This document shows, one piece after another, positions 1 to 64,000 of a DNA stretch of 64,000 nucleotides; within the stretch, counting starts at the first letter, position 1; each line of letters starts with the position of its first letter. This DNA comes from Phoronis australis (lineage: Eukaryota; Animalia; Phoronida). The DNA is taken from assembly GCA_002633005.1 (NCBI GenBank), contig NMRA01000716.1:120667-184666 (forward strand), given 5' to 3'. The position numbers and the translations under genes were made by a program. A model generated the notes under the pieces. The model was not told the origin of the DNA, did not search any database, and saw nothing but the letters and a program-made list of their open reading frames with translations.

Positions 1-1791
1 TATTGAACAATAAAATTCTCCTAGGAATACCCACATCAAATTTACGTAATTTCCTCAATTCCAACAACATAACACAATGCCAATAAATTTTACTTTCTGA
101 TAATTACGCCACTGGTCCATCTAACAAGGCATAACATATCAGTAATTACGTACATGATCAACTAGTGAAAAGGCAGCCCCAACGTAATCTTGAAATCGAC
201 GCGCGTTTGTGAGAGTCAAATTGCGCATTGTTATGTGACACTATTTGAGCTAAAATACTACAAAACTTGGTCCGTGAACCCATGGAATTTGAAAGGTTCT
301 CTACAGTTGCGGTCTATATAGTGACAGGCAGTTTCTCTAAAAGCCAAGTATCAAACGTACATTAATGTGGTAACGTGGGCGGCGCTGCACTGAAAAATGT
401 GGGGGGCTAAAGCCCCCTCAGCCCCCCTGTGGTGCATCGCCTATAGACCATGTGCAACGTAACAGTGAAAAATTGGGGTGCTATAGCCCTCCCCCCCCCC
501 AGCCCCCAGCCCCGTATAGTGCGCCGCCCATGGGTAATGACACATATTCCATTAATATCACTAACTGAAGATCAAAACTCGCTGCTCTGTGATTTTGATG
601 GCGGTGTGTAAACTACAGTGTAAATATTCACATTGCGCGAAACGAGAGTTTTACATACCTGTAATCGCAGACCTACATGTATCGACATCATTTTGTGTCT
701 TAGTCGAATTCGGAAAATCACCGAATATTCTTGTATATTTCCGTGACCCATATTCTCTATGTGCCCACCATCTTGTCATTGAAAGCGTACTAAACCATCT
801 GAGCAAAAACGTTATTTTGTTAGGTTGGTTTGGGTTAACATTTGAATTCGTATTATATGTGTTTATTGTCCAAATGTTTAACTACTTGCACGTTGAAATA
901 GTGAAGGTGTCATATTTTCCTCAGCCAACATTAAGTCCCCTGACTCATTGCAAAGGTACGGCAAATTTCAGTTAAAACACTCGTTCTGGTACTAAGGTAG
1001 AGGAAAGCAATTTCTAGATCTCCAAAAGTATTTTTTCGTCGCCTTGGAGCAAAACAGTGCACGTCTCAGTGAATGGGGTACTTTAGGAAACTAATCTGTG
1101 AGGTATCAGTCAGATACAGATCGTCTGGCAATCGAGACTCGCGGACGGGAACAAACCATGGGAGTAGTGGTCACTCTTAGTGTTCTCGTTGAAAGCTCGA
1201 ACATTATCTAAATGTCTTTGGCACCAACTTTTAACTTCATTTTTTCAATTTAGTAAAACGTGCGCGGCTATGTACACAAGAATTTCACTAGGTATACCAC
1301 GTGTTGGCTTTTAGATAAAAGGTTTCAACACCCTCATAACTCTTCAAATAACTTGTAACAAGGTCTTTATGTAGTCATGTTTTATATGTTGTCAACAAAT
1401 CACTGTGTAAACATTTGGATGTGCCTTGTATTTATTTTATTGTAAAGAACAGGATTCCTAATTATCAAGTTTGGTGCAGTAAGGAAGTAATAAACAATAG
1501 CTTCTTTTCTCATAAGCTTCAACGTTTTGCTTTATCATCAGGTGTGGCTTTGAGAAGAGCTCTATAGCAGCAAAAATATCATCATCAGTAAAATTTATTA
1601 ACCCTTAATTGCCATGATAAGCTCGTAATAACACGTTTTATCAGCACGCACCCCCTATTACCAAAACTGCCGCTAAGGAGAATATACAAGCATATAAGCC
1701 ACCAATTTTGTTTTAGAGTTGTTCGTCGTCGCAATTTCCGTGCGCGTTGAGTTCTTTTGTAACACCAAAGCAAATTTGATTGCCAGCTCCT

Positions 1792-2511
1792 TGTCAGAAT
1801 ATAGTCTGACATTATTATTAGTTGTATTGTTTTGTTTTGTTATTCAGTTTGATTTGCATGACCCCTGAGTTAAGTACAATGATGATGTAATTTGTTTACT
1901 ACAGCATAGTGTGGAACTTTCTAGAAGTCTGTAGCATGACAGTGATTGATGAAGTCTGGAATATTCTAGAGACTAGTACATGTTTGTAGAAAGATTGGGT
2001 AGGTTCCAGAAAGTTCTGGTATGTGCTTGAATTGATGAAAAGTTCTAGAACAATGCATTAGGCTATAAATACACAAGCACGGGTTTGTGTTGGGCAGATA
2101 AGATTAGATCGAGTTGAGTTAAAGATTAAGTCAGTTGAGTCCAAGAAGATCAAGTCGAGAGATCAAGTGAGTTCAAGTAAGTTAATCAGGAGAACTACAG
2201 TTGAGTTGCAGAATCAGCAGTTACAGCGATAGTCAATAGAGAGCCAGCTATAGAGACAGCAGGTTATTGAATTGAGTGTAACAGTTGCTGGAAGTATCTC
2301 AGAAGTTCAATACAAGTCAAGGCTTCGCAGCACTGGCTGGAGCATAAACAGACATTACGTCGGACGTTTTGTTTGAGTAGGCTTGTGAACGTACGGTCGG
2401 GATTAATAAAGGATTAACTCGAACCAGACTTCAGTCAATCTTCACACCGAAAGCTATTAGCACCGGTCTGTAACAACCTGCGCCCACCCACACACGGGGA
2501 AAAACGTGACA
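1792..2511 (+). mobile_element. Solo LTR (720 bp)
   Basis: Termini TGTCA...TGACA, with a 5-bp target-site duplication CTCCT at 1787-1791 and 2512-2516. Internal TATAAA at 2064 and AATAAA at 2405. Confidence 0.88.
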
Positions 2512-3359
2512 CTCCTCATATAATGCATGCTAAAGGTAGTCATGTTGCGTTCTGCCTGTTCATTAGAAATTGCCAAAGCATCACAAAAACTTCATGTTCA
2601 AATGGAATAGTTGGTTTAATTGATTATGCACAGGTCTGTGAACATTTTAGCAGTCGACAAGCAATAACAACAAGACAGAGCGACTACATGTACAAGCGTA
2701 TACGGAAATACACCCGAAAAGTCACCTTCTCAGCTGAAGCGACATCCGCTAAAGGCAACATTTGAATGCAAAACAATTCATCACAGATCATGATTACTGG
2801 TTTAAAAAAATGTGCAGGCGGCCTGATGCCTTTTGCGCTACATCAGGCGTGCTTAGGCTGCATAAGGCCGGGCCCATTACATTGATCACTTGATTACGAT
2901 TTATGGGGACCCGGTTTCCTCATGGGTAAAGTCCTCCAATCTGCTTGTTTATTTCAGAAAGACCACTACTGGTGTTACTGTAACATCAATTTCTGGCTCC
3001 TTCTACTGGGAACTGATAACTGTCGCACGTGTCAGCGAAAATTTCGTCGTCTTCTGTAACCACGAGTAATATAGTTTAAATCTGACATATTCGAGTCTAT
3101 TCAAGAAAGGGTTCTTGGCTTTAAACTAGACAACCACTGCCAATCGAAGACGGGCTTAGAAACCCAGCCACACTGTGAGCCATCTTTGTTTTTTGAAAGT
3201 CTTGTAAGCCCGTGTAAAGTGTAAGGTTTTGTCTGAGTATGCTATATATACAATGTATGCTGTAGAAAGTATGACCTGGATGGCAAACAAAAGAAATTCT
3301 TAATCAATTTACTCGCAATAAGCTCACTAGCTCCAAGTCAAAAGTTCACTGACTCGAGC

Positions 3360-3512
3360 CAGTGGCTTATTTAAGGGGGGTAAGGGGGCCTTGGCCTCCC
3401 TAAAAAATTCCCAGATTCCATTTGGCAGTTCGGGGGTGCAAATGTCTGACGGGCAAAATTCTGGCTAATACTCTGCCCTGCCCCCCAACTCAAAATCCTG
3501 GATCCGCCCCTG
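3360..3512. mobile_element. MITE with CAGTGGC.../...GGATCCGCCCCTG ends, hAT-like
   Basis: Imperfect TIRs with G-runs and C-runs, flanked by a 5-bp direct repeat CGAGC (3355-3359, 3513-3517). Confidence 0.7.
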
Positions 3513-3594
3513 CGAGCTGCTCTGAAATCAACACCATTGGGAGCTTTACGGAGTCAGCATCTATTCAACTACACAGGGTTCAGATCCTGATGCA

Positions 3595-3870
3595 AAGTTG
3601 ACAGGATAAAACTTTGTAGACACCGATTTGCTTCGCAGCTTTGTTGAAAGGTTCAAATGCCCTAACTGTTCTATTGAGAACTTTGGAAATTCAGAGATGA
3701 AGAAGCTTCGGCGATCAAATTTGAATGCCTTGAAATGGACTGTGATTTTTCTTTTTTTTTAACTCAAAGGAAGGACTGATGGCAATAACATGTTGTTGGA
3801 TGTGAATAGGCGATTGGCAAAAGCAAACTCAAGGACATGGATTTTTGGTGGAGGAAAGGCAACCAAGAGA
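3595..3870 (+). mobile_element. Degenerate DNA transposase N-terminal remnant (Kolobok/Mutator-like)
   Basis: G*NFVDTDLLRSFVERFKCPNCS...C...LLDVNRRL, with stops and frameshifts. Confidence 0.4.
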
Positions 3871-4765
3871 ATTGGTGGGGGCATAACTTAACCAAAAATT
3901 AACATAAAAAAGCCAGGCCCTATGGAGCCACGATCAGAAAAAATTGAGAACGTCGAGGGAATGTATCGCTACATTTGGGTTACTTTAACATCGACACAAT
4001 CTTTCGATGACTTTTCGCGGGGAAAATAATCTCTTGCTTAAGTGGCTTTGATTTTCAATTGTCAGGGACAGTATATTTTCAAACCTCACAAAAACAAACT
4101 TACAATATATACGTCTGTTGTCTAAATATAAATATCTCGTCACGGTTTGAGGCGCGGGAGAAGTGTAGTGGATTTTTGTCAATGAGTTGAATGTCGGCGA
4201 TGGGAAACTATTGGTGTGTTAATAACATGACGCAGTATTTTTTAATCTCTTTGTCACAGGAATTTCCCTCTTTCAGGGCCGGGTAGCTAATTACTGTTTT
4301 CATCTTACCCCGCGGAGCACAGATGTCCGACTGCGCAGCGTGGCAGGCCAGGCGGTCCGGTTCCGCCAGCTAGCAGTGTATACGAATATTTCTGGCTAAG
4401 TGGGAGTTATTCATTTTACTTTAAACTCGTTAATACTTATATTGTACCATTTGGCACTATAGCTAGTTTTCTACCTGAAAAAATTTCCCCACCAAATGGT
4501 ATTCTCTTGGCAGTCAGCCGCCCGGCCGTAGCGAAGTCACGTCTAATTTTTTTCCATATTAATTTTACGCTAGTTTAACTGTCAGGATACTCTAACTGTA
4601 TAGCAATTTTATTCAATAATTTGATGTTGCATGTTCGTTGCTCTTTTTATACTGTTTCTTTACCAGAGTTAGTTAAACCCCGCAGTAAAACACTCTGTCA
4701 ATTATTTTATACGCGTTTGCAGGCTAGTGAACAGACACTGCTCCAGTCGCACACCCGACGTACTA

Positions 4766-4950
4766 AGCCTGGCGTGCGTTCAGTAGACGCTAGGACCTAC
4801 GCTAGGACCTAGCTAAAACCTACGCTAGGACCTAGCTAAAACCTAGTCAAAGTCACGTGCTCTCATTTAAAATGCACCGCAATATCTCACGTAATCTCGC
4901 GAAGTCTTGCTTTTTAGCGAGGTCCTAGCGTTACTGAACGGGAGGCAGGG
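4766..4950. mobile_element. Small MITE
   Basis: Inverted ends CGTTCAGTA(G)ACGCTAGGACCT / AGGTCCTAGCGTTACTGAACG, with internal tandem copies of ACGCTAGGACCTAGCTAAAACCT. Confidence 0.65.
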
Positions 4951-6090
4951 TTCCTGAATGAATTGTACTTCCGTTTTCGCGCTTAGTTCAAAAACGTGTG
5001 CTTCTAGGATTTTAAATGTTTAGTTATGACATCTGGGTATTGAACAATAGCTGATCTTGCCAAAATAGATGGTAAATATGTCGACTACGAATATGTTGCA
5101 GGATGTAACGCTACAACCAGTCATCGCCGTGCAGCGCGTGTTAACGAAATGATGACACGTACCAACCAGGAGGATTTTGGACTGTTATAAGTGTCAATAA
5201 CTTAGGCACTTATTTATCTTGAACTATTCTGTGTTGTACCATGTTATTTAGAAGCATGGGTGAGAGATCTGAAGCCACTTTACATAGTTTGCAGTCTTAT
5301 ATTCTTTTGCGATTTTCTCAGAATAGCATTTTCAGCATACTTAAAACGTCATAACTCACCAAGTAGCTGAGAGCTTGACAAAATTCAAAGACAACAAAAA
5401 TAATGTGTTGCTTATTTTGACGTGTGTTTAATGACAAATAATGACTTAATTATCTGAACCAGCTGTCTACTGTATATCAGAACAAGCGGAAAACAGTAAA
5501 AACAGATTGGGCTACCCTCACTGTAAATATTACAGTAATAAATAAATAAATAAAATCCCTAGACTCTCAATCCTCCGAAAATGCTGAACAAACTCCAGTC
5601 CCGATGGCCAGATTCCATAGTGTCGCCTTTAATTCCAGCTACGAATTCCTGCGGCCATGGATTGTGGTCTCAGGACTGGAGTTTGATCACTGGGTAGAGC
5701 ATTTTTGATGTGTGCGTAGGGGAGAAAATGTTTTTTTTTTATCGTGGATTTGATGTCTGGTGGTCGGACTGGAAATTTGGTGATCGCACCTAAAATTTGG
5801 AGGTGGTCTTGGAGTTACATTGACCCATTGAAAAGGAATGAATTAATACAAAGACAAATACTGAGTCATTTATGAAAAAATACCAGAAATCCTTCTTCTC
5901 TGACGATCGAAAACAAACGAAATTATAAGCCCAACTTTCGGCTTACAGACAAATCGGCGCAACCGAAATACCAGAAGTAACGTCACCTTGTAATGTGGAT
6001 GTTGGCTTTGGTAAAGTACGACTAGAGATGACAAGACACTAAGGAGGTGATTGTCAATTAACGGGAGCTGAAGTGTTGATAGTGAGTTAC

Positions 6091-7232
6091 CTTCAAATCC
6101 AATATAGCGCTGGAAGGAAATAAGTCCGTCTGCTCAGTGTTTCCTTCTTTGATAATGGATGGCGCTGGTTGATTTACGACTACATATGAATTGACAGTCA
6201 TGTCTCGTGAAAATTGATCCGCGTCAGTGAAGATTGGTAACCACAAGTCCTTGTCAAACTCAGGAAAACGTGCTTTTCATTAATCAAAACGTTTCATTCA
6301 TTATGTCAATTTACATTGAGAACCACTAAACACTTGCCATATAGTGAGCCTATCTTAAGTCGCGAACGCCTTTTCGTCCAGTCACTGGCGTTAACTTGCA
6401 ACTCATAACCTTTCGAGAGTTTATGGTGCCAACCAAAAGTATACATATAAATAAAGCAACTCGTGATCTTTTGGGGTCTGAAATGTGAATTCTCTATATA
6501 TACCTTTGTCAGTGATAAGACTATAAATGTAATCAATTTCAAAGTAAACTTCTTCATGACTTAAGTAAATCCTTGATAGTTAATCCAATAACAAGACAGT
6601 GAAGTAAGTCAGATTACAACACTGGGATTTTCTGTACACCTAATTAACCAAAAAATGTGTAGTCTACGTATTCCGCAAACCTGGGGCTTTAAAAGCTGAA
6701 TAGTGGACAACTGAATGGTGATATCAACAGCTATGAACCGCATTGTAATCAGCGAGATTTTTCGATTCAACTAAGTGATTTTATCTCCAGTCGTATTTTA
6801 CAGAGAACAAGGGACGTTGGTCTACTCATCAGAATCATGTGCGTCACTGTCACACTTACCCTTTAAGTCCACAGTGGCTTCTCCTGGAGTGGACATCGCC
6901 ACAGAAAGTCTGACCGGCTGCACAGTTTCCGCCCTCACCCTTGATGTTACGGATACCTGAACTTTACGTTGAGAGAGTGAACGATTGTTGAAAGTCCAAA
7001 TACCAGCTTCTGCTGTCCCAGGAGTGACAACCGCAAGGTTTTTAGACGCGTCGTTGTACAAAAATTGCTGACGTGTTCAGCATAGAAACATCGGGTGTGA
7101 CGATAGAAGCGATGAACCCTCGGGAAGAATTCCATGTAACATACACAGCAGTGTTTGAGCTAATATCGCCGCAATATTAAAAGTTACGTTTATGGACGCA
7201 TAGCCTTTCAGTGTAACAAGTTCGTCCATAAC
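6091..7232 (-). pseudogene. CLCA-like (calcium-activated chloride channel regulator) exon relics
   Basis: Exon 7232-6860 (cctag| ... G|gtaag) reads VMDELVTLKGYASINVTFNI/../VYVTW../LYNDASKNLAVVTPGTAEAGIWTF..VQVSVTSR..QPVRL with two frameshifts. Exon 6260-6091 reads FSRDMTVNSYVV..DLFPSSAILDLK, and its acceptor is mutated to ctg. Both resemble the CLCA IPGIAKVGTW..VTSR and FSRTSSGGSF..DLFPPGQITDLKA segments. Confidence 0.75.
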
Positions 7233-7531
7233 CTAGGACAAAGCAGAACAGGTGAATATTTTTCGGTTGTTTTTACATTTGCTTTAATCTTGTAAATTAA
7301 TTTCACAAACTAAAATGAATTCTTTCAAAACCTTCTTCATGTTGTATTTCGTGGAGTTCTGATATACAGCACAACGCTATTTTTACAAAGAATCATGATT
7401 GTACACTTATTTGTTATGTATTTATGCTATTGATACCATATGTCATCCAATGTATGAACAGTATGTAACAATCACCTTCTCCTATTTTCTTCTCAATTGT
7501 TATTTTTATGTATTTTAGTGCATTGATAGAC

Positions 7532-7700
7532 TGTAAAATGTAACAATTTCGTAAAATGTAACAACTGTTACATTTTACGTCATTGTTACATTTACGTTGC
7601 TAAGCCTCTCCTAAAATGTAACAAGTTGTTACATTTTACGTAGTTGTTACATTTCACGTCGAAGCACATGCGAGAAGTGTACCATTGTTACATTTTACGA
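7532..7700. repeat. Cluster of direct and inverted GTAAAATGTAACAA units
   Basis: About 9 copies of GTAAAATGTAACAA or its complement TTGTTACATTTTACG. Confidence 0.8.
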
Positions 7701-8029
7701 AACCCATGTCATATTGCAAAGAAAATGACGAAAAATACGAACAAGTGGTATCCGACACGGCCGGGGGCCTACTGGAGTATTTTTAGACGAGGAGAGCGGC
7801 CCGTAAAATTTGAATACCTACCCGTTTAGAGAGTGAACTCGAACAAAAAAGTGACCCATTTAGAGACTAATTTGTGTAAAATTCACATGTTTGTACAGTT
7901 TTGTTCCAGAAAATCAGAAAAGGCACCCTTTTAGATAGTATTTGTCGAAAATGACTCTATTTTGGAGAGTTTTTTGCCCTGAAAAAACACCCTGGGGGCT
8001 GACACTGCATCAATTTGGCTACCCATTAT

Positions 8030-8136
8030 CATTTTTATTAATATTACATTACTATCACTACTATTACTACCATTACTACCATTACTGCTATTTCTACTAT
8101 TGCCACTATCACTACTATTACCCGTTTTCATTGTCG

Positions 8137-8192
<56 letters not shown>

Positions 8193-8203
8193 GTTATTGT
8201 ATT
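8030..8203. repeat. (TAC/TAT)n trinucleotide microsatellite
   Basis: Degenerate TAC/CAT run followed by pure (TAT)n. Confidence 0.95.
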
Positions 8204-9916
8204 AATTTTCTGAGTACACAGTGCAATATACACAATACATGGTTAAGAAAGTGCTTATACATCATGGTCCTTAAAGATTTTAAAATCATCTCATTTATGG
8301 TTCAATATTTTCACCAGGCTTCCCATAGTGGACAATGAGTGCTGTTTAAAGAGATTTTAAATGGATTCCTACATGTTCAGCCCTAATGGCCTACCATGGT
8401 GCCAAAATGACTATTTTTATATCTAAAATACATGTATTGATGAAAAACATCAAAATACGGTGTCATAGCATAACCCAGTCGTTACTTAAGCAGGCCGTTT
8501 ACAACACAGTAGCCCCATCACGACCCCATTTAGCGCCAAAAAACTTGAGATGGCGCTTGCACCAGCTGAAGTCTATGACATCTTCGACACAACGAATTTC
8601 GATTTCACCGAGTCACCATCATATCGGAATCAGCGACGACTGGTCCTTTAATTTAGAGCAAAATACGTGGAAAATCAAGGAAACACATTGATTCTTCATT
8701 TCGTATCAATTAATATTCAAACTGATCAAGATAGCGACATCATCAGTATTGAAATATCCAGTGGCGCACAGGTGGCTAAAAATAGACGAATCCTAAGTGT
8801 CCCCGTAAGTTGAATGAACGACGAAAATATGTCAAAATTTGACGTTGTCCTATTTATTTCGCAAACTACTGTGTTCTGAGTATTAGCTTGATATAACTAG
8901 ATGATAGGTCTGATCGAAATGATTTTTGCCTTTCAACGTTTTTCACAATGGGCCTATGACGAACAGGTAGATATTCTCTCGCCCGGCGTGTGATTCAAGG
9001 AACCATTCATGACAAGCAGTGCTCAAAACTTTATTTTCTCATGTTTAGCTGTACGAAAAAAGGCCCATCATTCCAAAACCATCTTCCTCGAATTGCTTCT
9101 GACAGTGACAGGATTTTACTTCCGATGACACAAAGAACACCAACCTAAGAGAAAAACAAGCGTCATATAGAAGACTGGCCGTCCGTTACAAAATTTGATC
9201 ATTCCCAGTTAGTTGTAAGCCTTCTGTCAGTTTCAACTGAATATTCAAATCAACACTATCATTGAACGGACAGTGTATTGTACAGTGTGATAGGTTTAAC
9301 AATTATAGTTTTATTCTAGATTGTTTTCACAATTTCATTAAGGAGCTGATGCGAACGTCGAGGAAGACGGGTATTTGGGATATTCTACCAACTTCACTGG
9401 AAATGAAAGATACAGCGTCAGGGTAAAAGCTTCATTTTTACCAAACATAACAAAAATCGAAACGTCGTCTGGTGCAAACCGGCCCATAGATACCCATAAG
9501 TCTAGTAAGTCATTTTTCAATCGTATCAATTGACGAAGATTTGTTTCGTGCGCTTACGGAAAATTAGCGCTTCATTTTGGCATGTTTATAAAATATATCT
9601 AACCAAGTTAATTTTGAAAACGTTTGACGGAGGTTTAAGCATATAGGACCTTCATTGTTGTTCTAATAACTATCGACGACATCGATTCTCTCAACATGCA
9701 GTCCATTTTGGTGTCTGAGAAACACGAACAGTAATACTTTGCAGTCATCTTTATTATTACTAACCATACTAATGCGCTTTATTTTTATGTATACTCTAGG
9801 TTCGCACCATAAACTTTCGAAAGGTTATTAGTCGCGATAGCGAATGTTTAGTGGTTTTCAGTGTAAATTAACATATTGAATGAAAAGTATTGATTAATGA
9901 AAAGCATTTTTTCCAG

Positions 9917-10662
9917 AGTTTGAAAAGGACTTGTGGCTACCAACCTTCAATGACGCGGATCAATTTTCACGAGACATGACTGCCAATTCATTTGTAGTCG
10001 TAAAGCAACCAGCGCCAACCACTAGCAAAGAAGGAAACTCAGAGCAGACGGACTTACTTCCTCCCAGCGCCATGTTGGATTTGAAGGTAACTCACTATCA
10101 ACACTTCAGCTCCCGCTATTGGACAATCTCCTCCTTCGTGTCTTCTCATCTCTAGTCGAAGTTCACCAAAGCCAACACCCACATTACACGGTGACGTTGC
10201 TTCTGGTATTTCTGTTTCATACGTTTGTAGTTTGAAGTAGATCACAGGTACCTGAATACTATAACTAAATCGCTTGTTCAAGGACAACAGGCTCTTTTGA
10301 GTCATCCCACCGTTTTATTAAGTACTTCTTTAACAAAGAGTAACATGTTTGTTTTCACCCCTCGCCACCATAACAACCATCACCTTCGTCTCACTACTAT
10401 CAAAGATGATTGTTTTACTTTGGTAACTCAGAGTGATCAAAACGTCGCCATGTTAGCCAAACCTCTGTACCAGTGATAGTTAGGTATCATACGTGCACGA
10501 TTTATCCTGATTGCAGTCATTTTGACAACTTGTACTATGATGCCCACGAAACACTAGTGACTAAATGTGCTACCACATTCCAGATGAATGAAGTTTCCAA
10601 CTCAAAGGCTTCGGTATCGTTACAATGGACGGCACTAGGAGACGACTTAGATCAAGGAAATG
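9917..10662 (+). pseudogene. CLCA-like C-terminal-region exons (isolated fragment)
   Basis: Exons 9917-10086 and 10584-10662 have intact splice sites and join in frame: FSRDMTANSFVV..DLLPPSAMLDLK|MNEVSNSKASVSLQWTALGDDLDQGN, matching the CLCA LxWTAPGDDxDxG motif. No other plus-strand CLCA exons were recognised in the window. Confidence 0.7.
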
Positions 10663-11399
10663 GTAAGTTTTCAGTTGATAATCTATTAAAGAGTAACAAG
10701 ACAACGTTGTGTTGCACTTATCCAACTGATATGATACATTACGTGCATCAAATGGGCGCACATTTTAATTTGTCAATGAAAAAGTCGTTTTTCATCAGCC
10801 ATTATATTTGAACCTCTCTGGGTTTAAGTTGCTTGCAGAGGGGTCAAAAGATGTACTTGATTGACTTTGTCGGTTCCGCCGTTTAAACCGACTAAGACAT
10901 CTGATTGGTGTGTAATTAGGAAGTCCACATCGAGAACCAATCAGAGGCCTCAGCTGGCGGAACTGGCGGAGTGCAGCCGATTGTATTCTTGAAAATACTA
11001 GCTAACTTGTGAATTCGTTTTTTTTTGGGAACATATATGAGTGATGTTAAAACCATTCTTCTTTGTCTTCAAGATAATTATAGGTCTACTGAAGTTAGAG
11101 CGAAAGCAAATACGTTCTATCGCAGGTTTTACGACAGGTCGTACATATTGCTAAGACAGCCTCTGTTACGAACGCAGTAATGTGTAAGAGCTTTCACCGC
11201 GCTTGATCTTTTGACTGTCTTGATCAATTGCTTCTAAGTTCTTGGGGATCGTCTTATTGAAGGTTGTATGCCCTTTCTTAACTTACATGGTCGCACGTGT
11301 GATTTCAACGTAAGTCAAATTTGTATAGAGTTCACTAACGTGGCTTGCAAATGCAATTTTTAAGTCTAATTATGAAAAGTTATCAAATTATCGTTACTT

Positions 11400-11690
11400 A
11401 CGAGTTGACGCTCGTTAGTGTGAAGAATGCAGCGTTACCCGTCCACCCAACGTACAAAGCAGCGAAGGGTTACCGATTGTGTGGCAAGCATTTCCTGCCG
11501 TCTGAGTACTAGAAAGATACATCTATTTACGCCGAATTCATGAAGTTCCCTGCGAAATAACGCCCTGCATTTGCACCAAGAAGCCTCACCACGTCCGTTC
11601 TCAGTCTCTGCCTCATTCCTCTCAACAGCTGCCTGTGATTGGACGTACTCTGCTTCATTATACTCGGGCTCAAACATATACCCACTCACT
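11400..11690 (-). pseudogene. Degenerate P2X7 C-terminal-like ORF (type often carried by invertebrate DNA transposons)
   Basis: Motifs GYMFEPEY ... GRGEASWCKC ... RCFVRWV in the expected order, but internally deleted. Confidence 0.4.
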
Positions 11691-12964
11691 TGACAGTCCG
11701 TGAAAAACGTCCTTGTCACCACTCTTATGACGTCACTCACGTCACTTCTGTCACTGTGACTGGGTCGCCGACTCCAGCCTTTTTCAGGCTACTACAAAGT
11801 AAACAATCATTAAATCCAACGTAACTGAGTTCTCTATCAACCTGGCTTGTCGTAGAATGCTCGTCGATGGGAAGTGGTGACGACAATTTTAGAAAAACAG
11901 CACGAAAACAAAAGTTGTACAGATCCTCAATGTAAATTCAAACAGAACCAAACTGGCGGGAAATAATTGTCATACAAAACGTCACTTCCGGGGTAGAGGA
12001 CGAGTAATTAATTAAATGACAAAAAGCTATAATTAAGTGAAAAATATTTCTGGGATAATCAACGAAACTTGATTTTGCTATAAATGACATGAAAAAAGGT
12101 TGCCTTCGCTTTGAATATTGGGAAACATCTCAATATTAATAAAAGCGCTTTGGTAACTGGCATAGACAATATTAGCACTGCTGTAGTTTAGTATACACTG
12201 CTAACAGTCTGCTGTGACCCCGATGACCCAGTCACCCGACTCTGAAGACAGTGTTCCAGAGGTTCCAACTAATGGTGATGACTGATGTTATTCGAATCGT
12301 TGGAGCGTCCAGTACCGATCTACTAATTTACTTCTCTGGCTGTTTCGTCAGAGTAAATATTTTCGCAGCCACGTGTATTTTTAGTTCGTTCGTATCGCAA
12401 GCGAAAGGCCCGTGGTGACATTATAAAGAGAGAAACAACAAAGGGAGAGTAGCTGCAAGACGGCGTATTCAATACTTTACTATATATAAAGTAAAAAACT
12501 ACAAACTTGCAACACATCCTCTGTTTCCGTGGTTATCATCCTTAATTACTTTAGTTGGGGTCGATTCTAAAATCACCCGAGTCTCCAAAGCCAAAGGTTT
12601 AAAAGTAAAAGATAATTTTGAAAGTTAAATTTGAAGCCTAAAGTCAAGTAACGTTTAGACTCTCACCGAATACCCGATAGAATCCGAAGCTTACAGTTAA
12701 AGTTAAGTCGAGACTCTTACCGGATAGAAAATAGACCCGAAACCTATAGTTAAAATAAAGTGAGACTCTCACCGGATACATACTAGACCCGATAGAATCC
12801 TGTTTCACTGCCAAAGAATCCCGTTTTTCTATACAATTCTTTATTGGGAATATTTCAAATGCGCTAATTTAGGGGTCCAAAGTTTTAGGCAAGAATAACC
12901 AATAAGAATTTAAAATCAAATTTCGTGAAGTGACAAATATGGGATTTAGTTAATACACACTCCT

Positions 12965-13974
12965 CAGTGGCGGATCTAGGATATCACAAGGGGGGGGCCA
13001 ACATTTTGTCCGGCTGGAAACATTTGCGCAAACTGAACCACGATTGTAGATGCGCATAGCACCGAATGGGGGCAAACCCCCCTCCCGCCCAGGAAATTTT
13101 TCTGTTTTTACCTCTAAAAATCAAGCATTTGCCTTGATTCCTGAAGTATTATCCAAGAAAAAAGGCGAAAAAAAAAACACGGAGAACGTGTCAAACAGGA
13201 ATAAAATGCAAGTGTCAAAGACTCGAACTCACGACCTAGAGGGTTGAGCGCGCGTACGTTACCACTACACCACCGCGATTTAACTACGACTCCTATACTA
13301 AAAGACTTACTTGTTTATGGGCCACAGCGTTTGCGCGCGTAACCTACTTCTTTTTGTAATGCTTATTATACGTTTTATATTTTGTGCCATCAATTCTTAA
13401 CAAATTTGTCGTATTTGAAATAGTCTTCAAATGCCCAAAAGACCAAATCCATTTTTGTGTTGGCAATAATGACGGGATTGCTTTGGAAATCGTCTTAAGT
13501 TGAGGTTTGACAGAGAGAGAATTAATGAGTTTCTGAATGATTCACTAAGGCTTCGATTAAAATTCACATCTTACCAACAGCTTCTGTTTTTTCATCGTCA
13601 CTCAGGTTCCATTTTCTTTAAAAATAAAGTAAATTTTCTCCATTGCACAGTGGAGCAGACGACGGCAACGGGGTCGTAGTGCGCAGCGCCACTGCCGGTC
13701 GCCTGGGATATCGCGGGAGAGCTTATACTTAGCCATAGTTCAGTTACGAATGCGCCGTGTTCCGAATTTGACACTTGAAATTGGATCTGAGCCCCCCCCC
13801 CCTCCCCAAACACTGAAACTGCGCACATTTAAATATTTTTTCATCCACATAATTTAATTACCGGGGCAAATTAATAAACTCAACGTTTCCCTACGCTCTT
13901 GCTGTTTTATTTTTTTTTGCGCCAGCCAAGAGAGCGGGGGGCGGGCGCTCTGCCCCCCCCTAAATCCGCCTATG
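12965..13974 (+). mobile_element. Non-autonomous DNA transposon, copy 1
   Basis: Ends CAGTGGCGGATCTAGG ... CCTAAATCCGCCTATG. Highly similar to 32943-33794 along most of its length. No TSD seen. Confidence 0.85.
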
Positions 13975-14984
13975 GTGACACAGGACTAACCAGCCCGTAA
14001 TTTCATGCAAGTGTCTGAAACTATCTTTGAATATATGCGGCATTTATGATTTGAGCATTTTACTTCGACAAAACAGCTCGCAACCGCATGCAGTTACCGT
14101 TCGCCAGTGTCTGGTCTCGATCGGCACCGGGTCCCGATACACTGCGGTCCCGAGTCTAGCAAAATAATTTCTGACAAAATTTATTCGCCACATTTCTTCA
14201 GCAAATTCGATAAAGTTGTCCGTATTTTGATTTTATTAAAATTAAGGCGCGCTGTCGATCATTTTATCCCCGTTTGCAAGCTGGTAACAGGCACTCGTCC
14301 ATCCACACTGACAGCGTTTTCTTAGCGGCTAGCCTGGTTTCCCGAATGAATTGTACTTCCAGGTTCGCGGCAAGTTCAAAATGGCGGTGGTTCTTCGGCT
14401 GCGAATCGTGAGTGGCGCGTTCATTTAATCTTTTTTCGAGTACGTATTGTGTATTAGTTATGGGGTAGGTACTTCTTGGATCCTTATAACATCCTCTAAC
14501 CATGTAATAAGGGTTAACAACGCGTGCGACCACGTCTTTAAGAGGACTTTCGTACTCCTCAGATAACTTACATTTACATCCGGGATGTACTTGAGCTAAC
14601 ACAAGCTGATGACTCATAAATCATGTCCGTGGCCTGCGTGTTGACGTTTTTCTGGTTCATATGGACTTTGACCTTTCGGTTTAACAAAACTTGATAAGAG
14701 TGTTTCAGCACTATAACTTGGCTATCACATCGAAGATTGTCGTGGTGAAACATAAGCTATCTTTTGACTTATGATTGCCTCAGGCAGCATTGTGCGACAA
14801 GTTTTTAGAGCTCATGTGCATCTGAAATGAATAGGTCTACGCTAAGCCTCGCTGTCAGTGGAAACCTTTAAAAGCGTTCCAGGTAAGACCGCCTTCGGAA
14901 GTCATATTGGTTGACGCGCGCTCTAAATTTATTTCGAAGTCGTACATTAGATGAAGCGTTCTTGAGAGAGGTCACCATTTCTTC

Positions 14985-15515
14985 GCCTTTTTCACACACA
15001 GAACCAACTTGAAGGGAAATCAAAACACTTCTTCATGACGACATATTTAACCAAGCTTGTCTAAAATTCTTTTACAAATTCAAGCATAACAATTTTTCCA
15101 ATTCCATCAGTCACCAAGAAAGTTTCCTAGAATATGCAGTCATTAACCTGTCGAAAACTGCCCACCTACATCAGAAAAAGCCGTGAAAATTCATTGATCT
15201 TCATAATACCGAATCTAAAAAACAACTGTATACTTCCGAGATATGTATTAAGAGACAAAATCGACACGCACAGTTTACATGGGCTCTCCTTGTACTAAAA
15301 ATCACATATTAAGCACTTACAGCTCTCAGTGTAAGGTTTTACATGTACATTGTTGTGAATTTTCTAATTGAAGTAGGACTAACCGTGATCACCTGCCTGA
15401 CATCTACATCTTAGTCATATGCTTTTCCAACCGTGCGGTTTCCCTTGTTTCCCTTGCACCCTAGTCTCCGTGTTTTATTCTTAGCAGAATATAATAATTA
15501 CATTTTAAATAAACT
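14985..15515 (+). mobile_element. 3' end of an L2/Crack-clade LINE (degenerate)
   Basis: Broken translation HTEP..EIKTL..DDIFNQACLKFF.KFKHNN ... SLHG....TKNHILSTYSSQC..LH...C, followed by a T-rich tail and AATAAA at 15508. This resembles L2/Crack ORF2 C-termini. Confidence 0.55.
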
Positions 15516-15592
15516 TGCATTGTATCTTATTCCATTGCGCTTATTTCTATTGTTATTTATATTGTTCTTCTATTTAACTTAATGATGTATTA

Positions 15593-15596
<4 letters not shown>

Positions 15597-15660
<64 letters not shown>

Positions 15661-15723
15661 NNNNNNNNNNNNNNNNNNNNNNCTCCCTCCCTCCCTCCCT
15701 CTCTCCCTCCCTCTCTCTCTCTC
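15597..15723. repeat. (CT)n microsatellite with N gap
   Basis: Directly visible. Confidence 0.95.
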
Positions 15724-18094
15724 GTAGGGCATTGCGCATGAGGAACCTATCAAGTGACATAATAGCAAGTTCTCGACTATTTGCTCACTAATCGTGCACG
15801 TATTTGCACTGGTTGCTTTACATAACCAATTACTGTATGTCAAGAATAAGTCTTTCCTTGTTATAAGTCACCTTCCATATAGGCTCTATATGATATAGCT
15901 ATAACTCGAAACCGTGAGCTTTTGCAGATCTGTCAAAGATACTTTATTCAATCATGCTTAATCAGGTCACAAAGTCAGAGGTTACTCAAAATAGCATCTG
16001 TGTGTTTACACTGGGTACTATGGAGAACCGCTTATCTCAACAGAATGATGCTTTACTCCACGACTAGCGTTGCCTCGGAAGTTGTTTGTGGCATTGGAAT
16101 ACTGTTTTGAAAACGATTGTTAAAAACGCAGAATCACACAAACCATGCTGCAATACAGCCTGTGGCTATGAGCCAAAAGTTAAAGTAGAAAAAATTGATC
16201 CAAACCGCGTATCTTACTCGACTGAATGGCTTAATAAAAGACTGCCATACAGAAAACTGCCAGCTGAGTTAAAAGAAAAAATACACTCCCCTGGGTTTAT
16301 CAACGGAAAATCCCGGTAATAAAGAGTTCTTCAAAACTGAAACCATCATTAGTGAAAGAAAAAATAAATGTTTTGCTCTACTTCAGCGTGACGTTTCACT
16401 TCCGTCCGAAGACTGCCCTCGTAGCTAAATTTCATTGGTGAAAGCCACTGTCAAATTTTCACCACAGCAATTGACAATTATTCAAATAAATGATCATATA
16501 ATTTAAACGCAGTTCCGAAAACAACTCCATCAAGAAAACACCAAACACGCTTTCTTTAAAATTTTGATTATCCTTCAGTGCTATCTTGCTGTTTCTGTCA
16601 CTCATCACTTTCACTTTCGTATAGTGCTTCCTGGAATTATTAGTCATCACTATTAGTCATGAAACTTGGTGTATCTCTTCCATAGTTTTAACAACTACAC
16701 TGTCACTTTTTGCCCGAGCATGTGTGGGCGCAGGTTGTCACTGACCGGGTGATAATAGCTTGTCGCGGGACTCTTGATAAATTACTTTTAGGGCGGCCAA
16801 CAGAAAATTACGTTTTCGCTTGTTGGAAGATCAAAACAAATGTCGTTGCAAATATACCAGTACAATTTTGTTTTGATTGCACTTTAGCAGTTTGTTACAA
16901 AAGCCTATTCACGTTTGTAATTAATCATATGCAATCCTACCAAAACATGTACTTTTAGGTTTGCCCATTGCTCACTTATTATGACATGAATGTGAAATTT
17001 TGTTGTTGCGCTTTCATCAAACGCCAGAAAAACAAAAACTGAACAAAAATCAACATTTTTCAAACTAAATAATCTGTCACATGAAACAAGAAACCATATT
17101 CAGACGCTTTATAACTTAGTCAATGACGCAAAACTACAACCGATTTACATCAAATCGAAACCTTACAATTTCCCTTTGTCGGGTAATGTCGTGCTATAAC
17201 TCGATCTCAACTGTAACAATGCTGCCGCCCAAACTACTTTTATTCATTGTTCTGGAGCTTTAGCCACCCCCTCCGCACTTTTTTCATGGTACCTCACGAG
17301 TTTTTTGCGACAGTTTTCGCGAGGTTGCGTTAGCAATAGGCCGTAGTCGATTCGACTCCAGAAACCTTAGAAAATCACTTCCGTGGCTACTTTTTGGGAG
17401 CAAGATAATTTTGGTGTTTGTAAGGTCATTAAGTACTATAATTAAAGAATTTAAAAAGTTCCCAAGGTTTGACTTGCACGTTTTCGAGAAATTTGACCTC
17501 AAAAATCTGACTTTTTGCAAAATTTGACACAGAAAACCAATCTTCAAAAACCAACAATACTAGACAAAAACTGAATGATAATTTGATTGGGTTTTATTCA
17601 TTTGAAGTTACCGGACAGGAAAAGTGATAAATATTATGACATTAGGTGAAAAATTGTTCAAAAAGAGAAAAAGAAAAAATTAGTAGCGCCTCCTGTTGGC
17701 CAGAAAACATACTACTAGATTCTGAACTCCTACCAAAAGAACAATACTGTTAACCATTTGGAACTTGATAAAGATTTGATATCACAACCTACATATATAC
17801 AACATACATGTACAATTCCAACGCTTCTGCAAGGAATTCACTGTCGTTACTTTTATTAATTGTCACAATTAGTTATCATTATCCACTTTGCAGTTCATTG
17901 TCAACTGTCACAGGAAATGATACCCCTACAGCCCCGACAGTCACCAGCATGATAAAATGTTGTCGATATTTTCCATTAGGTTAAAAATTCAAAGTTCTTT
18001 AACCACATAGCATACACTTATTTTTTTCGTCATCCACTCCATCATCCTTTATATCATCTTTATTGTCATCAAAAGTTGTTTTTTGACTGAGACA

Positions 18095-18490
18095 CCGTGT
18101 TCACACAGTCTATACAGTCACAAAACTTAGAACATGGCATGCCCGACTTCAAACAAGAGTACATTTTTACTACAACCACTTCTTTTACACTTTTCTGGGG
18201 CTAAAGGCAGAGCCATCCAGTGGAGCTTCAGACTACCCCGCTCCAAAAGCCACCCATTACCAACTGGAGATGGTGCACTGACATGCTGCTGCAAGGCTCG
18301 TTTGTGAATGGCACCCTGGCTGGTAGCTTGCTCTTTTGGCAAGTAACAGCAAAAAATCATGATTAGGATGCAGAGATGATTCCATCATAGATTTCAACTT
18401 GAATATGTGGTAGCGTGCTTTGATGAGTCGCATACAAACGGTTCAGTGTCTTCCATGAGTTGACCAGGAAACAAAAATTTTGAGCCCAAC
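18095..18490 (-). mobile_element. Academ-like DNA transposon protein C-terminal remnant
   Basis: QGAIHKRALQQHVSAPSPVGNGWLLERGSLKLHWMALPLAP..KCKRSGCSKN/..KSGMPCSKFCDCIDCVN, a PSPxGxGW..W motif followed by a Cys-rich finger, with frameshifts. Confidence 0.55.
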
Positions 18491-19409
18491 ATTAATGACA
18501 AAAATAAAGCAATTACGAGCCGGGTAATTATTTACATTATGACGACATTGACTTACACATGTGATTTCGGTATTGTTCAATTCCTTGCAACGTTATCGTT
18601 CTAAAAATACAACGATTTTTTCCTAACCTGCTCCCTTAGTATTTTATCGTGAAATTTCTGCTCGCACTATTTCCCGGTACTCGGTAGTAACACCGGGCCA
18701 TGTTGGAATGGAAGGAGTCACCTGGCGGTCAAAAACTGAACTAATCTACCGACTTCTGGATTGTCGCTTTTCATAGGTTCAAATTGACCGAGACCCGTCT
18801 ATCCCCTGCCTGAGTTACGGTCCCAAGGGTTCGAATTCGATCCTATGGTGACCCTGGTACACATCTGCTAGCAAGAATCCACGAAAAAGCAGAGGTTGTT
18901 TTTGAGGTCCAACTTGGTGAAAAGGGTTTCACTTCAAACAATGGTCAAATGGTCACAATTATAAAAAATTTGGAAAAGGTGAAATGCCGCTACATGTTTC
19001 TCCATATTATGTCGGGAAAACTTTAGCGGGAATTTCGCGCGGGCAAACACCATTCAGAATCGAGGATGCTGTTTCATTCATTAACAACAGGTGTCGCTGT
19101 AATCTTGAGTTGAGCTAACATGGCGGTGTCAATCGGGAAATAGTGCGAACCGAAATTCGACGATAAAATACGGAGGTAACGCGGTAGGGGATACATTCAT
19201 ATATTTTTGGAAAGATAACGATGAAAGGAATCGAACGATACCAAAATCATATGTGTACGTCAATGTCGTCATATTGTAAATAATTACCCGAAGCTTGTCG
19301 TATGGCCTGCGGACGCTGAGAAATGTTAGTCCTTACCATAGATATCTGCATTTTGCCCTGTGTGGCCGAACACCCGACCAAACAACAACCGACCATGATT
19401 AGCAGACGA

Positions 19410-19650
19410 CGTAATTGCCGGAAATAAACCGTGCTAAATCTTCCAGGTGTCGCTAGTGACGTCACAGCTTCTGCGAAAAATCACGGATTTCTTTGAAAAT
19501 ATGCGGAGTTAGCGGTCAATGTACAATGATCTATGATTTGGCGCTCCTCGAAGATGACTTGGATTTACTGGTCGTGCACGTATTGCATATAATCCATGAA
19601 AACATCCAACCCAAACATTCGAATAGATTTTCTGTCTCTGAGAGACGAGT
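19410..19650 (+). promoter_or_regulatory. Candidate promoter and non-coding first exon of the chimeric TPR-BIR-NTase gene
   Basis: Perfect CRE TGACGTCA at 19457-19464, ETS-like CCGGAAAT at 19418, a CpG-richer patch, a strong donor |gtaagt at 19649 and an acceptor tttcag| at 19809 upstream of the ATG at 19853. Confidence 0.35.
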
Positions 19651-19852
19651 AAGTCGAGGTTTTATTAATCTCTGTTTTGAGTACACTTTCATCCATTGGT
19701 GTTTATCACACAGATTTATTCATGACCAGTATAACATTATCGAAAGTCATGACAGTAAGCTGTACTAGGTAAACTGTTTAAAGAAAGTCTTGTTTGATTT
19801 TGATTTCAGTTAAGTGTGGTCCAATCAGTTGCTGTTGAGGCAAAATTTCAAA

Positions 19853-22800
19853 ATGAGTGATCCGACTAAAGAGGGTGCTGCTGAAGAATCATACCTACAA
19901 CGTCGAAGACGTATGGGCCCTGCAGCAAGCGAACAGGAACCTCTCTTGGTGGGTGAAACGTGTGTGGCATTTGTAATCGTTTGGGTGCTTTGCGCACGTG
20001 TGTGTGAGTTAATTCACATCCGCTGCACTGTGCAAGTGATAATAATGTATGTCTGATATTTTTACGATCGGGAATATCTTAGTGATCATTCTCGCAGAGG
20101 ATCTAGTTCTAAGAATTACTTGGGGAGGTATCCAGAAGCTTTATGTTGCATTTTTGTTAGCTTGTTCATTTGTTGTTTTTCTTGAATTTCAGTTGATGTC
20201 TAAGTCCACTATTACGTTACTCCTGTGATACATACAAATTGGACACAAATGATTGCGTGCAAATTGCGGTTTCTTTTTCATCAAGAATTCAGTTTAACGG
20301 TGTGATGTTTTGCACTGACCCTTTATGAAATGAAGTGTTATAATTATAAGAATGTACACTGTAGTTAGAGTATATATATGCATGTGTTACACAGTCTCCT
20401 TGAACACATTGCATTAGGCCTATAAGCAAACGATCCCACCCAATGTCAACCTGGCCTGGAACTGAAAATATCCTCTGGCACATTATATCACTTCTTAACC
20501 ATTAACTCACTCTTGCCAATGTCAACTTTGACCTATTGTCACCTTTGACCCATTATTTCTATGTATTTTGACCTATCATGTCACTTTGCTTCCTCTTCAC
20601 AGAATGACATGGTGAATACGTGGGTTCTTGGCCTATTATGTCACTTTTCACCCACTATGTTAATCCTGACCCATTGTGATACTACTTTGGACGTATTAGG
20701 ACAGCATCGACATCATGGGTCGGGGGTCTTGACCCATTGTGTCAGTTTCACCCATCATGTCACTTTTTATTCATTGATGCTTTGTAGACTCACTGTTGGT
20801 CAGTATTTTGCATAATATGTCGAAGGTTTCGAATCTGGATCTGAGTTATTATCTGTCTGTGACCATATTATGCCAATTTTGATCCATTAATTCACTTTTG
20901 TTCCATTATGCTAATATTGGAATAATGGATGGGGCTGATTGAATATAACTCTGTCCAGACCCACGGCTGACCAGATTTGGTATACTCGATGTCCTTCCTC
21001 GGGGCAGACGCATGGGAGTGGTTGTTCTCGGGTGCCCAGGTATTACGTTCGCCATTGCGAGCACCCGCAAGCAGACAATGTGAATTCGTAGCCTAATTCT
21101 AGATTACTCTGCAGGAAAAATAGAAATTAAACTCACCAACGTTTCGAAGATTATGCATGCTAAGTGTCGTGACATGTGAAAGCCCCGAAAACTTCTGCCG
21201 TTTTGTGCTAATGAATCAATAATGTTCTATTGAGTCAAAAGTCACAAAATGGGTCAAAGTTGATGTAAGAGGTCGAGGGTGCCGACCTGTTAGGTCAAAA
21301 TTGACGTCATGGCTCGAAATCGCCGTTACAGATAAAAAGTGACATCCACACTTCCGACCCGTGATCACGGATCACAAAATGTATTAATCCAATAGTGGAA
21401 TAAATGTGGAGAATTAGCCTAATAGGTCAATAGCCACGACCCATTACTTGAATTTTTACATGAGTTGTCAAAGATGTCATGATATGTCAAGAATTACCGA
21501 ACCATAATACCAGTTTGTCAAAATTGGACAAAAGTGACAACTTCCATTAAGCCTTTTTCAGAAAATTATGTCAATTTGTGAAGTGATTGCTTTTCTGTTA
21601 GCAGCTGTTTCATGGTAAATAACTTAAATATGATTCCTCGAAACTTTCTGCCAATGGCTATTGAGTGTTTGTAAATAACGAGTAATTTTATAAAGCTGCA
21701 TTTCTCACATCAACCCCGTGCTCAACTTGCGTTTCTAACTCAGTCAAGGGACGTGGTTGTCTATTTTAACCAGCATGTACAAGTACCAAATGCCGTTTCA
21801 GGGACATTGCAGCTAATTTTGGTAACATCAAAAATGACTGCTAATAACCATTAAGATGGCGATCTCCTCATTGCAAATTGCTTAGCCACTATACTAAATT
21901 TCTTGTTTATTCCCCTTCGTTCTCGGTCATGAGGGAGGACAACCCTAATGGTGAACTCAGCCTCCGCTCAGCCGTCATGAAAGGGAATCCCAGGTCATTT
22001 GTCCGAAAACATTTGACTTTTGCTCATGTATTCGTCTTATTTTCAGTTTCCTGGAATGTTTCGTGGGAGTGGAGCACGTAAAGCTATTGGCAATGACGTA
22101 TCAAGTAAGTAATTGAATGAAGTTATACAAAACGAAGTTCATAGGTTTCGACCAGTGGAAAGAGATCATGTCTCCGAATATCTCAAAACCACGCATAGTG
22201 CACGTGAATGAAAGTGGCACATACACAAAACACGTACAAGAAATAGAACACAAGCTTTGCTTTAGGGCTAGTAATCGGCAATCTCAAGACAGCATTCACA
22301 TAACTGAATAGATTGTAAATGTTTGATTTTTGTTACACTGTAGTCTCATAAAGAAATCTCTTTGTCCAAACTACGTACAAATTTGCAGTTATTCCATATG
22401 ACCTAATGGTTGAGAGGTGCTCTTTTGTTTGTCTTCTTACTTTGTTCGTTGCACTGCCGGATTAAGCAATTATGAGGCCTGTAATTAAGTCGCAGCGTAA
22501 GGCCCCCACCAGAAATATTTTTACAACAATTTTCTAATACCAAAAGCAAAATAGGTATAATTTTCACTTCTGAGAAGGAAAGCAATGGAGACGGCTTCTA
22601 CACGATGAGGCAGACAGTGTGTCCACTGGCCAACGCTAGCCGTTGCGATCGAATTGGACGATTTCAGGATAATTCACACCCCGATAATCAGAGGCTCCGG
22701 TGTGCAAGTTATGATATCAATAAATAAGTAGAGACTCCCTTTTCAAATGCATACATTTTAAGTTTTGCAAATTTTCCGCTCTGTATTTTAACAAAACCCA

Positions 22801-25800
22801 AATTCAAGAATGGTTAGAATATCAAGCAGTGCCTGAAAAAGCACCATTTCAGCGAGAAACTGGTTGCAAAAAAGTCCCTTCTGAACGGCATGTCCGTCTT
22901 ACACTTCCTATGGTAGTATCCCCCAAGATAGAGACATATTTGTGTACAGCCGACACGGTAAAGCGAATTCTGCATGTCTCCTGAGTGCTCGGTACTTAAG
23001 TCAAGGTTTTAGATAGAGTGCCAGCACAATAGACGACTCCAGCGTGGTCGACGTCCATTGCTACACATATATGTAAATTACTAGTTGAAGATACTCTTTC
23101 CTTTACTCACATCAATTTAGAACACAGATGAGTTTCGTCAGTCGAAAGTTTGAAAATATTTGGAGTTCGTGTTGAACAAGCGTTATTTTTGTTAATTTTC
23201 AGCTGAACTAACTTGTTTCTTACTCCGTTTTATAGATTTTTTGTCTTTAAGTGGAAAGAGCATCTTTAAATTTATTCATGGACACCATCGGCTTTTCGGT
23301 CTATCAATGCAATTTTAGGAATATTTTGGACGGTTTGACTTGTTGAACTTATTAGCTTGGAACAGAGCTATAAAGCAACAAAAGCCGCCGTCGTTTTTTG
23401 TGACTTTATTAAAAATCGCCAATTCTCGCCGTTTTCTGCCAGATATTTGCTGAAATCAGTGATTGCGATTACAATGTTCGGCCATCTGTTATGTGTGACT
23501 CAGATTCACAAGTAGAGCCCTGAGCTGCGACCATGGGGGTTCTGGGTAATCAGTCTCATTTCAGAAATCACTTTTCTCGCCGATAATGTTCTTTGAAGTC
23601 AATAAATAATACTGATTAACTTCATAACTTTTGTAAATACGTTTTCTTAGCCTTTCAACTTCATAAGAACTTGCTGCTAGCCTAAATATTTGAAAATGTT
23701 TTGCGCATGTCCATAGCCTTATTGAATTAGAAATGATTTCATTTGATTTCCAATCGAAACATATTTACATGTAACAATAAAGACCAGTTCCTCATTTTTG
23801 ATTGAAAGACATTATAGTTAAAATTACATCCATTATTTGATATCCAACAGAACAAGACTTTATTTCTAACCTGATGGGTATTCAAGCAAAGCATCGCTGA
23901 ATCATGATTTCAGGAAACACGGAACGTGGAGAAACTTGTACGGTCGCTGCAACCACTTCTGAACCTCTTAACGCAACACGAGAGGAGCATTTAGAAAGAG
24001 TTACTGATGGCGGTGAAACTGAAAAATCTGGCGATGAAGACGTTCTTTACGTTAGGGTCCCACGTGAGCAGCAAAGACCACCTAGCCAAGAGAGCGATAG
24101 CCTCGTGTCAGTTGGCAGATCGACGAGTGAATATATGGATAAATCAGGTAGTTCAACATTTTGGAGTGGGGAAAAGAAATACTGCCATTACAATATACTG
24201 TCGAGCTACCGGGGATTTGGAGTAGGCCTATACCTTCATTGGCATAATCCATTATATACTGGAGCACAGAATGATGAATAAATTATTAAAGTATTAATAA
24301 AGGTAGAATGGAAAATTTCAATAGATTGTTGAGTTCAATAATGTGTAAAAGATTAGACCCGGGCCCTGAAGTTACCTCTACTGGGAGTTGAGTCCTATTT
24401 TAGCAAATTCAGAATTGACGTTAATATATAGACTTCCACCGTAGAAGCTAAATAGTGAATGGTTACCTATGAATTGTTCCCTAAATAACGACAATGTGCA
24501 GATGAGCTCTTGCGGCAGGCCTTTGGGGCTTGAAGAGCGTGCACAAAGCCGTGACTGTCCTGTTACCATTCGGAATGTGCACATAAATTTGAATTAAAGC
24601 AGATGGGGCGTGTACACAAACCTGAACTAGAACAGGTACAACATGCAGATACAATTGAACAAGAACAAGCAGAGCCTGCCCAAAAGCAAGGAAAGCGTGA
24701 GTAAGCTACTTAGCCTGAGAGGTAGACGGCGTTTCAGCTTCCCATTGAGTTAAAACGACACCTAAGTCGGATGTGGCTTCAAACTATACACAGTCAGTCT
24801 AGTCAACCCAACGTGACGAAACATGACAAAAAAGTTGTCGACACAGATAGCTTCCTGGCCGATTTGAGAAGCTTTCCACATGTTAGAATTGGAACAAATA
24901 TGGGTGGGCTGCGGACATCGAGTCCCTTGTCTACAAGCAGGGGCCTTTATAGGTTCAACTATGATCAACTAAAGGCGGCGCTTTTGTTGAGGTATGGACT
25001 GGCAGAAGACGGGTTCAGACGAAAGTTTAAAGAATCCATGTCAGAAAAGGGTGAGAAGGTGTTCCAGTTCGGGGCATGACAGAAGTGGTTCTTTGACCTA
25101 TGAGCCCAAATGGTGGAAGTTGACGTGACGTACATGATGAACTGCTTTGCTGATCCGTGAGCAATATCTGAACGCGTACCATCCGTGTTCTGGAAGATCG
25201 GAATCCTAACACTTTTGTCCACATGTCAGCGCTTTCACGGGTGCTCACTGTAATCTACTAGTACAACGGGCAAGGAGTTTTGGTTCAGGTAATCTAGACA
25301 CTTGAATTGTCTAATATAATGGAGCGAGTGACAAAGGCTCCGAAACCATGTGTGACTAGAACTGGGGGTTAAATAGAGTTTTAACTGCGACAACAACGGT
25401 CATGAAGCCAAGTACTGTGAAGTAAAAGAAAACCAGTCTTAAACTTCTCTCGAGAAGTACAGTTGCTTACCTCGCAACAATAATGGGTTAAGAAGTGAGA
25501 CGCCTACAAGGTAGGACTGTGTGAGGGTACGGTACCGACGAGCAGTTGAGTAGAGCAACGTTTCGTTGATGGTCATTTCAGGTAGATTGATGGGACATCA
25601 AAACCAGTAGAGACATGGGCCTGTGATAGGCACAGTTCGCCACCACTGTCTAGAAATAGCTCACACATGTATCAAGTACTATGAGCCTATGTGTGAAAGC
25701 CTCATGCGGTGATACTAGCGTGAAAACGATTATTCTCAGAAGCTAAGGTCTATAGATTTTTTAATATACATTACCGGATCTGTTTTCTTCGTAGAGACAT

Positions 25801-28800
25801 CAAATAGATTCATATAACGACACCTTCTTGTCAGGGCTTAGCGTCCTCTGGATAATATCTTGGCATAGTGTGCTGGCAAAGTTACATCTACCTGTCAAGG
25901 GCTTGGCGTCCCCTAGATAGTACTTGGCGTTCCGTGCTCGCGAAATCGCTTGTGGTCAGCTTTTGCAATTCCACTGCAAGACTATACCGAATCACTTATA
26001 TGAACTTCGACTCACTAGAGGCACATTAACCATAGAATGAATTGTTTGAAGCTCTGGGCCCGGGTAGCCAAGGTGCCAGCTTAAAAAATGAAATCCCAAC
26101 ATCAAGAATGGGACTACGTACACTGTACGTGACTTGTTATTTTTGACGTAACAAAATGTCAAGAAATCAACAGAATAAACTAATGATACTTCAGAACAAA
26201 TTATTGTCATCGTTTATCACAAACTTTTCACGTTGTTTTTAGCTGTCCAATTCGAGTATGGTAATTATGGTGAGTCTTTCATTTGGCCAACCTCTGAAAA
26301 TGATGATGAAGTCGGCAGCATCAACAGAGTAGATCACAAGCTGACGATTACGTATGTATTGAAGTTCTTAAACAGACTAACATGCCTTGTCATGGTTTCT
26401 AAGTTCACTTTTACATTTTTGAAAAGCGCTGCAGTGTTTGCCTGACTCAGGTACGAGTTTGCGTTTTATCTTGAATGATTCGCCTTAGTGTCTTAACTGG
26501 GGAAAGCGCGACTTATAGTCACGGTTACCTGTTGCATACTCAGACAACGGTACCCACATTGTGATGCTTTGTCCATAGTTATAGAGGAAAGGGAAAGGGT
26601 CATATTAAAACCAAACTCAGATAATTTGTAAATAGAACTTTTTTGATATGCATGTTTGTACTATTAATGTTTAGTAATGTGCAGTGTGGAATTCCATGTA
26701 AGCTGGCTTGTTGTTATTCTAGGGGCGATCCACGAATGAATTCGATTCAGAAAGACCGTAACTTTTGGAGTAATTTATTAAAGGCGATACCTGATGAACT
26801 GAAGAGACTACTACGGGTGAAAAACAGAATAGTGTGGTATCCGCGTTTATCAATAGATGTCGCTGTTTGTAGACCCGGAAGTCGGCGACCATATTGCATT
26901 CTATGACGCTGCATGTGAACGTTATCATCAGCTTGTATATTTTCACACATAAAACCCACCTAACACAATTGCAAAAACACGTAAAGCAACAGATCGTCTG
27001 ATGATCCCTCTGTAAGCTTAACGTTACAGTCTGCGCTCTTCATTTTGGCCCAGTCACAGGAACAAAACTTTCATGTCCAATCTAAGACTGTTTATTGTTT
27101 TACAAATGACCGCTTAACAAACACCAAGTCGTAAGCGACTTTAAGGCGATATTATTTTAATCCGGATCCTGAAACGTGGCAACCGTAATTGATGCAATGT
27201 TCAAACGACACCCAGCAGCTTTAACATGAAGAACCAGTTATGTCATAAAACCGGAGCAAGACAAATGCCTTTTAAATTTGTTGATAAATCTATTTTGGTC
27301 AACTTTAGATGGGGACACCAGTTTGTAATGTGTGGTTGAAACAATCAACCCAGAGTATTGCGAATGCCTTGCACAACTTACTTATACATTATGGCCTTGG
27401 CAAGGGGGTTTGTGTTCACTGCGGCTTCTTAAAATTTATTCAATGCCACCTGCAATGTTTTTAAACATTTGTCAACTCATTTTTTTCTGGAAATGCATGG
27501 CTTATTGTGATTTGATTGATTTGAAGTCTTATGACGTCAGTACTAGTATAGACAAATCAGGTTTGGGATCAGAACAGCAATCTAGGTATTGCTGAAGTTA
27601 CAAATCTCTAACGGTATTTCTTAGCACAACAATCGACCAGTCTTACGCATGGTAACTTTAAACGTTCGCTTGGGACCCATCATAACAACTTTAAAATGCG
27701 GTTTCGTTATGAGCATATGTATTTGATTACGATGTAGCTAGGTGAATTCCAGATCTCTTACTAAGCGCATGCAAAAGGGCATGATTTTATTCACTAACAT
27801 TTGAGAATGACATTCCCGTCACTGCATTTATATTTACTTTTTAGTCCCAGACTGAAAATCATTTGGGTGTTGAAGCTTGCGAGAATAAGGACCTTGCTAC
27901 TGCTCAAGAACATTTTCGCAAAGCTATTCAGCTAAATCCGAGCTGCATCGATTTTCATGCCAATGAAGCAGGTAGGTTGGAGATGTTGCCGATGGTGTTA
28001 ACTGGGGTCTGACTCAATTCTTAAACCAGAAATTTGGTCACAAGCTAGCTTCCACTTCTCAGAGGCTGTTCAAGTGAGATTTAACAATTTTTTAACAGAG
28101 ATACTCGTGTGGACAGCGTAAGACCAAATGTCTGACTTAAAGTTTTATGTTACTTCATGAAACCGACCACTGGACATGTAGCCTGTCTGTAAATAATTAT
28201 TTAATGGTGCCTGACTACAGGTACAAATCAAATGGAGCACAATTTGGCCTAAATTGTTTAGCCAAAACGTTACGTCTACAGTTTTGATGACCACTTACGC
28301 AAACTACAGTCCGGTACCGGCACTTCCAGTGAACTCAGAAAGACAGGTCACGACTGAATTCAGCACTGAGATTGGAAATTCTGTATTAACATTCTTTTCA
28401 GAAATTTAGGTGGGTTACAGCTGCAATGTTAACATCGAGTGGAAAATTTAGAGTTAACAGTTCTCACAACATGATTTTGTCATTAATTTTGGAAACGCTC
28501 ACAAAGTAGTCTGCAATGTGTATTCCCGTGTACCCAGCATCCCTCTGTCGTTTGTAGTCCGTCCGTCATTACTTCTGTTGGTCTTTGATAAATCTCGAGC
28601 ACCGCATAAGGTTGGGTTTGAGGAAAGAACATCATATTACAGGAATTAGTGATCAGACATTATGAAACTTTCGCATACCATGCTTTGTGTACTGTTCTCC
28701 AAAATGTTGTTAGGTATGTTTTCAAAATGTTCAACTTTTACTTGAGGGGCTATCGACATGGGGTTTTTATGATCTTTTTGAAAACACTTCAGGTTTCATA

Positions 28801-31800
28801 TAATGAAAACAAAAGGATTACTCATAAAAAGAGCAGCGTTTTTGAGATTTTCTCATGAACGTTTATGTCAAGCAAAATTTCGTAGTGTCATTTAGTATCC
28901 TGTTTGCTATGAGTGTACTTTGTAGGAAGACATGGTCACATGACTCAAATATTGCAGATTGGTAAAAAGTCTCAAATCAAAGCCTACAGGCCCTTTTACT
29001 TTGACTAACTGTGTATGCAGCCTTTTAAGCATGGCCCTGAATAACGTTTTAAACGCCGTAGCATCCCCTATTGGTCGTTTTAGTGTTAAACAAAATATCC
29101 CTTGTTCCTCGAATATTATCAAAACATTCATACATTCCGATTGATCGATATTAAGGAATCCAGAAGAGTGCTGCTCCAAATCCCTGTGTGGCTTGTGCGT
29201 CCATTAACTTTGTAAACCAAGGCTAGAGTGTATAGGTTCTTACTTTCATTTTGTCAGACTTAATGTGACCAAGAGCGGATATTCTTGGGCAAAGTGCACG
29301 GACATTTGTAATCGATCGGGCACCAAAGCAATGCCAAGTGGTCATTGATGTTTTTGATAACTGGACTTTATTTCTGTTGCTTACTTTACTCGTAAATTTA
29401 GCCAATAATGTCGATTTTCTAAAGGTTTTCCTAGGACGCGGTTTCCCAGACAACTGTTGCAGTGATTCGTCACTTGCCTCAGTCGCCTGTGGCAACCTGA
29501 TGCTTTTAGGAGAGCAAACCAATACAAAATACAAAATGTAGAATGACAATATAACCTTGAAAAGTTTATTTTATTAAGGGTACTGACACGCAATCACGAT
29601 TTGCGCAACCTGATGTAGTATTTACTTCCTAATTTGCCCAAATGCATTTTTGTTACAATTTTCAAACCAAATTCGCATTTAACTCCCCATAAGGGAACGT
29701 CCCTCTACTGTAGAATTTGTAAAGGTTTTCCATTGTGACATTTTCACAACACACATTCACTGATGACTTTCTACATAAAGTTTGTGAAATGCAAGACAAA
29801 AATTCGGCTTTTGGTTATTCGTAAGCATATTTAGACTTCTCACTTTTGGCTGAAGTCAAAAGACAAAAGTCAACAGTAAGTTTGAGAAACGGACACTGAT
29901 TGACAATGACATATTTTAGCCTGAATTTCTGGAATCTGGAGGTCTACCACATTTGGATTCTTGATTGCACTCTAAGGCCGGGACAGTTTTGAATTTGTGA
30001 TTTGGTGGAGATAAATGGAAAAATTTGTTTTAATTTTGACATATGGATTTTTTCTGGTGGACATACCAAGGTGAAAACTGAAATTTCAAAATCTGAACCT
30101 CACACCACGGCTTCAGGGAGCCATGCAGATCACCACTAAAACGAATAAATTGTCGATTATCCTGTTACAACGTCTGACCCAAAGTAATTTCCCATGTAGA
30201 AATGTTCCGAGTTAGAACTAAGATGGCGCACTCTACTGGACTACTGCAGTACGGTGATGTCACACTTTCTGTCCCTAATGGGCTATTTGTCTTTTTGAGA
30301 AACCTAAAACCTTGTGTTGATTAGTCAAAGATTGGCACGTATTCACCAAAACGATTCTTGCGTGGTCTTGTCTTCAGCTTAGTCTGTTTGATGTCAGAAA
30401 CTTTTCCGATATTAGTGCACGGAAACGACTGTAAGAGAGGGGAGTTGTTGGTATAAAATTTGATTTCATTACGAGTTGTATGAACATAAACGTATGTAAA
30501 GTTCGGAAAAGTCCGTGTCAGCCTGTGTATACCTTTAAATCAATTAGTTAGTCACAAATTAAACCCAGTATTGTAATGCGGTGTCTGCTTTGCTTTCAGC
30601 CCTTTACGTGGAAAGGGGAAATTATGAGGAATGCATCAGGACTTGTGAGAAGGCTCTTAGATTGGGCAGTGACAACAAAGACGATTACAAAGCAATAGCC
30701 AAGTACGTACTGAGGTTTTGTGTTGTCACATATAGTATCAAAGCTGTTATCACGTTTTTTTTTTAATTTTGACAAAGCACAAAACCTATATTTCGGTAGC
30801 GGAGGTGATTCTGCATTTCATGTGGAAGGATTCGTTCAGTGTCCAGTAGTGTTGTTATCAGCAGAGGTACAGTTGGGATTGGCCTACACGCGGGATTGCC
30901 GCTGATGATCATTACGGCTTGCCCACTTCTGTTGGTTCACAGTTAAGAGGCCTGACGCCACTGTTGAGGCTGCAGATGCAGTGTTTTGACATGTGTGATA
31001 TATGATTCCACCTATACAAAGCACTTGAGCATTGCATGATTTACGAACTTAGGCACGAAATAATTTTCAGGATTTAGCAGTAACTAGAGGACTTATGGAA
31101 TCATTACAGAATCATTGGTCTAACTTAATGGCTTTGCAATATTTCCAGACTCCATAGGCACATGGCAGATGCGTACGAAAGACAAGGTGATCTCGACAGT
31201 GCGTTGTTAAGTATGAAGAAGTCGTTAACAATACGCATGACTCCGTATGCTGTCTATCAGGTGCTGGAGGTAAAGTCTTAGCATAATAAACTTAAGTTAA
31301 TAAACTGATGATTTATCCAGGTCCATGCATATAGTCAAATTGTAAGTAGGTCAACTAGAGGTACCTTAATAAAACGTAACTGGAGCTTTAACGCTGGGTC
31401 ATGAAGTGCAAAATATGATTACAGAGTCAATGTAAACCATAATATTCTTGACCACAGAAGAATGGACATTTATCTTGAATTCATACCAAAGTAGAACGGA
31501 AAATGCTAAAAATTATTTCGAATTCGATTAGATCCTGACCAATGAACTTAGACATTCGTGCTAAGTTAACATTACAGGTATTTGCTCAAATGGGAATAAT
31601 TACTTTCAATCATTTTGGTAAATTTTACTGACTTTGAAATTACTTTTGAACCTGTAGTTCTTCAGACCGGAAGAGTGGCCCTCTGAGCATTGTTGTGACT
31701 GTTCCTGGCCTTGTGCGCCTCGATAACAGCGGTCAGGTGCCAATGCAATCTTGTATTTAATAAAATGACAATGTGCAATGCAGTCACAGGTGTTTGGAGT

Positions 31801-34800
31801 AAAAAGTGTACGGCGAGTCTATAAATTGCAATTTTTGAAATCTCACTTATCCATAATCAATCAATAACGGATACGATCTTTACTTAATCAGTATTTTTAG
31901 ACAATATGAAAAAAATGCAGAAAGAAGTTATCCAACAACGAATGTCATATCATTTTTAACGAACTCTGCACCAGAGAAACGCTAATGCCGAGTTATATTG
32001 AATGAAACAACATCCATTTAAAGAAATGGATAAGCTTTAGAATACAACCACTGTATATCTCCTCAAGCTCAATAAAAGAGAGACTTAGTGGCAAACAATA
32101 AACTTCCGCGACTATGTTTACGCTATAGATTGAAAAGATGAAGAAGGAAAAGGAACGACCAGCTCACGTTAAGCAAGAATCACCACTTGAAGAGAAATGC
32201 AAGGAAGAGGAACGTCTCACAAATGGTAATGTGATCTTGGAACGCTAAAGGAGAATGACTCTTGGTCATTTACTTTGGTCATAAGTTATTGGAATGTCCA
32301 CTTTGAAAAATTAAGAACTTTCATCAACTTCCTACCTCGTTTCGTTCATTTTCACGAACGTACAAAACACTATCGGACAGGCTTAGCCTAACATTCAGAA
32401 CCACAGTGCAAACTCAGTAATTTATTGATATGATCTTGTTACCGTCTCTGAACTGTGACAGTCGGAGTCACCACGAAAATGTGAATGTTGGAGGGCTTAC
32501 ATGTAGCTCAATCCAAGAATTTGTCAATTTACATGGAGAAGATTGGTGTCTGGCATGTGCAGTTGGATCTCCTCAATCCCTTGAAGGAACTTGATGACAT
32601 TTGGCATAAGTTTTTTTATGGATCTGGCATAGTGATGTTGCTTATTTTCCCCTCCGCTACGCCCGCCTTCTCATAGTATGGAAGTTCATGGAAATGAGCA
32701 GAAGTGTTCCTATTTTGGATATCGAATCGAATCTACCACTGATGAGCGCTCTGGTGACATATTTAGGTTTTCCCATTTCGCCGAATGTTTTGCCGTCCCT
32801 AACTTCTGTCGCGCCCTAATCCGCATGACAGCGTTCTGTCGTTCAGCAAATTTTCCAGACGTGAGAGGTTAGGAACGAGCGATAACATCTGGCTCCTTTG
32901 TTAACTGCCCCGGACAGTCTACATGTATTGTCCCGTATGACACAGTGGCAGATCTAGGATATCATAAGGGGGGGGGCCCCAACATTTTGTCAGGCGGTAA
33001 GCATTTGCGCAAACCACGATTGTAGATGCGCATAGCAGCGAATGGGGGGAGGTCTGGAGGGGGGATCTCCTCCCGCCCAGGAAATTTTTCTGTTTTTTTC
33101 TCCAAAACTCAAGCATTTTCCTTGGTTCCTGAGGTATTATCCGAGAAAAGCAGGCAAAAAAAAAGAGGGAGAAGGAATCATACAGGAAGACCTGCAAGTA
33201 CCAGAGACTCGAACTCACGACCTGACGGATAGAGCGTGCGTGCTTTACCACTACACCACCACGACTTAGCTAATAACTCTTTAACAAGAGACCTACTTGT
33301 TTATGGTCCACAGCGTTTGCGCGCGAAACCTACTTCTTTTTGTAATGCTTATTACACGTTTTATATTTTGTGCAATCGGTTCTTAACAAATTTGATGTAT
33401 TTAAAATAGTCTTGAAATGCCCAAAAGACCAAATCCGTTTTTCGTGTTGGCAATTATGACGGGATTGCTTTGGAAATCGTCTTAAGTTAAGGTTTGAGAA
33501 AGAGAGAATTATGAGTTTCTGAGTGATTCACTGAGGCTTCGATTAAAATTCACATCTTACCAGCAGCTTCTGTTTTTTCATCGTCACTCAGGTTCCATTT
33601 TCTTTAAAAAATGAAGTAAATTTTCTTCATTGCACAGTGAAGCAGACGACGGAAACAGAGTCGTAGTGCGCAGCGCCACTGCCGGTCGCCTGGGATATCG
33701 CGGGAGAGCCTATACTTAGCCATAGCTCCGTTACGAATGCGCCGTGTTCCGAATTTNGGCAGCCAAGGCCCCCCCCCCCCTAAATCCGCCTATGTGACAA
33801 CAAGCAGGCCAATTATCTACCCGGCTTCACTGGGGTTACTGAAACCTGGCAGTAGTAGAGCGATTTTAGTGATTCAAAAACTAAACATGATCAGCATTTG
33901 ACAAGGAATTCACAAATGCTATTGGTTTATGCTCAAATATGTTATAAATTAACTTTCATTTTTATCAGCCCAGCCCAGTCCGGGCTAGATAGGTCTACGA
34001 TCTGATAGGAGATTAGAGCAATTATCGAATAACAGAGAGCGGGAACTTCCAACCATAAATGCTAGAGTGGAGTTAATCAGTCGTGTAAGATATTGGCTAC
34101 AGGGGTAAACTTCCCAACTTGTTGGGAGCAACAGGAAAACGCCATAATTGAACTTCTGTGGCGCCATCTTCAGGAATGCTAATACAGTGGTGATGCTTTA
34201 TAACCTCAAAGCCTCTCTAAGAATTCCAAATTGAAAACTAAACAGGGTGAAACGCAGATTTAAGACAAGGTAGCCTCGAAGGTATGGTAGTACTCAAAAA
34301 ATCAATTCAAAAACACAAGGTTGTCAATCACTTGAATTGTTTATGCTTTCATGACATTCATTATAGTTCGGTAGCAGCCCTTCGTTAACACAGGCTTTGT
34401 GGAAAACACGACTAAACTTTTTGTTTGAAAGCTTGATACTGAGTCGCTCGTAATGTCGAAACATTCTCCTTTCCTCGGGTGTGCAACTATGAAGTTGACC
34501 TAAAACACCAAGAGACATAACAAACAAACAAATTAAAACACAAGCTATATTTCGAGACAGCATGTCTCGTCATCAAGCAATAAGTACATGAAATGAATGT
34601 TGGATTCAAGCAAGGTCTGAAGGGACAACAGTTCACCATGCACAATTTACAAGTTAAGATATCATCGACATAGCGGACATAGATAGGAATTTTGGCAATT
34701 TGGCAATATGCTGAGCGACCCGTTTTTCAACTTCTGACGTGTAAAATTCTGACAACGTTGGGCCTAAGAGGGAACCCATATTGACGCCGTCTTTTGTAAA

Positions 34801-37800
34801 AACAACTTGCTATTAAAATGCCGATAGGGGACTTGAGGTGTACAGATAGTGAATAAAATGCGCGTAACCTAGGTTGTGAGATACAGTGTATCAGTTGGTT
34901 TTAACAAGAGCAACGCAGAGCGTTGAAATGCGCCCACAATTGCACCGTATATGGTATCCTTCTGGGTTTGTTTATTGGTACCATAAAGTGGCCAGTAGAG
35001 GGCATATATGTAGTATGTTGTACTTTGCAAAATGGAAAGGCATGGTCATTGTCTCCTCAATAGGCTAGGTTTCAAAATGTGAGTGATCTTCATAATACAA
35101 GTGCATCCTATGCATCAGTTGCTTAAAGCACACAGAAACATAGAATTAAAAACAAATTTACCAACATACGAGATTAGCACAGCATTAAAATGCCAGAAAC
35201 AAATTTCTACTTGGAAATTTTCCTTCATAGTCACGAAGTAACACAAAGTATACACCTGAAGACCTATGAAAATACAGAGGTCAATGTGAAATATTTAAAT
35301 TGCCACTAGAGGCATACCGGTAGTCAGAATCATCCTAAAGTCGTCATCGTCCGTTGTCNNNNNNNNNNNNNNNNNNNNNNNNNNNNNNNNNNNNNNNNNN
35401 NNNNNNNNNNNNNNNNNNNNNNNNNNNNNNNNNNNNNNNNNNNNNNNNNNNNNNNNNNNNNNNNNNNNNNNNNNNNNNNNNNNNNNNNNNNNNNNNNNNN
35501 NNNNNNNNNNNNNNNNNNNNNNNNNNNNNNNNNNNNNNNNNNNNNNNNNNNNNNNNNNNNNNNNNNNNNNNNNNNNNNNNNNNNNNNNNNNNNNNNNNNN
35601 NNNNNNNNNNNNNNNNNNNNNNNNNNNNNNNNNNNNNNNNNNNNNNNNNNNNNNNNNNNNNNNNNNNNNNNNNNNNNNNNNNNNNNNNNNNNNNNNNNNN
35701 NNNNNNNNNNNNNNNNNNNNNNNNNNNNNNNNNNNNNNNNNNNNNNNNNNNNNNNNNNNNNNNNNNNNNNNNNNNNNNNNNNNNNNNNNNNNNNNNNNNN
35801 NNNNNNNNNNNNNNNNNNNNNNNNNNNNNNNNNNNNNNGTGGCGCAAACTATGTCGAATCCATCTGAAAACGGGAGGATAGCGTCATCTCACTAATAAGT
35901 GCCTACATACCAAATTTCATGAAAATCCGTTCAGGACTTTTGAAGATACAAAGGTAAGCGTAAAAAACTAAAATTGCCACTAGGGGGCACACCGGTAGTC
36001 GGATCAGTCCGAAAGTTCGCACATGCCGCCCCATTCATGAATGGAACATATGTGCCAAATTTCATGAACATACGTGAAAGGGTTTTGGAGATAGAGCAGC
36101 GGACGCCAGATGCCGGACGGACGCCGCCCGTACGGACGGACGGACGGAGATGACGGCATAATGCGTCCACATATAAATATGTGGGCGCATAAAAATGAGT
36201 GCGTATACATTCATTCTACTTATTGCCTGATGATGAGACCTGTAGTCACGAAATATAGCTAGTGTTTCAATTTGTTTGTTTGTTTGTTTGTTTGTTTGTT
36301 ATGTCTTCCGTTGTGTTACTACATAGTTGCACACCCGAAGAAAGGTGATTGATTCGACATTACAAGCGGCTCATTATCAAGTTTTCAAACAAACAGTTTA
36401 GTTGTGTTTTCAACGAAGTTTCATGATATTTATACACAGATGGCGTTGCCAATGCGGCCAGCCTGGGAAAAGATGACGAGCATCCGCGAACACCACATTA
36501 CTCTCAGTTTAAGTGTCGACTTGACAGTTTCAAGAAGTGGCCCTTGTCAAAGTATCAAAGCGACTTCAATTTGGCAAAAGCAGGCTTCTATTTCATTGGT
36601 GAGCTGAGACTATCCCTGTGTTTGCTTTAAATGTTGTGTGAAAACTAAATCCTATGAATATCTTTATCAGACCTGTTACTTCTGAAGTGTTCTACGTTTC
36701 GTTATCAACACTGCATGGTAGAAGGTAGACTTTGGGAGACATGATGTTAGTCTTGTTTTCATGATGCACCATTCGCAGTTGGCAGGTGGGCAACTCTAGA
36801 CAGTCAGAAAACCTTAATTCTTTCTGCTCGATTACTCTTGATTGTACTTTAAATCGACAGCGTTAAGATAATCAGTAGCCTGAACATTTAAGACATTTGA
36901 TTTCATTTTTCGCCCTTTTGTGAACGGAAATGGTACCAGTGCTAACAGTGTGTCCTGTATACTCCCTGAAGCCCCCAAGTTCGATTCACAATCATAATAG
37001 CGTTATGAGACCGATTATGTGACGGAAAATTGTCTTAATCAAGGGCTGCCTTCATGGACAGAACGCAGGTTTATAGGCACTTGAAATATGTCTTTCACTC
37101 TCCCTGTAGGTAAAGCTGACCTCGTCAAATGTTTCTTCTGCGATGGCTGCCTCTCAAACTGGGAGCCAAAGGATGACCCAATCATAGAGCACGCTCGCTG
37201 GTTCCCACAATGCGGCTACGTCCGCCAGAGGATGGGCAACGATTTCATACTTGTTGTCACAGAGTATTTTGCACAGCTTAATTTGGTAAGTTCAGAAAGC
37301 ATGAAGTTGTATCTGATTTTAAGTTGGTAACATTGATTTGCCTGGCAGAAGGTACAAGAAACAGCTTGGAAACCGAAAGAGCACATATCATTGTACCAGA
37401 ATGTGTTTGCTGTGTTGTTTCTTCCCATATTCGAAGGTGGTTGCTGATTTACAAAACCGTCTCACTGCAATTGTTTTGTCTTGCTTATCTGCAGTTCCCA
37501 TTCGGAAATAATGTAGCAAGCAGCGTCTATCTAACATAATTTGAACTTTGTCTTTTAAATTCAAAGCTGGATGTTTATTATTATTCAGCGTGCCCGAAAT
37601 GTTCTCCGAGGGCGACCTTTTCGCCCACTTCGTCAAATGAAGGGTTTGTTCAAGCCCTCCGACTACCCTCCCCCCCTTCTGAGTGCGCGCATGTATGCGG
37701 CCCAGGAGCAGAGTCTGAATTTCAAGTCCAGGGCCCCGTTCCAAGAAAAATGACTTAGCTAAGACAGATCTTAACTTTCAGTTAATTTTAAAAGAAGACT

Positions 37801-40800
37801 TATATTTGTCTCAAGATCATTTCAAAAAGAGATCTCTTAAAAGTTGGACTTAAATTTTGACTATCTTAGCAGATGTAGAAGTTTCAAAGTTCGGAATTTG
37901 AGACAAATCTTAGATTTAAGTAAAAATGAACTTAAGTCAGTTTTTTGTTAGGGGCCCTTGGCTTGTACTGACATGTCAGTACATTTGTGGACACGCTGTG
38001 TTTTATTCGAGCAGGAAAGTGCATCGGTTGTTTGTCAAGACAATTGTGCCAATCCAACCAGTGATCATCATGCAGAAAGCTACCAGAATAGTGAAGCTAC
38101 AGACAAAACCATTATCGTTGACAAGTGCGACTCTACCGAACTGACAGCCGGTGGTTTGAAGTTGGTGACAGATGCAGCAGATAAAGGTGTTCACAGGGAT
38201 ACTATTAAAGGTGAACGTTATTTTTATAGACATTCAAAAAGTTCGACTTTTGCGTAATTTTCTAATTATCATTGCCTTCAGTGGGTCATTGTTTGCAAGT
38301 TTTGCGAAATTTAAATCTTCTAAAAAAATTTCGCAGTCCATTGTTAATAAAAACAACAATTTATTTAAATCGACTTGACATGTTTCGGCGTTTACTAACA
38401 CACCATCTTCAGAAGTAAAAACAATGGCCACTATGCGGACCCAACAACAAGTAATGGTACACAGACACAGTCAGTTACAGGGTAGCAGACGGAAACAGAC
38501 TAGACCAATGAGCAATTTTAATTAGATCATTGACTAGACTAACGATGACAACCTGTGGTGTGCCAGTAGCCTATTGAGAGTGTGCTTGTACCAATTGATG
38601 TGTAGAACCTCACGAATTTTAAGCTCCTTTGTTGTTTCTGCTTGGTCTGTGATAGCAGATTAGTCATTGAAAGAGCATTGCTCATTGCAAAGATTGGCGC
38701 TCTGCAGACGAGTTTTAATATGTGAACTTCTGTCAGAATTTAGATGTTCCCTGGTCCAGGTTTTCAAGTGGCGAGCAATTTCGCCTATATAACTGGAGCC
38801 ACACCCAGCACAGATAAATTTGTACATTACGCAATCCCTATAGCAGGAACAACCTTTGACCAGTTTACTCATTGTGTCTGCCTGGTTCTTACTGCATCGA
38901 TGTCTAGTGATCTATATTTTAATGAGCTCAAAGAGAAAGACATGCCCAAAGACCTTTATAGTCGCACAATTCGTTGAGGGAGTCGCAATTGTCCCTTCTA
39001 CAGAAGATAGTCGACTGCCAGTCTAAGGTTTTCCCGCCTTTCCTGAGACCGCTAGAATTGGAGAGATGTGATCCCCACAACATAAAGCTTTAACTAGGAA
39101 TGTCCGACTGAAATGTTCATAATTAGTGATATACGTGTACCTGGGCATGGACTTATACATAATCGTCATCAGTTAGTATATTTTTAAAATGTGCCCAAAA
39201 GACAGTAGTTAAAAACAGACTAAATAAAGTATAGTTTTTCTAGTAAAAGGTGTTAAGAGCATTTGTCATTGAATAAAACCTGTTTATATTTTGTTTCGAA
39301 AGGATATTTAATGGTAATGTAACTAAGACTGGATAATTATAAATGTACAAGGCACAAGTTTCTTTATTCAACATTAGCACTAAATCGCGAGTATAAATAA
39401 TACCTCCAAGGTTCATTGCTTATGCCGACATAATTTATAAAACTAACGTTTATATGTCTGAAATTCATTTTACAGTACAAAGGTTAAAATAAATTAGTGG
39501 TTAGGCGCAATAACGTCACGTTCAACTCTTGCTAAATTTCCACAAAACGCTCATTGCTATAAAAGTTCGACTAATCTGCCAAATATTTCTGGCAACAAGT
39601 GTGCCATAGTTTGGTGGAGTCTAACAGAATCGTGTCAAAATATGAACTGATAATTTGAACACCACTGTATCTGTGGAACGTAGCTTGGCAAATGAATAAC
39701 CCTTTCAGTAAAGCAGCGCTCAACAGGTATTATCTTGCCTCAAGTTAATCGCACACTACAGTTAAACCAACAATGGTGGAATGTTGCAGTAGCGCCATGC
39801 AGTACCTTTCACTACAACCTTTACCAAGTAATTGACAACAGAGAATCTATGAGTACTTTATATCTCTTCCCACTTCACGAAGAGCTAACAATGCAGGTGC
39901 TACATTGTAGATGGAATGGTTACGTTGGAAAAGGCCAGACTGCAAAACTTGGACTCTTCCTCCGCTGATTTGATGGCTGGTGAGTTCGAATCATCAATGG
40001 AATACCAAATTGAAGCTAAAGCTGTTGATGAACATGTTAACCAACGCACTGAACAAGGTAAACATAACTTTCAATCAGTTCACTGTTCCTTTAAATCCAA
40101 CCGTCGTATTTTGAAATGCTAGAGTGCCTTGAAAAGAGCAGTGTATATCCGTGCATATGTGTTTGGGTGTGAGCGTCTGTGTGCATGGGCTTGTATAACT
40201 TTCTCAAACGTGTCCAAAATCATTTCAGATAAAAACTCGGAACAGCTGGATGAGGAGGAGGAGAGACTGGCAAAGGAACTGCAGCAACTCATTGAAAGAG
40301 AAGGCGGATCAAAGTCTGGAGGGTCCCTTCTTAAAAAAATGGGTGACGTTTACAAGATGCGGGGTTCATTAACAGAATGTGTACAGCATTTTGTTATTGC
40401 ATCGTCATTATACAATGCGGCACTAATGAGATGCGATAACCCAGAAATGATTGCAAGACTTGAAACATCGCTGAGAGAAAATGAAATAGCCTTCTTTGAC
40501 ATGCTATCAGTTCCGATCAGCAAAATACCAATGAACTTCAAACTTGAAATGAAACAGAAATTGCAAACCATCAGACAATATGTTTCTTTGAAGACGGGGG
40601 AAACGTTGAGAAAGTTTACGCAAGAGTTTAGTTTAGAAGATCAAGAAAATGAGAGAACAGAATTAGAAATGATTTTTGTTCAGGAAACCAGAGGTATTTT
40701 TATGGATTTGCAAGCCAAAATGAAATCCTTCCATAAGGAACTCCTTTCAAAGTGTAAGGAGATTTTAGGACCACCACCCCAGGAATACACTGCAATAGCC

Positions 40801-43590
40801 ATGGGATCTTTAGCAAGGGGCGATACAACGCCATATTCAGACTTAGAATGGGCGATTTTGGTGCAAGATGACTGCAGAGATGTCGAATACTTCAGAAACA
40901 TGGTTCGGTTGATGCACTTATTCATTTTAAATGTCGGAGAAACATACCTTAGGACAATGAGCATCAAGTCGCTTAACAACTTGGATAAACCTGGCGGAAA
41001 TTGGTTTGTTGATGACGTGGTAGCTCGCGGGATTGAATTTGATAGTGCTCTTCCTTTTGCTTGCAAAACGCCACTCGGTCGACCTGACAGACCCGGAAAA
41101 CCAGGTTTAGAATTAATCAAGACCCCAGCAAACATGGCTAAATTATGCGAAGTTAACATGGCTGTAAAAGAGGGTTACATCATCGATCGGGTGTTGACGA
41201 TTGTGACGAAACTTGATGGAAGTGATTCGCTTTTTGACAAGTTCAGATCACTGAAAGCACAGTACCAAGATGAAGAAGCTGCACGCAAGAAATATGCTCA
41301 AGACATGCGCAGTCTAGCGAAAGAGTTCTTCCCGGAACTTAGTTTTCATAGCGGGAAGAGAACTCGACATGACATAAAAAGAGAGATGTTCAGGTTGCCG
41401 TCTCTGTTCGTCACTCTATTTAAACCATTATTTGGTCTATATAGTGACAACACCTGGAATATCATATGTGAGATGAGTTCCAAAGACATTCTGACAACAG
41501 AGGGCGGGCACAATTTACTTGTACTCATTTCCATAACAGCACTTTTAAGGCTGATGATGTATTCCACTAAATCAAGCCAAAATGAACAGTTTGTTTTGTT
41601 ACAAACGCCAGTGCAAATGCGCCAGTCAGCAGAGGTTTTATTTGGATACAGTGGACTTCACAAATTAGTAATAAGATATTATTACTCACTACTGCCGTTA
41701 GTTGAGTATGTGAATGACACTCCACTATCAGCCATGCTTAATCGAAGGAAACTAGAACTCACATTTTTTGAAAAAAATTATCTATGTGCGGGTCTCATAC
41801 AGTTCTACTGCCTTTGTTACGAAAGTGCCCGGGACAATTTTTTTGCTCAGATTGAATTGGTTTCCACAGAGAAGTCGCTTCCAAACCAGCATCACCCAGA
41901 AGACATAGTTGTTCAATACAAGGGCAGGGACATTTTCTGTGACCACACAGAAAAGAAAGTATTAAGTTGCCTCTTAATGATTGGCAATACATACAAGGAA
42001 GAAGGACAGGCAAAAGACGCGTTAGAATACTATTCGAAAGTACTACCTATCATGCGGAAGAACGAAAACGAGGCCTACAACATATTATCACATAAACCAA
42101 ATTACTTTGAAAACCTTTCTTTCGTGTTACAGGTAATTGGGGGACTACACTCTGAGTTGAACCAGCATGAGTTAGCCTTAAAATACCACCAAGAGTCTCT
42201 GCGTATGCACAAGAAGATATATGGCAAACATTCAGACCATGTGTGCATTGCGTCTAGTTTGTACCAAATTGGGACAGACCATAGTAAAATGAATCAGCAT
42301 GAGTTAGCCCTCCAACATTTTGAAGAGTCGCTGAATATGAAGAAGAGAATTTATGATAAAGTTGACCATCCAGAGATAGCGGGAACACTGAATAACATAG
42401 GATGGCAGCACAGTGCTTTGGGCCAGCACCAGACAGCTTTAGAATTTCACCAAGACGCCCTGAATATGTTCAAGAGGATCTATGGTAAAGTTGATCATCC
42501 AGTTATTACAACTTGTTTGAATAACATTGGGTTGGAACATGGGTATTTGAAGGAGCATACGTTAGCGTTACAGTATCTCCAAGACTCACTAAGTATGAAG
42601 AAGAGGATGTATGGTGAAGATGATGGCCCAGACATAGCAACGAGTTTGCATCGGATCGCAATGGAGCATTATGAGATTGGCCAGCACGAGTTAGCTTTAC
42701 AATATCAACAAGACTCACTGAGTATGTGGAAGAGAGTTAGAGGCGATGTTGACCATCCACACATTGCAGGGGCTTTAAATGCGATTGCAAAGGTGCATAG
42801 TGCTCTTGGCCATCACGAGACAGCCTTACAATGTTACAAGGACTCAGTAAGTATGAGTAAGAGGATTGATGGGGATGTGGACAGTATAACAATTGCAAGA
42901 ATGTTGAAAGGCATTGCGATGGACCACTGTAAGCTGAGACAGAACCAGTTAGCTTTGATATATCTCTTAGACTCACTGGATATGATGAAGAGAATTTATG
43001 GTGAAATAGACCACCCTGACATTGGAATTGTCTTGAATCACATTGCGACCAATTATAGACTTTTGGGTGAGCTCAAATTTGCCTTGCGTTATTTTCAAGA
43101 CTCAATGACTATGAATATGAGGATTTATGGTGAGGTCGACCATCCAACCACTGCAAGTGAGTTGAATAACATTGGGTTGCAATATTCTGAAATGGGCAAT
43201 CATGAAATGGCTGTAAAATATTTGAATGGGGCACTGAACATGCGCAAGAGGATGCATGGTGACCAGAAAACTATTGATATTGCACTGGTCTTTAATAACT
43301 TAGGGTTTTCATACAACGCGTTGGGCCAGCATAAACTAGCCTTAGAAAACCACCAGGAGGCACTGGGAATGTTCAGGAGAGTTTATGGTGACGTTGATCA
43401 CCCATGCATCACTCTTAGCTTGAATTGTATTGGTAGAGAATATGCTATGATGGGCAAGCATGAGATAGCCTCCCGGTACTTCCAAGAAGCAATGGATATG
43501 TACAAAAGGGTTTATGGTGAGCATGCTGATCAATTTGATGTAGGACATCTTTTGCTTATGAAGTTGCAACCACTCAGTGAAATGCCATGA
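19853..43590 (+). CDS. Multi-exon chimeric protein (~1692 aa): Hop/STIP1-like TPR module + BIR domain + GlnD/DUF294-like nucleotidyltransferase + C-terminal TPR array
   Basis: Hand-built GT-AG model: 19853-19948, 22047-22104, 23914-24147, 26243-26351, 26723-26816, 27845-27971, 30600-30702, 31149-31269, 32129-32225, 36440-36598, 37110-37285, 38015-38210, 39911-40057, 40229-43590. Total 5079 nt, with no internal stops seen. Junction phases 0,1,1,2,0,1,2,0,1,1,0,1,1 all match. The first five exons and the two linker exons (38015-38210, 39911-40057) rest only on splice and phase logic; the others also have domain homology. Confidence 0.7.
20440..21545. repeat. Degenerate foldback element built from ~18-bp units
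   Basis: The left arm repeats TTTGACCCATTATGTCACT-like units (20490-20900); the right arm repeats the complement, AAAGTGACA..ATGGGTCAAA (21230-21545). Confidence 0.55.
24640..25700 (+). mobile_element. Degenerate Gypsy LTR-retrotransposon gag (SCAN-like capsid, Gmr1-type) remnant, intronic
   Basis: [37 protein letters not shown] (24960-25070), with a frameshifted DTDSFLA(R)FEK upstream and a possible protease RDxGC relic near 25610. Boundaries are approximate. Confidence 0.7.
27845..32225 (+). CDS. Four exons encoding a STIP1/Hop TPR2A-derived module
   Basis: Spliced translation [42 protein letters not shown]|[35 protein letters not shown]|[40 protein letters not shown]|[32 protein letters not shown]. 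By eye this is collinear with Hop TPR2A and the start of TPR2B (ALKEKELGN...[20 protein letters not shown]...KSLAEHRTP...[28 protein letters not shown]). Confidence 0.85.
32943..33794 (+). mobile_element. Non-autonomous DNA transposon, copy 2 (intronic)
   Basis: Same ends as 12965-13974, with a 5-bp direct repeat TGACA on both sides. Shorter at an nn gap (33757-33758). Confidence 0.85.
34365..34590 (-). mobile_element. Probable Penelope-like 5'/pLTR fragment; an inverted second copy lies at 36212-36418
   Basis: The two segments are visibly homologous in opposite orientation. They contain (C/T)TGATGA-N-GAGAC..GTC(T/A)C-GAAA and an ORF start ending [15 protein letters not shown], which resembles PLE N-termini. 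Confidence 0.55.
35295..36195 (+). mobile_element. HINE/pearl-type (Helentron-associated) element spanning the N gap
   Basis: The core repeat AATTGCCACTAG..ACCGGTAGTC occurs on both sides of the gap. It is followed by (GGAC)n at ~36115-36148, a terminal hairpin ATGCGTCCACATAT/ATATGTGGGCGCAT at 36161-36190, and an A-run. Confidence 0.6.
35359..35838. other. Assembly gap (480 N)
   Basis: Run of n in the sequence. Smaller gaps at 15661-15682, 33757-33758 and 43836. Confidence 0.99.
36440..37285 (+). CDS. Two exons encoding a BIR (baculovirus IAP repeat) domain
   Basis: Exon 36440-36598 gives [21 protein letters not shown]...LAKAGFYFI and exon 37110-37285 gives [38 protein letters not shown]. 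The zinc ligands show exact C-x2-C-x16-H-x6-C spacing. Confidence 0.93.
37731..37957. mobile_element. Palindromic MITE
   Basis: Ends GGGCCCC..AAAAATGACTTA / TAAGTCAGTTTTTT..GGGGCCC, with an internal inverted pair ATTTGTCTCAA / TTGAGACAAAT. Confidence 0.65.
38365..38845 (-). mobile_element. Penelope-like retroelement 3' remnant (GIY-YIG endonuclease)
   Basis: Translates as [37 protein letters not shown], then after a stop [29 protein letters not shown]. This fits the PLE GIY-YIG domain with its CCHH motif. A hammerhead motif follows downstream. Confidence 0.85.
38373..38416 (-). ncRNA. Minimal type I hammerhead ribozyme
   Basis: Minus strand reads ACUU-CUGAAGA-U-GGUGU-GUUAGUAA-ACGCC-GAAA-CAUG-UC-AAGU: full catalytic core, stem I ACUU/AAGU, stem II GGUGU/ACGCC, palindromic stem III ACAUGU and GUC cleavage triplet. 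Confidence 0.8.
40229..43590 (+). CDS. Terminal 3.36-kb exon: helical N-region, nucleotidyltransferase-like domain, 12 TPR repeats
   Basis: Lies within the 1153-aa ORF of the track, with acceptor catttcag|AT at 40228/40229. Motifs: [22 protein letters not shown] (hGS-x10-DxE, 40798-40863), [28 protein letters not shown]. These are followed by repeats with consensus DHPxIAxxLNNIGxxHxxLGQHxLALxYxQDSLxMxKRIYGxV. Confidence 0.93.
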
Positions 43591-43836
43591 AACGTCTTTC
43601 CTGAAAACATATTGCCCTCGATTACGTGAACGTCGGCACTGCAAACCCGGTATCCCCTAGTGCAACGGCCTCAGATCTCTGTTGTTTATGATGTTTATTA
43701 GTGATATCAGGAAGAGATAACCAGCTGGTTATTGATATTGACAAAGACAACTCACCTGATACCAGGCGTTGGCTTTTAGCACACGACAAACTTATTTACC
43801 GTAAGATACTAGCCACACACTGCAACGTGAAATGAN

Positions 43837-44831
43837 GACTCAGTAAGTATGAGTAAGAGGATTGATGGGGATGTGGACAGTATAACAATTGCAAGAATGT
43901 TGAAAGGCATTGCGATGGAACACTGTAAGCTGAAACAGAACCAGTTAGCTTTGATATATCTCTTAGACTCACTGGATATGATGAAGAGAATTTATGGTGA
44001 AATAGACCACCCTGACATCGGAATTGTCTTGAATCACATTGCGACCAATTATAGACTTTTGGGTGAGCACAAATTTGCCTTACGCTATTTTCAAGACTCA
44101 ATGACTATGAATGTGAGGATTTATGGTGAGGTCGACCATCCAACCACTGCAAGTGAGTTGAATAACATTGGGTTGCAATATTCTGAAATGGGCAATCATG
44201 AAATGGCTGTAAAATATTTGAATGGGGCACTGAACATGCGCAAGAGGATGCATGGTGACCAGAAAACTATTGATATTGCACTGGTCTTTAATAACTTAGG
44301 GTTTTCATACAACGCGTTGGGCCAGCATAAACTAGCCTTAGAAAACCACCAGGAGGCACTGGGAATGTTCAGGAGAGTTTATGGTGACGTTGATCACCCA
44401 TGCATCACTCTTAGCTTGAATTGTATTGGTAGAGAATATGCTATGATGGGCAAGCATGAGATAGCCTCCCGGTACTTCCAAGAAGCAATGGATATGTACA
44501 AAAGGGTTTATGGTGAGCATGCTGATCAATTTGATGTAGGACATCTTTTGCTTATGAAGTTGCAACCACTCAGTGAAATGCCATGAAACGTCTTTCCTGA
44601 AAACATATTGCCCTCGATTACGTGAACGTCGGCACTGCAAACCCGGTATCCCCTAGTGCAACGGCCTCAGATCTCTGTTGTTTATGATGTTTATTAGTGA
44701 TATCAGGAAGAGATAACCAGCTGGTTATTGATATTGACAAAGACAACTCACCTGATACCAGGCGTTGGCTTTTAGCACACGACAAACTTATTTACCGTAA
44801 GATACTAGCCACACACTGCAACGTGAAATGA
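43837..44831 (+). repeat. Near-identical tandem copy of 42841-43835 (3' end of the TPR gene), probably an unmerged haplotype
   Basis: Offset of 996 bp. The junction is exactly one n at 43836, the copy starts mid-ORF with no splice acceptor, and it differs by at least 7 substitutions. Confidence 0.9.
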
Positions 44832-47800
44832 ACGCTCTCGATCATCAATTGTGCCAGTAGATGGAAGGTGTTGCTTAATGCACCGAAGTTCTAGTCTCTA
44901 TAATTCTGAAACGCAACTTCTACCAGCATGCATTTTCAATTCAAAGAACCTCTTTCACGACAATAGGGTATTGGTGCCAAAACGTCACACTCGCAATGTA
45001 ACATTTGATGTAAAAAACTGTGGTCGCTTTAAAGGATGCGAAACCCTGTTTTGGTAATTTAATCAATCCTCGTTCTGTCATCTGCTAATGCATCATTGGC
45101 GTCCCAATTGTATGACAAAAGCATGAGTCAACTAAAAACTCATACTCTCTGTTACAGATTAAAAATTCTGGTTCTTGGTTGGTGGTCTTTCCCTACAGTT
45201 ATGTAACTCGCCCAACGCATAGGTTACGTTTGCCCGTTTTCAAATTTTGTTCCAAATTTTGGGGATTGTCGAGGATTACAGAACAGTGTTTTGTTTCAGA
45301 TAACTGGATGTGAAAGTTGTTTTTATTATCTGTCAATAGACCAAATCAGGACTTTGGTATCCTTTTAAGCTTGAGCATAAAGTTGGTGCCAATTATACAA
45401 CGAAAAAATCGCCGAGCGTTTGCTGCACGGTTCGGGGGACGAAAGTTTTCTGATGAACTACCCTTCGCACTAAGGGAAATTCTGACCATAAGGCTTTCGG
45501 AAAAAGGTCCCTCCCTTGCCAACCATGCAATAACGCAACATTGTAGTAAACCAGTGGACGCCTCCTTTCGTTACCTTTTGAATACACGAGCGTGAATTGT
45601 GCACTCTTCGTTGAGATTGTGAAACACGGGATTCGGGAAGTTCCTGAATGTGTGTTTTTTTTAAATTTTTGATGTTTTGAATACACGATGACAAGCCTTT
45701 GGTCTGCAGCATTATTTCGCCGGTGATAGATTTAGCCGTGAATTGTCGATTACATTTGCAATTTTCAGTAACTTAGATTATTGATTGTCTGGCGAGCATG
45801 TAAAATTTCACTCTTAACGACTGAAATGCATGCAAAAGACAATTTGTAATTAAAACCGTGATTGTCTGTGCATGATTATCATCTACTTCCGCATTCATAA
45901 GTGTATTGTTCCAGGGACCAGTGCATAAGCCACGCGTGTACTAGATTATTAATGCATGTGTACCCAGAACCGATACAACCCCAGTTACACTGTTGTGCTA
46001 CACGTATTTTGTGAATTTGATTTTGGAATTATCTTGAAAGAACTGTCGTGATAACCCATCGAAAGTTAAATAGGGTTTGTTTTTTCAAATGTATATTCAA
46101 TTCAGTTAAACAATGCACATCGCTTTTTGTTATAGGCATCACAAGAACCACTTGCTTGTTTCAGTAGTTTAGATCCATAATATTTTTATTTTGTAGTATT
46201 TGCATTTGTGTAATTTTCAACAGCCATTTGAATGTCTTTGCATGTACATTGCAAGTTAATTTTCCCAAACAATGTATATTACTTCTTGTGTTTCCTGCTT
46301 GCTTAATTCCTAATCGTTATCACTGCATGATGATAAACGCGTTATTCTGTGATTATGAAGGTGAGAGTTTGCAGTGTAGTTTATACTCCACTCCTTGCAT
46401 CTGACGTGAGCTATTATTGTTCGAAAGTCTGGAATTCTAATATAGGCTTTTTATGCACCCACTTGTGTCTATGTAGGTGCATCATGTTTCGAAATATTGT
46501 GTGTCTTTCCATCGTGTCTTTTGGTCACTTACTGTAGCATTGTTCTGTTGAATGTGGAACATTGCTCCCAGGGTATGAACGAAACGGAATAAAGATAGTC
46601 AACAACGACAAGTGCCGTGTTATATTTTTGTGTATATTTTTGGACTTCATTTATATTTGTACGTACATTAATGACATACCTGTATGTTCTATTGGTGAAT
46701 TGCAGAGAATACTAGACATGGTTATTTTTCTTCATTGAGCTTATTGAGCTTATTGATTAATGTATTTCTACTACAAATATGTAAATTGACATTTGGCCTG
46801 ATGACAGTAAACCGTTTTAAGACTGCGCACGGGTTTAAGCAAGTGAGCCACTAGGTCACGCCGACCGACATCCCAATTCACACTGGTAATGTTTTTACCC
46901 GGTAATGTGGAGATGAGTTTCAGACTCGGAACTTTTTACCTTAAAGATGAGTCAGATGCAAAGTAAGGTTAGACAATTATCAACGTAAGCCTTTGTGTAC
47001 ACAGTACTCGAGCTTAGAATACAATTGTAATGGACATTCATACTGACTTCGCACAAAGTAGAACAGAAAATGCCAAAAATAATTTCAAGTTCAATCTCGA
47101 GCAAAAAGGTTAAACTCCTGGTCCAGAAGTATAAAATGGTATTTTTAATATGGCAAGTAAGGCGTTTTCAAGTTTACATTTTATAGACTATGTGGATAAG
47201 AATGAAGTATTTTAAAAACGTATTTGCAACTGTTTAAAACACACCCATGATTCGTTCACGTGTCAATGGAGAACTGGACATGAAGTCATTCATTTTTTTC
47301 TTAAAAAGGTAACACAATTTATGCATGTGTTAAAATGATAAATTCTCGTCGTTAGTCAACTGGTATCAGTTACTGTCGAATTTCTAAGAAAATTATGAAG
47401 CTCCAAATTAAACCAGTACCTTTCTGCGCGTAAAAGGATATTATTCGCACGCGCACTGAGAATGGACTATTCTACGTGTATAATGGCAACTTTAGACAGA
47501 ATGCTATACATGTCAACAACATTGCTCTAACCACGGCAATTTTTGTACAAAAAACCAAAAAATTGCACTGATGAAAACGAGTTAAAATGCTGACTGTTCA
47601 AATGACAAATGCCCATTGCAATCTTGTAAATCTCTCAGACTGTGTGTGCCGGTGAGGGACGAATGGCGAAGGAAATTTTCAGCTAATTGACGGAAATCTG
47701 AGACTATTTTGAGAAAACAGATTCCCGGCCAGTAGAAGTCAAAACAAAGGTTTCGAAATTCACTTTCGACTTTGGCAAAAAAGCGTAACAAGTACATGAA

Positions 47801-48253
47801 ATACGTAGCATTTAGCCCTACAGCGTAGCACTACAGAAACGGCAAAACGTTGTAAATTACATAAAAAAATATTGGTTGATATGTACATGTATGGATTATG
47901 GATGTTACGTCACGCGTGCGCATGGGCAGTGGGCTACAGCTACGCGTACATGTAGACAATGCTGTGTGCCAAAGGCCTGAACATTAAATTAATTTTTGAT
48001 TTTTGTTCAGGTATGCCATTCGTTCTATGACTTCGGAAACATCAGTGATACTAACATAATTCATAATTCACGGTTCGCTTCTTGAGTGGACAACCCTAAT
48101 AATAGACTTTTATTCAAGGAGATAACAACCACAAGAGGTGGCTTGGAGTCACTTAGTACTAGAAATTTGTGTGGAGTTCCTTATCCTATACCCTTGTAGT
48201 CTTAGATTGGATATAATTCAGTGCGCATATTGAAATTAAGTGAGCTTACTAAC

Positions 48254-48406
48254 TATACGTAAATAAAACAACGAAAATGGATCACTGAAATTTTCGGATA
48301 TGATAACATCCTTCGTCAACAGAAACAGAAATAAAGTAAAATCAAACACTATATGACAATTATATATAATTTCAGTGATCCATTTTTGTTGTTTTATTTA
48401 CATATA
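48254..48406. repeat. Inverted repeat (~39-bp arms), MITE-like
   Basis: GTAAATAAAACAACGAAAATGGATCACTGAAATT / AATTTCAGTGATCCATTTTTGTTGTTTTATTTAC. Confidence 0.8.
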
Positions 48407-50957
48407 TTCATTCTACTTTTCGAAACACTATTGTATCCCTTAGAAGATCGGGATGGCCTCTTTTAGTTTCGGCTTTATTTTCTACGTGAGGTTACTGAAA
48501 TACGTAAATGGAGATAAAGTTCGTGCGATTACGTTTAAAGTGAGGCAAAGTCACAAGAAACAATGAAAAACGAATAACAAAAGACTAATGAAAATGTATA
48601 GAAACTTCTTGCAGCGCCGTCTCTGAAAACATTGTTTTGGTCGATTTCTCAAAATGGTTCCTGAATACCAGCCAGTACGCGGTCCTCAACGACAAACGTT
48701 ATCACCATAGACTGAAGGAGGTTATGTTATTCGGTAAGATCTGGTTTGTGATTTCTGTTTGACCCGATTAGCGCAGCTTGGAATTTACGAGATTTGTTGT
48801 AGATCTGACTGTTCAGTGTTCGCAATGATACAACGGCACCATCTTGGATTTCATGTGAATTTGACGGTTAAGTGTACGTTGCAGTCAGAAAACGACGCCA
48901 TCTTTGATTTGTTGTTGATCCGACAGTTCAATGTACGCTAGTCATCCAGCATTCCTTCTTTGATTTCTTGTGGATCTGACAGTTCAATGTCTATCACAAT
49001 CATGCACCATTTGTTGCTGATCTCACAGCAATGCATGTTACAATCACAAACGGCGCCATTTTTCATTTGCTGTTTATCTGACAGTTCAGTGTATGTTACC
49101 ATCAGGTAATGGGACAATCTTCGAGTGCAGTATTGCAGTTTCCTCCCTTTGTTGAACGTTTCGTCGCGATATTTGTCATACTCGGAGCTGTGATGTTCTT
49201 TCTTGATAATTAAGTAACTTGCGGGTATTTTTGATGTAAAATGCAACGCCAAGAAGGGCTTTTTATAAAATGTTATCAGAATATGTATTTTTTCATTCAG
49301 AAAAACACTTTGTTCTATGATGCATTCTTGAATAATCACAGCAAACAAAAAAGTATTTGTAAAACTTATTTATTTACATTGAGTGGAATAGCTAAACACC
49401 ACAAATCTGCGACTTAAATCAGCTTACATGCCGGACAATACATTTAACTCGTAAGACAAAACTGGGAACAAAACTTCGCTTTTTCAACTCCACCTTAACA
49501 ACGCCACCTGTCCAACATTTCACTTAGTACTATTTCCAATGCTCAATCTTTACTAGCAAAAGTCAACAAGCAGCAATGACAACTCGCCACATCACATGCT
49601 GTTGGTGAAAATCTCATTTTCAAAACATCAATTAACAAGCACATTGCACTATTTTAATTGTGCAGCAGACAAAAGGGTAATAGTCACTTACTCCAGTGGC
49701 CTGTGCATTTTGTAAATCCGTTTGAAATCTGTTATCCAGTCAGAAAAATTGGTTCACAACATGTGGGACCCCTGTGTCTATTATCGTAAATCTAACGAGA
49801 GTTTGCGTAACTACATGTACCTCACAGTATACCCTGACCATGCAGCGCATTACAACTCACACGTGTCCAGCTTCAACACACATGAGCTTTGTGCAAGCCA
49901 CTTGTACATGTTAATGAGAACACTTTCCGGATGCCAATCCAATGCGTGCAAGCTGAATGGTTGACTCTAGAGTAGCCTTAAAGAACTGCACAACAAAGAG
50001 GTGAACTACAATATAAAACTTAAGTAATTGGAACAAATACTATTTCCCGCCACAATGACAAATTTTATTTTAGCAAAAATGCTCCATTAGGGCCACAAAA
50101 TCCTAATTACAGAATGACTTAGCCAACTTACTAACTTTCGGTTAATTCTCCTACATTCTGGGTCATGAGGGAAAACTACTGTGATGATGAATTCAGCTGT
50201 CGTAATGGGGAATTGTGGGTCGCTTTGCCTGAATAGTTTTGACTTGCACTGTGCAGCCAGCATGTACATGCCAATCTCAGTGACATAGCTAGGAATGCTT
50301 TCGCCAGGGGGCGTAAGATGACATTTGCCCCTCTTCCCCACATACCCTGCATAAGTCACTGGTCTATGAACATGGCTCAGATTTCTGGTCTAAGACCTTA
50401 CAGTAAAAAAAATTCAGAACACTTCCAGAAAGCATTGTCTACAGTACACTACTGGGGAGTAGTCATGGATCTTACACTATAGAACAGTTGAAACATGTCC
50501 AGTCTGCGAACACTCAATGCTGCTTTGACTGCAAGACTTAGCCTACCAATTTAGATAAAAACGGATGGTTGAGGAGACTTCTAATGTGTGAACAATCGCA
50601 ATGGTACAGCTGACTGTTATACACCAACTGTCTAAAACCATACAGAACAAGAGCTGAAATTTGTCCAGTACGAGACTGCTACATGTTGGTTCTGAACATA
50701 AGACTGTGGCTACCAATCTAGGATCTTGGAGAGCATGTGCTTGGAGAGACTTCCTCTAAGCGAACAATTACTGGCGGACAGTTGGCTGTAGACAAGATGT
50801 CTTGAAACGGACAATACAGAATAGTTGAAATATGTTCAGTTGGTGACAACTTGCTACTGCATCAGAATAAACAACTCTTCCGCTACCGATCAAGGCAGTA
50901 AAGTGATTTCCAGTAGGTGAACAATTGCTGACGAGTTTTGAACTACAACCTGGTCAT

Positions 50958-53900
50958 CTAGGACCGTAGTGCACAGAAGTGCTGGAATACTTCCAGTATG
51001 TGAATGTCTATGTCACTGGTGAACAGCAAAGACTCCAAGGTGCTGATGTACTTGAACACTTGTTCATTGTGCTGCAAACAAAAGAAGAATATCATTATTT
51101 GTTCACATTCGTAAACGGATTTAACAATGATTGCGAGTAGTTGTCGAAATTAATTACAGTTACCAACTTCAAACCTGAATCCATTTATTCTAAGCTTATT
51201 TGCAAATATCACTATTTTGATAAAAAAATTTAAACAATGAAATTTAACAATGATTTCTCTAAGGTAAAAATTTTTAAGGCACACATGTCTACCAAAATGG
51301 CTGCCACAGCACGAAAAAAATGGACTTCATTTCCTGTGAACTCAATGTTAAAGAATGCATATTCAAATAGGGATGTTTTGGCAATATCTTCAAATGATAA
51401 GACTCATTCTAGTAAAATGAACCATTTGTTTCATGTTTCTCCAAACCTTCACATATAACAATCAGGTCAACTAGACACTAAATTATGAAAATTTTAAATC
51501 TGTTTTGTGGTAAATGTTCAAAAATTGCAAGTTTTTATAGATTTGCAGTTTCAGAAATGAACTTAAAAATAGTCTCGAGTGTTAATTGAAGTCTCTTTCC
51601 ACATTGGTAATAAACATGTCAGGCAAAGCAGTGTTAGCCCAAGTCCAGCGTTCTTAATTAGTAAGGGATACTGTGCACCAGCAATCTTCTTGAACAACAC
51701 CTCTCAAAAGACTTCGGTAGATGTCAGGTTTTTCCTGTGTGGCCACCATGCATGGTCAAAGGGAGGAGCTGTACCAAAATGACTGACAAGCTACTGACCA
51801 TTAAGAACACCTGCTGCAGCCTTTCAATGACCCACTTGTACCAAGGTGTGTTATAGTCCCGCCCTTCAGTCTCACAACTGGCCAGGTGATTACTCAGGAT
51901 GATGATGAACCGCTGGAAAATAAACCATCAGTGCTTGACTTGAACATAAGCTAAGTGACAAAATACCAATGGTTTTGAAATTTTAAAATAATGCTTGTCA
52001 CAATAATACGTTTTAAATATACTTAGTTTTCACTAAAACTTCATAAACAATGGATTTGGCTACAAACTTATTCCAAATGGTGATCTTAAAACACCTAATG
52101 GAATGTTCTAATTCTTGAATGACTGGAGGTGCACCTACAAAATGGCCGCCACAGTAGCATGGCATCAAAGCCCTGGTAAAAAGTGCAAATACACGTCAGG
52201 CTGTAACTTACAAAACGTTCCTATTTTAGTGACGTTCTTAGAGTGGTGGAACTCTTTCTGTATTGCTCAAAACACATTACTGTATTAAACTTCAAAAGAC
52301 TTTTGATTTCTTGGTTTATCCTGCCACCGGTGCACAATTTTTGAAAAGTCAATGCACAAACTGGGAAAAATGCCCGATGAGGAAACATTGCCATTTAGTA
52401 ACTCACCTGGAAGACGATCAGAAAGAGGTTCTTCTGTTCACTTTGTGCCGTCTCCAGCCTATCTTCCATCCGTTCCAACAATTCAATAGAGGGCGTGTCC
52501 TCAGGGATCTCAGACTCCAGCCCATCCGCCATCTGGTGAGAAGCAGATTATACTAACAATACGAACCAACACTCAGAAAAATGGCCCAGAATTCCCTGTC
52601 ATGATGGCTGGACCGAAGCTGAATTCATTATCAGTGTAATCTTCACTCATGGCTGCCGAATGAAGGGGAATTACCAGGAAAGTTATTCAGGTGGCCAATC
52701 CATATTGTACTTTGAATTGTATTGATTTCCCTCAACAGTTACTACCACTCAGAATCAGCCACCGTGACAGGAAAATGGTATTTTGTCCAATTACTTTCGT
52801 CTTGTACTGTATGTATCTGATGAACACTACTCAACTGCTGCACATATAGTAGATGATAGACATTCTCTCACCTCTGATCTCACGAAAAATTAAGCACAGG
52901 CACAATTCCTTGACAATTTTTTGCTAATTCTCTTTAATTGATTTACTACTAATTTCACAGACAATTTTTGCCACAACTTCAGTAGACTGAGAACGCCTCT
53001 GAGTCAACAATATTGCAAATGAATTCGTCTTTTTACAGATAACAAGAATAGATGAATGCATACCCCAGAGCACAAATCTGTGAGATACAAGCCCTTCTAA
53101 TCCAGAAAACCATAAGAAAGCAATCATCTACTCAGCAGGCTAGCAGCTGATTTTGGATTGATGTTGCTTGTGTATTCATACTATGATAAACTGAACACCG
53201 GAGAGCTTGAAATACTGCTGAAGTGACCTCTACAGGACACACACCTGTCTGCTGGCAATGTTTGCGATGGCTGCTATCCCACAATACTATATGAATACAA
53301 CATTTTCACCATCCGTAAAGAGGTCAATGAGAAATGCTGAAGAGAAAGGCGCGTTTTACATGTAACAAACATGATGCAGCGGAGTTATAAAGAATGTCTA
53401 TTTTTCACTTCCTACTGTACACCAGATGTTCCTGGTAACCTACACATTCGTGCTTTACCCACTCGCAGTGCAGTCGCAACAAACATCCAGAATAAAAAGC
53501 AAAATTAAACATCTATAAACAAACATACGCACTGCAAGTCGGTAGCCTAACCAAACGCGTTCACCCAAAGATGTCGCCACTGACCTTCCTTTCGGCAGCG
53601 TCCAGTTTGTCCCTGCCATCTTCTACCTCCGCCTGTAACTTGAGCACGTGCTTACTCATTTTCCTAATAGTCGAGTGCATGATCTCCCACACATAGAAAC
53701 TGGAACAGGCGACGTACACAGATTGCAGACAGGGGGCACTATCAATCAGCTCCACGGATAGTCTTATGATGCGCGCAAGTTTTCATAAAGCACGGATAGT
53801 TTCTACAGAGCACGGCAAAAACACGACCCGGAATTCCCAGTCCCGACTGGTCATTCAATTTGCATTCATCTGTCATGAGTCTGCCATGACCAGTCATTTT

Positions 53901-56900
53901 AGCTAATCATGGCCACGTCATGATGAGAAACAAGAACTTTGTCCAATTATTCTTGGTGTGTACTTTACAAGTAAAGAGACCAAAAACCCTCGAGTAATAC
54001 ATTCATGATGCAATCATTTATCTCAAACTTGTTTGTTTTCAATTACTCCTCCGAGAACAGGCAATCTGTCATGGCAGAATAGTCCACAAAATAGGATATC
54101 AATTCATCTGCAGCGATATACTAGGAATACATCTAACATCTGGCCACTTCAACACAACATTACTAAGCAGAATGCCAGTGAATAGCAAGGTGCAAATTTT
54201 GAAGACATTACGCCAAAATTAAAACAAATCATTGGCGAAATCAAACAGGTGGTTAGGCACACCTGTGTGTTTTTTGAAGAAATTTCATTCAAGTTTAACA
54301 TTTGTCTAGTTTATATAAATTCTGGATCCTGTCAAACATCCATCACCCCCGTCCCGCACTATACCTGGTGAAGTCCTGCGTCATCTCCTCTGAGAAGAGC
54401 CAGTTGGCCACAGCGGAACAGTCTACTATTAGGGTTTTCAGCATCTTGTCTACCAGCACGCACATCATTTGGGGGTGACTCCGCCACAGCTCATACATTG
54501 ATTTGAGAATACAGATCTGTGCCTCCTGGCCCTCTGCCAGGGTCTTGAAAACGTAGTGGAACCTGATGGCAAGAAATACGATGAGAAGCACAATATATAG
54601 AATACACAAAAAATCAGGACAAAACAATCCAGAACTCCACACGAAGCCTGATATCCGTGAATGAACTACTCACTTGGCGATGGCGGCAAATGTGTGGCTG
54701 AACGACTTGCTGCCCAGGTGTAGCAGGGTCTGTGTGAACACTTCTATTTTGAGAGGGTTGTGCGTTGGATCCGTGTCCTCCTCTAACAGGGGATTGGGCA
54801 GGTCGTGCAGGATCATCACTGCTTCCTCGGGCGTGCACTTTTGTTTGATTGATGAGATCAGCTGGTGTGCCACCGTTGTGCCCTGTAGAGAGCCTGCAAA
54901 AAGGGAGACAAAATGGAGGCAACGTAGAGGCAACCCATAATAGTCTTCTTGGTCAGAATGGCCAATATAACCCAATCTCCACATGAAGTTCAGCGGCACT
55001 CCTATTTCTAAATCAATGATTATGAAATTCCAAATATACAACACGAGTTAAACATCAAACTAAATGTGATGCCAGATGTAATATTCAGTATGAAAGATTT
55101 CCTATAATTTGTTAAGCTTAGATTAAACTTAACTTCTGAAAGTGTAGATTCATGAGTTCAATTTTGCACGTCTTCGTAGATTCTGACCAAGATACAACAC
55201 CAAAGCCCAACACCTTACCCCCACTTCTCCATCATTGACACTATGTAACCATGAACGAGCACATTAACTTTCAACTACAAGTCCAAGTTATGACTCACCA
55301 GCGCCCTCTTCTGTGAACTTGTAACGAGGAGCCGGCTTCAAGGGAATGAGACTGTCAAATGTATCGGGCACTGTGTCAACAATACGTTGATGATAGGACA
55401 GCCTAGAGAGACAAACATCACGGTAAAACTGTGGACAAAAATAATGCTAAAATTGCCATATTTTTATTTGTTAGAGGTTAACCAAATTGTTGCAGATGCT
55501 CAAAATTTTACCAACTGCTGTTTGGTAATAGCTACTCCATACAACCAGCGCTACAAGCATAGTAAATTTTCGAGAAAAGTTACTTCTGATGAGAAATTTG
55601 ACAAAATGAAGTTTCACCAGTCCACGAGAATTTTTACCAGTGCACTTATATACTTATGAGTACTATAATGGTGAAAAATTATTTGCATATAAAAACTTTG
55701 TATATGACAGCTTCTCTGCTAAATGGGAAAGTTTCATTTTTCACGTTAACTCCATGAAGAAGTCGATTACTTTATACGGGATACGAGAATGGTCTCTCCT
55801 TAGGTGTGCATGCGTGAATGAATGGATGTACTTTTTTGTTTGTTTGTTTATTTGTAGTTGTTTATAAATGATAATAAATACCTGAGAAAAGAAAAAATAA
55901 TGCACTGTACATGTATTCAACTGGCAACATGCTGATGAGAAGATGGTGAGGTTCTACAAGTTGGCCGTCACATCGTGCCATTTTTGCGCCAACCATGGTT
56001 TCCAGTTATAACGATCTGTCAGTTCCATGCAAACCCAGAAATTACTTCTCACCTGAATAAGGAACAACCACGACCCACTTCACTGCGCAAGTGTTCTCAA
56101 CTAAAATTTCCCTTCTTGGACGGAATGCGAATTAGTGGTCGCCTTAAAGTTCATGAACTCTCAGTTATACACACCTCATGCTTTTGAGGAGAGTCTCTCT
56201 GATGAATTTGGGTTTGGGACACTCAGGGTCCTGCTGCAGGGCGTCACTCCAGTCCTCCCATGACCAGCGGAACTGGAAGTTACTGAGGTGGTACGAAAAC
56301 CAGTTGACTAGCCTACAATGGTTAAACGATAGCAGGGATTGTAGAGAGAGATGCACTACACATGCACAGACCTTGTGACTGAGTGAGCCATGAATTATAA
56401 TGAATTACATTAACCACAAATTTTAAGAGATCCAAATAAATTGATGCAGTAAGATAAACAGTACACGGGCAACTTTATTGAAAAATCCTACGAATTTATC
56501 ATCTTGGCAACACTGAGATGCTTTCTTCTGTCAGCCACAAAATACATTCACTTCAAGACATTCACCTTGAGATTACATGTAACACAAGCAAAATATTTGA
56601 CAAGAGATCAGATCCAAATGAAACTTTCTGATACTATACTTTATGCACTGTTCTCCAAAATGCCATTCGGATCAGAATATTGTTTTTTCACTGTTTCCGA
56701 CATTTTTTGTAAGCAATTACGAGCATTAACTTACAAGTAACAAAACCAAAGCATAGGTTCCCAGAACGTGAACCAAACAATAGATGGCACTGCATGAGTA
56801 CACAGAGAGCACGCACCTCTCCATCCTTTACTACCAGAGTCACTCACCTTTCAATGCATGTAGAATGCATGGTGTCTAATCTTTCAAAGAAAATCTCTGT

Positions 56901-59900
56901 TGCTTGAGCAAGCTGACAATCAGTTAAGGAGTCACAACACTACAGTACGTTTGAGCGTGAGTTTGACATGAACTTTTCATTTTAAACCCAAGCGCAGGTG
57001 ACGAGTCAATGTCACAAAATTTTTGAAACCGAAAGAATGTTATCTATTGACACCGTTAAAAAGATTCAAAGAAAAGAAAAAGAGACTGAAGGAAACTTTC
57101 AAACCAATTCACCTGAATTAGAAAGGAATGGAAGATCGTAATTCAGAAAGTCTTGAACAGAGCTGTATTCCTCAGACCGAGACACAAGCGAGAAAAGTCA
57201 GCATAATCACATGCATGGCAATATCTCGCGGTCTTGCGAGAACTTTTGCTTTAGCAAGTTTTTTGGGTTCACAAAACGCAGACCAAAATTAGCTATAACT
57301 GAGAGATATGAATAAGATAAAAATTCTTCTCTGAAATGTCATCAATTTTTCAGTGAGAATGAAAAATGTCAACATTTTTTGAAAAAAAAAATCTGCAACA
57401 ATCTCATATTAACATAAGTCTATGCTGCACACCTGTGCTAAAGGATACGACCTGAGGCATGGAACTCGGCTGCAACTTACACAGCTCGATGAGCAGCGAG
57501 CCATAGAACAGTTCCAGGTAGGGGGGCCGCGGCAGTAGGAGAAGCTGGCCAAACACCACCTCCACGATCATGTAGTTGAGTGGGATGTTGGGCTTGGTGC
57601 TAAGCTCGCGGTTCGCCATGAAGCTGAGCAGAGCGGCAGCACTGGAATCACACAGCATTGTATTGTGTTGTATTGTATTGTATCGTATCACGTTTTTGTA
57701 CTGTTTTGTATTTTATCTTGTAGGGCGGTAAAAATGAGTGGGATATTGGGCTTGGCGCTCAGCGGTTCATTATGAAGATGAGATCAGAAGCAACAATGGA
57801 AAGAAACTACATTGTAACGTATTGAATCGTATTCACATACTTCATGTATTTCAAGTGGGATGTTGGTGTTCAGCTCGTGGTTTGTAATAACATTGTATAG
57901 TATCGTATCACAATACAACACCAGCACTGCAAGTTAAAGCACAAAACCCAGTTTAGATACAAAGATACTGGCCAATAAAATTAACGATTCCTTACTTTGG
58001 TACACTTTCAGAGGAAAGGGGGTCTGGAGAAGTGAACATTTTATACATTTACGAAAAAGGTGAACAATCTCTTCAAAGCATTCACATACAGTCCAAGCCA
58101 AAGGTATTCAGACAAAGTGACCCATAATTCCCCGTCAGCAGTCTTCCAATCTGTAGTTAGAATTTTGCTATGACCACCATTTTTGCTGTTAGTCATAACG
58201 AAGGGAAAACGGTATTTTGTCTTGTACTGTACAAAAACTATAACAGCACCTTAGACATCATTTGAATGCTATATTACAGAACACTGACTCACCAATCTTT
58301 TCTCTCTAAGTAGTGGGTGTGTACAATTCTGTTCAGTTGCTCCTCAATCAGATATCTCTCTATAGCATGGCTGCCAGGCATGACTGGGCCCTGAACAAGG
58401 ACAGAAGACAGTGGTGAACATACAACACACAGGTATCTCTATACAGCCAAGCTCACAGGCATGACTGGGCCCTGATTATGGACATGAGATTCCACCAAAT
58501 GACTGAGCGTCAACATTGGGAAACGGCGACTTTCAATAAAATTACAAAAACAGCAATGCTTTTGCAGTGTTGTTATGTTCAAAACTAATAACGTCAGGAA
58601 ATCTATCATAATCTCAAAAGCAACCCAAAAAAGGCATTTTTGGCCTTAAAATCGACAAGTCCTTTCAAAGACAAATAGTAAGCAGTGGCACTGACACAAC
58701 TTGCATATTTCATTATATATCATTCGCCAGTATCACAATATAGTCAGCTAAATCAATCATTAACCTAGCGAGAGCATATACGAGATCAAACTTGTGTACA
58801 AATATATACTTTTTGAAAATGCTAAAGTACATCTCTGTGAAAATAAAAAACTTTTATTGCAGAGACTAAAATAACTCCACTATGGGCAGTGACAATTATT
58901 GTAAATAACTGAGAAAACACAAGACTTTTCAGGAAGCTTAGGCTCAAGACAACCACACTTCACCAAAAACTCAATCGACCAATCACATGACAAGGAATTT
59001 GAAAGTCTGCTTTAAGCAAGTCACCCAATTGGTCAATTTCAGAGAAGAGTATTGAGTACAACCAATTACCTCCTCAGGTACATCTGTGTAGTCAAACATC
59101 CTGAACACAACAGTGGGTAGAGGGTACTGACTGTCGTCACTGTGCACCGGTGGCATGATCTTGGGCAGGGTGTGTTGTAGGGCCTCGCACAGCACTCCAT
59201 CAAAGGCCAGGTATGGCCGCGAGATGTGTTTTGTATTCCACTTGTTCAGACGTAGGTTCTCAATCTGAGCCCATAGGCAGTCCAGGTACTAGGGGGGATA
59301 ACTCAGGTATTAAGGAAGATAACTCGACAACTATCGGGAGACAACTGAGGACAACTGTCAACAAATGACAGTCATGTTGATTTGCATCCAATGTTTAAGT
59401 CATATGTACCCGTAATGGGAACTCAATATTCACCACGTGTCTCTGGAGAGACAATTACCCTGCACTCAGATAGTCACGTGGGACCCTCAGCTCACATGTG
59501 CTGTCATATTGATGACAAGCTTTCCACTATCTATTCAGATGTTAAAAAGAAGTTGTTTTCTTCATTAGCACAACCTAGAGGATATCTAGTCTCCCTTAAA
59601 CATAACATAGATGCAGACCAAAGATATTTAAAGATAATCTTTCTCCATCATATTCCAAACTTCATAAAGAAACTACGAACAAGCTCAATCTAAAACTCTC
59701 CCAATCTTTTTTTTTTTAACATCACCAATTTTCTAGCTCGAATCCTAATTGTAATTTGTACAGGTCTGATATCTAAAAAATATGGCTTTTTATTTATAGT
59801 ACGGTAGTTTCAAAAGGTGACAATGTCTAGTGAAGATTGTCTGGCTCAGTAAATATTAAGGCCAATAAAGCTTTTGTTCAAAATTTCAAGAAAAAATAAA

Positions 59901-62900
59901 TATTGCCCCTTGTCACTGAAAATTATGGTACACCTTCAAAAATGAAAAATACACACGGACATCTGAATTGTTGAAAAGAGACAGGTATGCTTCGGAGTGT
60001 CAACAAGTAGTGTATGGCGACGCTCACAAGGCCAAAAAATGAAGAGCTGGGCAGTCAAGAATAAAAACAACATACCTCTTCTTGAGGGTGAGGCTCATCA
60101 GAGGACCAAACCTTTAAGGCTGGCGTGTGAATCTTCTGACGTTTGCTACAAAAGGATGTGACACGGTAAGCAGTTACCACCTGGACATTAAATTCAGTGA
60201 CAGTGCAAGGTAACGCAATGGCAAATGGCCACTGAACAGAGCATATTTTTTTGAATTATGGTTGCTCTTTAGTTCCACAGTCCATGACTGTATAGTTTCA
60301 GTGTACAGACAAAACAATGTTATTCATTTCAAGGGTGGACACAAAAATTACTTACAGTTCCCACAACAAACAACTTAGCAACACATTACTTAATTGTTGT
60401 CAGTTTTGGCAAAAGAGATATGTTAACTTAAAGAAACCTTCAAAACTGAACTGGACCTGCAAACTGATTGCATTGGTAACCAAAACTTCAGACAACTTAT
60501 TGTTTCCTGAATAAAAACCCAACCGTGCCATTTTCCCACTTCTGTGGCTGGCAAAACAAACTTGGTAGGCTCAGAATAAGCAAAAAACGGCATTATTTTG
60601 CAATAACATTATTTCCTGTGACTCATACTTCAGAGTTTGCACCATGTTTTGGGACACCATGAATAAGTATGAGACTGTGCACATGAACTGTGTTGCATCA
60701 CGTGCTTTATACCTAAGATAGCTGTTTATTGTTGACAACATCTTGTTAAATTCTGTCTCCTTTTTATCAAACAGCTCCCGTCCAACCTGTAAAGTTAAAG
60801 CAAGAAATGTTCATAGTGAAAAGATGGTAAATACAAAGCCACATGACAGTAAACTGCAGTCAGCTGTTACTGTATGAAGGAAATTATCTTTAAGATTGTG
60901 TAGTACATTTCACAAATAATTTGGCAAACTTCGGAACATGATATCTCAGAAACAACTTTTCGGATTCACATCAAACTTTCGGATACTATGGTTTATGTGT
61001 TGTTCTCCAAAACTTTGCAATAAATTGCCGTCAAAAAGTTCAACTTTTGTACGAGGGATTATCAAAAACAAGACTTTTTATGACTTTCATGAAAAAACAA
61101 GTTGCACAAAACAAAAACATGCTATTTAATCAAATTCAAGCATGTTATACAGCTTCAACAGAATCTTAAACAAGGACACGAAGTAAAACAATGGGACAAC
61201 GGGTAACCTAGCTGGTCTTACTATTTACTTGCAAAATGTGAACCAGTGACACGACGCATGCACCAACTTACCCAGGGAAGAGATGAGAGGACAGCATACA
61301 CATACCAGTCTCCGCGAACCTGAAGACATCAATCAAAGTAATTGCACTATTATCCATTGATGACATTCTGACAACACTTGCTAAAAGTAATCAGACAAAA
61401 TACCATTTCCCAGTCGTGACGGGTAATTGACTGCTCTGATAGTGAATTCCGCTTGAAATAAGACGTCATGACAGCGACTCCGCTCGCGCTCAGTGGTCAA
61501 GATGGGTAAAAGTGGGACGTTTTGTCAGATTATTTTTGGCACGTACTATACCCCTTTCACGTGACACACTTTGTATGACTACGTATTAGACACTGAATTT
61601 GAAGCACAGCTCACCAGCAACTGACATTGCAATATGTATTTTCACAAAATCAATTTATTTGGATTTACTGGTTTTATACGATATACTTCCTATTGTTATT
61701 CATTTACCATGGTAGTTTATGTACCCAGAAAATGCGAATAAATTTGGTGGCATACAAAATATGAAACGAACTCTTGAGAAACATCTGGGTACAATACTAA
61801 GACTATGATTAGGATCTGAAAAATCAGTCGTTGTAAGTTGGGCTTAATTTGTAACTATACCAACAAATCTCTTTCCAAGCAAAAACAGAGGAGGTCAGCT
61901 GAAGTGTACCTGCGGGATATTATCTTCCAACGTCACCTCCACAAAACTGTCGAACATGGCCAGCAAGGACGAGGCTACAATCACGTGACAGTTGACGAGG
62001 TCGGCCAGGAACCTCACCATGAGCTGTGCGTCGACGTAGTTGTCCGTCTTCAGTGCCTCCTTTAGGGAACGCACCAGGACTTCAACAAACTGAGGAGATG
62101 GAACAAATCGTCAACTAAAGGGACACAGGTGAACTTAAGAATACACCGGCCTTATCAAGGGACGACAAATCAAGATTTTGTATGAAGCATGGCAAAGAGG
62201 GCCATGTTTCCACCACCAAATGTTAGTTCTGGTGTGTGTTCAGTTTAGCTAGTAACTAGCAAGTTTGGCAAGATCACTCATATTGCCATAAATTACAAGC
62301 CAAGCATGCCATATTATTGTCTTGGCATTACCGAACAAACACTTGTAGCTATGGTTTCCAACAAAATAACCAAAATGCACAGTCAGCAAAATGTTAGCAA
62401 AATGTCTGCTACACATCTTCCAGTAACCTCACCTCTCCGCCACAATTGTAGTTTTTGGCATTGAGCAGGCCCACCAGCGTAGTGTACACCGACATCTTCT
62501 CTGGAAGGGTAACTACGCTGCAAATAACAACAAAAATTACAATCGTATGTGAAAACTTACTGTTTAGCCCAATTGCACCCACCTCTGCTAAAACTACAAC
62601 TACTGTTGATCCTAAAATTAACATTTATAATATGAATAATGATCAACACACTGGGCCCTCAATGCCTCAATTTGGGGGTCGAATATTGTCCTGATTCATG
62701 TGCAATTCCCCTCACTAAGCCCCAAAATTCCCCTTCAATAATTGAAAAAATCCTTTAAAAGTTAGAGCCACAATCATAGTTTTGGCTACTTTGCAGACAA
62801 GGAGTGGCGACGGGGGTGGAATTGGTGGCGTCTAAGGGAGAAAGGGTGGATTTTCTTTCCAACCAAAAAACTTCTCTCAGCAGACACAGGCACCTCTCTC

Positions 62901-63845
62901 CTCGAGTGTGAGAGGGCCCTGCTAGTTAACACGGCCTGCACTCGCCTGAAAATGGTCCGAGAAACAGTCCATCCATATGTTATGTAAAACCCATAAAAAG
63001 GGTCCCAGCCAAACAAACATGAACTCAGATTCATTAAATGGGACCGTTAGCTAGTGAACATCCACATGGACAGCTTTCTGCTATCTCTCTCGTCAGATAT
63101 CAAAGAGAAAACACAATCTTCCAAACTGACAAGCACCATCTAGTGAGAGCCTAGTCTCCCCCAGTGAGCATAACAAGCGTTTAGTTTACCATTCCACCAG
63201 TAAGCGTATGATCTTTGACTTGTAATTGGACAGATCAGCCTCCAGCACATTAGCCAGCCCTTCAAGGTTACTCTCCAGTGAAGAGGTACTCTGCAACCAT
63301 GACACACAAGCAATCTACTATGATCTTTTATGTTGCTTTAACTATGCAGCACCACTAATATTAACAGAGTCAACAGCAATGTCTTGTTGAGCTGATAAAA
63401 GATCATCAGGAAAGATTTAAATTTCAAGAATATGAAAAATCAGCAATCATTGAAATTGACAACCTAGAATATAATCAACTGCTGTCTATTGTTTTCTGAA
63501 TGTGGACTGCATTTGGTATGGTTCACATAGTGTCCAAATGTAACCTCAGGAGGAAATAAGCAGCAAAATTTAAAGTGATCAAGAAGTGAAACACTTTCAC
63601 ATTATCACCATTGAGCTGATCCAAACTCCAATACACAGGCAGAAATTTCAAGAATCACTTATGGGTTACCAACAGAGACTCCTATTTATCGACAAATCAA
63701 CAAATGATGAAGTGGAAAACCACAAAGCTGTGGTGCAGAGAACAAAGTAGACGGAAACTGACCTTTTCTCCTACACGAGTGATTAGAGACTCAAGACGCT
63801 CTTCAATATCAAGATTTTCAGTGGTGCGTCGTCGTTTAGATGAAC
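50958..63845 (-). CDS. NCBP1: Nuclear cap-binding protein subunit 1 (CBP80), 5'-partial
   Basis: 19 GT-AG exons in consistent phase: 63845-63763, 63290-63190, 62517-62433, 62089-61910, 61319-61272, 60786-60713, 60145-60076, 59288-59070, 58390-58293, 57641-57449, 56912-56848, 56312-56175, 55402-55299, 54893-54674, 54562-54365, 53699-53585, 52532-52407, 51912-51799, 51071-50958 (TAG). Diagnostic peptides: [82 protein letters not shown]. Confidence 0.97.
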
Positions 63846-64000
63846 CTGGAAAACATTTTTCCCATCAAAATGTTATTGAACAGCAAATTTGCTGGGCAGC
63901 TGAAGCCCAGAACACATTAATTCCTGTAAGTGAATGACAGATCGTCAGTGGCATAGAAGGCTAGAATGTTTGATGCTAATTTGTGCGGTCATTATTGATT

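What the first reader, a model, noticed from the sequence alone, without database searches (positions are those of the whole stretch)
40690..41580. Apparently intact GlnD/DUF294-like nucleotidyltransferase domain in an animal protein
Seen: hGS-x10-D-L-E (GS at 40804-40809, D at 40840, E at 40846), a further acidic candidate in GIEFD (~41030-41043), and a helical C-lobe with DIKRE..R and a later LR motif. Known: this matches the pol-beta superfamily signature as found in the mostly bacterial GlnD/GlnE/DUF294 protein nucleotidylating enzymes, rather than the cGAS/Mab-21 or OAS patterns. Inference: a TPR-regulated protein AMPylase/UMPylase or oligonucleotide synthase with unknown substrate.
Basis: partly seen in the sequence, partly recalled or inferred. 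Interest (0 to 1): 0.8.

Follow-up and report, generated by a model that had tools for sequence, protein, structure and literature searches.

The report
Animal DrrA-like AMPylase fused to BIR
This spliced, expressed invertebrate gene joins an apoptosis-inhibitor (BIR) domain and protein-binding repeats to an intact enzyme domain shaped like the bacterial enzymes DrrA and GlnE, so it likely attaches AMP to host proteins, an activity not described for this fold in animals in the papers searched.

Summary
GS (40804), D (40840), E (40846) and the GIEFD aspartate (41041) are all kept in 239 of 241 family domains. A confident model (pLDDT 88) matches DrrA/SidM (Z 24.6) and both GlnE domains (22.9, 22.6); the best unrelated entry scores 8.2, and no cGAS or OAS is listed. 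The domain is closer to DrrA than to GlnD.
RNA reads show 12 introns and one 1657-aa frame: Hop-TPR2A-like repeats, a BIR domain, a linker, the NTase, and a TPR array.
The family is large (1580 representatives): amphioxus, Owenia, Saccoglossus, soft coral, Hydra, and intracellular bacteria (Chlamydiae, Megaira, Holosporaceae). Some relatives carry CARD, IRF, Roc-COR-Death, GT4 or OTU domains. Transfer direction is unresolved.
Best reading: a regulated protein AMPylase in immunity or cell death; activity and substrate are untested. The scan found the NTase-TPR family twice before, in an annelid and a sea squirt; the BIR fusion appears new.

The parts
22047..22104 (+). Exon 1 as detected; first ATG at 22056 (the true 5' end may lie further upstream)
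   Evidence: Joint 22104->23914 in 17 and 12 reads; frame
23914..26816 (+). Exons 2-4 (23914-24147, 26243-26351, 26723-26816): N-terminal region without a convincing Pfam match
   Evidence: Joints; Pfam blank or E 0.16
27845..32225 (+). Exons 5-8 (27845-27971, 30600-30702, 31149-31269, 32129-32225): three TPRs resembling the Hop/STIP1 TPR2A unit, then a charged helix
   Evidence: Pfam TPR hits below cut-off per exon; exons 5 and 6 align to STIP1 228-266 and 268-300; exon 7 gave generic TPR hits only, no STIP1 row; joints
36440..37285 (+). Exons 9-10 (36440-36598, 37110-37285): one BIR domain with C-x2-C-x16-H-x6-C zinc ligands
   Evidence: Pfam BIR model 1-30 (E 3.7e-4) and 34-69 (E 2.1e-13); NAIP and IAP BIRs are the top PDB hits; joint 36597->37109
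38015..40057 (+). Exons 11-12 (38015-38210, 39911-40057): acidic linker
   Evidence: Joints; no Pfam match
40229..43590 (+). Coding part of the terminal exon: TPR-like helix pair, NTase module, TPR array, stop
   Evidence: Joint 40055->40227 (cut +2, GT..AG) in 11 and 21 reads
40531..41733 (+). DrrA/GlnE-type nucleotidyltransferase module: helical N-part, pol-beta core, HEPN-like helical C-lobe
   Evidence: Model pLDDT 88, pTM 0.90; Foldseek; VIA-align Z 24.6, rmsd 4.0 over 302 residues to 6yx5_B
40804..40848 (+). G-S-x10-D-L-E motif (G730, S731, D742, E744 of the spliced protein)
41041..41043 (+). Likely third catalytic acid (D809 of the spliced protein)
   Evidence: 240 of 241 domains; next to a beta-bridge residue in the model; falls near the GlnE third-acid strand in a weak hhalign (probability 11%)
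41371..41550 (+). C-lobe K (41377), R (41392) and R (41548), aligned to K and R residues in the DrrA C-part
41968..43524 (+). C-terminal TPR array (TPR_12/TPR_10 type, about 42-43 aa repeats)
43837..44831 (+). 995-bp second copy of the gene end; likely an assembly artefact (allelic duplicate), not a paralogue
   Evidence: 99.3% identical to 42841-43835; single N at 43836; contig X5 skips it and read depth falls over both copies

Best explanation
The gene is spliced and expressed and encodes a 1657-aa protein (Hop-like TPRs, BIR, linker, DrrA/GlnE-fold nucleotidyltransferase with its motif intact, TPR array) that is likely a regulated protein AMPylase acting in innate immunity or cell-death control. 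Shown: exon chain, open frame, expression, fold match, motif conservation, family range. Inferred from DrrA and GlnE: Mg2+ held by D742, E744 and D809, with C-lobe K/R residues, would transfer AMP from ATP to a hydroxyl side chain (Tyr in both known enzymes) of a protein target. Inferred, weaker: the TPR array would choose the target or hold the enzyme off until a ligand binds, as DrrA needs allosteric activation; the BIR domain would recruit caspases or IAP antagonists, and the Hop-like TPRs chaperones. The NTase-TPR core is shared with intracellular bacteria, so it likely moved between animals and their endosymbionts and then gained host exons.
For: Foldseek's only four hits at E<=0.001 are DrrA and GlnE chains. 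VIA-align: DrrA Z 24.6, GlnE adenylylation domain 22.9, GlnE N-domain 22.6, DrrA fragments 10.8 and 10.7, then 8.2 and lower. The family profile hits DrrA in both lobes (E 1.3e-6) and no other NTase below E 1. G, S and three acids are intact in 239 of 241 domains. DrrA and GlnE both AMPylate protein tyrosines, and DrrA is allosterically activated (passages of PMC8097203, PMC12409994, PMC7815794). Twelve of 12 introns have junction reads in two runs; a contig from a second study links exons 6-12. Relatives carry CARD, IRF, Roc-COR-Death, GT4-conflict, OTU, PARP, RickCE or kinase domains, and amphioxus holds a clade of 106 domain rows, as expected of conflict genes. Neochlamydia has a 50-member F-box-(OTU)-DUF294-TPR family (passages of PMC4209131).
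Against: No activity was measured. Identity to DrrA and GlnE is only 11-14%, and a shared fold does not give the substrate: the GlnE N-domain, which removes AMP, scores as well as the adding domain. The query departs from the family at 4 of 42 conserved columns, two near the third acid or its approach (P277R, G308S), and sits on a long branch (1.4). The fused partners come from a hand-picked set of predicted gene models, some of which look like merged neighbours (P0196, P0185). Short reads do not prove one molecule carries all exons. No BIR was found in 224 fetched homologues, so the fusion may be a recent lineage-specific accident. The tree does not fix the direction of transfer (AU p 0.29).
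Confidence: 0.55

Rival explanations
1. It is a sensor-enzyme that makes a free cyclic or linear oligonucleotide messenger, working like cGAS/cGLR or OAS but from the DrrA/GlnE branch.
For: Same superfamily motif. Expansion and fusion to TPRs and death-fold domains resemble cGLR families; a BIR-Mab-21 fusion is listed for a crinoid in the supplement of PMC13159474. Weak rows for HalB (Z 6.1) and CdnE (Foldseek E 0.9) appear.
Against: No cGAS or OAS chain among the 50 VIA rows down to Z 4.9, against Z 22-25 for protein-modifying enzymes; this list is a second look at Foldseek hits, so the absence is inconclusive. The C-lobe matches the HEPN-like bundle of DrrA/GlnE.
Confidence: 0.15
2. It removes AMP from proteins, like the GlnE N-terminal domain, reversing modifications made by bacterial effectors.
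For: The GlnE N-domain (1v4a) ranks second by Foldseek (E 7.2e-8, highest TM 0.57) and scores Z 22.6 over the most residues, 321.
Against: DrrA is the best match by sequence profile, including the C-lobe K/R residues. The nearest bacterial relatives look like secreted effectors.
Confidence: 0.1
3. The NTase domain is a nucleotide-binding scaffold or decoy with little catalytic activity; the protein works through its BIR and TPR surfaces.
For: Long branch and four substitutions at conserved columns. No activity data.
Against: All three acids, GS and the C-lobe K/R are retained in the query and in nearly all relatives.
Confidence: 0.1
4. It transfers a nucleotide other than AMP to protein (UMP as in GlnD), or NMP to a small molecule as aminoglycoside nucleotidyltransferases do.
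For: Weak GlnD model hits (E 0.016-0.077); KNT and AadA rows at Z about 7.
Against: These scores are far below DrrA/GlnE and below curated cut-offs. TPR and BIR partners point to protein substrates.
Confidence: 0.09
5. The ORF is bacterial or endosymbiont contamination, or a silent insertion.
For: The 3.36-kb coding exon has no intron and has bacterial relatives.
Against: Stranded RNA covers it at depth about 17-36 in two runs and is spliced to BIR and TPR exons through GT-AG introns. A CBP80-like gene lies in the same window.
Confidence: 0.01

Closest known systems
DrrA/SidM N-terminal AMPylase domain (Legionella; PDB 6yx5, 3nku; Pfam SidM_N)
   Same: Whole two-lobe fold (Z 24.6, 302 residues), G-S-L-x-D-x-acid motif, C-lobe K/R residues; best natural enzyme hit by profile.
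   Different: 14% identity; second acid is Glu; longer insert before the third acid; no GEF or PI4P domain; host-encoded, spliced, flanked by TPRs and BIR; SidM_N score below cut-off.
GlnE / GS-ATase adenylylation and de-adenylylation domains (PDB 3k7d, 1v4a)
   Same: Fold (Z 22.9, 22.6); motif and third-acid strand in rough register.
   Different: One NTase module, not two; G-S rather than G-K; no PII-regulated linker; 11-13% identity.
GlnD and DUF294/DUF294_C proteins
   Same: Pfam DUF294 above cut-off; Atlas neighbours are DUF294 clusters; UniRef labels amphioxus members 'Protein-PII uridylyltransferase N-terminal domain'.
   Different: GlnD models score 11-13 bits against cut-offs of 519-799; no HD or ACT domains in Pfam.
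Neochlamydia NEX2 family (F-box-[OTU]-DUF294-TPR) and related endosymbiont proteins
   Same: NTase-TPR core; an Owenia relative even has OTU-DUF294-TPR (P0109; PMC4209131 passages).
   Different: Uncharacterised bacterial proteins; here the N-terminus is made of host exons (Hop-like TPR, BIR).
IAP/BIR proteins, including the BIR-Mab-21 fusion listed for Anneissia japonica
   Same: One BIR with intact zinc ligands; BIR joined to an NTase-fold domain.
   Different: No RING, UBA or NACHT seen; the NTase is of the DrrA/GlnE type, not Mab-21.

Membership tests
Pol-beta nucleotidyltransferase superfamily | hG[GS]-x9-13-D-h-[DE] motif on strand-helix-strand | tested here: met
Pol-beta nucleotidyltransferase superfamily | Third conserved acid on a following strand, clustered with the first two | tested here: inconclusive
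   D307 in 240 of 241, beside a beta-bridge, weak register with GlnE; distances not measurable
DrrA/GlnE-type protein nucleotidyltransferases | NTase core plus HEPN-like helical C-lobe superposing over the whole module | tested here: met
   Z 24.6, 22.9, 22.6 over 301-321 residues
DrrA/GlnE-type protein nucleotidyltransferases | Conserved C-lobe Lys/Arg shared with DrrA | tested here: met
   Profile alignment, second stretch weak on its own, i-E 1.2; conservation
DrrA/GlnE-type protein nucleotidyltransferases | Covalent AMP transfer to a protein tyrosine | not testable with these tools
   Needs an assay
DrrA/SidM proper | GEF and PI4P-binding domains after the AMPylase; SidM_N above cut-off | tested here: not met
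   SidM_N 15.5 bits against 27; TPRs follow instead
GlnD uridylyltransferase | Full-length model score; HD and ACT domains | tested here: not met
GlnE | Two NTase domains with a regulatory linker | tested here: not met
   One NTase module in the 1657-aa product
DUF294 (PF03445) | Score above the gathering cut-off | tested here: met
   27.8 bits against 21; model positions 30-95 of 138 only
cGAS/Mab-21/OAS | Structural match to Mab-21 or OAS folds | tested here: inconclusive
   Not listed, no Mab-21 Pfam hit; the wide structural search did not run
HEPN RNases | R-x4-6-H motif in the helical bundle | tested here: not met
   Absent after R476 in the query; present in 27 of 233 rows
IAP/BIR proteins | BIR domain with C-x2-C, H, C zinc ligands | tested here: met
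   My regex of the PMC13159474 consensus did not match; by eye the spacing before the conserved Asp differs by one residue while the ligand spacing fits
IAP/BIR proteins | Functional IBM-binding groove (type II BIR) | not tested
   Looks type II-like by eye against recalled residue positions; no tool test
Hop/STIP1 TPR2A | Carboxylate clamp for Hsp90/Hsp70 tails | not tested
   Collinear sequence match of two exons only; by eye against recalled numbering the clamp looks partly lost

The most novel reading that the evidence does not exclude
Marine invertebrates run a third, so far undescribed class of endogenous AMPylases, a domesticated relative of endosymbiont DrrA-like effectors, used as immune sensor-enzymes. 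In this member a BIR domain captures caspases or IAP antagonists and the enzyme AMPylates them or an associated GTPase, making AMPylation a switch in animal cell-death control.
Probability: 0.25. Interest if true: 0.88.

Novelty: new variant of a known kind. Interest (0 to 1): 0.63.

Why it matters
The reviews I read name FICD and SelO as the eukaryotic AMPylases and treat the nucleotidyltransferase-fold AMPylases (GlnE, DrrA) as bacterial (passages of PMC8097203 and PMC12409994). A large, catalytically intact animal family of this fold would add a third writer class and suggests that effector chemistry passes between endosymbionts and hosts. This member gives a testable handle on the substrate: its BIR domain points at the caspase/IAP network. 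The score is moderated because the family is already auto-annotated in databases, the scan has reported it twice, and no activity is shown.

Tried and rejected
Single-sequence fold of the whole terminal exon: mean pLDDT 42, not used, so TPR-NTase packing is untested. The wide VIA-align search never ran. Profile A1 against PDB sequences was swamped by TPRs. No whole genome is held, so paralogue number is unknown. Viral contigs: 13 pattern matches, none confirmed by tblastn. Genome contigs: one locus from a single bacterial query, a low-sensitivity scan; 1 of 151 genomes of that class matched, the starting genome itself. PADLOC gave only short motif-level hits. Rfam: 0 matches. tblastn with homologues found no upstream exons; RNA did. 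My first guesses of the exon 12 donor and of some boundaries were wrong and were corrected from reads. The run search listed no holder on record as RNA; evidence comes from laid reads. The second ORF at 43831-44586 was rejected as a paralogue. Animal monophyly (18 rows, Hydra left out) was neither found nor rejected. Literature: nine searches gave no paper describing this family in animals; the library lacks most subscription papers. Complex prediction was not used because no candidate partner sequence was in hand.

Full report
Observation. The stretch lies in a 1155-codon frame, 40123-43590(+). The motif pattern appears in 67 of 20000 shuffles. Pfam gives DUF294 (E 2.6e-6, above cut-off), weaker SidM_N, NTP_transf_2 and Polbeta hits on the same stretch, and a long TPR array behind it.

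The gene is larger than the ORF. Stranded RNA reads from two runs of one study (X6, X7) cover the ORF at depth about 17-36 up to 42815, with first mates on the minus strand, which in most libraries means plus-strand RNA; a third run (X8) gives 0.4-2. Junction reads link 13 exons from 22047 to 43590; all 12 introns have joints in both runs, with 3 to 26 reads each. Three joints (after exons 3, 5, 8) were printed a few bases off a GT-AG site and I placed them on the nearest GT-AG pair; with these, all 12 introns are GT-AG and the frame is open for 1657 aa from the ATG at 22056. A 936-nt contig from another study links exons 6-12. The joint from the linker exon into the NTase exon has 11 and 21 reads. 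No single read spans the transcript. Exons 9-10 encode one BIR domain, closest to NAIP and other IAP BIRs. Exons 5-7 encode TPRs; exons 5 and 6 align with consecutive parts of STIP1 TPR2A, while exon 7 gave only generic TPR hits. A CBP80-like gene (MIF4G_like) lies on the minus strand at about 54.3-57.7 kb. The host is therefore a eukaryote, and by its relatives an invertebrate animal.

Fold. With a 95-sequence alignment the module 40531-41760 folds at pLDDT 88, pTM 0.90. Foldseek's four hits at E<=0.001 are DrrA (6yx5, 1.1e-8) and GlnE chains (1v4a, 3k7d). VIA-align on 826 of those chains gives Z 24.6 (DrrA; rmsd 4.0, 302 aligned), 22.9 and 22.6 (GlnE), 10.8 and 10.7 (DrrA fragments), then 8.2 and lower for HEPN, AadA, KNT and HalB. 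The profile of a 41-sequence, mostly TPR-free alignment finds DrrA at E 1.3e-6, in the motif and more weakly in the C-lobe, where the family's K, R and later R align with DrrA residues; GlnE and GlnD are not in that list. DrrA's triad is D110, D112, D150 and GlnE's D701, D703, D753 (PMC7815794, passages). In the K-12 sequence I fetched, residue 753 is Ala and the Asp appears at 752 by my count; a weak hhalign (probability 11%) brings the GIEFD stretch to that strand. The third acid is thus supported by conservation and register, not by measured distances.

Family. The representative search found 1580 proteins at E<=0.001 and listed 150; word searches gave 78 and 55. From 224 homologues plus the query I cut 241 domains covering the motif; G, S and three acids are intact in 239, and 165 of 224 proteins have three or more TPR hits. 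Named carriers: Branchiostoma (a clade of 106 rows, 49 labelled), Owenia, Saccoglossus, Dendronephthya, Hydra, Protochlamydia, Parachlamydia, Megaira, Holosporaceae, and a 0.8-Mb Bacteroidota genome with three copies, against none in 150 other genomes of its class. Of 30 proteins looked up by id, 17 carried a name. In a tree of 32 labelled domains (unnamed rows left out), the query pairs with two Owenia proteins (94/87, long branches), Hydra's kinase fusion groups with Megaira and the Bacteroidota copies (100/100), and Chlamydiae form their own clade. The free tree nests the Megaira/Holosporaceae/Bacteroidota rows among animals on weak branches, and animal monophyly is not rejected (p-AU 0.29). 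Exchange between animals and endosymbionts is likely; its direction for this gene is open.

Partners. In hand-picked homologues with long unexplained segments (32, where only the five best families were shown, and 14, partly the same) Pfam found CARD (P0036), IRF (P0107), Roc-COR-Death (P0104), GT4-conflict (P0095), OTU (P0109), kinase (P0052), PARP (P0061) and RickCE (P0049); many had TPRs only, and two (P0196, P0185) look like merged gene models. No BIR was found in the 224 homologues, and I saw none in the domain lists; most of the 1580 were not examined.

Mechanism. The nearest characterised enzymes add AMP to, or remove it from, protein tyrosines (PMC8097203, PMC12409994, PMC12663964; passages). 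I therefore take protein AMPylation as most likely (0.55 for the whole reading; an active DrrA/GlnE-type enzyme of some kind about 0.85). Target selection or autoinhibition by the TPRs, recruitment through BIR, and an immune role are inferences from architecture, expansion and partner domains. Rivals are a messenger synthase, an eraser, another donor or acceptor, and an inactive scaffold.

Prior knowledge. Nine literature searches found no description of the animal family. PMC4209131 (passages) describes the Neochlamydia NEX2 family without function. PMC3710099 (passages) lists the GlnD/GlnE/DUF294_C/DrrA group as bacterial. PMC8195603 and PMC3482391 (passages) and PMC2794190 (term searches and passages) had nothing on it; their supplements were not read and may bear on this. 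PMC13159474, a survey of 2843 IAPs (passages and a term search of its one supplement), has no DUF294 or uridylyltransferase entry but lists a BIR-Mab-21 protein; I did not search that supplement for 'tetratricopeptide'. Databases label amphioxus members automatically. The scan's own notes report the NTase-TPR family in an annelid and a sea squirt; my reading was recorded before I saw them, and a word search found no BIR fusion.

Verdict. Real, intact, expressed. A new variant of a known enzyme kind: DrrA/GlnE-type chemistry in an animal protein, here joined to BIR and Hop-like TPR exons. Interest 0.63.

Noticed in passing
window 54346-57712 (-): Exons matching MIF4G_like and MIF4G_like_2 (CBP80/NCBP1-like gene).
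   Followed up: partly
window 42841-43835 and 43837-44831: 995-bp near-identical duplicate around a single N; 7 differences, all in the coding part, 4 of them amino-acid changing. Likely two alleles assembled in tandem.
   Followed up: yes
window 40146-43349: RNA depth in run X8 is about tenfold or more below X6 and X7, suggesting tissue- or condition-specific expression.
   Followed up: no
window 23736-27737: Plus-strand RNA depth extends beyond the mapped exons (up to 8-14 at 27071-27737): retained introns or an alternative first exon.
   Followed up: no
window 32670-36400: Intron 8 holds repeats with very deep, partly fitting RNA reads, many on the opposite strand, and a 480-base N run at 35359-35838; 32943-33756 has an 87% copy at 12965-13769.
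   Followed up: no
window 44586-46000: Transcript appears to continue past 46000 as a long 3' UTR (contig record 3 of X5 and read depth).
   Followed up: no
P0052 (Hydra vulgaris): Kinase fused to this NTase; groups with Megaira and Bacteroidota copies at 100/100, suggesting a separate, more recent exchange.
   Followed up: partly
P0109 (Owenia fusiformis): OTU plus two NTase domains plus TPRs, echoing the OTU-DUF294-TPR layout of Neochlamydia NEX2.
   Followed up: partly
P0081, P0082, P0083: Proteins with three tandem NTase modules in the amphioxus clade; may be merged gene models.
   Followed up: no
G001 (L004-L006): 0.8-Mb Bacteroidota genome with three long NTase-family ORFs of 1162-2232 aa.
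   Followed up: partly
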